From a virus, in the IMG/VR virus record IMGVR_UViG_3300012930_000001, positions 1 to 64,000 of that record: a stretch of 64,000 nucleotides of DNA. The stretch is one strand, 5' to 3'. Made by a program: the position numbers and the translations under genes. This document shows positions 1 through 64,000 of this stretch, piece after piece. Position 1 is the first letter of the stretch; each line of letters begins with the position of its first letter. The notes beneath the pieces are model-generated. The model had not been told where the DNA came from and ran no database searches. It saw nothing but the letters and a program-made list of their open reading frames with translations.

Positions 1-364
1 GAACCGGCAGCGTTAACATCTGTTCGCACCGGGCCAGTAAACGTTCGGTGATGCCGCGGACTTTATCGTGGTTCGATAGTTCCCAGTCGGCCCAGTTGAA
101 CGCGATATCTTGCTCGGCAGCCACGGCCACGCTATCCGCGGCGGACGTCAAAAAGTTGGTATATGCGGCGGCTCGGGCCATCCAGTTATCGCGGGTGGAC
201 ATTTTTTGGATGTTCGCTTTACCTACGCCGAACTGGAACCCGACCGTTTCAAGATTACGGGTGGCAGGGTCGAGAGATAGGAAGTATTTGAAGTATGAGT
301 AGGCCTTGTCTGTCTCGCCTGGTTGTTGGTGCCAGGGTTTTATTTCGCTATTTAAGATTGACAT
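1..364 (-). CDS. Partial CDS (N-terminal 121 aa; continues past left edge), HTH-type, terminase-small-subunit-like (tentative)
   Basis: Own translation from ATG 364..362, open to position 1: MSILNSEIKPWHQQPGETDKAYSYFKYFLSLDPATRNLETVGFQFGVGKANIQKMSTRDNWMARAAAYTNFL... It is absent from the track because no stop lies in the window. The AY..F..Y / I.K.S.R.NW..RA pattern recalls small-terminase HTH regions (memory only). Confidence 0.45.
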   Translation of the reverse strand, partial: MSILNSEIKPWHQQPGETDKAYSYFKYFLSLDPATRNLETVGFQFGVGKANIQKMSTRDNWMARAAAYTNFLTSAADSVAVAAEQDIAFNWADWELSNHDKVRGITERLLARCEQMLTLPV

Positions 365-468
365 ACTCCGACAGCATATTATTAAAGTCGCGAGAAAATC
401 AAGGGATAGTTACAGTCCAGCCTTTTGAGATAGTTCTACCTTGGAAAGCTCGCCAACATCTATCTTGC

Positions 469-840
469 TCATATTTTTTCTCCGATTGCTTTTAAGCATG
501 CTAGAGCACGTTGTTGGGCTGTGGCGAGAATTGGAATACCCACATGCGTTTCAAGTGCTAGTTGGACGGCGTAAGGCTCGAAACCTATCTGGTTCACAAC
601 CTTCGCCTCTACTTCTGCCACGGCGTTAAGGTCGGTGCAGTAGTCAGAAACCCCCCAACTCTTTTCACAGCGAGAAGCGTCATTTGCCGAAGTGAATCCG
701 CATTTGCAGTAAGCACAGACCTCCTCTTTACATGGCACGTTCGAATTAGCCGGAACCCACATGTGAGTTAATTTTTCGCCCATCACTTTTTCGTGAATCA
801 GCCGATTGATCTCTACCTTGGAAAGGGCCTTATCGGTCAT
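469..840 (-). CDS. Hypothetical protein, phage ABA-sandwich-domain-like (tentative)
   Basis: Track ORF 469..846. ATG at 840 is preceded by GGAGGTG, with a TAATG overlap to the upstream ORF. LIHEKVMG... and ...ALACLKAIG resemble the phage ABA sandwich domain (memory). Confidence 0.6.
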   Translation of the reverse strand: MTDKALSKVEINRLIHEKVMGEKLTHMWVPANSNVPCKEEVCAYCKCGFTSANDASRCEKSWGVSDYCTDLNAVAEVEAKVVNQIGFEPYAVQLALETHVGIPILATAQQRALACLKAIGEKI

Positions 841-1064
841 TACCAATCACCTCCTTCGGAAAATATGCCCTCGATGTCAGCGACTTTGTACGCATCGTCT
901 ATCGCACCATTAGGCCGCATCGCCTGTTCGCCGTCGTCACGATATTTCATAACGTTCATTTCGCCGGTGTTATAAAGCCAAAGGGTGGGCGGCATTTTTT
1001 GAATCGCCTTTCGCAAGCGTTCGATGGCTTTTCGTTCAAGTGCTGTGGTTTTAACTTCACTCAT
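840..1064 (-). CDS. Hypothetical protein (74 aa)
   Basis: Track ORF. Its ends overlap both same-strand neighbours, typical of phage operon packing. Confidence 0.55.
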   Translation of the reverse strand: MSEVKTTALERKAIERLRKAIQKMPPTLWLYNTGEMNVMKYRDDGEQAMRPNGAIDDAYKVADIEGIFSEGGDW

Positions 1065-1407
1065 TATTTGGCGTGCCTCCTGAAAATGGTGGGATCGGCA
1101 TCCAAGCGGTGACTTTATCGCCCTTAAGTATGTAGGCTTTTAGATCGCCGGTTGAGTCCGAGAAAAACCAAACACCACTCCGATGGGCCATAATTGAAGT
1201 CACGAATTCGCCGGTTCGATATTGAAGCCGCGCAATAACCCCAATATCAGCATCCGGCAAACTCTCCGGCCCGTCGATCTCAACCGGGCTTGCGGCGGAA
1301 AGGTGAAAATCGACCAGCAAATCTATCGACGCATCACTTATCGGGATGTCGGTTAGATGCTTGTCACAAAATGCCCGTGCTTCCTCAATCAGCTTTTCTC
1401 TGTCCAT
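1057..1407 (-). CDS. Hypothetical protein, DUF551-like C-terminus
   Basis: Track ORF 1057..1449. ATG at 1407 is preceded by AAGGAG. The C-terminal ...GDKVTAWMPIPP is typical of DUF551 ends. Confidence 0.55.
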   Translation of the reverse strand: MDREKLIEEARAFCDKHLTDIPISDASIDLLVDFHLSAASPVEIDGPESLPDADIGVIARLQYRTGEFVTSIMAHRSGVWFFSDSTGDLKAYILKGDKVTAWMPIPPFSGGTPNNE

Positions 1408-1780
1408 TTTCGTTCTCCTTGATTTCAGCCGCGAATTCTTTATGTTCAACCGTCAGCAATGGTCGCCAAAAGCCATAAATTTGATAGTGAATAAATTCCT
1501 CTCGGGAAGAATCCCAAGTATCTATCACGTAAGAATTGGAATCACTATAGCCATCGTTGCAGATATATTCTCCGTCCTTTAAGGGCCAAGTGGAGGCATC
1601 ATCCCAGTCCCATTTCGTCCAAACATTTACTTCCTTCACCGCCGCTTCTGTCTGCGCCTGGGCGAACCTGACCATCAATTCCGGCACAGCAGGGTCGTAA
1701 GCGGACATTCCAGCGCCCTCTCCGAAACTTGCCTTGTAAAATTCCCTCGCTAGTTCAGCGGCGGCGTTGTTTTTAGTCAT
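1385..1780 (-). CDS. Hypothetical protein (131 aa)
   Basis: Track ORF, same-strand packing. Confidence 0.6.
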   Translation of the reverse strand: MTKNNAAAELAREFYKASFGEGAGMSAYDPAVPELMVRFAQAQTEAAVKEVNVWTKWDWDDASTWPLKDGEYICNDGYSDSNSYVIDTWDSSREEFIHYQIYGFWRPLLTVEHKEFAAEIKENENGQRKAD

Positions 1781-1782
1781 AA

Positions 1783-1962
1783 TTACCTCTTATCCCCGGT
1801 TGCTTCGTCGTCCTCGTCCGCGTCGGCATTGATGTTCGCGATGGCGTCCCGCATTGCTGTGTCACGTTCAACGAGGTCGATAACATCGTATTTGTCGAGC
1901 CTGAGTCCGGTTTGCCGTTTGTACGCCCGGGCCAGTCGATTTATTGCTCGTTCGTAATCCAT
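1783..1962 (-). CDS. Small hypothetical protein (59 aa)
   Basis: Own translation MDYERAINRLARAYKRQTGLRLDKYDVIDLVERDTAMRDAIANINADADEDDEATGDKR. GGAGGA lies 5 nt upstream of the ATG, and the stop lies 2 nt before the next start. Below the track size cut-off. Confidence 0.45.
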   Translation of the reverse strand: MDYERAINRLARAYKRQTGLRLDKYDVIDLVERDTAMRDAIANINADADEDDEATGDKR

Positions 1963-1991
1963 AAAAATCCTCCATCCGCCCGCCTTGCGGG

Positions 1992-2168
1992 CTATTTAGC
2001 CTCAGTGCCCTCATACGGGGGCAGTGGGTTGTAGTACGGGAATTCACCGGCATTCGAATCGTACCCGCACATTCGACATTTTTCTCGTATCGCTAAATTC
2101 GTTGCTTTACAATGTGGGCAATCCCAGTTAGGGTCTTGCCAAAGTTGTTCTGTAATTTTGTCTTTCAC
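1992..2168 (-). CDS. Small zinc-ribbon protein (58 aa, GTG start)
   Basis: Own translation VKDKITEQLWQDPNWDCPHCKATNLAIREKCRMCGYDSNAGEF..., with CxxC...CxxC and GGGAGGG upstream. Confidence 0.4.
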   Translation of the reverse strand: MKDKITEQLWQDPNWDCPHCKATNLAIREKCRMCGYDSNAGEFPYYNPLPPYEGTEAK

Positions 2169-2210
2169 TTTTTTATCCCTCCCGCTGATACGCGGCCCCT
2201 TTGCGGGTGC

Positions 2211-2414
2211 TTATTTAGCCTCTTTTCGATGTTCTAGGTCGCCAGGTGCGTCCGCATATCGCCCGCGTAAAACATTGTCTAAAACATCCTCGCAATGGTC
2301 GCGGTCGTGACCGAAAGCGATAACGATAAATTTGCTCGATGTGAATGTCAGCGACCGCTCGTAATCCGATTTACCCGCTCCCGCGTCGTGTTCTAAACCT
2401 AATTGTTTCGCCAT
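2211..2414 (-). CDS. Hypothetical protein (67 aa)
   Basis: Track ORF 2211..2423. ATG at 2414 is preceded by GGGAGGGTGATTTTT. Confidence 0.5.
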   Translation of the reverse strand: MAKQLGLEHDAGAGKSDYERSLTFTSSKFIVIAFGHDRDHCEDVLDNVLRGRYADAPGDLEHRKEAK

Positions 2415-2435
2415 AAAAATCACCCTCCCGAACTT

Positions 2436-2648
2436 TTAGTATCTTGGCAATTCAAGATAGTCAACGCAACTTTCATCCCAGTGCGACGTTGAATTATCCC
2501 AGTGTCCGATAGTCTTATGACAATACGGACACCATCGTTGATCCGTTGGCAAGTTGCGCGAATTAACTACAATTCTTTGTTGAGATAGCCAAAGATCGCG
2601 CTTTTCACGTAAGTAAGGATAGTTTTCCAGCCAATCTCTGTCTGCCAT
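2436..2648 (-). CDS. Hypothetical Cys/His protein (70 aa)
   Basis: Track ORF 2436..2678. ATG at 2648 has a leader nearly identical to that of the neighbouring gene (GGGAGGGTGATTTT). Confidence 0.5.
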   Translation of the reverse strand: MADRDWLENYPYLREKRDLWLSQQRIVVNSRNLPTDQRWCPYCHKTIGHWDNSTSHWDESCVDYLELPRY

Positions 2649-2683
2649 AAAATCACCCTCCCGAACCTTCTCGATCATCGAAT

Positions 2684-2983
2684 TTAATATTTATATCCCC
2701 ATTGATATGGGTACATCGACACCTTACCGTCCAGCCGTGGAATTATCTTTTCCAGCCACTCGCACGCCTTTTGACAGTCTTGCGGGGAAAATGAGTCATC
2801 GTCAGGATCGTAGCCTTCGTCGCCTTCCTCGTAGTCATGATGATCGTGCCCGAAGAAATAAACATATCGCTCGAACCGAGGCGGCTCTTCGTCAACGATA
2901 AGCTCATAGCCAAATCGCTTCTCAATCCGCTCAATCTGCTTCTCGGTTAAAGATTTATTTATGGTTATACGGACTTCGCTCAT
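2684..2983 (-). CDS. Hypothetical acidic protein (99 aa)
   Basis: Track ORF with an acidic patch DHHDYEEGDEGYDPDDD. Confidence 0.6.
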   Translation of the reverse strand: MSEVRITINKSLTEKQIERIEKRFGYELIVDEEPPRFERYVYFFGHDHHDYEEGDEGYDPDDDSFSPQDCQKACEWLEKIIPRLDGKVSMYPYQWGYKY

Positions 2984-3243
2984 AGTTTTTCAATTTCAAT
3001 ATCACCTAGTTCAAATAAGGGTTCAGAGCCCATATCGATATGCGGCCCAAACTCTTCCATTAATTCCCAAAACTGCCAAACGGAATAGCCCTCGGAGTCT
3101 TCTTTTGGCGGTCGATAGGTCGGGGGTGAGGAAAATAACATGATGCCGTAAAGATCCTTGTGGTTCTTACGGTGGCATTGCTTGCCTAGTGCAGTAAGAC
3201 GGACACGGACGCGGCTGTTTATGTGGAATTTTATATAGCTCAT
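2980..3243 (-). CDS. Hypothetical protein (87 aa)
   Basis: Track ORF with 4-nt overlaps at both ends. Confidence 0.6.
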   Translation of the reverse strand: MSYIKFHINSRVRVRLTALGKQCHRKNHKDLYGIMLFSSPPTYRPPKEDSEGYSVWQFWELMEEFGPHIDMGSEPLFELGDIEIEKL

Positions 3244-3695
3244 TCGGTATCCTCCGGGAATTGAAATTTGTACCAGTTGAAGAGGACGGCGGCCGTGGTT
3301 ATGATATGGTGCTTTGCCTTCTCAGAGTCGCCTGAGACGATGGCGCCCGCGGCCTTTTGGCTGACATAGCCGATAAGCCAAAACCAGTCGAAGGCGGTCT
3401 TTAGCTTATCGTGTTCCTCGCCCCACTTTTCGCGTTGAAACGCGGCCTCCACACGCACGCCGGTAAAGAAGCCGTCCAGCCGCGGGTGGTTAATCAGCCC
3501 CACCAGTGCATCTATCCGGGTCTGCAGTTTTCGATTTTCCACCCTGGCGGAATTTTCCGCTTGTACTTTTAATTTCCAACACGCAGCGAACCCGGTGCTG
3601 AATAGCGGGTTGACACTGTCGGCCATGTCGCCGGTGGGAACTATCTCGCGCCATGCCATTTTCTCAGCGACTAGTAATTTGTTTTTCTCATCCAT
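3240..3695 (-). CDS. DUF550-like (dATP/dGTP diphosphohydrolase-type) domain protein (tentative)
   Basis: Track ORF 3240..3791; ATG at 3695 lies just after the upstream stop. REKWGEEHDKLKTAFDWFWLIGYVSQKAAGAI...AKHHIITTAAVLFNW resembles DUF550 as I recall it. Confidence 0.5.
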   Translation of the reverse strand: MDEKNKLLVAEKMAWREIVPTGDMADSVNPLFSTGFAACWKLKVQAENSARVENRKLQTRIDALVGLINHPRLDGFFTGVRVEAAFQREKWGEEHDKLKTAFDWFWLIGYVSQKAAGAIVSGDSEKAKHHIITTAAVLFNWYKFQFPEDTE

Positions 3696-3700
3696 AGATT

Positions 3701-3925
3701 TTATAAATCCTGACCGGCTTCGTAGCACGCCGGGGTGCAAGCGGGCTGGCCCTCGAACTCGGGTATGTAAGATTTCGCACACCACGGGCATTCCACGCTG
3801 CTATCATGTTCACAGTCACAGTCGTTGTCACTGGCCATGTTCGGGCACCAAGTTCCATGCAGCCGGTGACCGCACTTTGGGCATTTCGTTTTGTCGGTTG
3901 GGTCTATCAGGTTAAGTATTGCCAT
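3701..3925 (-). CDS. Cys-rich zinc-binding protein (74 aa)
   Basis: Track ORF. CPKCGH...C...CDCEH...CPWC. Confidence 0.6.
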   Translation of the reverse strand: MAILNLIDPTDKTKCPKCGHRLHGTWCPNMASDNDCDCEHDSSVECPWCAKSYIPEFEGQPACTPACYEAGQDL

Positions 3926-3926
3926 A

Positions 3927-4187
3927 TTAAAAATCCATCAGTACGCGGGCCGCGGGCGTGTCGGTTTGTGAAATGAACTCTAAGACCGCCCGGACAGCAT
4001 CCGTTGAGATAACGGTAAAGTTATGGTAGGCGTTGTGTTTCGGGCTCTCCGAGTGGCTCCATAGGTCTACCAATGCGGAGGCTAGCGGTTCCTGTACGCC
4101 GTACTCATCGACCATTGCTCGGAACCGGTCGCGGCGGCGGTGATGCTCCATGAATAGGCGCACCATGTTGTCTTGCTTTTTACTCAC
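3927..4187 (-). CDS. Hypothetical protein (86 aa)
   Basis: Track ORF, same-strand packing. Confidence 0.6.
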   Translation of the reverse strand: MSKKQDNMVRLFMEHHRRRDRFRAMVDEYGVQEPLASALVDLWSHSESPKHNAYHNFTVISTDAVRAVLEFISQTDTPAARVLMDF

Positions 4188-4626
4188 TTTCTACTCCATT
4201 TGTTTGGAACGCGTAGGGCGTCCAAAGATGACTACACCCGGCGCATAAATGTTTGTGATGCGGAGGGTTGTCCCACGCCTGATGAAACTCGTGGCCTTGG
4301 GCTCCGTTGCCGTGGTCGGCCCACGTTCTACCGCAGCGGCAAATATCCGGCTCGGGTTTGTCAACGTGTCGGAGGCCGCATTTCGGACAGTCCAAAACCA
4401 TATCGAGCGAAAGCACTTCGAGGGGCAGCCAGTGACTTCCATTGCGGTCGTAAATTATATCTTTCCGGTGGTCGATTTTCTGGTCTTCGTTCCACATCTC
4501 TTGACCGTAGATAATTGAATCAAAGTCTACTTTGTACTCTTTTCCAATAGTTGCCATGCCTTCTATCATTCGACAACAATGGTCTGCAGTTTCCATTTTT
4601 ATCAGGTGTGCTTTTACAAGTCTCAT
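4180..4626 (-). CDS. Cys/His-rich hypothetical protein (148 aa)
   Basis: Track ORF 4180..4689. ATG at 4626 is preceded by GGAGG. CPKCG...CRCG...CAGC. Confidence 0.6.
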   Translation of the reverse strand: MRLVKAHLIKMETADHCCRMIEGMATIGKEYKVDFDSIIYGQEMWNEDQKIDHRKDIIYDRNGSHWLPLEVLSLDMVLDCPKCGLRHVDKPEPDICRCGRTWADHGNGAQGHEFHQAWDNPPHHKHLCAGCSHLWTPYAFQTNGVESE

Positions 4627-4627
4627 G

Positions 4628-4765
4628 TTATGGCCTCCAACTGTCCTTGGGGTGGTCTTTAATCCATTCCCGCCAGTGTTTGTATTCAATTATCGCAGAT
4701 ACGAATAATAGGATTGCTCCGCAGGTAATAATTAAAAACAAGAAAAAATAATGTATCGACGTCAT
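4628..4765 (-). CDS. Small membrane protein (45 aa)
   Basis: Track ORF 4628..4810 trimmed to ATG 4765. One hydrophobic helix, IHYFFLFLIITCGAILLFVSAII. Confidence 0.4.
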   Translation of the reverse strand: MTSIHYFFLFLIITCGAILLFVSAIIEYKHWREWIKDHPKDSWRP

Positions 4766-4769
4766 AGTC

Positions 4770-5000
4770 TTAGCTCCAAATAATTTCGCCATGTTCAGTA
4801 AGTCCCGCAAGCACCTTATCGGTAGTAATTACCTTTGTCCGATACTCTGGCGGGCTCACCAATTCACGGACATCGCAGGAAATAAAACAGTCATCATGCA
4901 CTTCTGTCACTTCGTGAATTTTGTTCGAGTATCTACCGGCGTTCGTACGTTTATACCGGTCACCAACCTTTATATCTTTCAACTGTTTCCCAGCTTTCAT
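4770..5000 (-). CDS. Hypothetical protein (76 aa)
   Basis: Track ORF. Confidence 0.55.
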   Translation of the reverse strand: MKAGKQLKDIKVGDRYKRTNAGRYSNKIHEVTEVHDDCFISCDVRELVSPPEYRTKVITTDKVLAGLTEHGEIIWS

Positions 5001-5212
5001 TTATGGTCAGAATTGCAGTGATATCCACCGTAATACGCTCCCTCTTTGCCGAGCCCACAACCGTAAAAGCAATAATTACGGTCTTCGCAAAACTTATCTA
5101 CAGCCTTGCGGTTGTCTGCTCGGGTCCGCGCCCGGCCTAGCCATTCTGTAAAGCAACTCACTAAACCCATCAACGCAAAAGCGATGACGAACCCCACTAC
5201 TATTTGCATCAT
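4997..5212 (-). CDS. Membrane-anchored Cys-rich protein (71 aa)
   Basis: Track ORF 4997..5230. ATG 5212 forms an ATGA overlap with the glycosyltransferase stop. N-terminal TM helix. Confidence 0.5.
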   Translation of the reverse strand: MMQIVVGFVIAFALMGLVSCFTEWLGRARTRADNRKAVDKFCEDRNYCFYGCGLGKEGAYYGGYHCNSDHK

Positions 5213-5940
5213 TTGTCGAATGCCCTCCAATTTATTTTGACGTCCGGACGTCCGTCCTTTTTCATTTTCACTTGGCAGATGTGGTCACCCCACAATTCCA
5301 CCATGCGGCGGCTGGCCGCGGCTTCCTTTTCTGTTTTGTACTGGTCGTACAACCCGCCTTTATTCGAACCGTTTTTTGGAACCGCGAAAGATATCTGAGC
5401 CAGCTTTATCACCTTGTACCCTATGCTTAGAATTTGCAGCGTAAAATCCCGGTCGGATTTGAAAGGCAGTTCCGTGCGGTAGTTGACCGGCATCGCGGTG
5501 CGGATACACACGGCCACGTCACAATAACTGTTCATCACGAACGGCCGTTTGTTGCTCCAAGCATATTGCTGGTATTCGAGCCCGGCCTGGCCGATGTGGT
5601 CACCGTTCAGGAAAAACCATTCAGCGTCTTCGAGGGCCTTCTCAGGTAATTCATACGTCCACGTCTTTTCATTTTTCGTGTAGTAGAAACCTTTGATATC
5701 ATCATCCAGCATCCAGTACCAGTCGTACCCGAGTTTCCGGGCAAGCTGCAACGCGACCTGTCGAGCGTAGGCCAGCCCGCGATTGTTATACGGCAATTTA
5801 CACAGCCGGGCCGCGGGGTGATGTTCGAGATATGCTCCGTAGTCTTGGGGCTCGACAAGGACGGTGTACGACACACCCTCCAAAAGTGTGAACAGCGGCG
5901 CGTCAGGCCGTCCCTTGCTGCATACCAGTATTGGCTTCAT
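5209..5940 (-). CDS. GT-A-type glycosyltransferase (possibly TET/JBP-associated glycosyltransferase-like)
   Basis: Track ORF with AAGGAG 7 nt before the ATG. Rossmann-like N-terminus ILVCSKGR..., VLVEP..., then the acidic motif WYWMLDDDI (a DxD-type signature). Confidence 0.6.
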   Translation of the reverse strand: MKPILVCSKGRPDAPLFTLLEGVSYTVLVEPQDYGAYLEHHPAARLCKLPYNNRGLAYARQVALQLARKLGYDWYWMLDDDIKGFYYTKNEKTWTYELPEKALEDAEWFFLNGDHIGQAGLEYQQYAWSNKRPFVMNSYCDVAVCIRTAMPVNYRTELPFKSDRDFTLQILSIGYKVIKLAQISFAVPKNGSNKGGLYDQYKTEKEAAASRRMVELWGDHICQVKMKKDGRPDVKINWRAFDK

Positions 5941-6193
5941 GATTTTGCTCCTTGAGTATTTTGTCTAAGGCGGCCCGGAGTGTCTTTTGCGGGCGGTGGT
6001 CCCGGAAAGAACCGGCGACTAGCTCAGCGACCTGCCAGCCGCCCGAAAAGAACCATGTATACGTCTTGCCGCGGTGGTAAGTGATGACGTGCAACGGAAA
6101 TTCTTTACGGTCGTTTAGCACATCATCGCTGTTCAGTTTTTCCTCGAACCCGTTTTGTTTCGCGTACTCGCGCCAATGTAAATCCTCACGCAT
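5903..6193 (-). CDS. Hypothetical protein (96 aa)
   Basis: Track ORF 5903..6238. ATG 6193 is preceded by GGGAGG, with a TGATG overlap to the upstream stop. Confidence 0.55.
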   Translation of the reverse strand: MREDLHWREYAKQNGFEEKLNSDDVLNDRKEFPLHVITYHRGKTYTWFFSGGWQVAELVAGSFRDHRPQKTLRAALDKILKEQNHEANTGMQQGTA

Positions 6194-6432
6194 CAATTTT
6201 CCTCCCTGGCGGAAAGTTTGAACCGGCTGATATCGCACAGCCGCCCGCCGAGTTTACCCCACTCTGTCCAGCACGGAGTACATAGATAGCTCCGGCGTTC
6301 CGTCGACCGTCCGGAAAATCTACAGACCATCCCGGCTCGAATATTTTCCTTGCAACAAAGGCAAGTCCGGATAGCGGTCGGGACGCCCGGCTTCCATTGT
6401 TCAACGCCTACTTTTCTCGTGTAGAATGCCAT
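6193..6432 (-). CDS. Zinc-binding protein (79 aa)
   Basis: Track ORF. CLCC...C...CTPC. Confidence 0.55.
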   Translation of the reverse strand: MAFYTRKVGVEQWKPGVPTAIRTCLCCKENIRAGMVCRFSGRSTERRSYLCTPCWTEWGKLGGRLCDISRFKLSAREEN

Positions 6433-6435
6433 GGT

Positions 6436-6852
6436 TTAAAAGGGAATATCATCGTCGGTCGCGGGCGCCGGTGTTTGATAGCTGCCCGCGGCCTCGGCCT
6501 GGCTTGGCTCTCTATCTCCGTCCGACCTACTACCGATAAACTGCATATCCGTTGCAGTTACGGCTAACGTTTGACGCTCGACACCATCCCGGTCTGTCCA
6601 CGTCTCGATACCAAGGCGGCCCTCAATGAAAACCTCCTTACCCTTAACGAGATACTTCGCCGCGGCCTCGGCGGTCTTGCGCCAAAGCGTTATCTTGAAC
6701 CACGTAACCACACTTTGATATTCGCCCGATTTGTCTTTTTTCTTTTCGTTGGTCGCAATGGAAAACGTGCAGACCGCATCGCCTTGCGGGGTGTATCGTA
6801 GCTCGGGGTCTTTCCCGAGATTGCCGACCAAAATTATTTTATTGAAACTCAT
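6436..6852 (-). CDS. ssb: Single-stranded DNA-binding protein
   Basis: MSFNKIILVGNLGKDPELRYTPQG... OB-fold signature and the canonical acidic tail DDDIPF. ATG 6852 forms an ATGA overlap with the upstream stop. Confidence 0.95.
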   Translation of the reverse strand: MSFNKIILVGNLGKDPELRYTPQGDAVCTFSIATNEKKKDKSGEYQSVVTWFKITLWRKTAEAAAKYLVKGKEVFIEGRLGIETWTDRDGVERQTLAVTATDMQFIGSRSDGDREPSQAEAAGSYQTPAPATDDDIPF

Positions 6853-7235
6853 TTTTTCTTTTTGTCCCTCCGTTGATTTTCGAGCCACTGTTTTTCGGTT
6901 TGGGCGTCAACCTCATCCCAAGACTTAAATACCGGCGAATCCATTTTCAATTTGCTCGGGTCGTACTTCCCGGCTGTTATCATCACATCAGTCATGAGGT
7001 TTCGCCAGTCCGCGTTTTCGTAAAATATCAAGGCCCCGGCGCAATGCTGGCTTTCCGGCACCGCGACAAAATCGCCTCCACAGCCGTACTCATCATCCTC
7101 TTCGACTTCCGCCGTTTCGTGGCAAACAAATTCGCCGCGGGCAAAGCTTCGCAGCCTATCCGGGTCAACGTACAAACGCCCGCCGTCATTTCGGAATGGG
7201 CACGTATTACAGGGCCGGGTCATTTCATATTTCAT
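6849..7235 (-). CDS. CxTCPF-motif Cys/His protein (DUF6283-like, tentative); paralogue of 22299..22817
   Basis: Track ORF 6849..7295 starts at TTG. ATG 7235 puts PCNTCPF at the same distance from the N-terminus as in the paralogue. A second cluster is FVCHET...QHCAGAL. Confidence 0.55.
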   Translation of the reverse strand: MKYEMTRPCNTCPFRNDGGRLYVDPDRLRSFARGEFVCHETAEVEEDDEYGCGGDFVAVPESQHCAGALIFYENADWRNLMTDVMITAGKYDPSKLKMDSPVFKSWDEVDAQTEKQWLENQRRDKKKK

Positions 7236-7290
7236 TTGGTTGGTTGTAAATGGCCATACTCCATTTTCCCGCGTTTTTATTATTCTGTCA

Positions 7291-7336
7291 AACAAATAAA
7301 AACGGCGGGCCGGGTTACCAAAACTCGACTCCGCCG
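7291..7336 (-). terminator. Terminator-like hairpin plus T-run between 7360..8004 and the next gene
   Basis: Minus strand: CGGCGG-22 nt-CCGCCG followed by TTTTTATTTGTTTG. The large loop lowers confidence. A TTGACA (7291..7286)-N17-GAAAAT follows. Confidence 0.3.
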
Positions 7337-7359
7337 AAATTGTGCGCCGGGGCTATGAA

Positions 7360-8004
7360 TTACGCCGCGGTTGCAGCGGCCACGTCCGGGGCCGGGCTGC
7401 TCTTGGAAGGTTTGATCTCTTCCCGAGGTACCCACAATGTTTGCGGGCGGGCACCGGCTGCCATCTGAACAGCCACCTGCAGTTTGTTCGGGCCTACCTT
7501 GACCACGCGGCCCGAATACTTTCCTGAACCCGCCTTGGGGCTGTAAACGACCGCATCGTTAGGAATGAAGTCGGTCGCCATACGCTGGCCCGGCTTTCCC
7601 TTTTTTTCCGCCGTGGCGGAATTTTTCTTAGGGGCCGCGGTCTTCTTTGCTGTCCCGGTTCCGGTTCCGTCTCCGCCCTTCTTTGCCGCGGCTGTGGTCT
7701 TTGCGGCCCCGCTGGACGCTTTCTTTTCCTCGGTCGGAATAACGCCCTCGGTCTTGGGTGTCCAGTCCTTCACGATACGGCGAAGCTGGCTACGGGTCTT
7801 TTTGGTCGCGACCACTTTTCCGGTGGCTTCATCCGTCACGTTCCACACCTTTGCTTTGGCGTCGAACATTAGCCGGTACATTTTCCCGGTCGATTTATTC
7901 TTGATGAAAAATCCGCCGTTGTATCCCACGGCCAGGCCCGGCTTGTTTGTAGCTTTTGCTATCGCGCTCTGCTCGGGTGTTAAGGTTTCTTTTTTTTCTG
8001 ACAT
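7360..8004 (-). CDS. Lys/Ala-rich (histone H1-like low-complexity) protein with C-terminal KOW/Tudor-like segment
   Basis: Track ORF. The central part AAKTTAAAKKGGDGTGTGTAKKTAAPKKNSATAEKKGKPG is low-complexity. The C-terminus reads YSGRVVKVGPNKLQVAV. Confidence 0.65.
   Translation of the reverse strand: MSEKKETLTPEQSAIAKATNKPGLAVGYNGGFFIKNKSTGKMYRLMFDAKAKVWNVTDEATGKVVATKKTRSQLRRIVKDWTPKTEGVIPTEEKKASSGAAKTTAAAKKGGDGTGTGTAKKTAAPKKNSATAEKKGKPGQRMATDFIPNDAVVYSPKAGSGKYSGRVVKVGPNKLQVAVQMAAGARPQTLWVPREEIKPSKSSPAPDVAAATAA
7606..7621. repeat. Palindrome TTCCGCCGTGGCGGAA (copy 1)
   Basis: Read directly. Lies inside CDS 7360..8004 and encodes S-A-T-A-E. Confidence 0.9.
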
Positions 8005-8328
8005 TGCTTTAATCGCTCCTACTTTTTTAATTTGCCCGGCGTCCCAGCCGGGTGAGTTTTTGAAAACTCACTGACGCATGCTACCGGCCCGGAAAAGGTG
8101 ACTGGCCTATTCCAACGACCCTCCCTCAGTCTAACAGTGGACCTACCTATTCTGCTCATGATAGAGCAGGGAACCGACAACATACGCGAGTGAATTTTCA
8201 AAGAGCCAGGGTGCCGGGCTGCTTGGCAAGCTTTGCGTAGCGGCCCTGTCCGCAACGCGTTTCTGTAACAGCCCGGCTTTCCTTTCGGGGTAGGTGGGGC
8301 AGAGAACAAACATGAACCCGGCCCACAG

Positions 8329-8345
8329 CTTTCCTACTCGGATTT
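8329..8345. repeat. 17-nt direct repeat CTTTCCTACTCGGATTT (copy A)
   Basis: Identical to 8593..8609. Overlaps the stop codon of 8334..8567. Confidence 0.9.
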
Positions 8346-8567
8346 TCCGCCACGTCTGGCGGAAACTTTCACACAACCTCCGTGGGCGCGATAGCCGTCA
8401 ACATTTCCACACGGATTTTCCTGCTTTTCGGCAAGTGCTTTACACCGCGAACACGTCACGTTTGCCGCGTGTTTTACAACCGCCCATTTATTGCGATTTG
8501 TCAGCATCATTCCACAAAGCGGATCGTTATTTTTATCGGCAAAATGTAGTTTTAAATTCTTGTCCAT
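8334..8567 (-). CDS. Zinc-finger protein (77 aa)
   Basis: Track ORF with AAAGGAG 7 nt before the ATG. C(19)...C(40)xxC. Confidence 0.6.
   Translation of the reverse strand: MDKNLKLHFADKNNDPLCGMMLTNRNKWAVVKHAANVTCSRCKALAEKQENPCGNVDGYRAHGGCVKVSARRGGKSE
8345..8364. repeat. Palindrome variant TTCCGCCA-CGTC-TGGCGGAA
   Basis: Read directly. Same arms as the 16-bp palindrome but a longer spacer. Confidence 0.7.
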
Positions 8568-8592
8568 TTTAATCTCCTTTAAGTCTAGGCCC

Positions 8593-8609
8593 CTTTCCTA
8601 CTCGGATTT
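8593..8609. repeat. 17-nt direct repeat CTTTCCTACTCGGATTT (copy B)
   Basis: Identical to 8329..8345. Lies 26 nt upstream of the ATG at 8567. Confidence 0.9.
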
Positions 8610-8634
8610 CTCGCGGCGTCCCGCGGGAACTCAA

Positions 8635-9021
8635 TCAAGCTTTATATACGACGTGGTATTTTTCGGCCACGGCTTCCATCAACAAAGTTGTTATATCGTG
8701 GGCTCGGTCAAACATTTCAGATGGCATTTCCCGCCCGGTATGTGCATAAACCTCTTGGAACATCGACGCTAATAATCGGGCTGCATACGCATCCGCATTC
8801 TCGTATCTTTCACGGGTAATATTAGCTATTACCGGCTTCGGCATTTCTTCTAGCTTATCGGTTAAAACCATTTCGCTGACTTCCTGTCCGTTTTCTAATG
8901 TGTAAATAACATCATTAAAAAGTGGCTTTGCGTGGTGTATTTTTACTTGCTCACCCGTCTCGGTTTTATATACCGTCTGGCCTAATTTGAATTGCGGTTG
9001 CAGTCTTAATCTCTTCGGCAT
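8635..9021 (-). CDS. Hypothetical protein (128 aa)
   Basis: Track ORF 8635..9072. Its first 17 codons overlap the promoter -10, so I use ATG 9021, which is preceded by AAAGGAG. Confidence 0.65.
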   Translation of the reverse strand: MPKRLRLQPQFKLGQTVYKTETGEQVKIHHAKPLFNDVIYTLENGQEVSEMVLTDKLEEMPKPVIANITRERYENADAYAARLLASMFQEVYAHTGREMPSEMFDRAHDITTLLMEAVAEKYHVVYKA

Positions 9022-9070
9022 TTTGAATCGCTCCTTTCGTTTTTCCGGGCTGTGCCGTCCCGATGAACTC

Positions 9071-9099
9071 AATATCTCAAATGTTTATTTACTTGTCAA
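9071..9099 (-). promoter_or_regulatory. Sigma70-type promoter P1: TTGACA-N17-GATATT
   Basis: Minus strand: TTATTTTGTTGACAAGTAAATAAACATTTGAGATATT. Nearly identical to the promoters at 18426 and 31274. Confidence 0.6.
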
Positions 9100-9132
9100 C
9101 AAAATAAATGAGCAAAAGGCAGACTTTGAACG

Positions 9133-9174
9133 CAAAAACACGGCATCTAATAGCAGTTATTACCGATGCCGTGC
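9133..9174 (-). terminator. Rho-independent-type terminator after the rSAM gene
   Basis: Minus strand: CACGGCATC-17 nt loop-GATGCCGTG followed by TTTTTG. Confidence 0.5.
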
Positions 9175-9208
9175 TAAAAAATATTTTAGATTTATACGAT
9201 TTTGCGGG

Positions 9209-10093
9209 CTAATTCCGCGTTTTCTCGAACCAATCGGTTTCCAGTCCCACCCGGAACCCGGCCCGTTCCGAACATTTGTTGCACGGAATTACGGCGGCCC
9301 GGTCTTTACTTATTAGTGAGGCTCGGGCAGTGTCCAGCCGATCCCACAAAACAGATAGCGGCGTGTCTTTCACGTTGCCCACGATATGCTCTTGCTTCCA
9401 ATCATTGCAGCACAAAACAACGTGGCCCTCAACGTGGATTACTAATTCTCGAAAAGGCCGGGTACACATTTTCTGCAAGGGCTCCGTCACGTCGAACACC
9501 GTATGACCCTCCGCGCGTGCGGCCTCCACATTCACGCTTCCACCCTGGTTGTGATACCGGCGAATTATATTCGTGGGCCGGGGCGCAGCGTCGACCAAAA
9601 TTAGCTCGTGATGTTTCGGGCCGACATACCGGTAAGGGTGGGTGTTTCCGCCGTCCTCTTCAAAAAATAAGCTGGCATTTGGAAACAAGCTTTTCATGTG
9701 TTCGTATCGCGGCGTGTCGTAGCAATCGAGCATGAGAAAATTCAGGCCCGCGTCGAACATGGATTGCACAAAAGCCGGGTAGCGGTCTTTGTACTTTCGA
9801 ACGGTATCGCCGTTGCTCGTCATCATCAACTGCGCTTTTGGCAACGCACTCCGGGCTCGGGCGAAAAAGTCAATCAGGCGTGGATGGAAACTTGGCTCAC
9901 CGCGTTCCGCGAATTCTATACGCATCTTTTCCCAAACGCTGGCACCTTGCAGAATAGCCCGATAGGTTTCATCCTCCATGAAAACAAACTTATCCTTCAC
10001 CCATTCCATTTCCGGCAACGCGCAAAACGTACACCGGCGTGTACAACCACGGGTCAATTCGATTTTTACCGTATACGGTTTATGTCTTGGCAT
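9209..10093 (-). CDS. Radical SAM enzyme with SPASM/twitch-like C-terminal Cys cluster
   Basis: C17TRRC21TFC24 (CxxxCxxC). C-terminal CTRPF...HVVLCCNDW...GNV...PCNKC. Its ATG abuts the upstream TAA with no spacer. Confidence 0.85.
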   Translation of the reverse strand: MPRHKPYTVKIELTRGCTRRCTFCALPEMEWVKDKFVFMEDETYRAILQGASVWEKMRIEFAERGEPSFHPRLIDFFARARSALPKAQLMMTSNGDTVRKYKDRYPAFVQSMFDAGLNFLMLDCYDTPRYEHMKSLFPNASLFFEEDGGNTHPYRYVGPKHHELILVDAAPRPTNIIRRYHNQGGSVNVEAARAEGHTVFDVTEPLQKMCTRPFRELVIHVEGHVVLCCNDWKQEHIVGNVKDTPLSVLWDRLDTARASLISKDRAAVIPCNKCSERAGFRVGLETDWFEKTRN

Positions 10094-11092
10094 TTATTCC
10101 GGGAACTCACCCTCGAAGTCATTGAAAAGAGAATCGCCCGGCTGCCGTCGCTTCGCGCGTTCGGTTTCCTCCGATAGCGATTTGCACGCCACGATACGGC
10201 GGCGGAAATAGAAAACACAACTTAGCCGGGTCCAGTATTTCGACACACCCACCAGCGGCGTGTTGCAGTGCCACTCGTGAACGTCGACCAGCAGCACGTC
10301 ACCGTGACGCATGTTGACAGCCACACCGTACTGCGGAACCACGAATAGCCCGCCCTCGTATCGGCCCTCGCTCAGCACAGCCAGGACACCGAAACCACTG
10401 CGTAAATCACCCACGTCTTTATGCAGGGCCGTGCGCCAATTTCGGTTAACGGTAATGGTCGAGAACGCTGTACCCGAAATTATGTAGTCTGGATGGGTCT
10501 TATTGCACTCGGCAAGCTGTGCTGCGTGACGCTGGGGCGAGTTTTCTCGAAAACAGGTATCTACGGTGCGGATGAAGGGTGCGGCATCTCTAAGGGCCTT
10601 CAAATGCTTTGCGGTGAAGGCGGTCAGTCGGCAATACGGAATAGCCGGGCTCGAACGTTCAAGGGAACCGATAACCGAACTCGGGACCTCCAAGCCAAAA
10701 CTCCGCTTGGAAATGGTACCGTCCTTTTTCATCGGGTAGTACCGTGTGTCACCATGCAGGGCTCCGATAACATGCTGCTCGTGCCGGTCACCGGGTTTCA
10801 GTCCGAGGGTTGATAGCCGTCCGGCCGCCGTACCGCGGTTGCCTCCACCCTGCGCTGCCTTGAATAGAACCGGGAACGCGCGGGCCGCGTGCTTTACGCT
10901 GACTACGTTGCGGCGAAAGTGAATCAAGGGACTGCCGTCCGCCCGGAATATATCGGCGTCATGGTCAATAAGCAGGTCGTAAGCCTCGTCACCCAAAAAC
11001 TCACCGTTCAGCGCGTCAATGGCTTCGTCATCGCAGACCTTGTCGACTGTGTAGGTTTTCACTTTTTCTTTCCGCCCAGTTCCCGCATACAA
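10094..11092 (-). CDS. 2OG-Fe(II) dioxygenase, TET/JBP-like (subfamily tentative)
   Basis: H224-K-D226 ... H272EWH275 ... R289LS within beta-rich segments (GFGVLAVL, GLFVVP, GDVLLVDV, LSCVFYF). An alternative GTG start at 11062 forms a GTGA overlap with the upstream stop. Confidence 0.65.
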   Translation of the reverse strand: MYAGTGRKEKVKTYTVDKVCDDEAIDALNGEFLGDEAYDLLIDHDADIFRADGSPLIHFRRNVVSVKHAARAFPVLFKAAQGGGNRGTAAGRLSTLGLKPGDRHEQHVIGALHGDTRYYPMKKDGTISKRSFGLEVPSSVIGSLERSSPAIPYCRLTAFTAKHLKALRDAAPFIRTVDTCFRENSPQRHAAQLAECNKTHPDYIISGTAFSTITVNRNWRTALHKDVGDLRSGFGVLAVLSEGRYEGGLFVVPQYGVAVNMRHGDVLLVDVHEWHCNTPLVGVSKYWTRLSCVFYFRRRIVACKSLSEETERAKRRQPGDSLFNDFEGEFPE

Positions 11093-11850
11093 GCTATCAC
11101 AGTATCGGTGACGTTATCGGTTTTGAAACGCTCTGACAGCTTCATGGCCAACTCGATGAACTCGGCGTGGACCTCTTGCGAAAGAATGAGGGCTATTTGT
11201 TTCGTGTTCGATATTGCGGCGTGAGCCTGCATACCTCCACCGAATCCGCCCGGCGTTTCCTCGTGAATATCAAAGTCGCCGCCCGGTACTTCTTTCTCGA
11301 GGCGTTTTACAATTTCGTCCACGTCCTCATCCGAGTACCCGGTTGCGTCGAGGCTGCCCGGCGTGTCTTTCATCATCTGCAAAATCTCAGCCATCAGCGC
11401 TTCGTCATATCCGCCCAGTTCGTTGATACGATTCAGGGCCGCGGCTGCTGGGGCCTCGTCTACCTCGGATAGATTTACGCCGTCCACCGTGGGTACGAAC
11501 CATTTTTCACCCACTGCTACAACACCCTTCGGAGGCTCGAACACTGACCCAGTGCCCAAGGGTTTACCGGCATCTATCCAGTCCTCTCTCATGGCCTGCA
11601 ATGCCTCAACCCGGCCGTTCCCGTCGTAGTTCTTTCCGGTCTGGCGGTTGATACCAATAGGGTCGATGACACCGAAACGGCGCAAAGACTTTTGTGTTTC
11701 CGGGATGGCGTGCCGTTTGAAGTTTTTCTCAAGCGGTAGTATCAGAGCAACGTCCACATATCGAATATGCAGGCGGTGTTCGGCGGATTGTATTTCAAGG
11801 GGTTCGGGAGCGGTCGCTGAAATTGGTGCGGTCTTGGGTTTGGTGGCCAT
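11059..11850 (-). CDS. ParB N-terminal-domain (ParB/Srx-like) protein without methyltransferase domain
   Basis: IRYVDV..ILPLEKNFKRH...SLRRFGVIDPIGIN...GNGRVEAL, then ALNRINELGGYDEALMAEIL...ATGYSDEDVDEI. The latter is a linker I know from ParB-DNA methylase fusions. Confidence 0.7.
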   Translation of the reverse strand: MATKPKTAPISATAPEPLEIQSAEHRLHIRYVDVALILPLEKNFKRHAIPETQKSLRRFGVIDPIGINRQTGKNYDGNGRVEALQAMREDWIDAGKPLGTGSVFEPPKGVVAVGEKWFVPTVDGVNLSEVDEAPAAAALNRINELGGYDEALMAEILQMMKDTPGSLDATGYSDEDVDEIVKRLEKEVPGGDFDIHEETPGGFGGGMQAHAAISNTKQIALILSQEVHAEFIELAMKLSERFKTDNVTDTVIACMRELGGKKK

Positions 11851-11889
11851 AGTTTTTGAGCAGAATCATACACCGGCCCGGCGTGGATA

Positions 11890-12171
11890 TCAATAGGGCC
11901 GTATTTCATAAAGGTGGTAAACAATGTGGTCGGGTAATTTGAAAGCTGAAATGAAATGAGCAACGTTGCCTTCGCCGGGGTCAAGTTGGTGCCGTGCCCG
12001 TATCATCGCAAACTGTCGGTAAACTTTATCCTCTTCGTCGTTGGGGTGAAATTCATAGTACAGCCGGGAGGACTCCGAATCACAAAACACCGACCGGAGT
12101 ACGGCACGTTTGCGGATGAACAGCGAAAATGTTTCTTGCCAGGGAATGTCGATAGAGTGAATGACTAACAT
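11890..12171 (-). CDS. Hypothetical protein (93 aa)
   Basis: Track ORF 11890..12288 trimmed to ATG 12171, just after the upstream stop. Confidence 0.5.
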   Translation of the reverse strand: MLVIHSIDIPWQETFSLFIRKRAVLRSVFCDSESSRLYYEFHPNDEEDKVYRQFAMIRARHQLDPGEGNVAHFISAFKLPDHIVYHLYEIRPY

Positions 12172-12173
12172 AT

Positions 12174-12404
12174 TCAATAAAGTTTTTTGAACTGCGGGAA
12201 CGGGTTTTGATTCGCTACCAGTGGTAAATTTGTTTTCGCCGCGGCCCGGCGTGCTGTGGCCACTACAGAGCGGAGGCATGAAAGACAACTAACCTGAGAC
12301 AACGCCGCGTGGTACTCCACGAATAATCGAATCTCGCGCCCGCAATATGTCTCAGCATTTAAGTGGTCAGCTAGGCGGCCTTTGGGATAATGAACTTTGT
12401 TCAT
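12174..12404 (-). CDS. Hypothetical protein (76 aa)
   Basis: Track ORF 12174..12476. ATG 12404 forms an ATGA overlap with the upstream stop. Confidence 0.5.
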   Translation of the reverse strand: MNKVHYPKGRLADHLNAETYCGREIRLFVEYHAALSQVSCLSCLRSVVATARRAAAKTNLPLVANQNPFPQFKKLY

Positions 12405-12739
12405 TTGAATTTCAGCAACCGTTCCTTTTTGAGGATGTCCGCGGCCATCGTGAACTCGATAAAACACAACTCGCAAAACTGGTCGAGTTCCCCGCGCATT
12501 CGATTTAATTGCTGCAAGCTGTCGGCTATTATTATCGGAAACATCGGGGTGCTTTTTACACCCACGATTTTCCCGTTGAGAAAAATAGGCTCGTCATGGA
12601 GGGCGAGAGTTTCGCCGGACTCCAAACGCAGGGCCGCGTCAAACACGTGCCACTCGGCGGCGTAGATAGACTGCTTTCCGAAAAACAACCGCTGGCTCAC
12701 GGTCTTGGGGTCGATGTTCAAAGCCGCTATATCGCTCAT
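12401..12739 (-). CDS. Hypothetical protein (112 aa)
   Basis: Track ORF with a 4-nt overlap to the ASCH gene. Confidence 0.6.
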   Translation of the reverse strand: MSDIAALNIDPKTVSQRLFFGKQSIYAAEWHVFDAALRLESGETLALHDEPIFLNGKIVGVKSTPMFPIIIADSLQQLNRMRGELDQFCELCFIEFTMAADILKKERLLKFK

Positions 12740-13317
12740 ACCTTTTTGAATTTAATGCACCACAGCCACGGGTTTTCCTCCCATGTGTTTTTGGAACCGT
12801 GTAACGCCGTCCAAGATATTTTGAAAGAAAACGCGTCCGGCTGGCCCTCGGCTCGGGCGTCGGCGTCGGATATCTCCGCAAGCTGTTCGCACCAAACGTC
12901 CGTGATAATCAGCCGGGTCTTACACGCTATCCTCGGCATGTGAATTGACGGTATCCACTTCACCGGATAATCCGGGTCGACACTCTGGCGGGCTGGGTAG
13001 ATTCTTTCTGCTTTGTGCTTAAAGTTCGGGTTGATATTGAACCCGGTTTTCTCGCGTACCCAAAGGATGCCGCCCGGCGCACCGTAAATGCAGTGGCAGT
13101 CGAAATAATCAAACTCACTTTCGCCCGGCCACACGGCTACGACACAGCCCTTGTATCGCTTCTCAATTATCGACGGCGAATTACCCGGCCCCGGCTGCAA
13201 CTGCATCACCCGGCGCGTCTGTGTTTTCGTACCGGCCTCGATTTTCTGCACGTTCGGCACGGTGAAGATGATTGGTTTTTCAGTGGTGTCGATAGCCACC
13301 GTTGGTTTAGAGGTCAT
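12736..13317 (-). CDS. ASCH (PUA-like) domain protein
   Basis: IEAGTKTQTRR...ILWVRE...MPRIACKTRLIITDVWCEQLAEISDADARAEG is the pattern typical of phage ASCH proteins. ATG at 13317. Confidence 0.65.
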   Translation of the reverse strand: MTSKPTVAIDTTEKPIIFTVPNVQKIEAGTKTQTRRVMQLQPGPGNSPSIIEKRYKGCVVAVWPGESEFDYFDCHCIYGAPGGILWVREKTGFNINPNFKHKAERIYPARQSVDPDYPVKWIPSIHMPRIACKTRLIITDVWCEQLAEISDADARAEGQPDAFSFKISWTALHGSKNTWEENPWLWCIKFKKV

Positions 13318-13609
13318 GGTCTTTTTTGAATTCCTCCAAGGTCTTTGTCTGTAGGTGTGAAAACCCTTCCGCGTCTCGCTCAAACACACGGTAGTCCGGG
13401 TAAATACTCATCAATTCCATTGTGAATTTTTCAAAATGTGGACCCATCTTTTGCAGAAAATCCGGCGCGTCTTCGTCTATCTTATCCATCGCATCGCCAA
13501 ATTTCATATACGACCTCATCAGCCGTCCGGCCCGTTTACATAGGCCGTTAAATTCCGCGGCGTCCTCTGAGTTTTTGGCAATAATAATTACCGGTATGAT
13601 ATCGCTCAT
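13307..13609 (-). CDS. Hypothetical protein (100 aa)
   Basis: Track ORF. Confidence 0.6.
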   Translation of the reverse strand: MSDIIPVIIIAKNSEDAAEFNGLCKRAGRLMRSYMKFGDAMDKIDEDAPDFLQKMGPHFEKFTMELMSIYPDYRVFERDAEGFSHLQTKTLEEFKKDHDL

Positions 13610-13887
13610 CCTCTATCCCTCAAGTGCGGGCGTAGGAGCCCGTCTTCGTATCGACCATTAAGGCCTGCGGCCAGTGTTTGTAACGTATTCACCGTCACCG
13701 CTGCCTGGGCGGTTGCTTTAGTACCATCCGGCAACTGCACTGTAAAACAAAATAGGGCCGACGCCCGGCCCGACTCCATACCAACGTCTTTCGTGATTAT
13801 TCGCAGGTCGCCGCCCTCGGGCAGTGAGTTAGCTATCACCTTATCGTACTCGGCCACGTCATTCAGCAATAGCCTGACTTTTTCCAT
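13606..13887 (-). CDS. Hypothetical protein (93 aa)
   Basis: Track ORF. Confidence 0.6.
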   Translation of the reverse strand: MEKVRLLLNDVAEYDKVIANSLPEGGDLRIITKDVGMESGRASALFCFTVQLPDGTKATAQAAVTVNTLQTLAAGLNGRYEDGLLRPHLRDRG

Positions 13888-14084
13888 AATCCTAAATACC
13901 TCCGCATTAAAATAATTGCATCGTAGGGTGTCCGCGCCGGGGCCATAATGTACTCAGCCGTCACCGGCGAAATTGTCAGCGGGCGCGTCTCACCATCGTA
14001 GTAGTAAACCCGCTGGTCTATACTCCAAACCTCATGCCCGAAACAATACGCGTGTCTTTTGATAGATGGGATGGGGTTGTACAT
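13863..14084 (-). CDS. Hypothetical protein (73 aa)
   Basis: Track ORF. Confidence 0.55.
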   Translation of the reverse strand: MYNPIPSIKRHAYCFGHEVWSIDQRVYYYDGETRPLTISPVTAEYIMAPARTPYDAIILMRRYLGLWKKSGYC

Positions 14085-14192
14085 AAAATAAACGGTGGGG
14101 CGGCCATTCTCGCCTCAGTTCACAAACCCCACCGCTGTCAGCGGCCCGACTCGCCTACGAGAGTATGCATCGTAACGCCGGGCCGCGAACAC

Positions 14193-14294
14193 TCAGTCTT
14201 TTCCTTGCTTGACCTTTGAAATATAAAACCCAAGACCGCCCAAAATTAAAACCACGGCGGTAACGATAGTGAAAATCCAAGCTGTCGTACTCAT
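14193..14294 (-). CDS. Small membrane peptide (33 aa)
   Basis: Own translation MSTTAWIFTIVTAVVLILGGLGFYISKVKQGKD, with GGAGGG 6 nt before the ATG. Confidence 0.35.
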   Translation of the reverse strand: MSTTAWIFTIVTAVVLILGGLGFYISKVKQGKD

Positions 14295-14313
14295 AATTTC
14301 CCTCCGTCAAAAT

Positions 14314-14388
14314 TGGCTTCCAGAGTAGGACTCGAACCCACATACGCGGGTCCAAAACCCGCTGTGCTACCAATTGCACCATCTGGAA
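14314..14388 (-). tRNA. tRNA-Gln (anticodon UUG), CCA encoded
   Basis: Manual cloverleaf on the reverse complement. Acceptor TTCCAGA/TCTGGAA; D arm GTGC-AATTGGTA-GCAC; anticodon arm GCGGG-TTTTGGA-CCCGC; variable loop GTAT; T arm GTGGG-TTCGAGT-CCTAC; discriminator G; CCA. The U1:A72 pair and G73 match bacterial tRNA-Gln identity features. Confidence 0.9.
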
Positions 14389-14441
14389 AAATGGGCCGAA
14401 TGAACGTCTCCCACACCGTCCACCCGGCCCGCCTCACACAA

Positions 14442-14459
14442 GTAGGGCGGGCGCCCTAC
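14442..14459 (-). terminator. GC-rich hairpin downstream of 14473..14871 (weak terminator candidate)
   Basis: GTAGGGCG-GG-CGCCCTAC. There is no clear T-run. Confidence 0.25.
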
Positions 14460-14472
14460 TAGACGTGTAAGC

Positions 14473-14871
14473 TTAATACGCTTGGACGTTTACCGTCTTG
14501 CTGTCCTCGGACACGGTTACGTCCTCTTCCTCGGTGTGGACGTATTTGATTTTTACGCCACCCGCCCGATACCACTTCGTACCGGGTACATTCTCATCCT
14601 CGGTAAAGTACTGCTCGTACTTTTTGCACAGCGCCCGGATGATAGGTTTGTGTTCGGTTAGCTTTTTAGTAAGCTTCGCATGGGCCGCCTTGTCTTTCAC
14701 AATTTCAAGGCCCTTCTTAACCAGTTCCTCAATGGCTTCGTACTCGTGGCCGGGCAAAACTTTCTGACCATCCGCCTCCGTATCCATTAAAGTCGGTTCC
14801 TGTTTTGGCGTCTCGTCTGCTACGCCCTCCGCACCGGCTGCTGCGGCTGCTGCTTTTTTTCCTCTTGGCAT
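14473..14871 (-). CDS. Hypothetical protein (132 aa), Lys/Ala-rich N-terminus
   Basis: Track ORF. Confidence 0.65.
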   Translation of the reverse strand: MPRGKKAAAAAAGAEGVADETPKQEPTLMDTEADGQKVLPGHEYEAIEELVKKGLEIVKDKAAHAKLTKKLTEHKPIIRALCKKYEQYFTEDENVPGTKWYRAGGVKIKYVHTEEEDVTVSEDSKTVNVQAY

Positions 14872-14885
14872 TATTCACTCCTGTT

Positions 14886-15293
14886 TTAAGCTTCGGCCTT
14901 GGCCGAGCGGTTTTCTCGCGGTGCTGCCTGAATTTCTCGAAAAAATAATATGCACGCACGCAAATTATAAAGCAGCCCTTTTCCGCCGTCTGACCCGTAC
15001 ATACCGGCCATCTTTCCGCCGTTGCGATAGTTGTACAGCGTTTGAGGATTGGTTTTAATTGGCGGTTTTTGCTCTGCGAGGGCCGCGATTAAAGTAGGTT
15101 GGTCTACCCACTTCATCTTTCCGTTGTCATCGTAGAGTTTCGACCGATTCTTTTCCACTTCACGCTTGATTATCCGGGCTACCCCGGCCCCTTCCTTTTC
15201 GCCGTTGATGATGCACAGCCTTTGAAAGTCTGCGTACCGGTCATAGTCGACAGGCTCGGGTAAGGTGAAACGGATTTCTTTTTGCTCATTCAT
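14886..15293 (-). CDS. First gene of leftward block; putative DNA-binding protein
   Basis: Track ORF 14886..15314 starts at TTG; first ATG is at 15293. HTH-like QPTLIAALAEQKPPIKTNPQTLYNYRNGG. The function is inferred from position only. Confidence 0.5.
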   Translation of the reverse strand: MNEQKEIRFTLPEPVDYDRYADFQRLCIINGEKEGAGVARIIKREVEKNRSKLYDDNGKMKWVDQPTLIAALAEQKPPIKTNPQTLYNYRNGGKMAGMYGSDGGKGLLYNLRACILFFREIQAAPRENRSAKAEA

Positions 15294-15393
15294 ATTTGGG
15301 TTCTGCCGTTGCAAAATCCACGCCGCGGATTATGTTATATTTTCCCGCGGTAAAAATCAATTAGAAAAAGCGTAACAATAAAACGGCGGTATT

Positions 15394-15409
15394 TTCCGCC
15401 ACGGCGGAA
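15394..15409. repeat. Palindrome TTCCGCCACGGCGGAA (intergenic, divergent control region)
   Basis: Read directly. Confidence 0.9.
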
Positions 15410-15426
15410 TACTCGAAACAGCGATA

Positions 15427-15448
15427 GAAGCGCGAAAATTCGCGCTTC
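15427..15448. promoter_or_regulatory. 22-bp perfect inverted repeat GAAGCGCGAA-AA-TTCGCGCTTC (operator or bidirectional hairpin)
   Basis: Read directly. Lies in the 300-nt divergent region between the leftward and rightward blocks. Confidence 0.5.
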
Positions 15449-15539
15449 CCTTTATAGTCTTCTTAACTCTTAGTTCTTAGATTTAAAATAACTCTTGTCG
15501 AGCAAAAATTTTCTTTACCGCCTATCTGATTTTATTGTC

Positions 15540-15568
15540 TTGACAACGAAATAAAATTATCGGAAACT
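15540..15568 (+). promoter_or_regulatory. Candidate rightward promoter TTGACA-N17-GAAACT
   Basis: TTTTATTGTCTTGACA shares the UP-like/-35 part of the P1-P3 family. The -10 is weak. Confidence 0.4.
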
Positions 15569-15615
15569 AAACCCCGTCGAGAAAAGATTCACAGCGTTCC
15601 CGACCAACGAAAAAT

Positions 15616-15930
15616 ATGAAAACAGTTTTACAGGTACAAGGGTTGCCTGATGGCAGCCCGACGCCGGTAGATGGCGAATACTTGAAATTTTTCGATTTTG
15701 AATTTGATAACGGCCGGGGCCGTGGTGAGTTCACCACCGACATAAACACAGCTTTACAGTTTGATGATATGGAGGCGGCCCTGGCATTTTACAAGACCCA
15801 ACCGAAATGCAAGCCGTTACGTTGGGATGGCAGGCCTAACAGACCACTGACCGCAACGAACGTGTTGTTCGAGCCAGTGAAGGAAAGTAATGGTCAAGAG
15901 ACTGAAAAAGATGGAGGTGACGAAGCGTAA
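15616..15930 (+). CDS. Hypothetical protein (104 aa)
   Basis: Track ORF; first gene of the rightward block. Confidence 0.6.
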   Translation: MKTVLQVQGLPDGSPTPVDGEYLKFFDFEFDNGRGRGEFTTDINTALQFDDMEAALAFYKTQPKCKPLRWDGRPNRPLTATNVLFEPVKESNGQETEKDGGDEA

Positions 15931-16087
15931 GCTGCACACGCATTGCCAAAGGCATCACGTGCGTTATTTGCTTTTTGGCTGTTTGCTGGTGGTTACTTCG
16001 TTCATCAGCGTTTATTTGGAAATGCACGGTCTTGGTACCGGGCTAGGAATCGGTGGTACGGTCATACTGGCACTTGCCGATTTGTAA
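15890..16087 (+). CDS. Small membrane protein (65 aa; start uncertain)
   Basis: Track ORF. TM segments LLFGCLLVVTSFISVYL and GLGIGGTVILALA. Confidence 0.4.
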   Translation: MVKRLKKMEVTKRKLHTHCQRHHVRYLLFGCLLVVTSFISVYLEMHGLGTGLGIGGTVILALADL

Positions 16088-16140
16088 AATGGAGCGAAAA
16101 TTATGCACGTCGAAAGTGATAACATTCGCCGCAAATGAAG

Positions 16141-16175
16141 GCCTGCTTATATCTACGGACATAGCAGGCTTTTTT
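16141..16175 (+). terminator. Rho-independent terminator
   Basis: GCCTGCT-15 nt-AGCAGGC followed by TTTTTT. Confidence 0.65.
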
Positions 16176-16191
16176 AATTAAAGGAAAAACT

Positions 16192-16854
16192 ATGAGCGAA
16201 ACTACTGACGAAAAACCTAAAAGCAATCTCAGCTACGCGGATATAAAGAAACGCCTGCGCGAGACAATCCCCGAGGACATGATAAGCCTCAAACCCACGG
16301 GCCGGGGCGAGGACGCCCGGAAAATCCGGTACGTGAATGTGACGGACGTAAAGGACATGCTCGACACGCGGGTAGGCTCTGAGCATTGGGACGCCACCTT
16401 TGTGTCTCAGATAGTCGCGGGCGATACATACATCTGCTGGGTCAAGATTCGTATTCACGCGTTCGACGGCATCTTTGACCAGGACGGCGTCGGTGACGAA
16501 AACTTTCCGGTCAAGGGGTATGGCTCGGTTGGTACGAACGCGTATGCTCAGGCGTTTCGCCGGGCTGCAGAGGGCCACGGCCTAGCCCGTGAACTATGGC
16601 GCGGGGAACTGTCCGAGGAACAACGCAATGCACCCAGCACCCCGGCGCAGATTGAGGCCTTGCACCAACAAATGACCCGGCTGAAACGTGAGGAAGAGGC
16701 CGCGGTGCGGTACTACACCAATAACCGGGTAGACCTGTTTGGCGAAATGACGCAAGAGGAGGCCAGTATTGCTATGACAAGCTTGGCGAAAATTAAAACA
16801 CCCGCGGCGCCTGAGGATGCGGCCCCGGCGAAAAAGAATGGAGGTAAAAAGTAA
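16192..16854 (+). CDS. Rad52/Sak-type single-strand annealing protein
   Basis: IRYVNVTDVKDMLDTRVG..HWD... and GYGSVGTNAYAQAFRRAAEGHGLARELW match the Rad52/22 family signature as I recall it. Confidence 0.65.
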   Translation: MSETTDEKPKSNLSYADIKKRLRETIPEDMISLKPTGRGEDARKIRYVNVTDVKDMLDTRVGSEHWDATFVSQIVAGDTYICWVKIRIHAFDGIFDQDGVGDENFPVKGYGSVGTNAYAQAFRRAAEGHGLARELWRGELSEEQRNAPSTPAQIEALHQQMTRLKREEEAAVRYYTNNRVDLFGEMTQEEASIAMTSLAKIKTPAAPEDAAPAKKNGGKK

Positions 16855-17198
16855 TGGCAGCTATTCACACAACCCCGTCGATGCTGGCGGGTAAGAGCGT
16901 AAAAATCAAACGTCACATCAGCATCATGGGCGGCCGATTTTTCCACGTGTTCGATTGGTACGACCGTCACGCCGAGCGCGGCTGGCGGGCCTACACCCGG
17001 TTCGACGCGCCTGACGAAGTGTCGGCCTACGCTATCCGGGCTGGTGCAAAGAGCCTACCGATGGATGATGAAGTATTGATAGGCGATATTGTGCTGGAAG
17101 GGAACGTAAAACAGCGGACCTTGATTCACATGAACGAAATAGAGATAGACGGCGAAAAGGCAGACGAGCCCGAAAAGTCTATGAAAGCCGCGGCGTAA
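16854..17198 (+). CDS. Hypothetical protein (114 aa)
   Basis: Track ORF with a TAATG junction to the annealase gene. Confidence 0.6.
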   Translation: MAAIHTTPSMLAGKSVKIKRHISIMGGRFFHVFDWYDRHAERGWRAYTRFDAPDEVSAYAIRAGAKSLPMDDEVLIGDIVLEGNVKQRTLIHMNEIEIDGEKADEPEKSMKAAA

Positions 17199-17292
17199 CT
17201 CACGACGCGCCACGGCGGGCGGGCGGTTTCGATTCGCTCCGGGGCCGCCCACTTATATAGCATACTGGGCTATCTCGAATTTATAGAACACC

Positions 17293-17511
17293 ATGAAATG
17301 CGGAAATTGCAAGGTTGATTACCCCGAGGAAATTCTTAATTACCTAGACCTGAACGGTAAATTGGTTCGCGACTGCTGCGGCATCTGCGCCCTGGAATTA
17401 TCAAACAAACTACACGGATTCGACCGCAAACAATTCACCGGCGAAATGGCCGAGCGGTTTAGAATGCAGGCGATAGAACACCGGCGTATCACCGGACAGG
17501 AACCACTATGA
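17293..17511 (+). CDS. Zinc-ribbon protein (72 aa)
   Basis: CGNC...CCGIC. Confidence 0.6.
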   Translation: MKCGNCKVDYPEEILNYLDLNGKLVRDCCGICALELSNKLHGFDRKQFTGEMAERFRMQAIEHRRITGQEPL

Positions 17512-18107
17512 CCGTCAAACACTTTTTCTTTGACCTCGAAACAACCGGCGTCAACATTGAAAAATCCGGCATCGTGCAGATAGCCGGAATAGTCGATGTG
17601 AACAGCCGGGCCGTCGAAGGGTTTTCTTTCCGGGTACAACCCAAGCCGGGTGCGGTTATCGAGCAAGAAGCCTTGGACGTTATCGGTGCGACCGCTGAGG
17701 AAATAGCCGCCTACCCCACAATGGCCAGTGTGTTTATCGCGGTGCGGGAAAAACTCAAACGGTACTGTAACCCGTACAACAAAAAAGATAAATTCCATCT
17801 GACCGGGTTTAACAACGCCCAGTTCGATAACCAGCTTTTGCGCCGGTGGTGGGCGGATAACAACGATAGTTATTTTGGCAGTTTCTTTTGGTCGAATCCG
17901 GTTGATGTGATGACGCTGGCCGGTGTGTTTCTGCAAGACGAGCGGGCCGAAATGCCTAACTTCAAATTGCGGGCCGTGGCCGAGGCGTTGGGTTTGGAAA
18001 TGGACGCCACGAAATTACATGACGCCCTCTACGATGTGCAGTTGACACGGGCCGCGTACTACCGCTGCATGGGTGCGATGTTGAACCGGCCCACGTTATT
18101 TAATTAG
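17508..18107 (+). CDS. DEDD-family 3'-5' exonuclease (DnaQ-like)
   Basis: Exo I FFFDLETTG, Exo II GFNNAQFDNQLL, Exo III HDALYDV. Confidence 0.85.
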   Translation: MTVKHFFFDLETTGVNIEKSGIVQIAGIVDVNSRAVEGFSFRVQPKPGAVIEQEALDVIGATAEEIAAYPTMASVFIAVREKLKRYCNPYNKKDKFHLTGFNNAQFDNQLLRRWWADNNDSYFGSFFWSNPVDVMTLAGVFLQDERAEMPNFKLRAVAEALGLEMDATKLHDALYDVQLTRAAYYRCMGAMLNRPTLFN

Positions 18108-18324
18108 ACGTTGACCCGGCGCCGGATTCGGCCGCCACTACTTCACCGATAGCCGCGGGCTCCGCGGGTGCGGCCTCGTGTTCGGGCCGGGTGGCCAGTT
18201 CCTTTTTATGCGAATCTATTTCCGTTTCAAGGGCCGCGGCTTGGTCAAGGTGGCTTTTGCGGTCGGCGGAAAGAAAGTCGATTCGGTTGGTTAATTCGTC
18301 TTTTGTGTAGTCAGATAGTGCCAT
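18100..18324 (-). CDS. Hypothetical acidic coiled-coil protein (74 aa), lone antisense-oriented gene
   Basis: Track ORF. There is no good SD. An extended -10 (TGGTATATT, 18396..18388 on the minus strand) lies upstream. Confidence 0.35.
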   Translation of the reverse strand: MALSDYTKDELTNRIDFLSADRKSHLDQAAALETEIDSHKKELATRPEHEAAPAEPAAIGEVVAAESGAGSTSN

Positions 18325-18425
18325 AATGGTGTTTTTTTCATCCTCCGTAAAAAATATTTACCCGAGTACTGGTATTGTCAGGCTCTCAATATACCACATT
18401 TTCCCGGTTTATGCGTTTTATTTTG

Positions 18426-18454
18426 TTGACAGATTAATAAACATTTGAGATATT
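18426..18454 (+). promoter_or_regulatory. Sigma70-type promoter P2: TTGACA-N17-GATATT
   Basis: TTTTATTTTGTTGACAGATTAATAAACATTTGAGATATT. Confidence 0.6.
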
Positions 18455-18527
18455 TACTGTGCAGGCAGTCTTGGTCGGGACACCGGGGCTGCTGAACAAA
18501 AATCAAAAATTAGGAGCGATAGCAAAT

Positions 18528-19667
18528 ATGTCACACGATTTAATCAAAAATTCTTTCACCGGTAAGTACGAGATAATGACCCGAGGCACAGCCTGGCACG
18601 GTCTTGGTCAAGTGGTCGAAGACGCCCAAACGTGGGGAGAGACAATGGAAAAGGCCGGGCTCAATTGGACAGTTTCCAAACATCAGCAAAAGTCGGTTCT
18701 CACCGGCGAACTCATTGACAGTTACGATATATACCGCGATGATACCAAGGGCTTTTTGGGCAACGTCGGTGCGGATTACAACCCCATCCAGAACATCGAG
18801 CAGTTCAAATTCGTGGATGAACTTTTGGAGCGTGAGAACGGCGCACACTACGAGGCAGCCGGGGCACTCGGCGGCGGCCAGCGGGTATTCGCTTTGGCCA
18901 ACCTGTCGGACGCGTTCGAAGTGGTCGACGGCGACCGTCACGAAAACTACCTTCTCTTTTCCAACAGCCACAACGGTAGTCAGGCAGCCCGCGTTTTTCT
19001 CACCTCGGTCCGCGTAGTTTGTGCAAACACTCTGCGGGCTGCCTTGTCCGAATCTTCGAGCCGGGCCGGTAAGGCACGAAAGAACGGCGTCGATTCTGAC
19101 ATCATCAAAATTCGTCACACCAAATCCGCACAGGCCCGCCTCGGTGCTGCCAAAAATATCATCATGACGGCCCACGACAGCGTCAAGAGCCTCCGCGAGA
19201 AAATGCAGATATTGGCCGGTAAGCAAATGACGAAAGCCAACTACGAGGCAATCGTCAACCGGCTGTTTCCCATAAAGGTCAAGGATGGCCAAGACGCCCC
19301 GGCTGCCGCCTCTGTCACACGCCGCGACAACGTCCTGACGGAAATTCTCAACCTGTACGAAGGCAACGACAACAACGCGTTCCCGGAAATTCGCGGTACT
19401 GCCTACAATTACCTGAATGCCATCACCGAGTATGTTGACCACTATCGCCCGGTAGTCATGACGGATGCGAAAGCTGGCTGGACGGTCGAGCAGGTTCGAG
19501 CAAACAACGCCCTGTTCAACGGCGGCGCGGAATTGAAAGAGTCGGCCCTCGATATCATTCTAGCTGAGACAATGAACAACCCGAGCGTATCCCGGTCAAC
19601 GAAGTACGCTGCGGGCCGCGATACAAACGGGGCCGCCGTCCTCAACGATATCCTGTCCAAAAACTAG
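18528..19667 (+). CDS. DUF932 (phage/plasmid-like TIGR03299-type) protein
   Basis: Track ORF 18459..19667 starts at GTG inside the promoter. ATG 18528 is preceded by TAGGAG. TRGTAWHGLG..., GGGQRVFALANL, FSNSHNGSQAARVFLTSVRVVCANTL. Confidence 0.8.
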   Translation: MSHDLIKNSFTGKYEIMTRGTAWHGLGQVVEDAQTWGETMEKAGLNWTVSKHQQKSVLTGELIDSYDIYRDDTKGFLGNVGADYNPIQNIEQFKFVDELLERENGAHYEAAGALGGGQRVFALANLSDAFEVVDGDRHENYLLFSNSHNGSQAARVFLTSVRVVCANTLRAALSESSSRAGKARKNGVDSDIIKIRHTKSAQARLGAAKNIIMTAHDSVKSLREKMQILAGKQMTKANYEAIVNRLFPIKVKDGQDAPAAASVTRRDNVLTEILNLYEGNDNNAFPEIRGTAYNYLNAITEYVDHYRPVVMTDAKAGWTVEQVRANNALFNGGAELKESALDIILAETMNNPSVSRSTKYAAGRDTNGAAVLNDILSKN

Positions 19668-19688
19668 GCTCGGATTACCCGGAAAGCT

Positions 19689-19715
19689 GGGGTGGTTCGC
19701 CACCCCTTTCTTTCC
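19689..19715 (+). terminator. Rho-independent terminator
   Basis: GGGGTGG-TTCG-CCACCCC followed by TTTCTTTCC. Confidence 0.8.
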
Positions 19716-19731
19716 TGTGTCGGAGGATGAA

Positions 19732-20967
19732 ATGAAAATCAACAAAGACGATATTTTAGGAAGGGGCGGTTTTATTGCAGACCGGCGAAAACTCGACCCG
19801 TCGCTGGATATGAGCTATATCCAGTACGACATCAACCTAAACTTTTACGGATGGGAAAAAGGCAAGACCAACCTCAAATTTGCGATGCGAGAGTTACGCG
19901 ATTCGGCCCCGAGGTCTTACGCCGCGTTTTTCCCACGTATCTATCGCAACGTCGAAGATTACGAGTGGCGCTGGGCTAACTACACCAGTGCGATGCACGT
20001 AGTTTCCGCCCAGGTGGACAAACAGTACACAGAGGACTACGACGCCCAGCGTAACGCGGTGATGTTCGCCGGGCTCTGGCAGTATACAGGCCTCAATCAA
20101 TTCTTTGTCAGCCGACCGCTATACGATGCGGTGAGCCACACCACACCACCCTCGGACATGGACTTTGACGACTTCAAAATGCCCCACGATGCTCTCATGT
20201 TTCAACTACCCTCGGGTGTGATGAAATTCCGGGATAGCGATTGTACGCATATAGGGGTGGCCCGTTTCGAGACCGGGCAATACACCATACCCGGAAAGAT
20301 TACCGAAATAAAGGTGAACGCAAACCGGGCGAAATTTATCTTCACGACAGCCATTAAAGACCAGTCGATGTTTTTCGCGGTCGGGGCTGATTCACTGGCG
20401 TTGAAAAAAATGCTCGAAGGCGGTGTTGACATATTGGCCTACACAAACGAACTATCAGGCTCACGCACTCAGCCGGTTGGAGAGATTACCCCGGATATCG
20501 TTATGGTGCACGATATGATTCGCATCGCCTTGAATCTCGTGCTGGCAATGGAGATTGAGCCTCAGCTTGTAGAACGCGGGCGGAAAATCACGCTATCGAA
20601 AAAAGACAGGCATCAAGAAATTTGGGAACCGAATTTCGTAGGCAAGAAATACCGCACCGTTTACACCGGTGGAGTTGAGCCCGGTACACATTCGTCACCC
20701 CGTATGCATTGGCGAGTGGGGCATTTCCGCAAGCAAGGCTTTGGCGTTCGAACGGCCGGGACCTGCGAATGCACCCACGATAAGAATATTCATTTCGTTG
20801 ACAAGATAACGCCGCGGGTACATATGGCCACGGAAAACTTTTGCATGCACCACGGCTGCCCGTGCTTCAACTACACACCCACCAAATCAGAGTTTGAGAG
20901 TTACAAAAAAATATGGATTCACCCGGTACTGGTGAACGCAAAACCAAAGGAAGGAGCGAAAAAATGA
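19732..20967 (+). CDS. Hypothetical protein (411 aa) with C-terminal Cys/His cluster
   Basis: ATG 19732 is preceded by GGAGGA. C-terminus PRMHWRVGHFRKQ...GTCECTHD...CMHHGCPC. Confidence 0.75.
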   Translation: MKINKDDILGRGGFIADRRKLDPSLDMSYIQYDINLNFYGWEKGKTNLKFAMRELRDSAPRSYAAFFPRIYRNVEDYEWRWANYTSAMHVVSAQVDKQYTEDYDAQRNAVMFAGLWQYTGLNQFFVSRPLYDAVSHTTPPSDMDFDDFKMPHDALMFQLPSGVMKFRDSDCTHIGVARFETGQYTIPGKITEIKVNANRAKFIFTTAIKDQSMFFAVGADSLALKKMLEGGVDILAYTNELSGSRTQPVGEITPDIVMVHDMIRIALNLVLAMEIEPQLVERGRKITLSKKDRHQEIWEPNFVGKKYRTVYTGGVEPGTHSSPRMHWRVGHFRKQGFGVRTAGTCECTHDKNIHFVDKITPRVHMATENFCMHHGCPCFNYTPTKSEFESYKKIWIHPVLVNAKPKEGAKK

Positions 20968-22058
20968 CGGAGCGAAACATGAAAATCAACTTACCCGAGG
21001 GCGACCCTTACTCGCCATTGTTAGAAAACTTTTTCTTTCAGCAGTTCCCGGTGGCCTCATTGACCAAAACGGAAACGGTGCTGGATGCGGTCGTGAATGA
21101 ACTGATTGGAACCGGCCAGTATAGACACGGCCCGCGGCCTAACCCGGAGAGCCTTGTAGCGATTCGAGAGGTAGCCCGTTGGCATATATCAAAAGACCAG
21201 CCCATCCCGCTGCTCATTCCTTTCGGTGGAATGAAAACCGACCGGTTCAATTCCGTGGATATAGCCGAGCTAGCCACGCTGAAAACCCTGAACTGCGTGA
21301 ACCGCGGCGTGATGCAATATTACCCACCCGGCCTGCAAGCGAATATCAGAATCGAGGACGTAGGTGCGAAATATCTTTTCCGCGAAATGTCAGCGGACTA
21401 CAGTATCGACGTGTACTCCGAGGACTTCGCCAAACTGATACGGATAGTGAGTGGCGACTGGGTAAAGCCGGTGAAGGAAAGCGATATGTTCACCTACTCG
21501 GAATATGCTGACACCTCTGACTCTTTGGTGCCGGATTTTCGTGAGTACGTTCTGCAGACCGACCTCTACGGTTTTTCGGATGAGCGGCAAGCGGAGTTTG
21601 AACAACGGACGGGCTGGCGGGGTGAGATACCGATACCCCAGCGTGACTACTACCGGGGCCGGTACGCCCGGCTGTATCCGGGTCAGACGGCGGACTACTA
21701 CACAAATCTGCTGGCAGAATATTTCGCCGGTGCCCTTGCCCGGTACACACTCGGAGCCCGCGGCGATGACCCGAATTGGAGCGGAAAATTTCTGGACCTC
21801 CGTTTTGTTCCAAACGTGCCCGGCGCGCCCGCTGCTCTTGTCTCGCGTGTATTGTCCTACCGGGCTATTCCGCAAAAGTACACTCGCGACCACGTGACGC
21901 CTTGGCGCGGCAAGGGCTATCTAAGAGTTCACGGCAATACAGCAACCCCGGCGATAACAAGCTGGAAAGACGAGCGGGTTTACAACCCGTACAAGGTGAT
22001 TTTCTCGAATGAGAATGCATCGGTGAGCGTCCAAGCCGACTACGTGGTGATGGACTGA
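20964..22058 (+). CDS. DIT1/PvcA-family-like enzyme (tentative)
   Basis: ATG 20964 forms an ATGA overlap and is preceded by GGAG. The core PIPLLIPFGGMKTDRFNSVDIAELATLKTLNCVNRGVMQYYPPGLQANIRIEDVGAKYLF parallels the remembered family pattern LPaFPaKS.N...PD.AE..AL..L......Y.PGa...I.SDG.VF. Confidence 0.45.
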   Translation: MTERNMKINLPEGDPYSPLLENFFFQQFPVASLTKTETVLDAVVNELIGTGQYRHGPRPNPESLVAIREVARWHISKDQPIPLLIPFGGMKTDRFNSVDIAELATLKTLNCVNRGVMQYYPPGLQANIRIEDVGAKYLFREMSADYSIDVYSEDFAKLIRIVSGDWVKPVKESDMFTYSEYADTSDSLVPDFREYVLQTDLYGFSDERQAEFEQRTGWRGEIPIPQRDYYRGRYARLYPGQTADYYTNLLAEYFAGALARYTLGARGDDPNWSGKFLDLRFVPNVPGAPAALVSRVLSYRAIPQKYTRDHVTPWRGKGYLRVHGNTATPAITSWKDERVYNPYKVIFSNENASVSVQADYVVMD

Positions 22059-22065
22059 GGTGGAT

Positions 22066-22302
22066 ATGATTACGAAACAAGCATACGAAAGATTCAAAGC
22101 GGAAATAATAGACCTCGAAAAGAGGGCCTCAAAAATTCGGTCACAATTCAGCGAGGCGGTTGTGCAGGCTTCGCCGTTGCCATCGGCCCGCGTGATGTTC
22201 ACGAAAAAGGAACTTGCATTCGAGCGAACAATGATGCGGGCTACCGCGGCGTTCGGTGATGGTCTTTCCGCCCTGGCGGAAATTGAGCGGAGGCCGGAAT
22301 GA
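22066..22302 (+). CDS. Hypothetical coiled-coil protein (78 aa)
   Basis: ATG 22066 is preceded by GAGGTGG. Confidence 0.55.
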   Translation: MITKQAYERFKAEIIDLEKRASKIRSQFSEAVVQASPLPSARVMFTKKELAFERTMMRATAAFGDGLSALAEIERRPE

Positions 22303-22817
22303 AAATCAAACCCCGTCCCGAGGTCGGTATCCCGTGCGCGACCTGTCCGTTTCTCAAGGTGAATTTCGGAAAGCCAAACCCGCCCGGCTTTGAGACAGCC
22401 ACGGCTGAGCATCTTGAGGACTGGTATTCGCCGGAAAATGCCCGGCGTTTGTGGAAAGGTCTTGAGACTGAGAACTGGCTGATGTGCCACAGTAGCGACC
22501 CTGAGGCGTCGACATACGGCGGAGCGAAACACTCGCCCGGAAAAGAACGGCTATGCGTTGGCGAATTAACGGCCCTCATGAAGCACCTGAAACGCATAGA
22601 AGCCCTTGTCACGCAAGACCCTACCGGGTGGTACCGCAAGTACAAGAAAGAGGCTGGGCGGGCTGCATTTCGCAAAGCTACCGCCCTCCGGCTGGTAATG
22701 ACAATAGCGATGGGCCGGACTCAGCTATTCGGCGGGTTGCCGTTCCCGAAAACGGTGGACACTAAAACGATAGCCGAGGTCGGAGTGCCTTGGGAGGATG
22801 TGATAGCAAATGGCTAA
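22299..22817 (+). CDS. CxTCPF-motif Cys/His protein (DUF6283-like, tentative); paralogue of 6849..7235
   Basis: IPCATCPF... and MCHSS...ERLCVGEL. Confidence 0.6.
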   Translation: MKIKPRPEVGIPCATCPFLKVNFGKPNPPGFETATAEHLEDWYSPENARRLWKGLETENWLMCHSSDPEASTYGGAKHSPGKERLCVGELTALMKHLKRIEALVTQDPTGWYRKYKKEAGRAAFRKATALRLVMTIAMGRTQLFGGLPFPKTVDTKTIAEVGVPWEDVIANG

Positions 22818-23118
22818 TCAGGAAATTGAGCTATTAAACACCGGCGTGTTTGAAGACACGGACGGCAACCTGTACCGGAAACTGGAAAACGGCGAAGCCA
22901 TTTTCTTTGTCCCGCAAATTTACAATTGGTTACTAGCCATCGGCCCACTACATTCTGACACGTACCGCGATTCTTGGGAGTACACAGTACGAGAGCCTGC
23001 GATAGCGGCGTTCGTAGATTGGAATGGAGAGGGTGAGCCGGAGGGTTGGTATCGACACCCGAGTAGCGGGCGCAGACGGCCGGACGGTGACCCGGCTAAG
23101 GAGTTCATACGGAAATGA
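22810..23118 (+). CDS. Hypothetical protein (102 aa)
   Basis: Track ORF. Confidence 0.6.
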   Translation: MANQEIELLNTGVFEDTDGNLYRKLENGEAIFFVPQIYNWLLAIGPLHSDTYRDSWEYTVREPAIAAFVDWNGEGEPEGWYRHPSSGRRRPDGDPAKEFIRK

Positions 23119-23375
23119 AAATACTACCGGCCCCGCTCTCATCCTACGAGGCGGAATTTCAAGACAAGACCTGCAAGTACTGCAGTGCGAAACTATCAGG
23201 CCCGGCCCTCTTTTGGGGTCCACACGACGGCGGCTATCAGTTGCCCGGCTTCGATTCGAAGCAATGGATTTACACGGAATGCCCACAGTGTGAATATCAG
23301 TGGTCGATGGGTAAGCTGGGCATCCAGCAGCTTAAGCATTTGGAGTTAGAGAATGAACAAAATCAACGTCAATGA
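23115..23375 (+). CDS. Zinc-ribbon protein (86 aa)
   Basis: CKYC...CPQC. Confidence 0.6.
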   Translation: MKILPAPLSSYEAEFQDKTCKYCSAKLSGPALFWGPHDGGYQLPGFDSKQWIYTECPQCEYQWSMGKLGIQQLKHLELENEQNQRQ

Positions 23376-23742
23376 AGACGGGCAGCTTTTACGAGCCCAG
23401 CTTTTAAACCACGGTATCGATTTCGTAAACGATATCCAAACAAAAGTCAACGCACTGTTCGACCTGAACAAATCTTTAGAGGGAGCCCGGTCGGCGGTCG
23501 CGGGCCGCGAGTCGGCAATTTACAGTGAGGTGTCACAGCAAATGAAAGATGGTAAGCCGGTGTTTTCAAATGACGCATCGAGAAAAGCAGAGGCGGTTCG
23601 GATAGCATCCGGCGATGCCATACTCGAACAGATGCGTAAGGATATGGCAGGAGCGGAAAAGTTGATAGCAAAAGCCAAGGCCTCAATAGACAACTCGTCT
23701 GCAATGGTCGGGTTGATTCGAAGCTTTCTGCACGGAGGATGA
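23353..23742 (+). CDS. Hypothetical protein (129 aa)
   Basis: Track ORF. Confidence 0.6.
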   Translation: MNKINVNEDGQLLRAQLLNHGIDFVNDIQTKVNALFDLNKSLEGARSAVAGRESAIYSEVSQQMKDGKPVFSNDASRKAEAVRIASGDAILEQMRKDMAGAEKLIAKAKASIDNSSAMVGLIRSFLHGG

Positions 23743-23743
23743 T

Positions 23744-23881
23744 ATGCCAGTAATTATCGTGTTTTGCTTTGGTGTTTTTTTCGGGATAGTATATGTGTCC
23801 CTAAGTTTGGTGCCGAGAAAATCGGCATCCGATGAACAGTTGAAAATACAGGCAGCTAGCTTGCGTGTGATGCGATGGTAA
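23744..23881 (+). CDS. Small membrane peptide (45 aa)
   Basis: Own translation MPVIIVFCFGVFFGIVYVSLSLVPRKSASDEQLKIQAASLRVMRW. GGAGGA lies upstream. Confidence 0.4.
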   Translation: MPVIIVFCFGVFFGIVYVSLSLVPRKSASDEQLKIQAASLRVMRW

Positions 23882-24020
23882 CACACCCCCGAATACAAAG
23901 ATGGGCTGCAAAATTGTGGCCCGTCACTCTGCTGTTAATGGCGCCGTACTTTTATTTCCGCGGCGTGCATTGGCTGGTAACTAACGGGCCGGGCCTTGTT
24001 ACCCGGAAATGGAGCGACCT

Positions 24021-24299
24021 ATGGACAAAGATGCATTTGTTTTTGACACACTTAACGAAAGAGAGCGACGGCGATACGCCGAGCTATTTGAAACGATTGG
24101 AAAACAGGCTCAGGAAATGTCGGTGGCCCTGAGAGATAAAAGAGACTTCGATATGATGTTAATTTTTCTGCAGTTTACGAACGGCATCGACAACGTAAAA
24201 GATTTCGTTAATACACTCTCAGAGGTGATGCGGGAAAAAAATAAAAAAGAGGCGGAGTTCCCGGAATTTATCCAAGATAATAAGGGCCCGATTCTATAA
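24021..24299 (+). CDS. Hypothetical protein (92 aa)
   Basis: Track ORF 24009..24299. ATG 24021 is preceded by GGAG. The competing ORF 23875..24132 overlaps it. Confidence 0.5.
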   Translation: MDKDAFVFDTLNERERRRYAELFETIGKQAQEMSVALRDKRDFDMMLIFLQFTNGIDNVKDFVNTLSEVMREKNKKEAEFPEFIQDNKGPIL

Positions 24300-24311
24300 C
24301 AGGAAAACCCA

Positions 24312-25187
24312 ATGGGAAAAGATTCAACGATTCAATTTTGTACGTCGACGTGGAATCCGTGGCAAGGCTGTATAAAGGTTTCGCCCGGCTGTAAATTCTG
24401 TTACATGTACCGCGATAAAGCACAGTACGGGCAAGACCCTATGGACGTACACCGGTCGAGCCTCCACACTTTCCATCTACCGTTGAGGCTGGCAAAGAAA
24501 GGCCCGGAGGTTATTTTCACTTGCTCGTGGTCGGACTGGTTTATCGACACAGCGGACCCGTGGCGGGATGATGCCTGGAAGATTATTCGAGACACTCCTG
24601 AACACTTCTATTTGATTTTTACCAAAAGAAGCGAAAGAATAAACGCCTGCCTACCCGCCGACTGGGGAAACGGATACGAAAACGTAATGTTAGTTGCTAC
24701 GGCTGAGAATCAGGAAATGGCTGACAAACGCGCGTCGGAACTGGTACAGGTTCCCGCGGCGTGGCGCGGGCTATCCTTGGAACCACTCTTGGGGCCGGTC
24801 GACGTGAGCAAATATTTGGCTATGGTTTGGGGTCAGTGGAACAATGGAGCCATCGGCTGCAAGCCTGCAATTAACTGGTTGGTGATAGGTGGAGAGAGCG
24901 GGAACGAAATGGGACAGTACCGCTACCGGCCCTGTGAAATGAACTGGATAAACCAGCTTGTCGAACAGGGTACGCGGGCCGGGGTGTCGGTGTTTGTAAA
25001 ACAGATGGGCACTTTCATTGCCAAGCGTTTGAAAATGGCAGACCGGCACGGCGGCGATATCGAAGAGTTTCCGCCCGTCCTCGCGATTAGACAGCACATC
25101 CCTGCCGTACAAAGGCGGCTGGATGAAAAGGAGGCGCTAAAAATTAATGACGTCAATAGACCTACGCAGAACAACCCACTTTTTTGA
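24312..25187 (+). CDS. Phage Gp37/Gp68 family (DUF5131) protein
   Basis: TWNPWQGCIKVSPGCKFCY...FTCSWSDWF...IFTKR... is the characteristic N-terminal three-Cys motif of this family. Confidence 0.75.
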   Translation: MGKDSTIQFCTSTWNPWQGCIKVSPGCKFCYMYRDKAQYGQDPMDVHRSSLHTFHLPLRLAKKGPEVIFTCSWSDWFIDTADPWRDDAWKIIRDTPEHFYLIFTKRSERINACLPADWGNGYENVMLVATAENQEMADKRASELVQVPAAWRGLSLEPLLGPVDVSKYLAMVWGQWNNGAIGCKPAINWLVIGGESGNEMGQYRYRPCEMNWINQLVEQGTRAGVSVFVKQMGTFIAKRLKMADRHGGDIEEFPPVLAIRQHIPAVQRRLDEKEALKINDVNRPTQNNPLF

Positions 25188-26763
25188 GAAACAAAACCTT
25201 GTTACTCAATCCTCAAGTAGTGGAGCGTTCGACAATTACAAATGCAGGCTTTGCGGCCTTACCGGAAAACGCTACGGGATATCCGAGGCTGTTGTTACCA
25301 AAAGCGCAAAGGCCAGTGAAGCTTGCCCTAAGGCCGTGGCCCCGGTGGGGTTGGAGCGGGTGATGATATCCAAAAGTTTTCACGGCGCTGTGGACGATGC
25401 CGATGAATTAAAACCGGGTACGATTCACGCCGTAGTTCCACCACCAAAAGAGTACGCAAAAAAATACCCTAACAATTTCGGTAACGTTTGGGTAATGGGC
25501 ACCGCGGAAACTCCGGTGCGATTGATAGGTGATGAATTTTCCACCGACATTGACCAGTCCAAGGTATTAGATATGGCAAAACAAAAAGTCTCAAAAGACC
25601 CGGACGCGATTGACGCGCCAGCGGGCGATGATGTACCGGAGTCACAGCTTGACCCGGAAATGGAAGCTGCCCTTGAACGTCACCCGGAACCGGCTGACAT
25701 AGCAGAGGAAGCGCTCGAGGAAAACGAGCCCGCGGCGGAAACACCCGCACCCAAAAAGAAAGCGAATAAAGGCTCTACAAAGGCTCGGAAAAAGAAACCC
25801 GCCAAAGTGCCCGCCCAAACACCCGAAACACCCGTGGCGGCCCCGGAGCCCGTCGCGCCGCCCGTCCTAGACCCGGACAGCCAGGCCCTTGTCGCGTATT
25901 TCGGAAATACCAAGGTGAAAAAGCTGGAAGAGTTGACGGCGGCTGAGCAAGCAGACCTTGATGTGCTTGAGGATGTGGTAGCCCGCGGTATCGACGGTTT
26001 CATTGAAACCGGCAAGGCTCTCAAGGAAATAAACGACCGGATGCTTTTCCGCAAAACCCACAAAAACTTTATCGACTACGCCCGTGATAAATTCCAACTC
26101 GGAAAATCTCAGGCGTACAAAACCATGAAGTCCGCCGAGGCCGCGGAGTTCATCAAGGATACGGCGGTTGAGGTAGACGGCGCGGTGGTCGAGGCATCGA
26201 ATGTCAGCATCAAGGCCGCGGGTGAGTTTGAAAGCATCAGCGATTTGGTTGACACCACAGACCTGTCAGCCGCGCAGGTGGCAGCGTTCACCGCGGACTT
26301 CGACCGATTTGCTTTGGAATTGGCTATAGAGTGTGCGCCGAAAATAAACGGCAAGGCCCAGCTATCGCAAAAACTTTTCCAATCCGTCAAGGAAGTGCTG
26401 ATGGATGCGGCCACGTTAAAGGCTGTGGAGATAGACGGCGAACACCACGAGGTTTCGGCCGCCCACATCGCTGTTACCCGCGGCACTTTCGAAGCCATGT
26501 TGCAAGACAAGCAACGCTGGGCGGATGATATCAAGGCTCGTCAGGAACGCCTTAATACTCCGCAGACCATACCGGCTAAGGGCGTCGACACCACGCCCGC
26601 GGCGGACGCCCCTACGGTCGAGATACGATGCTCGAAACACGGTAAGACCGACCTACGCGAATTCAAGGTTATATTCGCCGGGTTCGTTTTGAGTTGCGGG
26701 TGTAAATGGCGCCGGGTGGATGGCGAAGATATGCCAACCTACATGGGCAACGATAAGCCGTAA
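25147..26763 (+). CDS. Large hypothetical protein (538 aa) with acidic/Pro-rich linker and HTH-like middle domain
   Basis: Track ORF, overlapping DUF5131 by 41 nt. GKALKEINDRMLFRKTHKNFIDYARDKFQLGKSQAYKTMKSAE resembles DUF3102/ParB-type HTH (memory). Confidence 0.65.
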   Translation: MTSIDLRRTTHFFEKQNLVTQSSSSGAFDNYKCRLCGLTGKRYGISEAVVTKSAKASEACPKAVAPVGLERVMISKSFHGAVDDADELKPGTIHAVVPPPKEYAKKYPNNFGNVWVMGTAETPVRLIGDEFSTDIDQSKVLDMAKQKVSKDPDAIDAPAGDDVPESQLDPEMEAALERHPEPADIAEEALEENEPAAETPAPKKKANKGSTKARKKKPAKVPAQTPETPVAAPEPVAPPVLDPDSQALVAYFGNTKVKKLEELTAAEQADLDVLEDVVARGIDGFIETGKALKEINDRMLFRKTHKNFIDYARDKFQLGKSQAYKTMKSAEAAEFIKDTAVEVDGAVVEASNVSIKAAGEFESISDLVDTTDLSAAQVAAFTADFDRFALELAIECAPKINGKAQLSQKLFQSVKEVLMDAATLKAVEIDGEHHEVSAAHIAVTRGTFEAMLQDKQRWADDIKARQERLNTPQTIPAKGVDTTPAADAPTVEIRCSKHGKTDLREFKVIFAGFVLSCGCKWRRVDGEDMPTYMGNDKP

Positions 26764-27032
26764 AGGATTGTGACGGTCGCTCCGACACAAACCTGGAAAG
26801 TCTTGAGGGTCTTTGGTTCCAACCAAAAAGAAAAGGCTCTCAAGATTTACTGGGACACTTAAGAGCCTTGGCGCGATTTTAGCAAGTTTGTCAACGCTTT
26901 TTCGTTGGCAGCAAAAACAGGCTACCACGCTCTTGCAAACAGCGCAACTGTAAAATAAAATTTTGGCTCGGTCATTTTCCCGGTGTCAGGGACGGCACCT
27001 TTTTCCTGAAAATTCAGAAGGCGATTTTAGAA

Positions 27033-27974
27033 ATGCAAACCTCTAGCGTTCGGCAACCGCAGCGGGCACGGTATCTGAAAATTTATGACTGGCAACTATT
27101 GGCCACCGATGGGAACCAAGCAGCCGCGGCCCTGATTAACTTTTTCACTTTTCACCACGACCGGCTAATGTCCAACGCGGAATATCCGCAGGCGGAAAAT
27201 ACAAAAGGCTGGCAATTCCATACGGATGAGAATATCATCAACGGCGTACTCGGACTTTGGAAACGAGACACCATTTCAAAGGGCCTCGACAAACTGATAG
27301 CGATTGGTTTTCTTGAGGACAGCCCGCCCGCGGCGCTTGTGCAAACACTAAAGACGGGCCGCGTAAAAGGATTTAGATTTCGGGCCGACCACGTCCGCGT
27401 TTGGCTGGACGCATATGTAGCCCGTACCCATCCCACCAAACAAGGTAGCGGTGATGCTGAGTCTGACCCGCCCGGCCCGCTACCTCCCCCCAAAAAGAAA
27501 AAGACGGAACCAAAGAAAATCGACCCGACACTGGCAGGCCAGGCACGCGAGGTATTCGAGGACTGGAAAATTGTTCACATGCACCCGACCGCGATAGAGG
27601 GCGACCGGCTGAAATATATCGTGAAGCTTCTCAAGGCCGGGTGTACCGTTCCGCAATTAAAGCTTGTGAACCGCGGGGTTTTGTTTTCCGACTGGCATCA
27701 AGGCCGGAAAGAGGGCAGTACAAAAGTGTGGGATAAGGTGAGCATTGTTTTCCGGGATATTGAACAGGCCGAAATGTTCGAGCGGTTGGCCATTGAGAAT
27801 GGCGTCACCGCGGACAACCTTGACAAGTTCGGAAAGAAGCCAAAGCGCGAGGCCCGGCTGGAAGAGAAACCGAATTGGAAGCGGGCGATAGATAACTGTC
27901 CGCTGTGTGATGAGAAGGGATATATCGAACGTGACGCTGTCGTGAGTAAATGTTTACACGATAAAGAAAAATGA
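27033..27974 (+). CDS. Replication initiation protein (wHTH N-terminus, Phg_2220_C-like C-terminus)
   Basis: Sits immediately upstream of, and overlaps, dnaB. C-terminal DWKIVHMHPTA...RLKYIVKLLKAGCTVPQLKLVNRGVLFSDWHQG. Confidence 0.6.
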   Translation: MQTSSVRQPQRARYLKIYDWQLLATDGNQAAAALINFFTFHHDRLMSNAEYPQAENTKGWQFHTDENIINGVLGLWKRDTISKGLDKLIAIGFLEDSPPAALVQTLKTGRVKGFRFRADHVRVWLDAYVARTHPTKQGSGDAESDPPGPLPPPKKKKTEPKKIDPTLAGQAREVFEDWKIVHMHPTAIEGDRLKYIVKLLKAGCTVPQLKLVNRGVLFSDWHQGRKEGSTKVWDKVSIVFRDIEQAEMFERLAIENGVTADNLDKFGKKPKREARLEEKPNWKRAIDNCPLCDEKGYIERDAVVSKCLHDKEK

Positions 27975-29341
27975 CAAAACCAGATTATAGTAACCGGCGC
28001 GAACAGTTTTTAGAACAACCGTTACCCAGCAGCGAAGACGCCGAGCGCGTGATACTCGGGGCCGTGTTGCTGGATAACACGCTATTTGCTCAGGTCGCGG
28101 AAAAACTAAAGGCCGAGCATTTTTACAGCCCGTTAAATCGGCGTATCTTTTGGGCAATGTCCCGGCTATTTGAAACCGGAAAGAAAATCGACCCCATCCT
28201 TATCGGTGAGGAAATGAAAAAAGAGGGCTCGATAGATTCTATCGGCGGCATTACTACCATTACAAACCTGACCTACGGCTTACCACACTTTTCGAGTGTC
28301 GAGGCGTACATAACAACCGTTTATGATTATGCTCAGGTCCGCGAATTGATTCGAACATGCAACTGTATCACGTCTGAGGCCCTTGCCGGTGAGGAAGATG
28401 CTGGGCGGATTTTGGAACACGCTCAGGCTTTGATAAACGAAGTCACGGCCAAATCGCAAAAAGTGACGTTTCATAAGGCGAAAGAACTGGGCCGCGAGTC
28501 TATGCGGCGGGCTGTGATGCTGGCACAACGGGGCTACGGCGACAGGCTTACCGGCGTTCCTACAGGGTATCAACAGTTTGACCACGTAACGAACGGACTG
28601 CAAAAAACCGACCTGATTGTTTTAGGCGGACGGCCATCAATGGGTAAGAGTGCATTAGCCGGTTGCATCGCAGTGAACTCATCAGCGGCCCTGCCCGGCT
28701 GTGTGGTCGCGGTATTTACAATGGAAATGAGCAAAGAGCAGTACATCGACCGCATGATAGGTTCAATGGCTAGCGTGAACATCACGAATTACCGGAAGGG
28801 TGTTTTCACGGAAAGCGAATGGATACGCGTTACCCAAGCGCAGGCCCGACTGGAATCTTATAATATAGAGATAGATGATAGTGGAGGACTCACAACCCTT
28901 GAAATGAAGTCAAAGCTTCTGACGCTGCACGGCCTCTATCGACGGCTGGATTTAGTTCTGGTGGATTTTCTACAAAAGATGCACCCAAGTGTAAAAACGG
29001 ACAGCCGTCAACAGGAAGTTTCCCGCGTAGCCCAAGACCTAAAAAATATAGCGAAAGATTTCAAGGTGCCCGTGGTCGCTCTGTCCAGTTTAAGTCGCGG
29101 GCCGGAAACAAGAAAACCACCGAAACCGTTGATGAGTGACCTACGTGAGTCGGGCGACATTGAAAGCGAGGCAGACGTGATTGGTTTCCTTTACCGGGAT
29201 AATTTCTACAACCCAAGATCGAACCCGGCTGACGTGGAACTGAATATTGTGAAAAATAGAAACGGCGATACCCCGTTGATAAAGCTGAATTGGCTAGCGG
29301 AGTTCACACGGTTCGAGGACATACCGTCCTTTACGTATTGA
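27971..29341 (+). CDS. dnaB: Replicative DNA helicase DnaB
   Basis: N-terminal EDAERVILGAVLLDN...HFYSPLNRRIFWAM. Walker A GGRPSMGKSALA. LVLVDFLQKM. SSLSRGPE. Confidence 0.95.
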   Translation: MTKPDYSNRREQFLEQPLPSSEDAERVILGAVLLDNTLFAQVAEKLKAEHFYSPLNRRIFWAMSRLFETGKKIDPILIGEEMKKEGSIDSIGGITTITNLTYGLPHFSSVEAYITTVYDYAQVRELIRTCNCITSEALAGEEDAGRILEHAQALINEVTAKSQKVTFHKAKELGRESMRRAVMLAQRGYGDRLTGVPTGYQQFDHVTNGLQKTDLIVLGGRPSMGKSALAGCIAVNSSAALPGCVVAVFTMEMSKEQYIDRMIGSMASVNITNYRKGVFTESEWIRVTQAQARLESYNIEIDDSGGLTTLEMKSKLLTLHGLYRRLDLVLVDFLQKMHPSVKTDSRQQEVSRVAQDLKNIAKDFKVPVVALSSLSRGPETRKPPKPLMSDLRESGDIESEADVIGFLYRDNFYNPRSNPADVELNIVKNRNGDTPLIKLNWLAEFTRFEDIPSFTY

Positions 29342-29345
29342 GATT

Positions 29346-29361
29346 TTCCGCCAGGGCGGAA
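29346..29361. repeat. Palindrome TTCCGCCAGGGCGGAA (intergenic, 4 nt after the dnaB stop)
   Basis: Read directly. Confidence 0.9.
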
Positions 29362-29377
29362 TAAATTGGAGGCGATT

Positions 29378-29584
29378 ATGAGTTTGTTTGACTACAGAGA
29401 ATCCCGGCGAATCGAGGCCGAGATGTATCCTTTCTACAGTTTGATAATGGCAGCAATGCGGCAGGCGGATGATGTTAATATCGAAAAACTGCGCAGCGTT
29501 TTTCCTGAAATTTGGGCTGAGCTACGAGACCGGTATATGGCGCCGGGTGGATTACTACCTGAGGAAATAAAAACAGATGGATGA
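29378..29584 (+). CDS. Hypothetical protein (68 aa)
   Basis: ATG 29378 is preceded by GGAGG. Confidence 0.55.
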   Translation: MSLFDYRESRRIEAEMYPFYSLIMAAMRQADDVNIEKLRSVFPEIWAELRDRYMAPGGLLPEEIKTDG

Positions 29585-30239
29585 ACCACAGCCGACACTA
29601 TTAGAGACGTTTGATGAAATTCCCGAGCCGTGCCTACGCATTCCTTTTCAGTCGATGTTGTCAATTAACAACGTCCTCGGATTCGGCCTCAAGTGGCAGA
29701 TAGCCCGCGGCATGGTGGATACGTGGGGAAAGAACGCCCGGCAACGCGGCTGTGAGATTCTACGTGCCAGAGGCGTTGCTTTGGAGCCGGTAGAAATTGT
29801 TAAGGAGGGTAAGCCCAAGCCCATGAAAGACGGTTCACCGGGCAAGGTGCCCCGGTATTACACACGCTACGAGCGGGCCGTAGAAACAATTTTCCGTGAG
29901 CCGACTGGCATCATGGTTCGAATCTGGCGACCGAACGCCACGCCCTATGATATTCACAACCTTTTCATCAAGCCGGTACTCGACGGTTTCGTGGATATCA
30001 ATATCTTGCCCGATGACCAAAGCGAGTGGGTCCCGCAGCTAGGTTTCGATTTTCGCGGCGTCGACCGCGACCTGGCTTTTACCGCCGTCGAGCGCGAGGC
30101 CCGGAAAGAGTTTCAACAGGAACGCCTCGACAAAGGGAAAAAGAGAAAACCATTACCGGTTCGTTCCCGGATATGGTTTGATTTTTACCGCATGTCCCGA
30201 GTAGAGACGGGTAGCATGTTCAGCTTCAAAATCAAATGA
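29577..30239 (+). CDS. RusA-like Holliday junction resolvase (tentative)
   Basis: YDIHNLFIKPVLDGFVDINILPDDQSEWV aligns with E. coli RusA [26 protein letters not shown]. One catalytic Asp position is His here. Confidence 0.5.
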   Translation: MDEPQPTLLETFDEIPEPCLRIPFQSMLSINNVLGFGLKWQIARGMVDTWGKNARQRGCEILRARGVALEPVEIVKEGKPKPMKDGSPGKVPRYYTRYERAVETIFREPTGIMVRIWRPNATPYDIHNLFIKPVLDGFVDINILPDDQSEWVPQLGFDFRGVDRDLAFTAVEREARKEFQQERLDKGKKRKPLPVRSRIWFDFYRMSRVETGSMFSFKIK

Positions 30240-30844
30240 AAAACATAATAGTCAACATCGCAAAAATGGCTTTCTGGCTGGCACTCATTCCGGTGTTTCT
30301 GAAATGGTTCGGACCGTGGGGTGGTTTGTGGTTCGCTCTCACGGCGTTTGCACGGAACCTGCTCAGCACTTTCATGGGTGCTTATCGCAAGGGCTACCAC
30401 AAAGCCACCATGGACGGTGCTGCCTCGGAGGACGCGCGGCGGGCCGGGTTGGATGAAATGCGATTTATTGCCCGCACGATATTTTCCTTTTTCCTCGGGC
30501 CTGACCCGAACGATAAACGCCCACGGAAAAAAAAGAAATGGTACTTGCCTTTCATCGCCTACGGGTGTTATTGCGCGCCCGGCTACGGCAGCGATGGCCC
30601 AACCCACATCTACGAACCCATTGACCTTTATGACGGCGTCTGTGAGTGTCACGACTGGGCGATGGAGTCTGCAAAACTATTACCGGTAAATTCGCCGGAA
30701 TATGTTCACGCAAAAAACGCTGGCGACTGGGCATGCATGAAGGGCTGGATGAAGTCCGAGAATAGCGCCAATGGTGTTTTCATACTGGGCTCGGAGATTG
30801 GTTTCGGCGGGCGAATTATCGCAAGGACGCTGATGGCTCTATGA
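30236..30844 (+). CDS. Membrane protein with secreted-phospholipase-A2-like motif
   Basis: Two N-terminal TM helices, then Y109GCYCAPGYG...EPIDLYDGVCECHD140, compared with the sPLA2 pattern YGCYCG.GG...P.D..D.CC..HD. Confidence 0.55.
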   Translation: MKNIIVNIAKMAFWLALIPVFLKWFGPWGGLWFALTAFARNLLSTFMGAYRKGYHKATMDGAASEDARRAGLDEMRFIARTIFSFFLGPDPNDKRPRKKKKWYLPFIAYGCYCAPGYGSDGPTHIYEPIDLYDGVCECHDWAMESAKLLPVNSPEYVHAKNAGDWACMKGWMKSENSANGVFILGSEIGFGGRIIARTLMAL

Positions 30845-31263
30845 TAAAAAAGCAACCCTACCACAAAGGTTTCAAACGTCGGACGGCTGATGAGGTCGCG
30901 GAGCGGGCCGCCCGGCGCACAGCAAAAGCACTCGAACGCGGCGCGATACCGCACACGAAAAACGCCCGGACATTGCAGCATGACATTTGGGAACGCGAGT
31001 GGAAAGATGAATTTCGCCACATCAAAAACTGTGAGAATTGCGGCAAGCCTGAAACGGGCGACCGGGATTCAAAACTCACCATGATGCACGCATTGAAAAG
31101 AAACAAAATCGGCAGCCACCCTGAGCATCGAGCGGACTATATGCGGGCGGCGAAAGTATGCTGGGGTGAACACCGGCCCTACGACGAAGCGACCGGGGTA
31201 GACGTTCACCAAAAGATGGCCGATTTCGTTGATGGTCTTATAGCAAAGAGGCCGCGTCGTTAG
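30841..31263 (+). CDS. Basic Cys/His protein (140 aa), possibly HNH/NinG-like
   Basis: CENCGK...MMHALKRNKI...VCWGEH. Assignment is weak. Confidence 0.5.
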   Translation: MIKKQPYHKGFKRRTADEVAERAARRTAKALERGAIPHTKNARTLQHDIWEREWKDEFRHIKNCENCGKPETGDRDSKLTMMHALKRNKIGSHPEHRADYMRAAKVCWGEHRPYDEATGVDVHQKMADFVDGLIAKRPRR

Positions 31264-31273
31264 TTTTATTTAT

Positions 31274-31302
31274 TTGACAAATAGATAAACATTTGCGATA
31301 AT
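31274..31302 (+). promoter_or_regulatory. Sigma70-type promoter P3: TTGACA-N17-GATAAT
   Basis: TTTTATTTATTTGACAAATAGATAAACATTTGCGATAAT. Confidence 0.6.
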
Positions 31303-31362
31303 CAGCTTGCAGTCGGGGTCGGGACACTCTGGCTGACACCTCTTAGATGGAGCGATTTCAAA

Positions 31363-31599
31363 ATGTCAAACCTACAAATTGTTTACCGCGATTCTCGCAA
31401 GAGTATCCGCGGCCACTATGTCAACCCTTGGAGCGATACACTCACACTTTGCGGTCATAGAATCTGGACCGCACCGCAGGGCCGCTGGCGTCGACAAGAG
31501 CGGGCAACTGTTACCCCACTATCTCAACTGAACGGCGACTGTGCCGAGTGTGCAAGAAAAGCATTCGCTATGGAGGTCTACCGCCGTGAAAATAATTAA
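31363..31599 (+). CDS. Hypothetical protein (78 aa)
   Basis: Track ORF; first gene after P3. Confidence 0.55.
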   Translation: MSNLQIVYRDSRKSIRGHYVNPWSDTLTLCGHRIWTAPQGRWRRQERATVTPLSQLNGDCAECARKAFAMEVYRRENN

Positions 31600-32143
31600 C
31601 AGCACCCACTGGCGAACCGACCAGATGCGAAAGATAATCAGCAAAGTGGCGCGCGAGGAACTTTCGCCCGCACAGCGGAAAAATCTCAGGGTCGAGATTG
31701 GCTACAACCGGCCCGGCGAAAATCGCAGTGGCGAGGCCCGGTTTTATGTTTCCGGGTGGGCATATATCGGCGGCACCCTGATGAAGCTGAAAGTAAACAA
31801 AGACGGTATCGACCGCCTCAGCTTTGCCCGCACCACGGCCCACGAAATGGCCCACATACGCGGGCTGAATCACGACCGCATCCACGGTAAGGCTATCTAC
31901 GACTGGCGAGTGCCGGGCTCTGACGAGCTATATAAATGGGCGCTGTCTTTTCCATTGGACAGCCGGGAAAAGAAACAGACCGTGCAGGCTGATATGCGGG
32001 CTAAACGCTACGATGCAATTATGAGCCGTATCGCCGGGTGGCAGGTAAAAGCAAAGAGGGCTGCGAACGCCCTCAAGAAGCTGGCAAAACAGCGGCGGTA
32101 TTACGAGAGAGTGCTTGCGAACAAAGCACCGGAGGAAAAATAA
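31586..32143 (+). CDS. Putative zinc metallopeptidase (HExxH; SprT-like?)
   Basis: TTAHEMAHIRGLNHD. GTG 31586 is preceded by GGAGG. Confidence 0.55.
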   Translation: MKIINSTHWRTDQMRKIISKVAREELSPAQRKNLRVEIGYNRPGENRSGEARFYVSGWAYIGGTLMKLKVNKDGIDRLSFARTTAHEMAHIRGLNHDRIHGKAIYDWRVPGSDELYKWALSFPLDSREKKQTVQADMRAKRYDAIMSRIAGWQVKAKRAANALKKLAKQRRYYERVLANKAPEEK

Positions 32144-32392
32144 ATGGCCTGGCTAACTGAAATTCATAACACGCCCGCGGGCGATTACCCCTTTGTTCAA
32201 GACGAGCCCGATGGTTCGTACTGGGCTGAGATTTTTGAGCATGATATGCAAACGCATAAACAGATTCACGGCAACCGGCCTTGCGAGAAGGGCCGCGAGA
32301 ATTGCGTGCTATGTCAGGCGAATTTTCCAATAGCCGGGCCGTTCCCGGAACCGGCGTTGCACCCGGAATATTTTCGAGATATTCCATTATAA
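32144..32392 (+). CDS. Hypothetical protein (82 aa)
   Basis: Track ORF. Confidence 0.55.
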   Translation: MAWLTEIHNTPAGDYPFVQDEPDGSYWAEIFEHDMQTHKQIHGNRPCEKGRENCVLCQANFPIAGPFPEPALHPEYFRDIPL

Positions 32393-32398
32393 AATCTT

Positions 32399-32620
32399 AT
32401 GAATGAGATATTCCCCGGTAAAAAGAAAACCGTCCATCAGGCCTATCGCGGCACCTTCACGAACAGAGTGTATACCGTCAGAAAATCATTTCGTGAGCGG
32501 GCCTGCAAATACTGTCTCGGACTGATTGAGCCTGGCCGCCTGCATTGGGTGTTCGAGGAAAGCTGGCGGTATCACATCAACTGCTTGGAGAAAACAGATG
32601 CCCGACTTTTTAGAAAATGA
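32399..32620 (+). CDS. Hypothetical protein (73 aa)
   Basis: Track ORF; no clear SD. Confidence 0.45.
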   Translation: MNEIFPGKKKTVHQAYRGTFTNRVYTVRKSFRERACKYCLGLIEPGRLHWVFEESWRYHINCLEKTDARLFRK

Positions 32621-33005
32621 AAGAGACGAGCCGGTGGAAGGCGAAACACCCCTTGAGGCAACGTACACGGCGGGCCTCAAGACTTTTCTACTTGACCCCG
32701 AGGCCGAGCATAGCGTAAAAAGCAAAGACGCGTTGAAGGTTCGATATGCACCCGGACAATCGGTCGGACATTTCGCCGCGGCGTGGAGCTCGGTATATGC
32801 GTATGATGTTTGGAACGTCAACAAAGCCCACGGGTACACGGTTTTCTTTTTCCGGGCGCGGATAGGTTTCATATCCGGGCAATGTAATTGCGTGGCCCGG
32901 AAAATTTGCAAGCATATTATACGAGCATGGGAAGTTCACGAATCAGCAGTAGAGGCCGGGTTTGTACCGGCGTTCCCGCCTATGGAGGAAAATGAAAATG
33001 AGTAA
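32598..33005 (+). CDS. SWIM zinc-finger protein
   Basis: GQCNCVARKICKHIIRAW (CxC..CxH). ATG 32598 is preceded by GGAG. Confidence 0.65.
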   Translation: MPDFLENERDEPVEGETPLEATYTAGLKTFLLDPEAEHSVKSKDALKVRYAPGQSVGHFAAAWSSVYAYDVWNVNKAHGYTVFFFRARIGFISGQCNCVARKICKHIIRAWEVHESAVEAGFVPAFPPMEENENE

Positions 33006-33450
33006 ACCTTTAACAATTCTCGACCTGTCAGAATCGTGTAGGAATTTTCACGATGCGGATACGGCAGCCAAACACCTTGCCAGTGAAATACTGTCCGTGG
33101 AAGATAAGCAGCTAATGATAGACCGGCGAAAACAAAGCCAACATTGGGCAGATATGAATGATGCAATCGAGCATGAGCATTCGCTGGCCGCGGCGATGAT
33201 ATATTTCGAGACGATAATAGCTATGACCCACTGGCTCGAACATACTTTAATGCACGTGATGGTGGACGGCAGGGGTGCCGAATTCGAGCGTTACCGCAAG
33301 GCATATGAGAAAGACCTGGGCTGGAAAGTGTCGGTATCGCCGGGCACGGAGCAAATGATAACCGATGGTCTTGACGTCATGAACAACGGCCACATAGTTC
33401 GAGCTACTCCGGATTTTGAGCAAATGAAAGAGGACACATTTGATGAGTGA
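32992..33450 (+). CDS. Hypothetical protein (about 152 aa)
   Basis: Track ORF 32962..33450. ATG 32992 or 32998 follows GGAGGA. Confidence 0.6.
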   Translation: MKMSKPLTILDLSESCRNFHDADTAAKHLASEILSVEDKQLMIDRRKQSQHWADMNDAIEHEHSLAAAMIYFETIIAMTHWLEHTLMHVMVDGRGAEFERYRKAYEKDLGWKVSVSPGTEQMITDGLDVMNNGHIVRATPDFEQMKEDTFDE

Positions 33451-34087
33451 ACCAATCGACAATCGTAAACTTTTCCGCGACCGGCCGAAACCTGACTTCA
33501 ATGAAAACAAGTTCATAGGTCGTCCGGCTGAGGACTCGCTGATACCGATTGCAGACCGCGTGCCTGAGTCTGAGGACAGTGGGGAGGGCACTATATCCAC
33601 TTTCTTTACCGGGTCGTTTAATCAGATGCTACCGAGCATAGTAAACAACCTGAAAATGCAGGCGACAAAGAAGCTAAACAAGATGGAAAACTTTGCAGCA
33701 TTGAGTGACGGTAACGTAGCCGAGATGCCGATACGTTTCATAATGGAAATGCAGGCGGTGATGTCTGGCCGGGGGTTTGATTGGCTGGAAGAGGCGACGG
33801 CTATTCCAAAATATTCGCTTAACAAATTAGGCATGGCCCTTGGTCAAGACTTTCCGAATTTGCTTCGCGACCTCAACGATAAGATGCTTGAGCAAGACCG
33901 GCAACCGATACCGGCCCCGGCTGTTTCGGCCCGCGGGATTTACCTGAACTACAAAACCCCGCATATGCTTTTTGTGGTGTTGGGTGTGGTGGATAAGAGG
34001 TTTGTAAATATCAAACATTCGCTCATGGAATTGTGGGAACCCAGCGATACTGAGGCGAGGACAAAATGGCAGGCAAGCAAAAACTAA
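33440..34087 (+). CDS. Hypothetical protein (215 aa)
   Basis: Track ORF. Confidence 0.65.
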   Translation: MMSEPIDNRKLFRDRPKPDFNENKFIGRPAEDSLIPIADRVPESEDSGEGTISTFFTGSFNQMLPSIVNNLKMQATKKLNKMENFAALSDGNVAEMPIRFIMEMQAVMSGRGFDWLEEATAIPKYSLNKLGMALGQDFPNLLRDLNDKMLEQDRQPIPAPAVSARGIYLNYKTPHMLFVVLGVVDKRFVNIKHSLMELWEPSDTEARTKWQASKN

Positions 34088-34302
34088 TACACCTTGAAAT
34101 GACGGTGCCAGCCGAACGGCGTGAAGGGGTACAGGAATATCTCAACGAAATGAAAGACCGGTTTGAGACGGCTTCGACCCGGCGACCGACCTACGACAAA
34201 GACCGCCCGTATCCGCAGCGATACCCGATGAGTACCTACAACCTTTTGCTGTTGGCGGCGTTCGCGGCGAAACATTTTCCGGTCAAAGAGGTAAGCAAAT
34301 GA
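34066..34302 (+). CDS. Hypothetical protein (78 aa)
   Basis: Track ORF. Confidence 0.5.
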   Translation: MAGKQKLIHLEMTVPAERREGVQEYLNEMKDRFETASTRRPTYDKDRPYPQRYPMSTYNLLLLAAFAAKHFPVKEVSK

Positions 34303-34511
34303 TTGTTAGAGTACGGCTGACTTTTGAATATGAATTTTCTGACGTGGCAGTGCAGGCCAACCGCGCGCAAAGTTTGGAACCACTCGAAGCGGTCGCTGAA
34401 AAGATGGCCCGGCTGGAATTGTTTTCGGCCCGGAAAAAGAAATACTTCGAAAACATTCCCTACGCCGCGGTCAGTCTCGTAAAAGATGCTGACAAGGACA
34501 TACCTTTCTAA
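34299..34511 (+). CDS. Hypothetical protein (70 aa)
   Basis: Track ORF. Confidence 0.5.
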   Translation: MIVRVRLTFEYEFSDVAVQANRAQSLEPLEAVAEKMARLELFSARKKKYFENIPYAAVSLVKDADKDIPF

Positions 34512-35032
34512 TGGATGAGTTAGCTAACATGGTGTTCTGGACACTGATATCCCTCGGAGGCGCTATCTACGCAGCGGGCCGTATTTACACGAGTGTGTAC
34601 AAGGTTCGAGAGCGAACAGAAGTTCAGGTACAAATAATGGAGCGAAACTTTATAGAGATAGAGGCCCAGCTACTTTGCTGTGCCATCGCCCAGCGAGTCT
34701 CAGAGGCAATAATTTCTCAACGTGTCGACCAGGCTGTGGGTCAGGAAATTACGAATATCGTTAACGAGGTAGTGGCCGAACATTTCCTACAAAAGCAGGC
34801 CGGTGTAATTTTAGTTTCGCGCCAAACAGAGGAACGCTCCTTTGTCCCGAACGCGAAGACGCCTACGCAGTCCAAAGAACCGGGCGCGGGTTCCACGGGT
34901 GGGCGTCTTATCGAACACACTCAGCTAGCAGAATGCTTTAATTGTGGCGGGCAGTTTCCAATTGTAGAGCCGGGGCCGCCAATATACCCCGGTCCGATAG
35001 ACGAGATTTTAGCGGAGGAATATGGAAAGTGA
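34511..35032 (+). CDS. Membrane-anchored hypothetical protein (173 aa)
   Basis: N-terminal TM helix MVFWTLISLGGAIYAAG. Confidence 0.6.
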   Translation: MDELANMVFWTLISLGGAIYAAGRIYTSVYKVRERTEVQVQIMERNFIEIEAQLLCCAIAQRVSEAIISQRVDQAVGQEITNIVNEVVAEHFLQKQAGVILVSRQTEERSFVPNAKTPTQSKEPGAGSTGGRLIEHTQLAECFNCGGQFPIVEPGPPIYPGPIDEILAEEYGK

Positions 35033-35435
35033 GACTTGCCAGCGGTGCGGGGTTCCCGGCCCGGATTTACGAACGCTTTGGATGGCGTGCTTTTACGATA
35101 TGAAGGAACTGGAATTACCCTTCGAGCATGTCCAGCTAACCGGGTGTAAAGATAAATTCGACCGGGTAGAGAAAAAGGATTTGTTTCCCAGCGGGCCACT
35201 AATGGAAATAGACCACTTCGTAACCGACCCCGAGGCGAAAGAGCGGACGTTTGGCTTTTTCAATCTGCTTGTGTGTAAAGACTGCCGGGCCGACTGGATG
35301 GGTACGATACAAGAGTGGTTCAAAAACATCGACGTTCAACCGGACGGCATCCCCGGCCTCTACGTTCGAGATAAGGGAGCGACCCGGCTAATGACCGAGG
35401 ATGAAATGGCAGCGAGGTTTACAAAAAATGATTGA
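35022..35435 (+). CDS. Cys-rich hypothetical protein (137 aa)
   Basis: CQRCG...C...CKDC. Confidence 0.6.
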   Translation: MESETCQRCGVPGPDLRTLWMACFYDMKELELPFEHVQLTGCKDKFDRVEKKDLFPSGPLMEIDHFVTDPEAKERTFGFFNLLVCKDCRADWMGTIQEWFKNIDVQPDGIPGLYVRDKGATRLMTEDEMAARFTKND

Positions 35436-36051
35436 TATCAAAACATTGGGGCCGAACCACATAGGCAAGTGGGTGGAGTACGCGGCCCGTGGCGGCGATA
35501 AAAGGGAACGGGGCCGAATTAAGGGCTGGAATAGTCGACACGTCTTTGTCGTTTACAGTTGCGATGACCAGTGGTGGCGGTATCAAGATTTCACCGGTGC
35601 GGCAACCAGCCCACGGGATTTACAATTCATCGAAAACGAAAACCCGGATACCTACCCGCCCGTGGACAGCAAGATAATTTCCTCGGATAGCTTACCGCCG
35701 ATAGTCGACCGGGCCACATTTCTCGCACTGGTAGAAAACTACAACACGGGTCTTGAAAACGAAACAGTGAAAACGACGCCCGAGCTAGACCCCAAGGTGG
35801 ATTTAATCGCCCGCGTTATTCCACCCGAACAGGTCCCGGATTACTGGGCCGGATTCTACACCGGGATATTGGCCATGACCGGCGCGATGGAAGGGTTTAT
35901 AGGGCCGGATGGAAAATTCTTAAAAGAACAGGACGCCCGTGTGTATGGAAATTTCATTGCAATAGCCGCGGTGCTGGCGTATACGAAACAGCGTGAGGCT
36001 GAGTATGATGAGTTCGACCGCATGGGCTACGAGGATTTTACAGGGCTATGA
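35428..36051 (+). CDS. Hypothetical protein (207 aa)
   Basis: Track ORF 35401..36051 trimmed to ATG 35428. Confidence 0.6.
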   Translation: MIDIKTLGPNHIGKWVEYAARGGDKRERGRIKGWNSRHVFVVYSCDDQWWRYQDFTGAATSPRDLQFIENENPDTYPPVDSKIISSDSLPPIVDRATFLALVENYNTGLENETVKTTPELDPKVDLIARVIPPEQVPDYWAGFYTGILAMTGAMEGFIGPDGKFLKEQDARVYGNFIAIAAVLAYTKQREAEYDEFDRMGYEDFTGL

Positions 36052-36239
36052 CATTCAAGGAACTGTTAGACGAAAACTTAAGAGTGGCGATAGAGGAAAA
36101 CGGTTGCACCGAAATGTTGGGGTGGACGCATGAAGAAATAGCCCAGGACCTAATAGACTGGTCGTCTGATTTTGAAGACTCCACGGTAGAACAATTGGTG
36201 CCCCTTATTAAAGCATGGAAAGAAAACAATGAGCGATAG
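36048..36239 (+). CDS. Hypothetical acidic protein (63 aa)
   Basis: Track ORF. Confidence 0.5.
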   Translation: MTFKELLDENLRVAIEENGCTEMLGWTHEEIAQDLIDWSSDFEDSTVEQLVPLIKAWKENNER

Positions 36240-36468
36240 ATACGACGGACAAAGTGAACTCGATTTACACATTCCCTTTGAGGATTCTGAGGACGGCAAG
36301 TCATACGTCGAAACCGACAAGGCCCACGGCATAAAAATCAACGGTCAAATGGTGTGGCTACCAAAGTCCCAGCTTACAGATTTTGAATTAACCAGCGATG
36401 GGGTTTGCTTTCGTATGCCGCAATGGTTGGTCGAGAAAAAATCGCTTGAGATTTTTACGACGGAGTAA
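36229..36468 (+). CDS. Hypothetical protein (79 aa)
   Basis: Track ORF. Confidence 0.5.
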   Translation: MSDRYDGQSELDLHIPFEDSEDGKSYVETDKAHGIKINGQMVWLPKSQLTDFELTSDGVCFRMPQWLVEKKSLEIFTTE

Positions 36469-36472
36469 TGAT

Positions 36473-36694
36473 ATGAGTAGAAAATCTTTCATCAACGTTT
36501 GGAAGTCGACGGAACCCGGCTGTGGCTGTAAACATGAGCAGCATGAGCCGGGTAAATGCACGCAGTGTAATTGTGGTCAGAGTGAAATAGTTCAACTGCA
36601 TGGCCACAATTACACGACGCCTACCCGGCCCGGTTCCGCGTACTACAAGTGGAGTGGTGGTCGCCAAGTTGGCGGCATGTTTCCACTGGACTAA
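36473..36694 (+). CDS. Cys-rich hypothetical protein (73 aa); last gene of the rightward block
   Basis: ATG 36473 is preceded by GGAG. Its stop overlaps the stop of the convergent gene 36691..37320. Confidence 0.5.
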   Translation: MSRKSFINVWKSTEPGCGCKHEQHEPGKCTQCNCGQSEIVQLHGHNYTTPTRPGSAYYKWSGGRQVGGMFPLD

Positions 36695-37320
36695 ACTGCG
36701 GGCGGCGCGGACCAATGCGGATGCACGTCATACGCCCCGGTAAACTTCCAAAATATTGCTTGGTCACATACCCACTCGCGTGCGTGTTCGCCTTCATTGT
36801 GAGTTGACGTTTGCAGATAATCCAGAAAATTCCAAGCTGCTTGAGCCGGTAGAACTATCACAGGCGTTCCCCGGTCGATGCCGTCCGTATATCCAACGTT
36901 CAACGTGGTCCCGGCGCTTTGTACCCCGTACACCAGCAGGGCCGGGGTGCCGTCTTGGTTTGTGGCCATAGGCTCGATGAACCAAACCGGGTAGTCGCCA
37001 GTTGTAGGCATCTTTGTCCATCCAGGGTTGTGATAACTGGTCGCGGCAATCATATCCGCGAGGCCCCGCTGAATGTACCCAGCAACGGTCGGTAGTAAAT
37101 CCTCGGCTATTGGATAAACCGAAAGTATTTCGCCTCCGTCCGGCCGGGCGTAGCTGAAAGGGAACCGGCCTGGAATTGGAACTGACTGGTTTGTGCCGAT
37201 GGGCACTAGCGGCGGATTCTTGAGTTTGTATCTCAGGAAATAAATCAGTCCCGCCACCCCGAGCGATATCAACGCGATAATGAAACCCCAAGTTGTTTTA
37301 CCGATAAAAAGCAGATTCAT
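36691..37320 (-). CDS. Membrane-anchored protein (209 aa); last gene of the late block
   Basis: ATG 37320 is preceded by GGAGG. N-terminal TM helix TTWGFIIALISLGVAGLIYFL. Confidence 0.6.
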   Translation of the reverse strand: MNLLFIGKTTWGFIIALISLGVAGLIYFLRYKLKNPPLVPIGTNQSVPIPGRFPFSYARPDGGEILSVYPIAEDLLPTVAGYIQRGLADMIAATSYHNPGWTKMPTTGDYPVWFIEPMATNQDGTPALLVYGVQSAGTTLNVGYTDGIDRGTPVIVLPAQAAWNFLDYLQTSTHNEGEHAREWVCDQAIFWKFTGAYDVHPHWSAPPAV

Positions 37321-37443
37321 AAAAACCTCCACTGGTAAGAAGAGAATGGCCTTGCCGTGGGCTGGATTGCCGCCCCTGAGAGGCGTTTGGCCTCTCGGAG
37401 GCCCTTACCCCCCGCGTTTTTCCGCCCGAGGGCCTATAGAGCC

Positions 37444-37998
37444 TTAGAAGTGCAAAGTGTAAAAAGCAGGGCGGGTAGGCGGTGCCCCGGTTATCACGTT
37501 CACAATTCCACCGGCTTGCCCGACCCGATGCCCGGCGAAATATCCCGCGGCCCCACCAGCAACGGCGCCGGTAATCAGCCACCACTTACGGCCGGATTTT
37601 AGACTGGCAATATCCGAGTTCAATTCCGCAATGTGTTTGCGGTCGGCGTCGGCTTGGTCGTGTAGAATTTTGTTAGCCGTCTGCAGGTCAACTATCGCCT
37701 TGGCATTCTCATCCACTCGCCCGCCTTGTACGCGGTCGGCCCGGTCCTTTTCGGATTCGTATAATTCTTTCCAATGAGCGCTTGAGTTTTTCCACCCGGT
37801 AACTTGAGCCTCGGCCTCATCCGCACGGGCCTGTTGATAGTCACGGTCCGCTGCCAGCTTTCGCAGTTGCTTTACATCTTCCGCAGGTAGCGTCACTGAG
37901 CCGGAAACCTGACTTAGCGAAGTCTGCACACATACCACAAAGCTGATTATCAAAATCAGTATCGGCGTCAATCTCGTCATATTTTTTGTTCCTCTCAT
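37444..37998 (-). CDS. Signal/TM - coiled coil - C-terminal Gly-zipper TM protein (spanin-like?)
   Basis: Track ORF; alternative ATG at 37980. N-terminal LTPILILIISFVVC and C-terminal WWLITGAVAGGAAGYFAG. Overlaps the upstream gene by about 140-158 nt in another frame. Confidence 0.5.
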   Translation of the reverse strand: MRGTKNMTRLTPILILIISFVVCVQTSLSQVSGSVTLPAEDVKQLRKLAADRDYQQARADEAEAQVTGWKNSSAHWKELYESEKDRADRVQGGRVDENAKAIVDLQTANKILHDQADADRKHIAELNSDIASLKSGRKWWLITGAVAGGAAGYFAGHRVGQAGGIVNVITGAPPTRPAFYTLHF

Positions 37999-38347
37999 CT
38001 AAAAGTTTTGTCAGGTTCGCCGCGTCACCGTTTAGCTTGGCGTCCGACTGTTTGAGAATTTCCGCGGTAGCCTCGTTTTGCTTTTTCAGCAATGCATTTT
38101 CCGCGGCAAGCTGTTGCTCGTTTTTTATGTGCTGGGCCGCCGAACTTTCCGCCACTGCAACCTTTGCAAGATTCGCGTCACGGTCGGCAAGGTATTGGTC
38201 ATCAGACGCGGCCCGCCCGTGTATCCGGCCAAAGATGTATGCGGTCAACAAAGCACCCAAACAAACAAGCAAAAGAATGCCCACCCATATGAATTTTTTC
38301 TTTGGGGTGAGCCCGTCGAATTTGTCTACTAAAACCTGTGCACCCAT
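37841..38347 (-). CDS. Type II membrane coiled-coil protein (i-spanin-like)
   Basis: N-terminal TM helix FIWVGILLLVCLGALLTAYIF followed by a long Ala/Gln/Lys-rich helical region. Confidence 0.5.
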   Translation of the reverse strand: MGAQVLVDKFDGLTPKKKFIWVGILLLVCLGALLTAYIFGRIHGRAASDDQYLADRDANLAKVAVAESSAAQHIKNEQQLAAENALLKKQNEATAEILKQSDAKLNGDAANLTKLLDERNKKYDEIDADTDFDNQLCGMCADFAKSGFRLSDATCGRCKATAKAGSGP

Positions 38348-38354
38348 ATTATTT

Positions 38355-39410
38355 TTACTCCACTATCTCTATCGCGTTAACCAAACAATTCACACCCGCT
38401 ACTCGCGTCACGTCTATAGCCATCACCCCGAGGGCCGTACTATTTACCGTGAATAGTTTTTCCACTGCGACAAACCCCGCGGCGGTTGTAATGTTCGGAG
38501 CCTGTGTAACACCGTTGGCTTGGACAGACGCCGTGCGCGACGTGTCAACAAAACAGAAAATCAACCGACAGTTGTAAGCGTGCGAAGCTTTCAAGCCCGG
38601 TATCGAATAATGGACTGCGACCGGGTCAAATCGACAGTACCGTAGAAGTTCATCGGGCGGAACCGGCGCGCTCAACCCACTACTATTCACCGCGACCGGC
38701 CCGGCGTAATAAGAATCTGCGTTTGTAAAATAGACGTCAGACAGCCAATCGTTCAAAGTCTTAAACTCTCCGCAGTTGATACGGAGCGTGGTAGGTGCCG
38801 CCGCGGGCTCAAGAGTGTTTTGATAATCACCGCGGACAGCGAACGTCATCGACCACCACTGCGCCCCGTCGAATTTATACGAGATAGCCGATTCGAACCG
38901 CACGAGGTTCAACATGCCCGTTTCGATATCGAGATAATAGAACGGCGTCACCTTGCGATGGAACCGCCAAAACTCGCGGGCCGCTTCCATTTCCGGCCGC
39001 GACCGTCTTTCACACGATAGGCTTAAGGCAACCTCTTGCGGATAGTCCTCACGGAAATATCGAGTACCGCCGCGGGCTCGGGCCATCTTTGTATCGCTGT
39101 CCAATTGAGTCTCGTAGCCGAGGTTCGGCTGCAATGGAAACGTCCCGCTTACCTGAATGGCAACCGTACCGCTGCCGCCCGCGCCCGTGTCCAGGCCGGT
39201 GATAATTACCGACTGGCTTTTGTTCGCCGGTATGTAGGCCGCCGACGTCGAAGACAGCCCTTGGAACGTTCCACCCTTGCCGCCGTCCGACCAGTTCACG
39301 GTGCCGGTCGCTCCCGCCGTGGCCGTGACAATCGGAAACACCAAATCGCCGTCAACCCACTGGCTTCCGGCACGGTACGAAATTTTCGATGTAGTGATTG
39401 TCAGAGCCAT
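38355..39410 (-). CDS. Virion/fibre-type protein with C-terminal malectin-like carbohydrate-binding domain
   Basis: LRINCGEF...WLSDVYF...YCRF...YSIPGL..HAYNCRLIFCF...VQANGV...LVNAIEIVE follows the malectin pattern (inCGG..W..D..F...Y.v.LhFaE...NaIEi). Confidence 0.6.
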   Translation of the reverse strand: MALTITTSKISYRAGSQWVDGDLVFPIVTATAGATGTVNWSDGGKGGTFQGLSSTSAAYIPANKSQSVIITGLDTGAGGSGTVAIQVSGTFPLQPNLGYETQLDSDTKMARARGGTRYFREDYPQEVALSLSCERRSRPEMEAAREFWRFHRKVTPFYYLDIETGMLNLVRFESAISYKFDGAQWWSMTFAVRGDYQNTLEPAAAPTTLRINCGEFKTLNDWLSDVYFTNADSYYAGPVAVNSSGLSAPVPPDELLRYCRFDPVAVHYSIPGLKASHAYNCRLIFCFVDTSRTASVQANGVTQAPNITTAAGFVAVEKLFTVNSTALGVMAIDVTRVAGVNCLVNAIEIVE

Positions 39411-39420
39411 TGTTTATCTC

Positions 39421-39687
39421 TTATGCACTGATTATTTCATCCGCTTCTTCGGTGAAGCGTTCAATAGTTTCGCCGGGCGATTCCTTTTCGTAAACCTCAT
39501 CCCCGACTAACCAGTCTTGAATTTCGTGCAACTTTTCGTGGCACGCATTCGCCGTATTTATATCGCTGTTGTCTATCAGCGTGTTCAAGGTTTCGGCCCG
39601 GCAACTCAGCACGTAGACCGAACCCTCGGTAGCGTTGCCCATTAATTCGGCAAACTTTTCTCGAATGATTATTTGATTATGTGGCAC
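39421..39687 (-). CDS. Hypothetical acidic protein (88 aa)
   Basis: Track ORF. Confidence 0.55.
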   Translation of the reverse strand: MPHNQIIIREKFAELMGNATEGSVYVLSCRAETLNTLIDNSDINTANACHEKLHEIQDWLVGDEVYEKESPGETIERFTEEADEIISA

Positions 39688-40074
39688 CTATTGCTCCTTT
39701 GGTTGTGGCCTGCTCGGTTCATCGGGCTGAATGCAGGGCTCGTCAATCATTAACGTTGGCGGCGGCTTAAGTTTTTCCTGTCGAATCCACTCTTGCAGCG
39801 CCGCCAAATCATCAAACTTTTTTTCACATTTAGAACGATACCCTTCCATTTTCTTTCGGATATCTGTTTCTCGCCAAGCATCCAGACCATTCATGCGGTC
39901 CGAAATTGCAAGCCATGCAAAACCCATGGTCGCAAAAACTGCGATAGCCAGGCAAACTATTGAAAGTACCATCCCAATGCCGCCGCGTTGACTGTTCTGT
40001 ACATAGTTGGGCTCTGCTAGATCATCAGTAGCCCTCCCGTTGCCGCCCCAGTGCGAGGGAGAATTATTAACCAT
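39688..40074 (-). CDS. Single-pass membrane protein (128 aa)
   Basis: TM helix GIGMVLSIVCLAIAVFATMGFAWLAI. Confidence 0.55.
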   Translation of the reverse strand: MVNNSPSHWGGNGRATDDLAEPNYVQNSQRGGIGMVLSIVCLAIAVFATMGFAWLAISDRMNGLDAWRETDIRKKMEGYRSKCEKKFDDLAALQEWIRQEKLKPPPTLMIDEPCIQPDEPSRPQPKEQ

Positions 40075-40077
40075 TGT

Positions 40078-40431
40078 TTATTCCTCATCGGATAGTTTCA
40101 GCTTTAGTTTCTTTTGAGCAAACTTCCGAATGTAATTCAAGAAATCATCCTTCACCGCAAGGACAATCTGATACCCGAGCAAACTTGAAATTCCGATGAT
40201 GCCGGTAAACAGTGATGTATCCGGTGTTGCTCGGAGCCACGTTAAATAACTATACGACGATAAGCTGGTAAAAACCTCAGCCACCGCGGGGCCAATAACG
40301 AGAGCCGCGAATAGACCTGCCAGCAAAGCAAATACCGCTTCCGGTATACGCCTTGGTTTTGCCAGTAAGACACCTAGTAGGAGGCCTAATACACCAGCCA
40401 AGAGTATAAGGTAGTCATTCGGTTTCGCCAT
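40078..40431 (-). CDS. Holin-like protein with three TM helices (start uncertain: 40431, 40449 or 40458)
   Basis: Three hydrophobic segments and a charged C-terminus KKLKLKLSDEE. Lies adjacent to the lysin gene. Confidence 0.5.
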   Translation of the reverse strand: MAKPNDYLILLAGVLGLLLGVLLAKPRRIPEAVFALLAGLFAALVIGPAVAEVFTSLSSYSYLTWLRATPDTSLFTGIIGISSLLGYQIVLAVKDDFLNYIRKFAQKKLKLKLSDEE

Positions 40432-40539
40432 TGTGTTTTCTCTTTGCATCTTTATCATAAACCCCTTGTAAAACACCCTGCCGCATATCGGGTGTTTTTG
40501 ATAGAACCGTGAGCCCGCACGCAAGAATTCTGATGAGGG

Positions 40540-41805
40540 TCATTCGCCTCGCGTGATTATTTTAAAGCCACGAGCGCGATAAAGTTCTAGTTGGTTCGCC
40601 GGTATCAACTGCGCGAGATTGTCCGGGGTTGAATTTTCTTTCACCAGCAGTGCATCGAGTTCCTTTTGAGCTTCGTTTTCCTGATAGTTTTGCCAAATAG
40701 AACTAGCTATCCACATCAAAGAACCGGCTGCAATTATAATGCCAACCGTCCACCATACCTGATTAGGCAGTCCTAAATCCTTGATGGTGTCGAACTGGGT
40801 CTGTACCCACTGAAACAAAGTGTTACCCGTCACGACCGCCGTGATTTTCGCCCCGAGCATTGAATACCACGGTTTCGGTTTTGCCTTCACCACGGCCACG
40901 CGCTCTTTCTGGCCACTAACGGCCGGGCCGGTAGCATTGCTTTCCACCTTCACTTGACCGGTAGGTGAAACACTCACCGACGTCGACACCCCGTTTTCCG
41001 GCACGGGCGGAGCTTGTTCGTCTGCCTCCGTTTCGTGTTCCTCGGGGTGGTATAAATCCTGATTGGAAACGTCTATCACAGGCGCGTCCTGATGTGTGGT
41101 CGGGGTGGTTTCCGCCACGGCGGAAAAATGCACTTTCATTTCATCGTATGGCATCAATGCAAACGTGTCAGGCAACACGCTCAATGCAGTACGGTATCCC
41201 GCCGTGCGTTCGGCCAGCCCGTTGTATCCGCCATTAATTGCATAGGTACACTCTTTGATTTTCCGGGCATCCGCCAGCGGCAAGCATTTCTTTTCGACGG
41301 CGAATATCCAGGCCGAAACAAGGAACCCGAATTGCACTTGCAGCAGCAGATCCGGGTTGTTTACAAAGTCGACACCAAACGCCTTGCCTACGGCATTGGT
41401 TGCCGCGGCGTAAAGGTCGTGGCCGGTGGCTTGTATTGGACTACGCCCACGGAATGTCCACCCATCGTTTGACCCAGCCCTATTGCCCATCCGACCGTTG
41501 TAGGTTTTATTTGCAAGAGCTATCGGGTTGTGTTGAAAGGGCAGGGCCGCGGCCAGACTGGGAAACCGCTTTGGCCACACTTGCATTAAACGCTTGGCGG
41601 AATAGTTCAGGTTTTCCGTCCATACTGTAAGGTCAGTGGATTCATGTCCAAGCTGACAAAGATACATTCCTACCCGCAGTTCTGTGTTGATTTTGAAATA
41701 GGCCATCGACAGATTCAGCCAAGGCAGATATGCCGAGCGTTTGGCCGGACTGCACAGTGGCATTATTGCTTTCAATTGTGCATCGGTAACAAGGTCTTTT
41801 CCCAT
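40540..41805 (-). CDS. GH19 (chitinase-like) peptidoglycan hydrolase with C-terminal TM segment
   Basis: LCQLGHESTDL...ENLNYSA...YNGRMGNRAGSNDGWTFRGRSPIQATGHDLY. C-terminal VWWTVGIIIAAGSLMWIASSIW. ATG at 41805. Confidence 0.8.
   Translation of the reverse strand: MGKDLVTDAQLKAIMPLCSPAKRSAYLPWLNLSMAYFKINTELRVGMYLCQLGHESTDLTVWTENLNYSAKRLMQVWPKRFPSLAAALPFQHNPIALANKTYNGRMGNRAGSNDGWTFRGRSPIQATGHDLYAAATNAVGKAFGVDFVNNPDLLLQVQFGFLVSAWIFAVEKKCLPLADARKIKECTYAINGGYNGLAERTAGYRTALSVLPDTFALMPYDEMKVHFSAVAETTPTTHQDAPVIDVSNQDLYHPEEHETEADEQAPPVPENGVSTSVSVSPTGQVKVESNATGPAVSGQKERVAVVKAKPKPWYSMLGAKITAVVTGNTLFQWVQTQFDTIKDLGLPNQVWWTVGIIIAAGSLMWIASSIWQNYQENEAQKELDALLVKENSTPDNLAQLIPANQLELYRARGFKIITRGE
41110..41125. 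repeat. Palindrome TTCCGCCACGGCGGAA (inside the lysin gene; encodes S-A-V-A-E)
   Basis: Read directly. Confidence 0.9.
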
Positions 41806-41820
41806 TTCGTTTTGCCTCAC

Positions 41821-42222
41821 TTAACTAAGAACGTCCTGAACCCAAATTTCATTGAAGTCCGGCGTTTGACCACGTGGAAATGTCGCGACCCTGCCACCGG
41901 GAAAAGTCACATTCCACTCGCAAGTATTCCTTGCAACCGTATCGGTATCGCTGCCATCACTTGCCCAAAGATAAGATACGATGCCCCGCTTGGTTAAATC
42001 GGCCTGGTCGGCTGGAAATTTTATAGTTGCTGCGGCCACCATCATCATGCCGTTATTCACGTATCGAAACAAAACCGTGGCGTTGGTTAGGTCGACGGGT
42101 TTGAAGGCCTTTGTCGTGGTGTCGAACTCTTCCAAAAGCACCTCTATGGCCGGGTAGGTATCACCCCGTTTCAAAATGAAAGTATTTTCGTTGTCCACTG
42201 ACACCTCCAAAAAATCAATCAA
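41821..42222 (-). CDS. Tail/baseplate accessory protein (133 aa, BppU-N-like?)
   Basis: Position, plus LKRGDTYPAIEVLL...VDLTNATVLFRY. Confidence 0.5.
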   Translation of the reverse strand: MIDFLEVSVDNENTFILKRGDTYPAIEVLLEEFDTTTKAFKPVDLTNATVLFRYVNNGMMMVAAATIKFPADQADLTKRGIVSYLWASDGSDTDTVARNTCEWNVTFPGGRVATFPRGQTPDFNEIWVQDVLS

Positions 42223-43435
42223 TCTCGTGCGTCTGCCTGTTGATTACCGCTTTTGTTTTCGCAGTATTGATGACGGTCGCGCCGTTCCCTTTGCTTATTA
42301 CTCGGGCCCGGCCTTGCACCGGCGATGCGTTCAGGATAGTGGCTCGAAGAGGCAATCGCAAATCCGGGCCGGGGCCGGTCGCTCCAATTTCCCAGCTATT
42401 GGCATCGGCACCCAACCAACCGTCACTAGTATCAAACTCCGCTGAATATGTTGGCACCACATCGGGCAGTCCTGACTCGTTTTGCGGAAAGCTACCGAAC
42501 ATTCCACCACCCGCCGATACGCCCGTAGCACCCTCGGCAACTGATATCAACGCTTGGTAGGCATCCGCGCCGGGACTTGGGGAGTTTTCCGTAAACATTA
42601 CAGTCGTGTTCATTATGGAGCTTGGAGCGTTCGGGCCGGATTCGTTTTGTGTCTCTACACCCTGCATTGATTGTGTGTCCGCGCCTGGTGCGTTTTCCGC
42701 CACCGTCGACTGTGACGCCGCGGACTGGCTATCGGAACCAGCACCCGCCTGACTACCCACTGCCGAACCGCTGAGTAGGCCCGCAGCATCGTTTAGCAAC
42801 CCCTCAGCCGTGTTTTGCGTTCCTGTTGCGGCAAGGCCCTCTGTACCCGGTGCGGATTCGGCTATGACAGCCCCTACGCCAAACTGATTATTCGTATCGG
42901 AACCGGCTCCGGTTTGCACGAGGGTCGGGGAAGTGGCGGACAAAGCAATACCTTCGTTAGCGGGCGCGGCCTCGGTGAATGTCGACTGTCCGGCTGCTGA
43001 ATTTGCGTCCGTACCTGGCGTGGATTCTGCAATGGCGGGTGCGAATGCTGTCTGTGCTGTGCTATCGGAACCGGCTGTAGATTCTCCGAGGGCGGCCGCG
43101 ATCCCGGAAATGGAAACGGCCTCAATATTTGGAGATACTTCGCCGGTAGACATCTGCCCAGCTATAGAAATATTATCCGTGCCGGGCGCGGCTTCCGTTA
43201 AAGCATTAGATAAAGCAAAAATTGAAACGTTTTCAATGGATGGGGAGGTTTCGTCAATCTGGTTTACCGCAAGAAAGCTAACACCATCAATTCCCGCCCC
43301 AATATCATCGGCTTCTGTGAATATAATAAAAACCGAACTAGGCGGTATCGGAGCATACCCACCAACAAAAGGCCCTTCGCCTCTTGGAATGGTAGAGCTA
43401 CCCTGCAACCCGGCAAGTGGAAATAAATGAAGCAT
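42215..43435 (-). CDS. Repeat-rich fibre-like protein (406 aa)
   Basis: About 8 degenerate 17-20-aa repeats centred on E(S/A)(A/T)PG(T/A)D..S..G. Confidence 0.65.
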   Translation of the reverse strand: MLHLFPLAGLQGSSTIPRGEGPFVGGYAPIPPSSVFIIFTEADDIGAGIDGVSFLAVNQIDETSPSIENVSIFALSNALTEAAPGTDNISIAGQMSTGEVSPNIEAVSISGIAAALGESTAGSDSTAQTAFAPAIAESTPGTDANSAAGQSTFTEAAPANEGIALSATSPTLVQTGAGSDTNNQFGVGAVIAESAPGTEGLAATGTQNTAEGLLNDAAGLLSGSAVGSQAGAGSDSQSAASQSTVAENAPGADTQSMQGVETQNESGPNAPSSIMNTTVMFTENSPSPGADAYQALISVAEGATGVSAGGGMFGSFPQNESGLPDVVPTYSAEFDTSDGWLGADANSWEIGATGPGPDLRLPLRATILNASPVQGRARVISKGNGATVINTAKTKAVINRQTHEID

Positions 43436-43436
43436 T

Positions 43437-43997
43437 TTAATTCAGAGCAACTACTTCCATATCGTGTACCTGCATTGTCTCAGCCGTTGAGCCTGAACGT
43501 AGAGCCTGGCAGCTTAAAATCAACGCCGCCGTCAGGTCACAGTTTCCAGATGTCGCCGGTGCAGATGCGGGTATCAATACCGGCTGTAAAGTTGAACCGA
43601 GTACGCCTATATTGGCTTGAAACCTTCCTGTCACGAATAAATTACCCGTCGCGCCAGTCTTTCGGCAATGAGCATAAATCTCCATCTGCCACGACAGATT
43701 TGTTTGCGAGGCTGTCAGTGCGACGGCTGCCGATGAAGCCAGTACAACACCGTTGGCGTCCGCACCCGTACCATAAAGAACGCCTACCGTTAAATTGCCT
43801 GGTGTGGCCCCGGTCGTTATCCGTCCGAATAAGCGAATTCGTATTTTCTTTCCTAAGAAACCAAAATATTGACCTCCGAGGGCTGGGAAGTTTTCTACGG
43901 GGTAAAGGGCTTTATTGGTGGCAGCAAGTGTTACAGCCGCAATATCCGTTGTGATAAACGGAGTGCGAAGGTCGTTATAAAATAAACCGTCAGACAT
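43437..43997 (-). CDS. Structural protein (186 aa)
   Basis: Track ORF in the tail-fibre region. Confidence 0.6.
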   Translation of the reverse strand: MSDGLFYNDLRTPFITTDIAAVTLAATNKALYPVENFPALGGQYFGFLGKKIRIRLFGRITTGATPGNLTVGVLYGTGADANGVVLASSAAVALTASQTNLSWQMEIYAHCRKTGATGNLFVTGRFQANIGVLGSTLQPVLIPASAPATSGNCDLTAALILSCQALRSGSTAETMQVHDMEVVALN

Positions 43998-44039
43998 GAG
44001 TTTTCTCCCATGCGCATGTGAGCGCGATTATCCTTGAAT

Positions 44040-44594
44040 CTACGGAACGGTAACGGTGTAGAGAGCGTCAATCGCGAGGGCCGATGTTTTGGTAAAAGGT
44101 GAAACGACTAGAGCCCGGCAAAGCATCGAGCCGGTCGCGGCCGTCGTGGTATTGAATAGGGCTGTTTCATTCCACTGCCAGTTCGCTTGGGCGGTCGAGA
44201 AAGTAACACGCCACGTCATCACCTGCGAGGCACGGCTGGGAAACGTGGCATTCATAGCGACACGCAGTTTATTTGTCGCGGCCTGTAAATCGGTTTGGCC
44301 TGCGGCAACCGCCGTCGCTGAATCGCCTACACCGATAGCTGCACGGGCGTTTGAGAAAAACGTGTTCGCCTGGTCGGCTGTCGATGTACCGCTGCCGATG
44401 AGAATATCCAAGAGGGCTGCGCCGCCAACGTTCACGTAGGCATTGTCATACTCGATAATATCTACCGGGTTTTCGCGGTCAACAATGTCGCGGCCCTGAC
44501 AGACATCGCGCCAAGCATTGAAAATCTCAAGGCGGAATTTTCCACCGCGAATAATATCCATCAAGTCATTACTCGCGTTGTAAGTTTTTATCAT
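44040..44594 (-). CDS. Structural/fibre-tip-like protein (184 aa)
   Basis: Track ORF with a strong late-type leader AAAGGAGCAAATAACATG. Confidence 0.6.
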   Translation of the reverse strand: MIKTYNASNDLMDIIRGGKFRLEIFNAWRDVCQGRDIVDRENPVDIIEYDNAYVNVGGAALLDILIGSGTSTADQANTFFSNARAAIGVGDSATAVAAGQTDLQAATNKLRVAMNATFPSRASQVMTWRVTFSTAQANWQWNETALFNTTTAATGSMLCRALVVSPFTKTSALAIDALYTVTVP

Positions 44595-44625
44595 GTTATT
44601 TGCTCCTTTGTGGTTTTTAGAAAAT

Positions 44626-44641
44626 TTCCGCCCTGGCGGAA
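44626..44641. repeat. Palindrome TTCCGCCCTGGCGGAA (intergenic, 3 nt after the upstream stop)
   Basis: Read directly. Confidence 0.9.
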
Positions 44642-44644
44642 AAA

Positions 44645-45001
44645 CTATTCAGCTTCGTGCTCGGACTTCGCCTCGTCTTCTATTGCTTTAATCACGTCCT
44701 TTTCGAGTTCGTCATAGACCGTCACCTTATCGCTTTCCAGTTTTGCTATCTGCCCCTGTAGCGCCAACACCTGGTCTTTCAGATTAAGAATTTGCCGGTC
44801 GGCCTCATTTCGGCTAGAGCCTATTTGGTGGGTAGTAAATGCGATTTTCTTTGCCGGTATTTCCTCATGTAAAAGGTTGAACTGTTTTATGTTCATCACC
44901 GCTACGCCATTTTCTGTCGTCCAAAATATTAAACCCTTATCGCGCCGTTGAACGTAGGCGGTAAGGTCAAGCTGATCTTGAGGTACAACATTGTCATTCA
45001 T
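44645..45001 (-). CDS. Coiled-coil protein (118 aa)
   Basis: Track ORF. LKDQVLALQGQIAKLESDKV. Confidence 0.6.
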   Translation of the reverse strand: MNDNVVPQDQLDLTAYVQRRDKGLIFWTTENGVAVMNIKQFNLLHEEIPAKKIAFTTHQIGSSRNEADRQILNLKDQVLALQGQIAKLESDKVTVYDELEKDVIKAIEDEAKSEHEAE

Positions 45002-45019
45002 AAAATCAAAAACTCCTTT

Positions 45020-45286
45020 TTAAGTTAAATCGCCTGCGGGCGTAATTCCACCAATGGCCGCCGCAATCACATCGGCCTGTTTCTGGCGCCTATATGCCTC
45101 CATTTGCAACCGGCCAACTTGTAATCTGACAAATTCAGCCTTACTCATCGGGTTAGGAATTTGTTGCAGCGGATTTTGCGGGTCCCGAATTGTAGGCTGG
45201 TAATTGTATACCACTGCCAACGTATTCGTCATATCCGTCGCCGTGACACCCACAGGTAGTGTCCATGTTAAATTTATAGTCGCCAT
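45020..45286 (-). CDS. Hypothetical protein (88 aa)
   Basis: ATG 45286 lies 2 nt after the fibre gene stop. Confidence 0.55.
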   Translation of the reverse strand: MATINLTWTLPVGVTATDMTNTLAVVYNYQPTIRDPQNPLQQIPNPMSKAEFVRLQVGRLQMEAYRRQKQADVIAAAIGGITPAGDLT

Positions 45287-45288
45287 AA

Positions 45289-48200
45289 TTAGAATGCCAC
45301 CCAAGCCACGCCGTTGTGAAATACCGGTCCTTTAACGGCGCCGCCGCCTGCCGCTACAACTAAAAATCCCGGTGCTAAAAGATCGGTCGCAAGTGCTACA
45401 TCACCCTGATTGCCAGCCGGTAACGTGGCCACCGTATAACTCTGCAGCCTTGCGACGGTGTTAAATATAACATCATTTGCAAATGTGTGTTTAGCACCCG
45501 AACCTACAGCGGTATATGTGATGGCCCCGGATGGCCCAACCACGATTTTGTTATAGTTCGAGGCATCGTACCGCTGGCGGATTTCCTGAGCCGTGAAGTA
45601 CAACACCTGATTATCGAATTCGCCGTATATCAGCGGCGTCGACGTGGTCGAGTTCGAGATATATAGCTTGTTATTTCCCGCCTCGAAATATCCAGCCTGA
45701 TAGCCTATGAAAACGTTCCCCAATCCGGTAGCCCCGGCTCCGGCGTTGCTACCGACGTAGGTATTGTTGTAGCTGGTGATGTTGCCCGCGCCCGCGTTCA
45801 CACCTACAAATGTATTGTCGGTTCCGATTGTCGTAACCATTCCGCTACCGGCGCCAAGAAAGGTGTTCGCTCCGCCCGTGGTGATAGAGAGCCCGGCGAA
45901 TTTTCCAATCATCACCAAACTACTAACGCCTGCCGCGTTCTGAGCGCACGCGTATCCAATCAACACGTTGTACTGGTCGCTCAGCATCGACGCGCCACAG
46001 CTAAGACCAATGAAAATATTCGAGTCACCGACATTCAATGACGAACCGGCCCCGCGTCCAATTATGACGTTATTAAACCCTGTGGTGATTGCAGCCCCGG
46101 ACTGGTACCCAATACATGTATTTCCGTCTGAGGACGTAGCATTTGCGCCTGATCCGTTTCCTATGAACGTATTTCTCACACCCGTGTACGAACCGCCCGG
46201 CGCGGGCCCGATCATGATGCTTGTACTATCGGGTGTCGAGACTGTTGCGGACTGAACTGTTATACGTTTATTAAAAACGAATTGAGCCGCGGACCCGGTG
46301 GCATCGAGTGTTGCGATACCAGTGGAGCCCACAACTATATTGCAATAGTTCGAGGCGTCATACCCGGCCCGAAATTGTTCCGTGGTTTTAATCACGTGAA
46401 GCTTTGCGGAAACCGTCGAGCCCGTGCCTATTCCAAAATCGCCACCCGCCTTCCACCTTCCCTTTTCCCCAAAGGCCGGTGCAAATAATAAATCCGTAGA
46501 ATCGGTTGCAATTAACGACGTGTTACCACCAAATAAAAGCACGCCTAAATTTGCATTAGGAACACCGGTCATATAATTTCCGGTATAGGTGCTTCCACGG
46601 AATAGTAGATACGTGGATTTTACAGTGGTGTCGTAATCGTTACCCTCAAGTTCGATGGTCGCCTGGTCAACAAACGAGCCTGCATTTCCACGGACATCGA
46701 CATTCGCTCCATTGGCACCGCCGAGGATATACACCCTGCTGTTATTAGACGGGTTTGCGGTCGCCCCAATATTTACATTCCCGTCGCCTTGAATAGTAAA
46801 CGGTTGTAAACCGGCGCTGTTGTCAACCTGAAAATTCTTAACACCGCTGGTAGTTCCCGTGCCCTTAACATGCAACCGCCGTGTGGGTGAGGCAGTCCCA
46901 ATTCCTACATTCGTGCCATCAAATACAAAGTTCGCATTGGTGGCTAAATTCGATGAGCCGTCCTCGTAAAGAATCCTGTTCGGCCCGCCGCTGAGTACCG
47001 GGCTACCGGCCGACAGCGTAGCAAAACTGTTTATCACCAGCTTAGTATCTTTGAACTGCAAGACCTGTCCCGGCTGCGGGTTGGTGATGGACATTTGCGG
47101 AATGTCATCTACCCGGTTCTTGCCCATGAAAACGTTCTGTACGTTCGTTATCGCCGGGTTCGATGAGTCCGTGGATTCAAAGAAGGCGAGTTGATTGAAG
47201 TCGCCGCCTAGCGGACTGGCCGACAGGTAGAGTCTTTCCGTGGCAAGGCCGCCCGTGTAAACATACTGAATGCCAAAACCGTGGCGCCGGATAACGATAG
47301 CCCCGCCCTCGCGGGAAAATCTCCATGAATCTCCAAGGGCGGTTTGGTTGGCAAGCGTAGCCAAGACAGTCGCGCCGTTCCGCACGAGAATGGTCATATC
47401 GCTTTTGAACCAAATATGAAAACCGGTCGGGGCCGGTGGAGTGAAAATCGGATTCGGGTCCAGCATCACATAACCCTGTGACGAAAACCCATCTGTCAGA
47501 AAACTAAAAGCGCCGTCGTGGTTGGCTTCTATAAAGTCCTGGGTCACTCCGCCGTTCAATGTATCGCTGAGATTGACAAAGGCTAAATCACCAAAACTAT
47601 AACTGGCGTTGTGCAAAACGGTGATAGCGGGAACCACTCCAATATCCGGCACCAGCGTTCCGCCAATTTGAAACGTAGGCAGATATGAACTACCGACATT
47701 GTAAAGGCCCGCTACAATTCTGGCAGGGTACTCCAACGCATGAGCCGGGAATGTGAACATGGTCGTGGCCACATACGCCGTTCCGGTAAGCACCCGCCTG
47801 ACCACGCTCACCGTTGGCGAGTCTCGAGTGCCACTCGGGGTGAAAACCAGCGACCATTTTTCTCCAACGTTGTAAGAGCCGAGCAAAGACGAACTAACCC
47901 CGAGGGCCCAAATCGCCGTCACCGTTCCATCATCCAGAAACTTCAAACCTACGCGATAGTCCGCAAGGTTCCACCCGTTGGCCGCTCCCTCCGTCACCCC
48001 GAAATATTTCCGCTTATTCACCACATTGACATTCCACAATATTTCCGCGGGTGTTTCGCTGGTGAGAATGTCGTTGTTGATGCCTATGCTGCAATTACCA
48101 AACCCGTCCGTCGCGGTCTTTCGGAAAGAGCCATCCGGGTCCACAACGCCGCCGACCGGGTTTATCCAGTTAGTCGGTAGTGGTTTGGAAAAGGTGAGTG

Positions 48201-51123
48201 AGGCAAAGCCGGTGCTTCGAATACCCGAACGCGAAACAGCATAGACCCGCCTCACTACCCTTGAGGATTGCATAGTTTCAGCAAACCCCAAGCTGTTAAT
48301 AAATGGTCGAATGACGTTTCCTAAATCATCCGTCACCTGATACCCGCCCACGTTCAAAGACGGGCTCGGGTCGAAATTGAAAGTGGCTATAACGCCGTCC
48401 CACAGCACTGTGATGTTCGACGGTGGGGCTGGTATCGACGCATCGCCCAAAAGGTCAAGGGCCGCATAGGGCTGCAGGCTGAACCCGCTGGAAACCCCTA
48501 GCTGTGTTTCCGCGACAACCCGCACGTAGTAGAACCCGTGGGGTGTGCTGAGAATCTCAAACACCCCGAGGCCGGTTGACGGGTCAGGTATTACGAACTG
48601 GTCAAGGGCTATCCAATCTGAAAAAGCGAACAGCCGAATAATGCCGGTGCCGTTGTCCGTGAAAGTGACCGGCGACCCGCCGAGGTCGTGAAGCTCGTAG
48701 GCCGTCCCTGTGAAAAAGAAAATGTACTGGGCGAACGGGTCAAGGCCCGCGGGCAATGCACCGCCCACAGGGGCCACAATGGACACAGGCAGCCCTACTA
48801 GGCCCGCGGCCAGACTACCGGCCGGGATGGTGAATTTGTCGGTAACGTTGTTTGGTACAACCACGTTGCCATCGCCGGGTAATTGCTTCCACCATATCCG
48901 CCCACGTTGATTCGGCTGCAGACTGAATTGCGCGGTGCCCTCAATGGTCGAAACAAAAGTGCCGTCGCGTAATTGGTGCCCGCTCTCGACAATCACAAGG
49001 CTGCTCACGGGCGGAGGTGGTAGAAAATTGGCGGAAATATTCGTGTGCCCCAGCGGTGTTACCATGCCGTGGTCGGTGTCGGAATAGTAGGTAGGCGTGA
49101 TTATTCGGACGTCGAAATTTCGGCCCTCAACATCGGAGTTTTCTTCGAATGCCTCGCGCAAGACCATGCACAAAGCCGGGGCACCCTCGGGGTATCCGGC
49201 CTCGGCGGATACTACATTTACAAAGTCGCCCTTGGCCACCTGAACCGAATCCAGAAAACCCTCTATTTGAAAACCAAACGGTAGGTCGGTTTTCAACCGC
49301 GCAAGGCTCTCACCTATTCGTTCCATCTGCGACTGTACCAGCACGCCATACGGCGTTATCGGCGTTTGATTTAGGCCGTAGGTCTGGCGGTGTTCGGGCC
49401 GGTCGGTGAAAACATATTTGGTGCGCAGCAAGGGGTCATCGGCATCGCGATAACTGAAACGGTAATAGTTCGGCGCGCTGCTTGGGTCGTTATTCAACAC
49501 ATTGATATGTGAGCAGTTCGTTGGCGTCGAAGAGCCGGGGTCCGCATTAAACGTAAAGACCGGCGTTCGGGCCGGGGTGGGTAGGACAACAATTTCGCCG
49601 TCGATATCTTGCCAGCTTGTGCCGGGCGCGAGGGCTATCTCCGTCTCGAAAACATCACCTACCGGGGTCGGGTCGGAGATTACCACTCCACCGCGGAACC
49701 GCGGAATGTCGCGCGGCTGTGCGTTTGTTCCAGCGGGCTGTATCAGGATGCCGTCAACGAATTGCCCTACGTTTGTACTCAACCGGATATCCGCGTAAAG
49801 GTCGACGGAGGGCTGGGCTGGAATGGTCAAGGTGATGGTAAGCGGAATGCTGTTGATATACGCCTTGAAAACTCCATATTCCCAGGCAATCTTTACCTTG
49901 TCGCTGGGGTTCACCTGCCCGGCTATTTGGGTGGTGATACCATTGGTTATCAGCAGTTGCCCGTTCGGTAAAATAATCACACCCCAGTGCGGAACCGACA
50001 CGCCCGCGGCATCTGTATGGAAGGCGGCCCCCATGTCACCAACTAGGTTGCCGTGGTAAGTGAATTCAGTCGAGAAATTGCCCTGCGGAAAAGGCTGTGT
50101 TACTGCCCGTCCCGTGCCTCCCGAGATACGAGTAAGTTTTGCAGTCAGTGGGTCGTATGTAACACCGCTCAGGGTTGGGAAACTGCTGGGCGTAGCTGGG
50201 GTATTATTCCCACCGACCCAGTGAATTATTCCATTGCAACGGTCGCGCCAGTCTATCCAGCTTGGAGCATGAAAACGCGAGTATGGACGGAGGCCGTCAT
50301 TCTTTAGAAAGTCTAAAGATATCAGAGCGTTGTTCGATGCCGAGATTGGAGGGCCGGTCGGAGCCAGCAGACCGCCCACAATATTGTGGTCGTACACCAG
50401 CTTTCCATCCATCACTATTTCGAGATTCGTTGGCTCATCGGTTCCGGTAGATAGCTCAACCGGCAACCTCATCTCGATATATGAAAGACCAGGAAACGGA
50501 AAATTAAGAGCCGGGAACATTTCCGGGCGGCCTTGTATCGGATCGAACAGACCGATATTATTCGCCGCGTAAACAAAAACCTTTGACGGCGTCCCGACAC
50601 CCACGCCCACGTCTGTAATGTCGACCACTCCGCCGCCGACAAATTCCAGCGTAAAGGTGTTGGTCGTGACATTTTTCACCACATACTGCGTGTGAACAAT
50701 CATCGGAGTAGGTAGTTTTGCGATGGCATCCGCGCCGCGTTTCTGAAACGCTACGAGGTCGTTATTCGCGTACCCGTGAGCCGGTGATGTGAATGTGTTT
50801 GTCGTAGCATTAACGACGGTGATTGGTTTGTAGGTTGGCGGCGTGGGAATGGTTCCGGGGTGGAATTTCCAATTGCGTACACCGCTGCTGTCGAACTCGG
50901 GAAGGTCGAACCCCGAGTACATTATCTTGATGAGTTTATTGCAGCCGGTATCGCCAATGAACCGGGCTCCCTTTGACAGAATCGCAAGGAACACTGTACG
51001 ACCACCAGTCCCGCCCGACACATACGCCACTAACCGGCCCTGCGTTGCACCTAGCCAATACAGCATTGGTGCCACGGGGTTGTTTTGGTCTCCTTCGCCT
51101 CGGAGTACAAATCTGCCTGCCAT
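45289..51123 (-). CDS. Giant tail fibre / host-specificity protein (1944 aa)
   Basis: Track ORF 45289..51174. ATG 51123 lies 4 nt after the upstream stop. The N-terminus resembles host-specificity (lambda J / GTA g15-type) proteins. The C-terminal third has many N.F.G..AG beta-helix-type repeats and the terminal ...LPAGNQGDVALATD...GGGAVKGPVFHNGVAWVAF. Confidence 0.85.
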   Translation of the reverse strand: MAGRFVLRGEGDQNNPVAPMLYWLGATQGRLVAYVSGGTGGRTVFLAILSKGARFIGDTGCNKLIKIMYSGFDLPEFDSSGVRNWKFHPGTIPTPPTYKPITVVNATTNTFTSPAHGYANNDLVAFQKRGADAIAKLPTPMIVHTQYVVKNVTTNTFTLEFVGGGVVDITDVGVGVGTPSKVFVYAANNIGLFDPIQGRPEMFPALNFPFPGLSYIEMRLPVELSTGTDEPTNLEIVMDGKLVYDHNIVGGLLAPTGPPISASNNALISLDFLKNDGLRPYSRFHAPSWIDWRDRCNGIIHWVGGNNTPATPSSFPTLSGVTYDPLTAKLTRISGGTGRAVTQPFPQGNFSTEFTYHGNLVGDMGAAFHTDAAGVSVPHWGVIILPNGQLLITNGITTQIAGQVNPSDKVKIAWEYGVFKAYINSIPLTITLTIPAQPSVDLYADIRLSTNVGQFVDGILIQPAGTNAQPRDIPRFRGGVVISDPTPVGDVFETEIALAPGTSWQDIDGEIVVLPTPARTPVFTFNADPGSSTPTNCSHINVLNNDPSSAPNYYRFSYRDADDPLLRTKYVFTDRPEHRQTYGLNQTPITPYGVLVQSQMERIGESLARLKTDLPFGFQIEGFLDSVQVAKGDFVNVVSAEAGYPEGAPALCMVLREAFEENSDVEGRNFDVRIITPTYYSDTDHGMVTPLGHTNISANFLPPPPVSSLVIVESGHQLRDGTFVSTIEGTAQFSLQPNQRGRIWWKQLPGDGNVVVPNNVTDKFTIPAGSLAAGLVGLPVSIVAPVGGALPAGLDPFAQYIFFFTGTAYELHDLGGSPVTFTDNGTGIIRLFAFSDWIALDQFVIPDPSTGLGVFEILSTPHGFYYVRVVAETQLGVSSGFSLQPYAALDLLGDASIPAPPSNITVLWDGVIATFNFDPSPSLNVGGYQVTDDLGNVIRPFINSLGFAETMQSSRVVRRVYAVSRSGIRSTGFASLTFSKPLPTNWINPVGGVVDPDGSFRKTATDGFGNCSIGINNDILTSETPAEILWNVNVVNKRKYFGVTEGAANGWNLADYRVGLKFLDDGTVTAIWALGVSSSLLGSYNVGEKWSLVFTPSGTRDSPTVSVVRRVLTGTAYVATTMFTFPAHALEYPARIVAGLYNVGSSYLPTFQIGGTLVPDIGVVPAITVLHNASYSFGDLAFVNLSDTLNGGVTQDFIEANHDGAFSFLTDGFSSQGYVMLDPNPIFTPPAPTGFHIWFKSDMTILVRNGATVLATLANQTALGDSWRFSREGGAIVIRRHGFGIQYVYTGGLATERLYLSASPLGGDFNQLAFFESTDSSNPAITNVQNVFMGKNRVDDIPQMSITNPQPGQVLQFKDTKLVINSFATLSAGSPVLSGGPNRILYEDGSSNLATNANFVFDGTNVGIGTASPTRRLHVKGTGTTSGVKNFQVDNSAGLQPFTIQGDGNVNIGATANPSNNSRVYILGGANGANVDVRGNAGSFVDQATIELEGNDYDTTVKSTYLLFRGSTYTGNYMTGVPNANLGVLLFGGNTSLIATDSTDLLFAPAFGEKGRWKAGGDFGIGTGSTVSAKLHVIKTTEQFRAGYDASNYCNIVVGSTGIATLDATGSAAQFVFNKRITVQSATVSTPDSTSIMIGPAPGGSYTGVRNTFIGNGSGANATSSDGNTCIGYQSGAAITTGFNNVIIGRGAGSSLNVGDSNIFIGLSCGASMLSDQYNVLIGYACAQNAAGVSSLVMIGKFAGLSITTGGANTFLGAGSGMVTTIGTDNTFVGVNAGAGNITSYNNTYVGSNAGAGATGLGNVFIGYQAGYFEAGNNKLYISNSTTSTPLIYGEFDNQVLYFTAQEIRQRYDASNYNKIVVGPSGAITYTAVGSGAKHTFANDVIFNTVARLQSYTVATLPAGNQGDVALATDLLAPGFLVVAAGGGAVKGPVFHNGVAWVAF

Positions 51124-51127
51124 AAAT

Positions 51128-52354
51128 TTATCCAGTCGGCCAATCGTAGGGTGAAATTTTATTGTGGCCCACAATGCCAGAGCCTGGTTTCGTACCGGCG
51201 ATGTAAAGCCGTCGTGAGCCTGAAAGAGATATTTTCAACACCCACCCGCTCGGGGCCGGTTCGAGTTTATACCGGCTGAGTGTTGGGCGCGTGCCGTATT
51301 CAATTACCCGTTGGTTTAAATCCTTTTTGGATTTTCCATATAGTTCGAGGGCCGGGGTTCCCGTCTCATCCTCAAGGCTAGTAATCAGCGGGTGGTCGAC
51401 GCTACAAATCACCTGTGCACCGCCCGAGGCAGTCACTAGATACCGGTATTCAGCCCAAAGCCTTTCGACATGTGTAACGAGCCCTATACGTCCGCGTTGG
51501 TCTAATAAAGCCACACCCTCTTTCACATTTTCGCCGCCGCGCCAAAGACCGTCCGAGAATAGCCACCAACCGGCCTCATCACAACACCCGCCCTGACCAC
51601 CACCGCCGCCTCCGGGGTTGATATCACCGCCGCCCAGTGGCCCGCCGTATCCGGGTACAGCATTCGGGTTGAAAAACGACACGCCTTGAAACGTCGCCTC
51701 TTGACCCCAAAATATACAGCCGTTGTCCACATCATCGAATACCAGTGAACATGTTGAGCCGCCCGGAATATTCGTATCGTTCGCGGCCCCGCACCATGAT
51801 CGGCGTAATGGGTCGATTACCTGAAAGACATTCAAACACCGTTGGGTTAATTCGTGGCTGCCCATCAAAACACTCTTGTCAGTAATGTCGGATACGTAGG
51901 ACAGGTGCGCCACCTGATCGTCACCCTCAGTCAGTCGCAAAAACCCTTTACCGAATATCTGACCCTCATAGCTGCCATCATCTTTCGGGTAGCAGATGTA
52001 TCCGATAATTTCCGCCCTATCCAACACCCGTGGAACTTCCGGAATAATGGCACTCAACAGGTAGTCGAGATTGATAGCGTCAAACACACCCGACCCATCA
52101 GCGGTGCTGTCTTGCGAATAAAATATTTCCGGCACGGCGGAAAGCTTTCCCGTGTAGGTTTGGGCGGGTGCAAACGCAACACTGGCCCCGCGATAGGTCC
52201 ACGTGGAGAGGGTTAAATCCTTTGTTCCAAGTCGGAGGTTGCCGCCAGTGCGGAGCGTAATATCGAGTGCGAATTCCGTGTTATACACTCGATTGTCCGC
52301 AGCGGCCCGGTCGGCAAAAAAGGAAGTTAGAAATGGTGAAAGCAGTCTACCCAT
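51128..52354 (-). CDS. Tail hub/distal tail protein with C-terminal Hint-like domain
   Basis: Lies between the tape measure and the fibre. After a Gly run it reads CCDEAGWW...VICSVDHPLIT...LYIAGTKPGSGIVGHN-KISPYDWPTG. Confidence 0.7.
   Translation of the reverse strand: MGRLLSPFLTSFFADRAAADNRVYNTEFALDITLRTGGNLRLGTKDLTLSTWTYRGASVAFAPAQTYTGKLSAVPEIFYSQDSTADGSGVFDAINLDYLLSAIIPEVPRVLDRAEIIGYICYPKDDGSYEGQIFGKGFLRLTEGDDQVAHLSYVSDITDKSVLMGSHELTQRCLNVFQVIDPLRRSWCGAANDTNIPGGSTCSLVFDDVDNGCIFWGQEATFQGVSFFNPNAVPGYGGPLGGGDINPGGGGGGQGGCCDEAGWWLFSDGLWRGGENVKEGVALLDQRGRIGLVTHVERLWAEYRYLVTASGGAQVICSVDHPLITSLEDETGTPALELYGKSKKDLNQRVIEYGTRPTLSRYKLEPAPSGWVLKISLSGSRRLYIAGTKPGSGIVGHNKISPYDWPTG
52127..52142. repeat. 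Palindrome, one mismatch (TTCCGGCACGGCGGAA)
   Basis: Read directly. Encodes S-A-V-P-E. Confidence 0.6.
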
Positions 52355-52360
52355 TTTGTA

Positions 52361-55300
52361 TTAAAAATCCCCCGCTAAACCCTTCTCGATTACGTTGAGA
52401 AGTTTGTTGTCCTGACCATATCGAATAGCAACCTTGACTTTTGTAGCGACCGTCTTAGACCGAGAATTATTTACCCAGGCATCCGCCGTGTCTTCATCCG
52501 CAAAAGCTATCACCTGAATGTTCGGCTGTGCGTTGCCGCCGCCGCTCATGTTCGGAGAGTACGCGTTATAGGCTGAGTTTGCATTGCTGCTGCTAGCCGG
52601 GCCGTTGGCCATTCCGGCCCCACGGACCCCGGCCCGCTTCATAGCAATATTTCCGCCGAGTGCGAAATAATTCATCGGCGTAATTACGGTTTCCCGTTTA
52701 TTGAACAGTCCCACCACGTTGTCATCCGAGTTAGCCCGACTGGTCGCGGATAGCTGTGAAACATAATCAACCGAACCGCCTTGCGCGAACGTAGGTACGA
52801 ATGCATTTTGCTGAGCCTTAGCATAATCGGCCCGAGCCCCTTCGGTTTTAATTTGCTCAATCATTTGGTCGAGTTCACGGACAGTTGCCAATGCAATGTT
52901 CCGGGTCTTTTTATCTTTCAACGCGCTCACCTGTTGAATATAGCTATCTCGTATTGTCTGAGCCTGAGCCAATGCCGAGGTTGAGTCGAGATTGCCACCA
53001 CGGAGGGCGTCGATAATGGCCTGCATTTGCTTTTTGGAGTCGGTGAGAATTGTGGTTCTCTCTACCTCTTCCTGTCTGCGTAATTTTGTGCGGTTTATAT
53101 ATCCAGCAATCAAACCAACCAACCCGCCCATCGCTAAGCCTTTCAGCGGCGAACTTGCGTGCAACGACGCTATGAAAAGACCAATCACAGCCGATACGCC
53201 TAAAGTGGAGACAGCAGAACCGATACCTTGAGCAGAAAGCAACCCGCCCAACCCGCCGCCGCCCGGACTTCCGCTTGGGGGTGTGATACCTGCGCCAAGA
53301 GGAATGCCAAAGCGATTTCCGCCGCTTGTATCCAGACCAAGCAGATGTTGAATTTGTGACGCGGAAACCTGAGAACCACTCGAACCGCTAGAACCTAGGC
53401 CACCGATAAACGGCGGAGTACCACTCGGCGCACCACCTCCAAAAATTCCACCCAGGCCTCCAAGTATTTGGCCGAGGATGCCTCCGCCTCCGCTTGCGGC
53501 TGTAGCCACTGGACTGCTTTCCGGGAAAAGCAACTTCATAAAGATTTTGTTTACGGCCAGCTTTAGAACGTCCGCAAGTATTGACCCCAAAATCGACCCA
53601 ATGAATGGTAGCTTTGCAGTCAACTTCGAAGTGAGTTGATCGATGCCTCCATATACCTTGTCGACTATTCCTATCTTTGCATCGGCATAGATATCCGTCA
53701 TCGACTTTACCGAGGCAATGTGCTGCAACACCGCCGCGTTCGCCTTATCGTAATGAATGGTTTGAGAATCGTTGATCCGTACCAAGGCGGCGGCGGCGTC
53801 TTGCTGGGCGGAAAGGTCTTCTTGATGGATTTTGAAGATTTCCTTCTCAGTCGATAGGCGAACAAAAAGAGCCTGGTTAACCTCGGCCATCGCCTCCTGG
53901 TCGTGGAGGTCCGACATTTGTTTTTCGAGGTCAAACCGTTCCGCCGCGGCTTGGTTCGCCCGGCGTTGCTGAACAAAATCACTGTCGGCATTTTGCTTTT
54001 GCAAAAGCAGCATATCCCGCTGGATATTTTTCTGCTCATTGATTTGGTCGGTCTTCGATTGCTCGAATTTTTCTATCGCTTCCTCTGCAGCTAACCGGCC
54101 TTTTGCTACCCCGAGGTCAATTTTATTTTGCGCGAGGGCATCCCGTCGATTAACAGCCTGACTCTCCAAAATAGTGCTGATTGCGGCCAGCGCATTTCGT
54201 TCTTTCAATACGGTCAATTCAACGTTGTTTTCGATGTTCAGCCCTTCACGCAAACTGTTGAGATATTCCGCGTCCGGTGTCATCCGGGCCAGCGGTGTCA
54301 TTTCATTTACACCCGAGTTCGGCCCGGCCTCTACAATACCGCTCGGCCTCTGCATCATCAATGCTTTGGCGTATGGAGCTAGCGTACCGCGTTGGAATCG
54401 AGCATCGCCGGATACCTTGCCCAGTGCGCCGATTTCCTTCATATACGAAATGCCCGCGGGGTGCTGTTGCTCATATTTATTTATTCGCTCGGTATCGCCT
54501 GTGGCAAGGATTTTCTGAAATTTCCGGGCCGCACCTTCGCCATTGTGATAGGCGAACGCTGCCAGTTCCCAATCGCCAAACTCATCAAAGAGTTTGTCCA
54601 TGTAAATGCCCCAAGCACTAAGGGCAGTCTTGGTGTTCGAGGTCAATTCCTTACCCGTCACGTTGCGGTGCAACAGTCTGCTGGCCGTGGCTGGTAGTTG
54701 TTGGGTAAGTCCGTATGCACTTGAACCCACGTTTGTATTAAATGGCGAAACCGCGCCCGGCTTAAACGTGGACTCGCTGAATATCTGAGCCAACGCGATA
54801 CCCTCAGGAATACCGTACTGGGCCGCAGAGGCTAGGATTTGCTGTTTCAGCGGGTCGGGTAGTTTCCTCAGGGCCGCCTGAAAATCGGCCATTGTTTTAT
54901 CGGACAAGGCCCGCTTCATGGCAGCATCCAATTTCGTGCTGTGGCTTGTGACGTCAGGCACCGCGCCCGGTACTTCCATGACATCGCCCGGTCTGCCCCG
55001 ACCACCTAGCTCTGCGCCGATATGCCCAACCGGATTGTTCATTCGTTGAACTGCTTTTAAATAATCAGCTTCGGCTTGATCGCTAGCTTTGTTCCACTTT
55101 TCCCACATGTCTGCAAAGCTTGTACCGTCGCCTTGACCAGTCATTTTTAACAAAGCATTGTTCACCAACTCAACTGATGCAACAAAATCACGAGTGAGCA
55201 ATACGGCATTGTTTATCATAATGCCGACCGTTTTACCCCACGCCTTCCACTCATCTTGATTTCGACCTAATGAATCGCTGAGTATTTGCAGTTCAGTTGT

Positions 55301-56497
55301 CACCATCGGGCCGTAGGTCAAGGCGAATTTATCAACCGCAAGACCTAGTTGAACCTCAACGGTATGGAGGGTTTTATTGAATTCCTCAGCGGCCCTAACA
55401 TCGTCCTCCGACAGAACAACACCCATCGCCTTGGCGTTTTTAATAGCATCCAAAAATCCCCCGCTCATTTTATCCAGCAACGGCAACATGTTTCGAACGC
55501 CTCGGGAACCGAAAGCAAGGGTAGCCTCTTTGGTCCGCTCGATTGCATCCGTATTCGCGTTGATGTGGGTAACAGCCTGATCGAAAGCTTTATCTACATC
55601 TGTCAGGTCTTTCACACCCAACCGGCGTAAAGATTCCGAGGCCTTGTCGGAACCGCCACGGGCGTCTGCCAGCAAAACAGTAAACGTCTTCATGGGTAGC
55701 GTCAGATTATCCAAACTGCTACCGATGAGTTTTGCGTTGAAGTCGAGAGTAGAAACAGCCTCGGCGGATAGGCCGGTAAGCAGACTCATCTTGTGAAACG
55801 ATTCGCCGGTTTCCGCAGCATGGTGTAACAGTTCAAACAACACCGTACCCAGCCCCGCGGCCGCAACCGTCACCGCCGCGATACCGCCCAGTGCAACACC
55901 CGCGGAACCGGCTGAGCCCAACCCGGTCAAGGCGTTTGCAAATGACGTGATGCGGGATGCGGCCCCGCTCATTTTGCTACCCGTGAATTCCGAGGCAAGA
56001 TTGCTGGCCTCGCGGGCCGCTTCCTTTATACCCTCTTTCGCTTTGGCAAATTCAGACTCCGCGACGTGGCCGAATGCCTTGGCGCCGGTCGATCCCTTTC
56101 CAATTTCGTTTATAAACCCGGTCGCGTATCGCTTGGCCTCGCGTATCTCAAAATCGGTATTGGTTTTGACAGACGCGGCTATAGCAAGGGTACTGGCAGC
56201 GTGGTTGGCTGCAACGCGTTTGGCACTCGCTGCAACCTCTTTTTCCATATCGGATAGGCCAGCCTTCGTTGCCTGAACCGCCACGGGTGAAGCGACGGCC
56301 AGGCCCGCAAAAGCATTCGATACACTACTCGGCCCGCCCGAGCCGATGGTTGCAAAGATGGCGTTCATTCGGATGGCGTGTGCCTTGGCTTCGGTTTCGA
56401 TTAGCGCGAACTGCCGGGTGACACCGGCCACACCCGCCGCCGCGGTCGAACTGTTTATAATTATGTTTATAACAGCCGAAGCCGTTGCACTCTGCAT
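52361..56497 (-). CDS. Tape measure protein with internal lytic transglycosylase (SLT) domain
   Basis: 1378 aa, Ala/Gly-rich helical protein upstream of the hub. AAQYGIPEGIALAQIFSESTFKPGAVS...SSAYGLTQQ. Confidence 0.9.
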   Translation of the reverse strand: MQSATASAVINIIINSSTAAAGVAGVTRQFALIETEAKAHAIRMNAIFATIGSGGPSSVSNAFAGLAVASPVAVQATKAGLSDMEKEVAASAKRVAANHAASTLAIAASVKTNTDFEIREAKRYATGFINEIGKGSTGAKAFGHVAESEFAKAKEGIKEAAREASNLASEFTGSKMSGAASRITSFANALTGLGSAGSAGVALGGIAAVTVAAAGLGTVLFELLHHAAETGESFHKMSLLTGLSAEAVSTLDFNAKLIGSSLDNLTLPMKTFTVLLADARGGSDKASESLRRLGVKDLTDVDKAFDQAVTHINANTDAIERTKEATLAFGSRGVRNMLPLLDKMSGGFLDAIKNAKAMGVVLSEDDVRAAEEFNKTLHTVEVQLGLAVDKFALTYGPMVTTELQILSDSLGRNQDEWKAWGKTVGIMINNAVLLTRDFVASVELVNNALLKMTGQGDGTSFADMWEKWNKASDQAEADYLKAVQRMNNPVGHIGAELGGRGRPGDVMEVPGAVPDVTSHSTKLDAAMKRALSDKTMADFQAALRKLPDPLKQQILASAAQYGIPEGIALAQIFSESTFKPGAVSPFNTNVGSSAYGLTQQLPATASRLLHRNVTGKELTSNTKTALSAWGIYMDKLFDEFGDWELAAFAYHNGEGAARKFQKILATGDTERINKYEQQHPAGISYMKEIGALGKVSGDARFQRGTLAPYAKALMMQRPSGIVEAGPNSGVNEMTPLARMTPDAEYLNSLREGLNIENNVELTVLKERNALAAISTILESQAVNRRDALAQNKIDLGVAKGRLAAEEAIEKFEQSKTDQINEQKNIQRDMLLLQKQNADSDFVQQRRANQAAAERFDLEKQMSDLHDQEAMAEVNQALFVRLSTEKEIFKIHQEDLSAQQDAAAALVRINDSQTIHYDKANAAVLQHIASVKSMTDIYADAKIGIVDKVYGGIDQLTSKLTAKLPFIGSILGSILADVLKLAVNKIFMKLLFPESSPVATAASGGGGILGQILGGLGGIFGGGAPSGTPPFIGGLGSSGSSGSQVSASQIQHLLGLDTSGGNRFGIPLGAGITPPSGSPGGGGLGGLLSAQGIGSAVSTLGVSAVIGLFIASLHASSPLKGLAMGGLVGLIAGYINRTKLRRQEEVERTTILTDSKKQMQAIIDALRGGNLDSTSALAQAQTIRDSYIQQVSALKDKKTRNIALATVRELDQMIEQIKTEGARADYAKAQQNAFVPTFAQGGSVDYVSQLSATSRANSDDNVVGLFNKRETVITPMNYFALGGNIAMKRAGVRGAGMANGPASSSNANSAYNAYSPNMSGGGNAQPNIQVIAFADEDTADAWVNNSRSKTVATKVKVAIRYGQDNKLLNVIEKGLAGDF

Positions 56498-56501
56498 ACC
56501 T

Positions 56502-56708
56502 TCACTCCCTCTCTAATACTGCTGATATCTCTCGAAGTTTTACGGCCATCCTTAAAATAATAGTGAGATGTGGGTCGTCTTGTATTAATTCGAAAGCTTT
56601 CTTGATTGACAGCCGATGTTCTTCAATCTCGAACGTCATGTCTCGGATAATGAGACTCCCACGGGTGAGAGGGTTGATGATTTCTAATAATTTTTCATCA
56701 TTATCCAT
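56502..56708 (-). CDS. Small protein upstream of the tape measure (68 aa; tail assembly chaperone candidate)
   Basis: ATG 56708 is preceded by GGAAGAAGGA. Call is by position only. Confidence 0.5.
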   Translation of the reverse strand: MDNDEKLLEIINPLTRGSLIIRDMTFEIEEHRLSIKKAFELIQDDPHLTIILRMAVKLREISAVLERE

Positions 56709-56712
56709 TGTT

Positions 56713-57270
56713 TCATCCTTCTTCCGAGTGAATCCGCATAAACTCAATTATTTCACTTGGTAAATGCGGTTGCTGGTCAAGTATCCGTTCCCAGTCCGGC
56801 TTTTCCTCCGCGGCCTCGCGCGCCTCGCGTATCCTACGTTCGAGACCGGCGAAGGCGTCCGAATCACCACCATCGGTAAACGACCGGCCATTTTCCCCGG
56901 CCTCGCGCTCTTCGGGAGTTTCGGCGGATATTTCGTTTTCAGCAACGCGGAAAGCCCTCTCAGCCGCCTTGTAAGCTTCAATGGCCCACCCCGGTAGCGT
57001 GCGTTCATAATATCCGAATTGACTTCTGAGTTCGCCAAGTCTTGACTCCCGCAATATCATCGCCGCCTCAAACATACCGTTATATTCTAGCGGCGTGGTT
57101 CCCTCTTTCGTCCAGTAGAATTTGCAGCGGCCCGGCTTGCAATAAGTCTCAAGCGTTTCGCTGGGCATTTTCGAGAGGACACCATCAAGAGGGTCGGTCT
57201 GACATAGGATTTCACCTGGGCAGCGTTCTTTGGGTTTCAGCCGAAAAGTCGAGCGCGCTCTGTTCAGCAT
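56713..57270 (-). CDS. Tail-module protein (185 aa; tail assembly chaperone candidate)
   Basis: Call is by position only. Confidence 0.55.
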   Translation of the reverse strand: MLNRARSTFRLKPKERCPGEILCQTDPLDGVLSKMPSETLETYCKPGRCKFYWTKEGTTPLEYNGMFEAAMILRESRLGELRSQFGYYERTLPGWAIEAYKAAERAFRVAENEISAETPEEREAGENGRSFTDGGDSDAFAGLERRIREAREAAEEKPDWERILDQQPHLPSEIIEFMRIHSEEG

Positions 57271-57290
57271 GAATTCCTCGAACGCTTTGA

Positions 57291-58223
57291 TTAGTTTCCC
57301 ACGTCGGCCATCACTTCACCCATCATCAACGTGACGGTGGTCTTTTTCAAAGAAAGCGGTATCCGGGCCTTGTGTTCCGGAATACGAACATCTACCGGCT
57401 GGCCGTCCAGACTGGCACCCTCTACGCTTTCAATCAGCGAATCGAAAAGGGCCTCGGTAGCCTTGAGATTAAACGTGCGTTCCTCGCGAGTACCGCCGCC
57501 GTTCAGTCCATAACTGAAACCGTTGAAGCATTTTGTTTCCCACTGGGAAAGGTGCTTTGCCTGGGGTTCCCGGAAAACATACAGCACGCGGGCTGTAGGT
57601 TCACTCATCGTGCCATCGTCTTGCTGTTCGCTGCCTACATCGTGCTTAACGGTAATCATCCGCTGGGCTCGAATCATAAGCATGGCCTTGGGCTCTTCGC
57701 CCTCGACAGCATTTTCTTTGTCGACCGCGTCCGGCTTATCCACAGCAATCTTTCCGCCGTAAATTCGGGCCGCCGCCGCGCGTTTATGTTTCGTTGGTAC
57801 GAGGTCGCCAACTGTCACATTGACTTGCTTTCCTTTTTCGTCGGTCCGCTCGTCAATCACTTTGTTTGCCTGAATCGGTTCGGCCGGGTTGTCGCCCTCG
57901 GACAAAACAAAACCAGTAATTTCTTCTATCAGGTCTTCGTAATAACCGATTTCCGCCTTGGAATAATCGGTAGTGGATTGTTTGGGGTTCTGTCCGTTGA
58001 TGCGGGCCGGGCTGGTGATGATAACGGATTTCATCCGGTCCTCGCGCTTTTGCTCATCCTCGCGGGTGGGCAAACGGAAAGAGTGAATTGTACCGTCCTT
58101 GAGTGTAACGACGGGCGGACGGTCAAACGGGAAAAGGCCGTTGTTAGTAACAGCCAGTGAAGTGTCGGCTGCGGCTGGGGCTTCCGCCGTTGCAGCAGCA
58201 GATTCATTCCGGGTATTCGACAT
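57291..58223 (-). CDS. Tail-module protein (310 aa)
   Basis: Track ORF with a late-type leader. Confidence 0.6.
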   Translation of the reverse strand: MSNTRNESAAATAEAPAAADTSLAVTNNGLFPFDRPPVVTLKDGTIHSFRLPTREDEQKREDRMKSVIITSPARINGQNPKQSTTDYSKAEIGYYEDLIEEITGFVLSEGDNPAEPIQANKVIDERTDEKGKQVNVTVGDLVPTKHKRAAAARIYGGKIAVDKPDAVDKENAVEGEEPKAMLMIRAQRMITVKHDVGSEQQDDGTMSEPTARVLYVFREPQAKHLSQWETKCFNGFSYGLNGGGTREERTFNLKATEALFDSLIESVEGASLDGQPVDVRIPEHKARIPLSLKKTTVTLMMGEVMADVGN

Positions 58224-58265
58224 AGTTTCGCTATTGCTCCTTTTTGAATTTGGGCGGGTCGGGAT

Positions 58266-58619
58266 TTAATCCGTATCGCCGTCTGTAGTTTTTTCCGCCG
58301 TGGCGGAAACTGCTGGTGCCGGTATGGGTATATTTTCAACCAGTTTTCTGGGCAGTATACCAGGCTCTGTTGTTTCGCCGTCGAGTTGTGGCGGGATAGG
58401 CGCCTCGACGTATTCATGGGCTGCCATATATTCCCTTTCGGACTTCGGCATATACTCCGCTGCGGGTGCCTCGCCCGTCATAATTTTGCGGTCCATTTGT
58501 CCACGCTCAATGATACCGTCATGCTTGGCAGTTCCATCCGGCTGAAAATCATTCGCCTGAATCTCCGAACCGATCGCCGGATCTCGCTCAACTTTTTCAA
58601 CTGGTTTTTCTTCGGTCAT
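58266..58619 (-). CDS. Acidic hypothetical protein (117 aa)
   Basis: ATG 58619 is preceded by AAAGGAGCAAAACC. Confidence 0.55.
   Translation of the reverse strand: MTEEKPVEKVERDPAIGSEIQANDFQPDGTAKHDGIIERGQMDRKIMTGEAPAAEYMPKSEREYMAAHEYVEAPIPPQLDGETTEPGILPRKLVENIPIPAPAVSATAEKTTDGDTD
58293..58308. repeat. Palindrome TTCCGCCGTGGCGGAA (encodes S-A-T-A-E)
   Basis: Read directly. Confidence 0.9.
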
Positions 58620-58643
58620 GGTTTTGCTCCTTTTGCGAATAAA

Positions 58644-58676
58644 CCACGTTGCCCGGCTGATTGCAAGACAACGTGG
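58644..58676 (-). terminator. Intra-operon hairpin after the 366-aa gene (attenuator/terminator candidate)
   Basis: Minus strand: CCACGTTG-17 nt-CAACGTGG followed by TTTATT. Confidence 0.4.
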
Positions 58677-58695
58677 AAAAATAAAACGTCCGTGC

Positions 58696-59796
58696 TTACT
58701 GTGCAATAACAGCCGACCCGTTAACAACCTCGAATTTGTACACACCCCAGTAGGTCGGGTTAATGACAGGGAATACGGTGATGTCCTGAATCAGCGTGTT
58801 GTTATCATCGCCACCCCGAGGTGTGCGAAAATATGACTTTGCGATTTTCACTGTCACCATATACTGGTTGTTCGCCGCGGTGGTCGGGATGCAATACCCG
58901 CGCATATCCCACGTGAAATTTGTTATCAGTTCATCTTTCTGAGCAGAGAACCACTCGAACATATTGTCATCCGTGGTAACGCGGAATTCGACGGTCGCCG
59001 TCTTGTCGCCCATCAGCAAAAAGTCCCTATACCATCCCGACCCAGGACACGCTGTGCCGTTCACGCGCGAGGCCCCGGCCCGTAGATCATTGGTGTCAAG
59101 ATTGTTGTTTGCCGTAAAGCTAATAGACTTCATGCGCCGGTTGGCCGTGATAGTGCGGGTGGCACTTGGGTCAGTGTAAAGTACGCGGGACTCCGGGCCG
59201 AGCATCCAGTTTTCGGAGGCCGGGTCGGTAAGCGTTCCAAATGCGGGCGATATATCCCGGATACGCTGGTATAAACCCGAGCCGACTTCCTGAATTGTAT
59301 ACATCGGGTCTGCTACGCCGGTTTGTTGAAGCTGCAAGCTGCTGCCACACATGCCGCCGTACACAAAATCGGAACCGTTATTTCGATATACGATATCGCT
59401 GGCAGGCAGTTGCCGGGTGAGTACGTCCGGGTCTTGCTCATAGTAGTGATGGCGTTTCGCGATGGTAGTTTCCACCACCTGGATATCGCCAACCAATTCC
59501 GGCTTGCCCATGAACCGGGTCAATAGATTCACGAATGAGCCAACATTAACCTTATCCTGAATTTCGATGGCCACCGGCGAAAGAAAACCGCTGGTCTGCA
59601 GGCTTGGGTACATTGACTTGGAACCGCGCCCTATCACGCCCATGTCATCGCCTTTATCATTCGACGGCAACGGGAACGCTCGGGCTCGGGTAACGATAGA
59701 AGTATAATTCGCAGCCAGCACAAACATTGTGTTATAGACCGTTTCCGGCAACGTGCTGAATGCTATGGCAGTTTGGCTAAGGGTACTTTCGGCCAT
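58696..59796 (-). CDS. Major tail (tube) protein candidate (366 aa)
   Basis: Positioned after the connector/terminator-type genes. Has a strong leader AAAGGAGCAAAAAGACAATG and is followed by a hairpin. Confidence 0.5.
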   Translation of the reverse strand: MAESTLSQTAIAFSTLPETVYNTMFVLAANYTSIVTRARAFPLPSNDKGDDMGVIGRGSKSMYPSLQTSGFLSPVAIEIQDKVNVGSFVNLLTRFMGKPELVGDIQVVETTIAKRHHYYEQDPDVLTRQLPASDIVYRNNGSDFVYGGMCGSSLQLQQTGVADPMYTIQEVGSGLYQRIRDISPAFGTLTDPASENWMLGPESRVLYTDPSATRTITANRRMKSISFTANNNLDTNDLRAGASRVNGTACPGSGWYRDFLLMGDKTATVEFRVTTDDNMFEWFSAQKDELITNFTWDMRGYCIPTTAANNQYMVTVKIAKSYFRTPRGGDDNNTLIQDITVFPVINPTYWGVYKFEVVNGSAVIAQ

Positions 59797-59871
59797 TGTC
59801 TTTTTGCTCCTTTGGAAAAATTTACCAAGTTGCCCGAACGCGATTCTTGGCTACATGGCATTCAAAAAACT

Positions 59872-60423
59872 TTACGGAATAAATAGCTCTTCTAAAATTC
59901 TCACTCTCATTAAACCCTGCATCACTATCAAATTTTCGCCCTCGCTGAACGGCACCACATCGCCTTGCTGAAAGTCTGGTGGTTCGGCCCGCACTATGAA
60001 TTTGTTTTCCGTCCCGAGGGTCAGGTTTCGGAATATGGCCGCTACAATAAGCCGGGCCTCAGTCTCAGCCATTGTCCAAGCATTTTCAAGGCCCGCGTAA
60101 TCAAAGAAACCCCACACGTCCAGCATTAAATCGTAGTGGAATTTGGCGCCGCCCACATACTCAAAATCTCCGGTATCGCCACGCTCAAGGGCTATCGAAT
60201 TAAACCCCACTATCCATGCATGGACCTTGCCCGCGTCGGGCCCGCTTTCTGCTCGTAGTAAGGTGGTGGTTCGCCCGAGCCCAGTTGATGTATCGAATTC
60301 AAGCACCCACTCGGAATGTATCCGGGCGTTCGGACATACCAGGGCAATTACCGCTGCGACGGCCTCGCGCACATCTTTCCACTCGGTGTGATCGCAATTA
60401 GTGATGTCGACGTAGGCTGGCAT
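59872..60423 (-). CDS. Head-tail joining / tail terminator candidate (183 aa)
   Basis: Call is by position only. Confidence 0.5.
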   Translation of the reverse strand: MPAYVDITNCDHTEWKDVREAVAAVIALVCPNARIHSEWVLEFDTSTGLGRTTTLLRAESGPDAGKVHAWIVGFNSIALERGDTGDFEYVGGAKFHYDLMLDVWGFFDYAGLENAWTMAETEARLIVAAIFRNLTLGTENKFIVRAEPPDFQQGDVVPFSEGENLIVMQGLMRVRILEELFIP

Positions 60424-60459
60424 AAGTCACAGGAACGCGTTGCAGGCCCGTGGGCCGTC

Positions 60460-61014
60460 TTAAATGGTTGGGCCAGGCAATGGGCCGGGTCCTTTGGAAA
60501 ATAGGTCCTGAGCGATTTTCGCTGCATACTGTTTTGCGAGTTCCTTAACCCGCGGCTTGGCTGTCCGTAGGGCCATGCCTTGAATGTCCCGAGGCTTTAT
60601 CCCGCGCCGTTTTATCGCAAGCAAAATCGGGAACCATGCGGCCCGCGGAATGTTCATTGTCCGGAACCAACTGAGCATTTCCGGTAAGGGCTCGAATATC
60701 GGTTTGCCGCTGGCATTAGTACCCGTCACCCGCACCGGCATTTTCTTTCCCGCGGCCCGGCCTATCTGTATCCAGAACCAAGACTTCTTTGCGGTGACGG
60801 CACGGCGCAATAAATTCACACCGGAGTTATCAAACTTTTCCGCCTTGACGGAATGAAGCGTTTGCCCGCTGGCAATGGCCTTCGATTGCACAATGGCAAG
60901 CTTGAGATAATTCGCATAGCTCTCCGCGGATTTATCAGCTAGCTCGTTGGCGTTGCGGTAGAACGCTGGCTTGTCGAACTGTGGGGCCCTGAATTCTGTG
61001 CGAAAACTTAACAT
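60460..61014 (-). CDS. Head-tail joining protein candidate (184 aa)
   Basis: Call is by position only. Confidence 0.5.
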   Translation of the reverse strand: MLSFRTEFRAPQFDKPAFYRNANELADKSAESYANYLKLAIVQSKAIASGQTLHSVKAEKFDNSGVNLLRRAVTAKKSWFWIQIGRAAGKKMPVRVTGTNASGKPIFEPLPEMLSWFRTMNIPRAAWFPILLAIKRRGIKPRDIQGMALRTAKPRVKELAKQYAAKIAQDLFSKGPGPLPGPTI

Positions 61015-61380
61015 CTAAATAATTGCCGACGTATCGTTGAAAGCTGCTGTTAATTCCAAAACCCAACGGACTTCTATCGTGCTGGGTCGTGTCTCGGCAC
61101 TCACCCGGTAACGCATCGAGCCTGCGAGAGCCGGTTGAAATAAATCTACAAAGGCCAGGTCTTTCGCTGTGGCTGCCAGTGCGTCTGGCCGGTCTGCGGT
61201 TAGAATAGTGATATAGGCACCTTGCTGGGTAGCGAATTTCCGCCCGATAAAAAAACGCTTGGTCAGAACCCCTAAAACCGAATACCCGCCGACCGCCTTT
61301 GATAAAAGTGTAAGCGTACTGTCCTTACCGTGCCGCTTGCAACGTAGGGATTCTAAATTTGAAAAGTTCGTATAGCTCAT
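61015..61380 (-). CDS. Head-tail joining protein candidate (121 aa)
   Basis: Call is by position; abuts both neighbours. Confidence 0.5.
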   Translation of the reverse strand: MSYTNFSNLESLRCKRHGKDSTLTLLSKAVGGYSVLGVLTKRFFIGRKFATQQGAYITILTADRPDALAATAKDLAFVDLFQPALAGSMRYRVSAETRPSTIEVRWVLELTAAFNDTSAII

Positions 61381-61803
61381 CTATTGACACGGTGCGTTTC
61401 CTACTGTGAACATCGTCGGTATTTCCAACGTGGTGGCACTTGGATCAAGAGCCTCTAATACGGCAAGCAAAATTTCAGCCTCTTTCTGGCGCTCCGCCGC
61501 AGCCTTTAAAACCTCCCGCGGTTCAAACCACATCATACCGCCCGGAATTTCCTCGCGGGTGACGGAAGGCAGGCTGGGCAGAATCAGCGCCGCCGTCCGT
61601 AAAACCGCGATATTTTTTGCTATTTCAAGGTTGGTGTCAATGATGGCCTCGGATATTGCGGACGTTACGTATCGGCGGCCCTCGCCCTCGAATATCCCTT
61701 GCCCAATGGTTTCATTCGACAAAGAGTCCTCGGTTAAGCGTAGGTCGACGGCGGCCCGTACCGCATCAAATTCTGCCTGTCCAAAATCCGGTAAGCCTGG
61801 CAT
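61381..61803 (-). CDS. Head-tail adaptor candidate (140 aa)
   Basis: Call is by position only. Confidence 0.5.
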   Translation of the reverse strand: MPGLPDFGQAEFDAVRAAVDLRLTEDSLSNETIGQGIFEGEGRRYVTSAISEAIIDTNLEIAKNIAVLRTAALILPSLPSVTREEIPGGMMWFEPREVLKAAAERQKEAEILLAVLEALDPSATTLEIPTMFTVGNAPCQ

Positions 61804-61806
61804 TGA

Positions 61807-62139
61807 TTAAGCCTCCTCGGTCGCCTTGTCGGCAGCAGCGGATGCCTTTTTCAACGCAGTTACTTCGCCGCCATTTGCCTTGCGTAGTACACCACTGGTG
61901 ATTTTCGCAAGCACCGCAGCGGTCGGTGCGACCAGCACCGCTTTCGACCCCGCTATAAACGCTTCGCCGTCCGGGTGCGCATCGTTTTTCTCATGCAATG
62001 CCAGCGGGCTACCGCCGTCTTTTGCGGTAGGTAACGTGCTGACAACGTAGATAAGTTCCTGTTTGGTTTCCTCGGGTACAGTGGACGCCGGGGCACCTTG
62101 AGCGCCCGCGTCTTTGGTTGGTTCCTGTGTCTCTGCCAT
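61807..62139 (-). CDS. Hypothetical head-module protein (110 aa)
   Basis: ATG 62139 has a leader almost identical to that of the capsid gene. Confidence 0.55.
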   Translation of the reverse strand: MAETQEPTKDAGAQGAPASTVPEETKQELIYVVSTLPTAKDGGSPLALHEKNDAHPDGEAFIAGSKAVLVAPTAAVLAKITSGVLRKANGGEVTALKKASAAADKATEEA

Positions 62140-62173
62140 TTTCTTTGCTCCTTTTTCAAAACTTAGAAAGTTG

Positions 62174-62204
62174 CGGGCGCGCATATTTCGTCTACACGCG
62201 CCCG
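62174..62204. terminator. GC-rich hairpin just downstream of the capsid gene
   Basis: CGGGCGCG-15 nt-CGCGCCCG. The T-run (GCTTTTTT) is on the plus-strand side and CAACTTTCT on the minus side, so orientation is ambiguous. Confidence 0.4.
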
Positions 62205-62235
62205 GCTTTTTTCCACGCACTAGATGGCCCGAACG

Positions 62236-63450
62236 TTAGGCAGCGTGGTTTAGAATCTTGACCGCGTTCTGGTCGACAATCGCGTAGCCCTCAACCTCGG
62301 ACAGCACGACCGACTCCACTTGGCGCTCGACCCATCGCTTCACTTCCTGAATCGTGGCCGCCGTTTCAAAGATACGCTCCACGGCAATCCGTTTGTCGAA
62401 TGCTAGCGTGGTGTTCGCCGCTACCGATGCCAGCCAACCGGCACCGACACCATCCGCGAGGCCGCGGTTGATGAGCGATACCTGTTGCTGAGCAAACGCC
62501 CCGCCCAACATCACCAGCGGAATATTCGCGGAACCGGAGTTCAGCAAATACAGCGCCAGCACGATGCTGTCGTTGGCAAGGGCCGTGGTCAACGTATAGG
62601 GATTGAGGAACTTCATTTTGAAAGACAACCACGCTTTCAAGTTGAAGTTTGCGATACCGGACGTGGTGCCCAGTGTCGACTGGTTATAAACGGTTGCCGC
62701 GGTTCCGGCGTTGCCGTCACCATTCGTCAAAACGTCCGCCAGCTTGTCGACCTTTTGGGCCTCGGTGAAAATTGCGATTCGCTGAATATGAAATGCCAAC
62801 TGGTCAATTGGCATGCGTCGAAGCGCCTCATACGAGGTATCGATTCGAACACCATACTTGAGCAAGTCGATGGTCTTCTCACGGCCCTTGATGACAACGG
62901 CCGGGATTTCCGTCGCCTCAGAAACGCGGGCTCGGCCCGTCAGTGCATCGTCCATGTAGAACGGGCGATACGTGGTTCCGTCGATGCCGGTTTGGAACGC
63001 AACCAAGTCCGCGACGGTGATGGCCGCCTGCAACAGCGGATATCGAACGCCGGGGTAACTGAATTGGTTCATGTACGAACCGGTGGGGTAGTCGCTTGAG
63101 AGCGTGATACGTTCCTGACTGGTCATGTGAACAGCCCGGCGCCAAGCTCGGGATACGATTTCGGGAACCAAAGCACGGGCCTTATCATCGGCGGAAATAT
63201 CCTCCAATGTAGACGCCCGTATTCCACCTACCGGATCAGTCTTGGGTACGATAGACGCCGCCCTACATACACGCCCAAACGCGTCTATCGTGGCGTCCGC
63301 GCCAGTATGTTCGTCGGATGGGTCAAGAGATTCGAGATACGCTGAAAGGCTCATACCACGCGAATAGGCCTCTTCGTAGAACTTGGTTCCATCGAAGCCA
63401 TCCCAAATTTGGCGGGCACGCCCTCGTGGCGTTGTTTCTGCTGTTGGCAT
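62236..63450 (-). CDS. Major capsid protein candidate (404 aa)
   Basis: Size, position between the decoration-like and connector genes, the strongest late leader, and a downstream hairpin. Confidence 0.7.
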   Translation of the reverse strand: MPTAETTPRGRARQIWDGFDGTKFYEEAYSRGMSLSAYLESLDPSDEHTGADATIDAFGRVCRAASIVPKTDPVGGIRASTLEDISADDKARALVPEIVSRAWRRAVHMTSQERITLSSDYPTGSYMNQFSYPGVRYPLLQAAITVADLVAFQTGIDGTTYRPFYMDDALTGRARVSEATEIPAVVIKGREKTIDLLKYGVRIDTSYEALRRMPIDQLAFHIQRIAIFTEAQKVDKLADVLTNGDGNAGTAATVYNQSTLGTTSGIANFNLKAWLSFKMKFLNPYTLTTALANDSIVLALYLLNSGSANIPLVMLGGAFAQQQVSLINRGLADGVGAGWLASVAANTTLAFDKRIAVERIFETAATIQEVKRWVERQVESVVLSEVEGYAIVDQNAVKILNHAA

Positions 63451-63505
63451 TTTCTTTGCTCCTTTTTAGAATTTTAGAAACTGCGGATTTTATAGCCCGC
63501 TAAAT

Positions 63506-63904
63506 TTACGACAACTGAACGATGACCGTGTTTGCCACGGCACCCAATGCAACCACCTTTGCGTTCAAGAACGCCTCAGCGGTTCGTGTCTTTACGGTTC
63601 CGGCCGTGGCCCCGCCTACAACATAATCGCCCACGGCAACGGCTGTACCGTCCGTGGGCAGCACAACGTAGCGGCCCTCGTGCACTGAACAGAAATTATC
63701 CGGTTCGACTTTTTTCAAAAGACCGAACACCGCAAGCCCGGCTGTCACCAGGGCCACTTCACGGTCCGTGGCCGTCTTCATAACCGTCTTCTCGACGCTC
63801 GCGCTTCCACCCGCAAGGGTGCGGTCGAACACAATGCCCGACGCGGCCTTGTAGGTGACGTATATTGGATGAAGTTCAAAATACTCACTGGTTGGCTGTG
63901 CCAT
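63506..63904 (-). CDS. Head decoration/cement protein candidate (DUF2190-like)
   Basis: 132 aa immediately upstream of the capsid gene. ...VALVTAGLAVFGLL...GRYVVLPTDGTAVAVGDYVVGGATAGTV resembles DUF2190 (memory). Confidence 0.5.
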   Translation of the reverse strand: MAQPTSEYFELHPIYVTYKAASGIVFDRTLAGGSASVEKTVMKTATDREVALVTAGLAVFGLLKKVEPDNFCSVHEGRYVVLPTDGTAVAVGDYVVGGATAGTVKTRTAEAFLNAKVVALGAVANTVIVQLS

Positions 63905-64000
63905 TTTCTTTTTGCTCCTTTGTTGAAAATTTTCAAGGGCGAGAGCAACTTTCGCGCGAACGCCCTTTGCTTAGAAAACAGAAAAATTAGATGCCCGAGT

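Follow-up and report, generated by a model that had tools for sequence, protein, structure and literature searches.

What does a phage gain from joining a ParB-like gene, a TET/JBP-like dioxygenase gene and a radical SAM (rSAM) gene into one unit? The question is raised by a 64,000-nucleotide stretch of viral DNA (positions 1 to 64,000 of IMG/VR record IMGVR_UViG_3300012930_000001; hereafter the window), in which a preliminary description had seen a candidate system of DNA base hypermodification. Here we argue that the locus would be a post-replicative thymine hypermodification module in a complete phage genome of ~72 kb.

A coupled three-gene unit on the minus strand

The ParB-like, dioxygenase and rSAM genes form a tightly coupled trio that ends in a hairpin and T-run (Table 1). 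As first described, they leave no intergenic space: the dioxygenase gene, from its GTG at 11062..11060, has three bases in common with the TGA of the ParB-like gene in a GTGA overlap, and the ATG of the rSAM gene directly abuts the dioxygenase TAA. Such abutment is by itself ordinary in phages; synteny that is conserved with homologues elsewhere exceeds chance. The dioxygenase reading frame had been given an ATG start, which proved wrong, as the longest frame begins with TTG at 11092 and has no in-frame ATG upstream. Translation almost certainly begins with the GTG at 11062, because the ENA call is 322 aa long, homologues measure 314-325 aa and the N-terminal consensus fits from this codon.

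Table 1. Positions of the three genes, the glycosyltransferase gene and the nearby signals in the window
Feature	Position	Strand	Details
ParB-like gene	11059..11850	-	263 aa; ATG start; TGA stop 11061..11059
Tet_JBP dioxygenase gene	10094..11062	-	322 aa from GTG at 11062; TAA stop 10096..10094
Radical SAM gene	9209..10093	-	294 aa; ATG at 10093
TAGT gene	5209..5940	-	243 aa; GT-A-like
Intrinsic-terminator-like hairpin and T-run	9134..9173	-	closes the three-gene unit; MFE -23.9 kcal/mol
Sigma-70-like promoter match TTGATA-17-TATGAT	11865..11893	-	10/12 matches; directly upstream of the ParB-like gene; weak
Promoter-like site	9099..9071	-	10/12 matches; beyond the hairpin

Closure of the unit by the hairpin is borne out by a GC-rich stem of 9 bp, in which CACGGCAUC (9173..9165) pairs with GAUGCCGUG (9147..9139), followed by UUUUU (9138..9134), and by folding that is more stable than that of shuffled sequence (z = -3.15); a simple terminator scan overlooked it because the loop is long. 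A fresh promoter had also been placed after the hairpin, and a 10/12 match does lie there, but such matches are no commoner than in shuffled sequence, with eight found across the region and 8.4 expected. The match upstream of the ParB-like gene (11865..11893) is therefore only suggestive.

A ParB-like protein paired with a TET/JBP dioxygenase

The dioxygenase scores 89.1 bits against Pfam Tet_JBP (cut-off 34.9) and matches phrog_24024 (E 5e-67), and its family profile aligns the HxD, distal histidine and R-I-S-L-V-F-Y motifs with those of human TET2. The residues singled out in the preliminary description (H224, D226, H272, H275 and R289, counted over 332 aa) were correctly named; in 322-aa numbering they are H214, D216, H262, H265 and R279, and they are invariant in 38 homologues. 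We assign the product to the TET/JBP-family 5-methylpyrimidine dioxygenases (5mYOX), with an intact HxD…H…R site, in agreement with its first reading as a TET/JBP-like enzyme.

The upstream gene product gave no match in the Pfam search and falls among the ParB-like PHROG families 620 (E 4e-21) and 723 (E 2e-18). Its AlphaFold2 (AF2) model (pLDDT 75.5; segments 29-145, 150-187 and 225-260, with residues 189-220 disordered) shows a ParB/Srx-type N-terminal nucleotide-binding domain, a helix-helix segment, a disordered linker and a two-helix C-terminal domain, and the top Foldseek matches are the CTP-binding ParBs 6sdk, 7bnr, 7bnk and 7bm8, along with Noc and KorB. As modelled, this is a ParB-CTPase-fold protein. 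PHROG, model layout and Foldseek thus agree with the earlier view of a ParB N-terminal domain that lacks a methyltransferase domain, and matches to phrog_498 and P0165 uphold the likeness of its N-terminal half to the ParB part of ParB-methyltransferase fusions. The GGYDEAL and TGYSDEDV motifs on which that likeness had been based are present and invariant in the family, as is DGNGR at residues 76-80. Pairing with the dioxygenase recurs elsewhere: homologues of the two proteins turned up on contigs of equal length in at least seven cases, a gene of ~245-290 aa overlaps the dioxygenase start in 3/3 of the nearest TET relatives examined, and the ParB profile matches that gene in both relatives for which DNA was available, strongly in L041 (E 2e-109) and weakly in L042 (E 2.5e-10).

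The system as a whole had been put forward as one of unknown chemistry, but the pair matches a published subclass, the ParB-dependent thymine dioxygenases, which were shown experimentally to make 5-hydroxymethyluracil (5hmU) (O'Toole et al., PNAS 2026, PMC13229309). As with 5mYOX clade C1 and its cognate ParB, for example 5mYOX176/ParB176, the ParB-like gene directly precedes a Tet_JBP dioxygenase gene, and the two are conserved together; the ParB layout is the same (nucleotide-binding N-terminus, short helix-helix, disordered linker, helical C-terminal domain), as are the closest ParB structures, those of M. xanthus and C. crescentus, and in both cases a glycosyltransferase but no C5-methyltransferase (C5-MT) is found in the neighbourhood (PMC13229309). 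The likeness is one of homology, and the window differs in its BtrN-like rSAM gene, translationally coupled to the dioxygenase, and in having nowhere in its genome the kinase, AADT and GATase that are typical of the published systems; radical SAM/SPASM proteins are nowhere mentioned in that paper. The published ParB is an activator required on double-stranded DNA and has no obvious DNA-binding domain (PMC13229309). By analogy, the protein encoded here is predicted to activate the dioxygenase; the preliminary description was right to pair a ParB-like protein with the enzyme, but the DNA-targeting role that it proposed would give way to one of activation.

The absence of a C5-MT, first noted for the window, extends to the complete 72.1 kb genome in profile searches and in PCQ and ENV motif scans, and thymine is therefore the likely substrate. 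No dUMP hydroxymethylase, AADT, kinase or DSPc was found anywhere in the same genome. That the first two genes constitute a ParB-activated T-to-5hmU module we regard as highly probable.

A BtrN-like radical SAM family in 5hmU clusters

Pfam scores of the third gene product exceed the cut-offs for both Radical_SAM (36.3 bits) and SPASM (39.7 bits), and its invariant cysteines (C17-x3-C21-x2-C24, then C210, C228, C229, C271 and C274) substantiate the CxxxCxxC motif and SPASM/twitch-like cluster reported earlier. BtrN is the 2-deoxy-scyllo-inosamine dehydrogenase of butirosin biosynthesis, and it and SpeY are twitch-domain radical SAM dehydrogenases. Against the PDB, the family profile finds BtrN at E 8e-19 across both domains, with four auxiliary-cluster cysteines aligned, and SpeY at E 7.5e-4. 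The AF2 model (pLDDT 81.6) likewise has BtrN as its top Foldseek match (E 3.9e-10; TM 0.73, normalised to the target; identity ~17%), with anSME among the fold matches. BtrN, an alcohol dehydrogenase, is thus the closest characterised relative, and the label rSAM-SPASM, apt as far as Pfam goes, gives way to that of a predicted twitch-type enzyme with one auxiliary [4Fe-4S] cluster rather than a full SPASM protein. The CxxxCxxC radical SAM cluster and single auxiliary cluster are shared with BtrN and SpeY, and the compact size with BtrN (294 against ~250 aa); C210, C228, C271 and C274 align with cysteines of the C-terminal twitch region of BtrN that we take to be its cluster ligands. Apart from its low identity, the phage protein differs from BtrN in an insertion at about residues 140-205, in the extra invariant C229 and in being encoded inside DNA-modification clusters, not aminoglycoside biosynthesis clusters.

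Thirteen phage lineages with relatives at 30-81% identity were examined, and in every one of them the gene lies within a 5hmU hypermodification cluster. Its partners there are DSPc (10 lineages), 5hmU DNA kinase (10), AADT (9), TAGT (4) and dUMP hydroxymethylase (3), and the rSAM gene usually overlaps that of AADT. Myo-inositol-1-phosphate synthase stands beside it in three lineages (L003, L011 and L012), overlapping its start; L043 has a SIS isomerase next to it, L045 a PIG-L deacetylase and L005 an FkbM methyltransferase, and in L003 the neighbours include a weakly GT-B-like protein that has a homologue in L001. A minimal cassette, rSAM-AADT-DSPc-kinase-hydroxymethylase, occurs in L015-L017 and contains no recognisable sugar gene. 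The window protein is 49-57% identical to members in AADT contexts, which suggests that these may carry out the same reaction. The pI across the family runs from 5.5 to 9.2, with no consistent DNA-binding charge signature.

The preliminary description had made the rSAM a partner in DNA hypermodification. Its recurrence in 5hmU clusters supports this, but adjacency to a TET gene is confined to one lineage (the window and L006/L007, with a relative 81% identical). Beside the three nearest TET relatives examined the rSAM gene is absent and other cargo is present; the neighbours of one relative, 44% identical, form the classic T-hypermodification set of AADT, FAD oxidoreductase, acetyltransferase and P-loop kinase. 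We hold with good confidence that the rSAM belongs to a 5hmU hypermodification pathway, and its family appears dedicated to 5hmU-derived hypermodification, with a predicted tailoring role. Searches of the available literature found no mention of the family; it seems to be undescribed, whereas the ParB/dioxygenase pair is already known. Phage M6 gp53 is also an rSAM tailoring enzyme inside a 5hmU-based thymidine cluster, near AADT and kinase genes (Lee et al., NAR 2021, PMC8989533), but it is of another family, 480 aa long, spore-photoproduct lyase-like and without a twitch/SPASM domain, and phmmer with gp53 gave no match in any locus studied.

The GT-A gene that had been taken for a glycosyltransferase is now identified as that of a TET-associated glycosyltransferase (PF20691 TAGT, 71 bits; cut-off 27.5) and matches phrog_842 (E 3.5e-25). 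It lies ~3.2-3.3 kb downstream of the rSAM gene, past the terminator-like hairpin and five other genes, and its product is predicted to glycosylate 5hmU. Its presumed linkage to the operon rests on the family name and on recurrence elsewhere: a TAGT with 60% identity occupies the matching relative position in L006, and three further lineages (L008, L043 and L045) have TAGT-like genes together with a member of the rSAM family.

A predicted route from thymine to an oxidised glycosyl-5hmU

According to our model, the phage DNA, while double-stranded, would be the site at which the ParB-like protein activates the Fe(II)/2-oxoglutarate dioxygenase, and thymine would there be converted to 5hmU, as homology to an experimentally characterised class indicates. 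From its family and context, TAGT would then glycosylate 5hmU at its hydroxyl, so that the nucleotide resembles base J, and the rSAM, as its fold and comparative genomics suggest, would tailor the 5hmU product. In the most likely chemistry, which resembles that of BtrN and SpeY, a carbinol carbon of the carbohydrate, or in related phages of a cyclitol, would lose a hydrogen to the 5'-deoxyadenosyl radical, the electron would leave through the auxiliary cluster, and the hydroxyl would become a ketone, so that the product would be an oxidised glycosyl-5hmU. To this overall route, T to 5hmU to glycosyl-5hmU with oxidation of the carbohydrate by the rSAM, we give a probability of roughly 0.6. Carbohydrate-directed dehydrogenase chemistry, taken as a separate element, is tentative: identity to BtrN is low, twitch/SPASM enzymes catalyse many different reactions, and the sugar-free cassettes of L015-L017 mean that the shared substrate could be 5hmU or phosphorylated 5hmU. 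As to whether the sugar is oxidised on DNA or as a free precursor, we lean slightly towards the former.

The predicted logic is shared with the base J pathway of kinetoplastids, in which JBP1/JBP2 hydroxylate T to 5hmU and the base-J glucosyltransferase then O-glycosylates it (PMC13229309, introduction). The window system is that of a phage rather than a eukaryote, its dioxygenase is small, a ParB activator (by analogy) would replace the J-binding or SNF2 domain, and a radical SAM step is added. Phage clusters of C5-MT, TET and glycosyltransferase genes that make modified 5hmC, near which ParB genes were noted as well, also proceed by post-replicative TET oxidation to a hydroxymethyl handle and on to a glycosyltransferase (Burke et al., PNAS 2021, PMC8256090). 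However, the clusters so described have no radical SAM partner, and the window has no C5-MT and a predicted substrate of T, not 5mC. A 5hmC route of this kind from 5mC made by a host methyltransferase would fit the oxidation of 5mC by clade A/B phage TETs (PMC8256090), the acceptance of 5mC in vitro by characterised T-dioxygenases (PMC13229309) and the glycosylation of 5hmC by TAGT relatives of some phages (phrog_842 annotation). It is nevertheless very improbable, given a complete genome in which no C5-MT was found, a ParB-linked subclass that is the T-specific one (PMC13229309) and relatives of the dioxygenase that adjoin AADT and kinase genes, which are thymidine machinery.

Other alternatives concern the rSAM. 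It might never touch DNA and instead make a free donor (a keto or amino sugar, an inosose or a sugar nucleotide) that TAGT here, and AADT elsewhere, attaches to activated 5hmU. The substrates of BtrN and SpeY are indeed free (amino)cyclitols, sugar-phosphate enzymes adjoin the gene in other lineages (the myo-inositol-1-phosphate synthases and the SIS isomerase), DSPc phosphatase is a constant partner and the family has no basic charge signature. We consider this rather unlikely, since the window genome holds no other recognisable gene of sugar-nucleotide or cyclitol biosynthesis, no aminotransferase was seen in AADT cassettes, and a single product would need to suit both an NDP-sugar-dependent glycosyltransferase and an amine-dependent AADT. 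Direct action on the modified base in DNA, in which 5hmU or a derivative would lose a hydrogen at its 5-CH2-X methylene, seems quite unlikely to us as well; it could take the form of anSME-like oxidation of 5hmU to 5-formyluracil (5fU) or of a rearrangement like that of the M6 gp53 isomerase, and would yield a handle common to the glycosyltransferase and AADT routes. In its favour, 5hmU, whether from TET or from dUMP hydroxymethylase, is the sole feature common to all contexts of the family; the L015-L017 cassette has no sugar gene; the gene is translationally coupled to that of a DNA-acting dioxygenase; the fold matches include anSME, which turns -CH2OH into an aldehyde; and gp53 is an earlier example of an rSAM whose substrate is hypermodified thymidine within DNA (PMC8989533). 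Yet BtrN and SpeY, the best relatives, are small-molecule cyclitol/sugar dehydrogenases, gp53 has no sequence similarity to the family, further oxidation of 5hmU is already within reach of TET/JBP enzymes (PMC13229309), 5fU formation and the kinase or glycosyltransferase reaction would be in competition for one hydroxyl, and the pI of the family is variable. Very improbable is a role outside DNA modification, with an incidental position after the dioxygenase, in which case the rSAM could be a maturase of RiPPs or proteins, an enzyme that modifies nucleotides as viperin does or a cofactor enzyme. Peptide maturation is the best-known activity of SPASM/twitch enzymes, weak matches to CteB, YydG/EpeE, PqqE and viperin were obtained, and distant relatives (22-27% identity) occur in replication modules of a general kind, where no modification gene could be recognised; but every lineage of closer relatives has the gene in a 5hmU cassette, no precursor-peptide-like gene was noticed adjoining it, and BtrN stands far ahead of any peptide-modifying match (best E 2.5e-3).

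Oxidation of the carbohydrate on a glycosylated 5hmU is the reading that we tentatively prefer. Given an rSAM that recurs in phage thymine-modification clusters, a modified thymine of a new kind is probably present in the DNA of this phage.

The ParB-like protein and the dioxygenase

The preliminary description reported three minus-strand genes joined by an overlap and an abutment, and all were found in the sequence as described: the stop of the ParB-like gene and the start of the TET/JBP dioxygenase gene overlap as GTGA, and the gene for a radical SAM enzyme (rSAM, 294 aa) follows directly. One detail needed correction, in that the dioxygenase frame had been called ATG-started; its outermost start is TTG, and the real start is the GTG, as both the 322-aa gene call in ENA and the N-terminal consensus of the homologues show. 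The hairpin and T-run proposed to close the unit are also present, and the hairpin folds better than shuffled sequence (z = -3.15). Promoter-like matches across the operon region are no commoner than chance predicts, so the three genes may do no more than share a long leftward transcript. Abutment of genes is ordinary among phages, and the weight of evidence lies in conservation elsewhere.

Coordinates of features in the window and in the comparison loci (L numbers)
Feature	Position	Strand	Details
ParB-like gene	11850..11059	-	stop TGA 11061..11059
Dioxygenase gene	11062..10094	-	GTG start 11062..11060; stop TAA 10096..10094; longest ORF from TTG 11092
rSAM gene	10093..9209	-	ATG directly abuts dioxygenase TAA
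Terminator-like hairpin	9173..9139, then UUUUU 9138..9134	-	9-bp GC-rich stem, 3' of rSAM stop
Promoter-like sites flanking the unit	11893..11865 and 9099..9071		10/12 matches each
TET-associated glycosyltransferase (TAGT) gene	5209..5940	-	GT-A
214-aa protein	7360-8004	-	Lys/Ala/Gly-rich; between rSAM and TAGT
Homologue of 214-aa protein	L006:12266-12907		44% identity, same position
217-aa phrog_874 protein	12736-13389	-	just upstream of operon region
tRNA-Gln	14314-14388	-	anticodon TTG
75-aa mechanical ORF	14155..14382		overlapped by tRNA-Gln
DUF932 protein	18459-19667	+	E 3e-47
DUF5131 (phage Gp37/Gp68) protein	24312-25187	+	E 2e-52
Segment missing from the window	L046:1449-9450		8 kb, joins window's end to start
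Second rSAM family	L008:11495-13660; L043:4330-6459; L013:11145-12509; L045:3084-4394		C-terminal TAGT domain in L008 (721 aa) and L043 (709 aa)
Myo-inositol-1-phosphate synthase (Ino1) homologues	L003:6890-8008; L011:2406-3485; L012:8650-9753		immediately upstream of rSAM, overlapping its start
Three tandem twitch rSAMs, TAGT, PIG-L deacetylase	L045:4585-9055
ParB-like gene (no TET present) and the 265-aa ORF after it	L013:6045-7935		ParB-like protein 310 aa; also in L014
Distant rSAM relative	L032:12759-14507		IMG/VR contig, near carbamoyltransferase
Distant rSAM relatives	L040 (record positions 109957-121688)		Campylobacter phage vB_CjeM_WX1

The proposed membership of the dioxygenase in Tet_JBP (PF12851) was borne out at 89.1 bits (cut-off 34.9), with profile positions 10-163 of 164 covered. 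The residues earlier named H224, D226, H272, H275 and R289 correspond to H214, D216, H262, H265 and R279 in the 322-aa numbering and are invariant in an alignment of homologues (n=38, 37-68% identity). A family profile aligns with human TET2 through the motifs H-x-D, e-w-H-g-N-t-P (distal His) and R-I-S-L-V-F-Y, and by these two alignments the enzyme has both the HxD…H facial triad for Fe(II) and the Arg that binds 2-oxoglutarate; this profile was needed to resolve it, a single-sequence search against PDB sequences having returned nothing useful. A conserved 29-aa tail lies C-terminal to the invariant C293; in O'Toole et al. (PMC13229309) a C-terminal extension past the last conserved Cys occurs in the ParB-dependent subclass only.

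For the ParB-like protein no Pfam match was found, the anticipated ParBc included, and its assignment comes instead from PHROG ParB-like families (E 4e-21), together with the ParB part of a ParB-methyltransferase PHROG, and from its predicted fold. The AlphaFold model (pLDDT 75.5) runs from an α/β N-terminal domain (residues ~29-145) through a helix-helix segment (150-187) and a disordered linker (189-220) to two C-terminal helices (225-260). With this model Foldseek returned the CTP-binding ParBs of B. subtilis (ParB-CDP, 6sdk, E 1.6e-4), M. xanthus (7bnr/7bnk) and C. crescentus (7bm8), as well as Noc and KorB, in alignments of ~170 columns that may take in a remnant of the ParB middle domain. 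Neither the single sequence nor the family profile gave anything useful against PDB sequences, and the structure model was needed; on its evidence the protein is predicted to have a ParB/Srx-type N-terminal nucleotide-binding domain. Its motif DGNGR (residues 76-80) is invariant in the family and lies where ParB has its arginine patch.

ParB and TET homologues occur on contigs of matching size in at least seven cases (53973, 21274, 13781, 11447, 9898, 3299 and 2865 bp), the ParB homologues showing 37-58% identity. A gene of ~245-290 aa overlaps the TET start in all three nearest TET contexts examined, and in the two for which DNA was available the ParB profile matches this upstream gene, strongly in L041 (E 2e-109) and weakly in L042 (E 2.5e-10); it also matches the gene upstream of TET in L006, a related phage. 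One of these three contexts, that of a TET relative 44% identical, includes an amino-acid:DNA transferase (AADT), an FAD oxidoreductase, a GNAT acetyltransferase and a kinase, a cluster that represents a PaMx11-like thymidine pathway.

ParB-activated T-dioxygenases have been defined as a class only since 2026. In O'Toole et al. (PMC13229309) one 5mYOX subclass is described as activator-dependent, an adjacent ParB homologue being required for T oxidation on dsDNA. According to that paper, the activator joins a nucleotide-binding domain at its N-terminus to a C-terminal domain and lacks an obvious DNA-binding domain, its closest structures are the M. xanthus and C. crescentus ParBs, and these enzymes have no neighbouring C5-methyltransferase, glycosyltransferases being the commonest co-occurring domain (31%). 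The window pair matches this description feature by feature: the predicted domain layout of the ParB-like protein resembles that published for ParB176, the cognate ParB-like gene is adjacent and co-conserved, and no C5-methyltransferase lies in the neighbourhood. The suggestion that the two proteins create a hydroxymethyl handle on T therefore fits the published class, and for the same reason these steps are known biology and not new; the logic of ParB, dioxygenase and TAGT has already been published. Oxidation of 5mC in place of T is unlikely. The absence of a C5-methyltransferase from the window, noted in the preliminary description, extends to the whole genome: there was no DNA_methylase match in 29 scanned ORFs and no PCQ motif in any window ORF.

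The radical SAM enzyme

The rSAM passes both profile thresholds, with 36.3 bits against PF04055 (cut-off 29.5) and 39.7 bits against Pfam SPASM, a model that also matches twitch domains. Across the family (24 sequences) the C17-x3-C21-x2-C24 (CxxxCxxC) motif is invariant and five C-terminal cysteines are conserved (C210, C228, C229, C271 and C274). Judged from the sequence, these would be enough for one auxiliary cluster but not two, and the full seven-Cys SPASM motif, with its two auxiliary [4Fe-4S] clusters, is not present; of the SPASM/twitch-like cysteines first proposed, the twitch alternative is the one that holds. Against PDB the family profile finds BtrN at E 8e-19 over both domains, aligning C210, C228, C271 and C274 with BtrN cysteines, followed by SpeY (7.5e-4) and the peptide epimerase YydG (2.5e-3). 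The AlphaFold model (pLDDT 81.6, pTM 0.84) likewise has BtrN as its top Foldseek match (E 3.9e-10, TM 0.73 normalised to target), ahead of CteB, MoaA, anSME, PqqE and SpeY (3e-4). Because BtrN tops both the profile and the fold matches, we assign the enzyme to the twitch type, with a single predicted auxiliary cluster and a BtrN-like predicted fold. The margin of BtrN over the peptide-enzyme matches, together with the genomic context, led us to reject a RiPP-maturase function, and a role in maturing RiPPs or proteins is unlikely.

The family is small and confined to metagenomes, with 28 clusters at 90% identity, and lies inside a wider group of ~330 representatives at E <= 1e-30. Its pI varies from 5.5 to 9.2 and is uninformative as a proxy for DNA binding. 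Matches in GenBank phages (tblastn) reach only 21-23% identity, too distant for transfer of function; they come from Campylobacter phages and lie in a cluster with multiple rSAMs, an amidinotransferase and an aminotransferase, as in vB_CjeM_WX1. This phage and the IMG/VR contig L032 carry distant relatives (21-27% identity) in settings that may represent other nucleic-acid modification pathways.

To our knowledge, gp53 of phage M6 is the only radical SAM enzyme so far known to install a DNA modification. It is spore-photoproduct-lyase-like (PMC8989533), whereas the window enzyme belongs to a different family, unrelated in sequence; phmmer with gp53 gave 0 matches when every ORF of the window and of the comparison loci was searched. 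Neither radical SAM nor SPASM is mentioned in PMC13229309, in Burke et al. 2021 (PMC8256090) or in the glycosyltransferase preprint (10.1101/2023.12.21.572611), and full-text searches turned up nothing relevant joining SPASM or radical SAM with hypermodification, 5-hydroxymethyluracil (5hmU) or glycosyltransferase, in keeping with the earlier remark that such an enzyme is not a described partner for this chemistry. The twitch rSAM is a recurrent component of 5hmU hypermodification that, as far as we can tell, has not been described.

Genomic settings of the family

We surveyed the context of the rSAM in 13 dereplicated lineages, the window's included, whose proteins are 30-81% identical to that of the window. 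In every one (13/13) the gene sits in a 5hmU hypermodification cluster. Its companions are AADT in nine lineages, a DSPc phosphatase in 10, a kinase in 10, TAGT in four and a hydroxymethylase in three, and TET in the window's lineage only.

Gene arrangements around the twitch rSAM
Loci	Arrangement
Window, L006/7 (related phage)	ParB – TET – rSAM … TAGT
L001/2	SAP-domain protein – rSAM – 342-aa unknown (homologue of L003's GT-B-like protein) – AADT – DSPc – 208-aa unknown – kinase – DUF2284
L003/4	Ino1 – rSAM – 338-aa weakly GT-B-like protein – AADT – DSPc – HMUDK – HMUDK_hel
L005	SAP – rSAM – FkbM methyltransferase – AADT – DSPc … kinase
L008/9	rSAM – AADT – DSPc – DSPc-like – kinase – second rSAM::TAGT fusion
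L010	rSAM – (1 kb) – AADT – DSPc – kinase
L011	Ino1 – rSAM – AADT – DSPc – kinase – HMUDK_hel – dUMP hydroxymethylase
L012	Ino1 – rSAM – AADT – DSPc – kinase – dUMP hydroxymethylase
L013/14	ParB-like – methyltransferase-like – rSAM – AADT – DSPc – kinase – second rSAM
L015-17	rSAM – AADT – DSPc – kinase – dUMP hydroxymethylase
L043	second rSAM::TAGT – SIS isomerase – rSAM – TAGT-like
L044	DSPc – rSAM – kinase
L045	second rSAM … three tandem twitch rSAMs – TAGT – PIG-L deacetylase

These partner combinations identify the ParB-TET module and the rSAM as two mobile parts of one combinatorial gene pool. Given identities of 57%, 52% and 49% to the proteins of L001, L003 and L005, the window rSAM probably catalyses the same reaction as they do. 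Candidates for a hidden TET beside the rSAM in AADT cassettes were rejected: an unannotated neighbour of ~335 aa in L008 is itself an AADT, and neither of the 340-aa neighbours in L001 and L003 resembles a TET. With a TET profile built from 38 sequences, TETs are detected in the window, L006/L007, L041 and L042 only. Against PDB, the DSPc partner resembles a generic atypical dual-specificity phosphatase, for which DNA, sugar-phosphate and protein substrates are not discriminated, and the GT-B-like partner has no match.

Several of these loci are of interest in themselves. A second rSAM family (~440 aa, matching Pfam Radical_SAM only), unrelated to the twitch rSAM, accompanies it in four lineages; the window has no member of this second family, which phmmer shows to be without similarity to M6 gp53. 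The fusion of this second rSAM to a DNA glycosyltransferase domain in two of them seems noteworthy in its own right. Ino1 homologues (Pfam Inos-1-P_synth, E 4.6e-37 in L003) head the AADT/DSPc/kinase cassette in three lineages, which hints at a cyclitol decoration on thymidine. The three tandem paralogues of L045, 38-50% identical to one another and 30-34% to the window rSAM, form what looks like a multi-step sugar-tailoring cluster. In L013 the ParB-like protein upstream of the rSAM-AADT cassette matches the 5mYOX-ParB profile (E 5e-18), and the 265-aa ORF that follows it there and in L014 has the look of a D12-class adenine methyltransferase by its FGWFGGK…DPPY motifs alone.

The window itself is from a phage: it encodes DnaB, SSB, DUF932 and DUF5131 proteins and an RNase T-like exonuclease, and its structural module occupies 38 to 64 kb; window 5000-14000 had no megablast match among 50,697 GenBank phage records. 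A capsid-protein match leads to ENA contig k141_3988546 (72,143 bp), and because 8 kb of this contig joins the window's two ends, the genome is therefore complete, and circular or circularly permuted. The added 8 kb, for which no Pfam matches are recorded, carries genes for both terminase subunits (small and large) and the portal alongside unknowns. The TAGT (71 bits against PF20691, cut-off 27.5) is encoded on the same strand as TET and 4.2 kb downstream of it, an arrangement kept in L006. With ParB, dioxygenase and rSAM it completes the recognisable DNA-modification genes of the genome, in which no dUMP hydroxymethylase, AADT or DSPc phosphatase was found; tblastn with AADT, DSPc and kinase seeds gave nothing in the window or the remaining 8 kb, and the only Walker A motif is that of DnaB, with no P-loop kinase detected. 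The kinase/AADT thymidine pathway of the M6, ViI and PaMx11 type is thus not found here, yet the relatives of the window rSAM live in such cassettes. The phage joins a post-replicative 5hmU source to the rSAM and TAGT and has dropped the kinase/AADT branch.

Other genes of the region were also noted. The 214-aa protein has no family match and could be DNA-binding or histone-like. The 75-aa ORF is probably not a gene, since the tRNA-Gln overlaps it. The DUF5131, DUF932 and phrog_874 proteins of the window could not be tied to the modification system.

Proposed chemistry and its alternatives

The preliminary description, in which ParB targets the DNA, the dioxygenase makes a hydroxymethyl handle and the rSAM elaborates it, was right in outline, and the observation behind it is confirmed. 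By homology to characterised proteins, ParB-activated oxidation would convert T to 5hmU, which TAGT would glycosylate as in the base J pathway. That the rSAM belongs to a 5hmU hypermodification pathway is very probable. BtrN and SpeY, the characterised enzymes closest to it, are twitch dehydrogenases that turn a secondary alcohol into a ketone on an (amino)cyclitol, and carbohydrate or cyclitol enzymes recur beside the rSAM (Ino1 in three lineages, SIS sugar isomerase, PIG-L sugar deacetylase, FkbM methyltransferase, the weakly GT-B-like protein and TAGT). On the strength of these relatives and neighbours we propose that the rSAM may oxidise a hydroxyl of a 5hmU-linked sugar, or of a sugar or cyclitol destined for 5hmU, a tentative assignment to which we give a probability of roughly 0.3.

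Two other roles remain serious competitors, because three observations speak against oxidation of a sugar or cyclitol: the cassette of L015-17 has no sugar gene, the window TAGT lies 3.3 kb from the rSAM and beyond the hairpin, and the only truly universal companion of the rSAM is 5hmU. The enzyme might act on the base, taking 5hmU to 5fU or performing chemistry at the 5-methylene, or it might work on a free precursor.

If sugar or cyclitol oxidation is the reaction, the window rSAM would convert glycosyl-5hmU (base-J-like) to a keto-sugar or otherwise oxidised derivative, and in related phages with Ino1, DSPc and AADT it would provide a cyclitol of the inosose or inosamine type for attachment to thymine. 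In the Ino1 lineages the route could run from glucose-6-phosphate to inositol-1-phosphate (Ino1), inositol (DSPc) and inosose (rSAM), and then to an amine transferred by AADT; this is speculative because no aminotransferase is encoded nearby. The twitch rSAM might then define an undescribed branch of thymidine hypermodification, yielding an oxidised-sugar or cyclitol thymine, and be the first radical SAM dehydrogenase in DNA modification, although we consider this doubtful at present.

Phages protect their DNA against restriction and CRISPR nucleases by post-replicative thymine hypermodification, which also supplies enzymes for the chemistry of DNA labelling and sequencing. Downstream of the ParB-activated T-dioxygenase the pathways are largely unmapped. 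The rSAM, which is found in at least 13 phage lineages with 5hmU pathways, belongs here to a minimal gene set (activator, dioxygenase, rSAM and a single glycosyltransferase) whose genome is complete, so that the locus offers a clean experimental entry point; since this genome lacks both kinase and AADT, what the rSAM does is directly testable here. Should the enzyme prove to dehydrogenate a carbohydrate or cyclitol, natural DNA would gain a new class of chemistry, and phage DNA would bear previously unseen aminoglycoside-like cyclitol or oxidised-sugar decorations.
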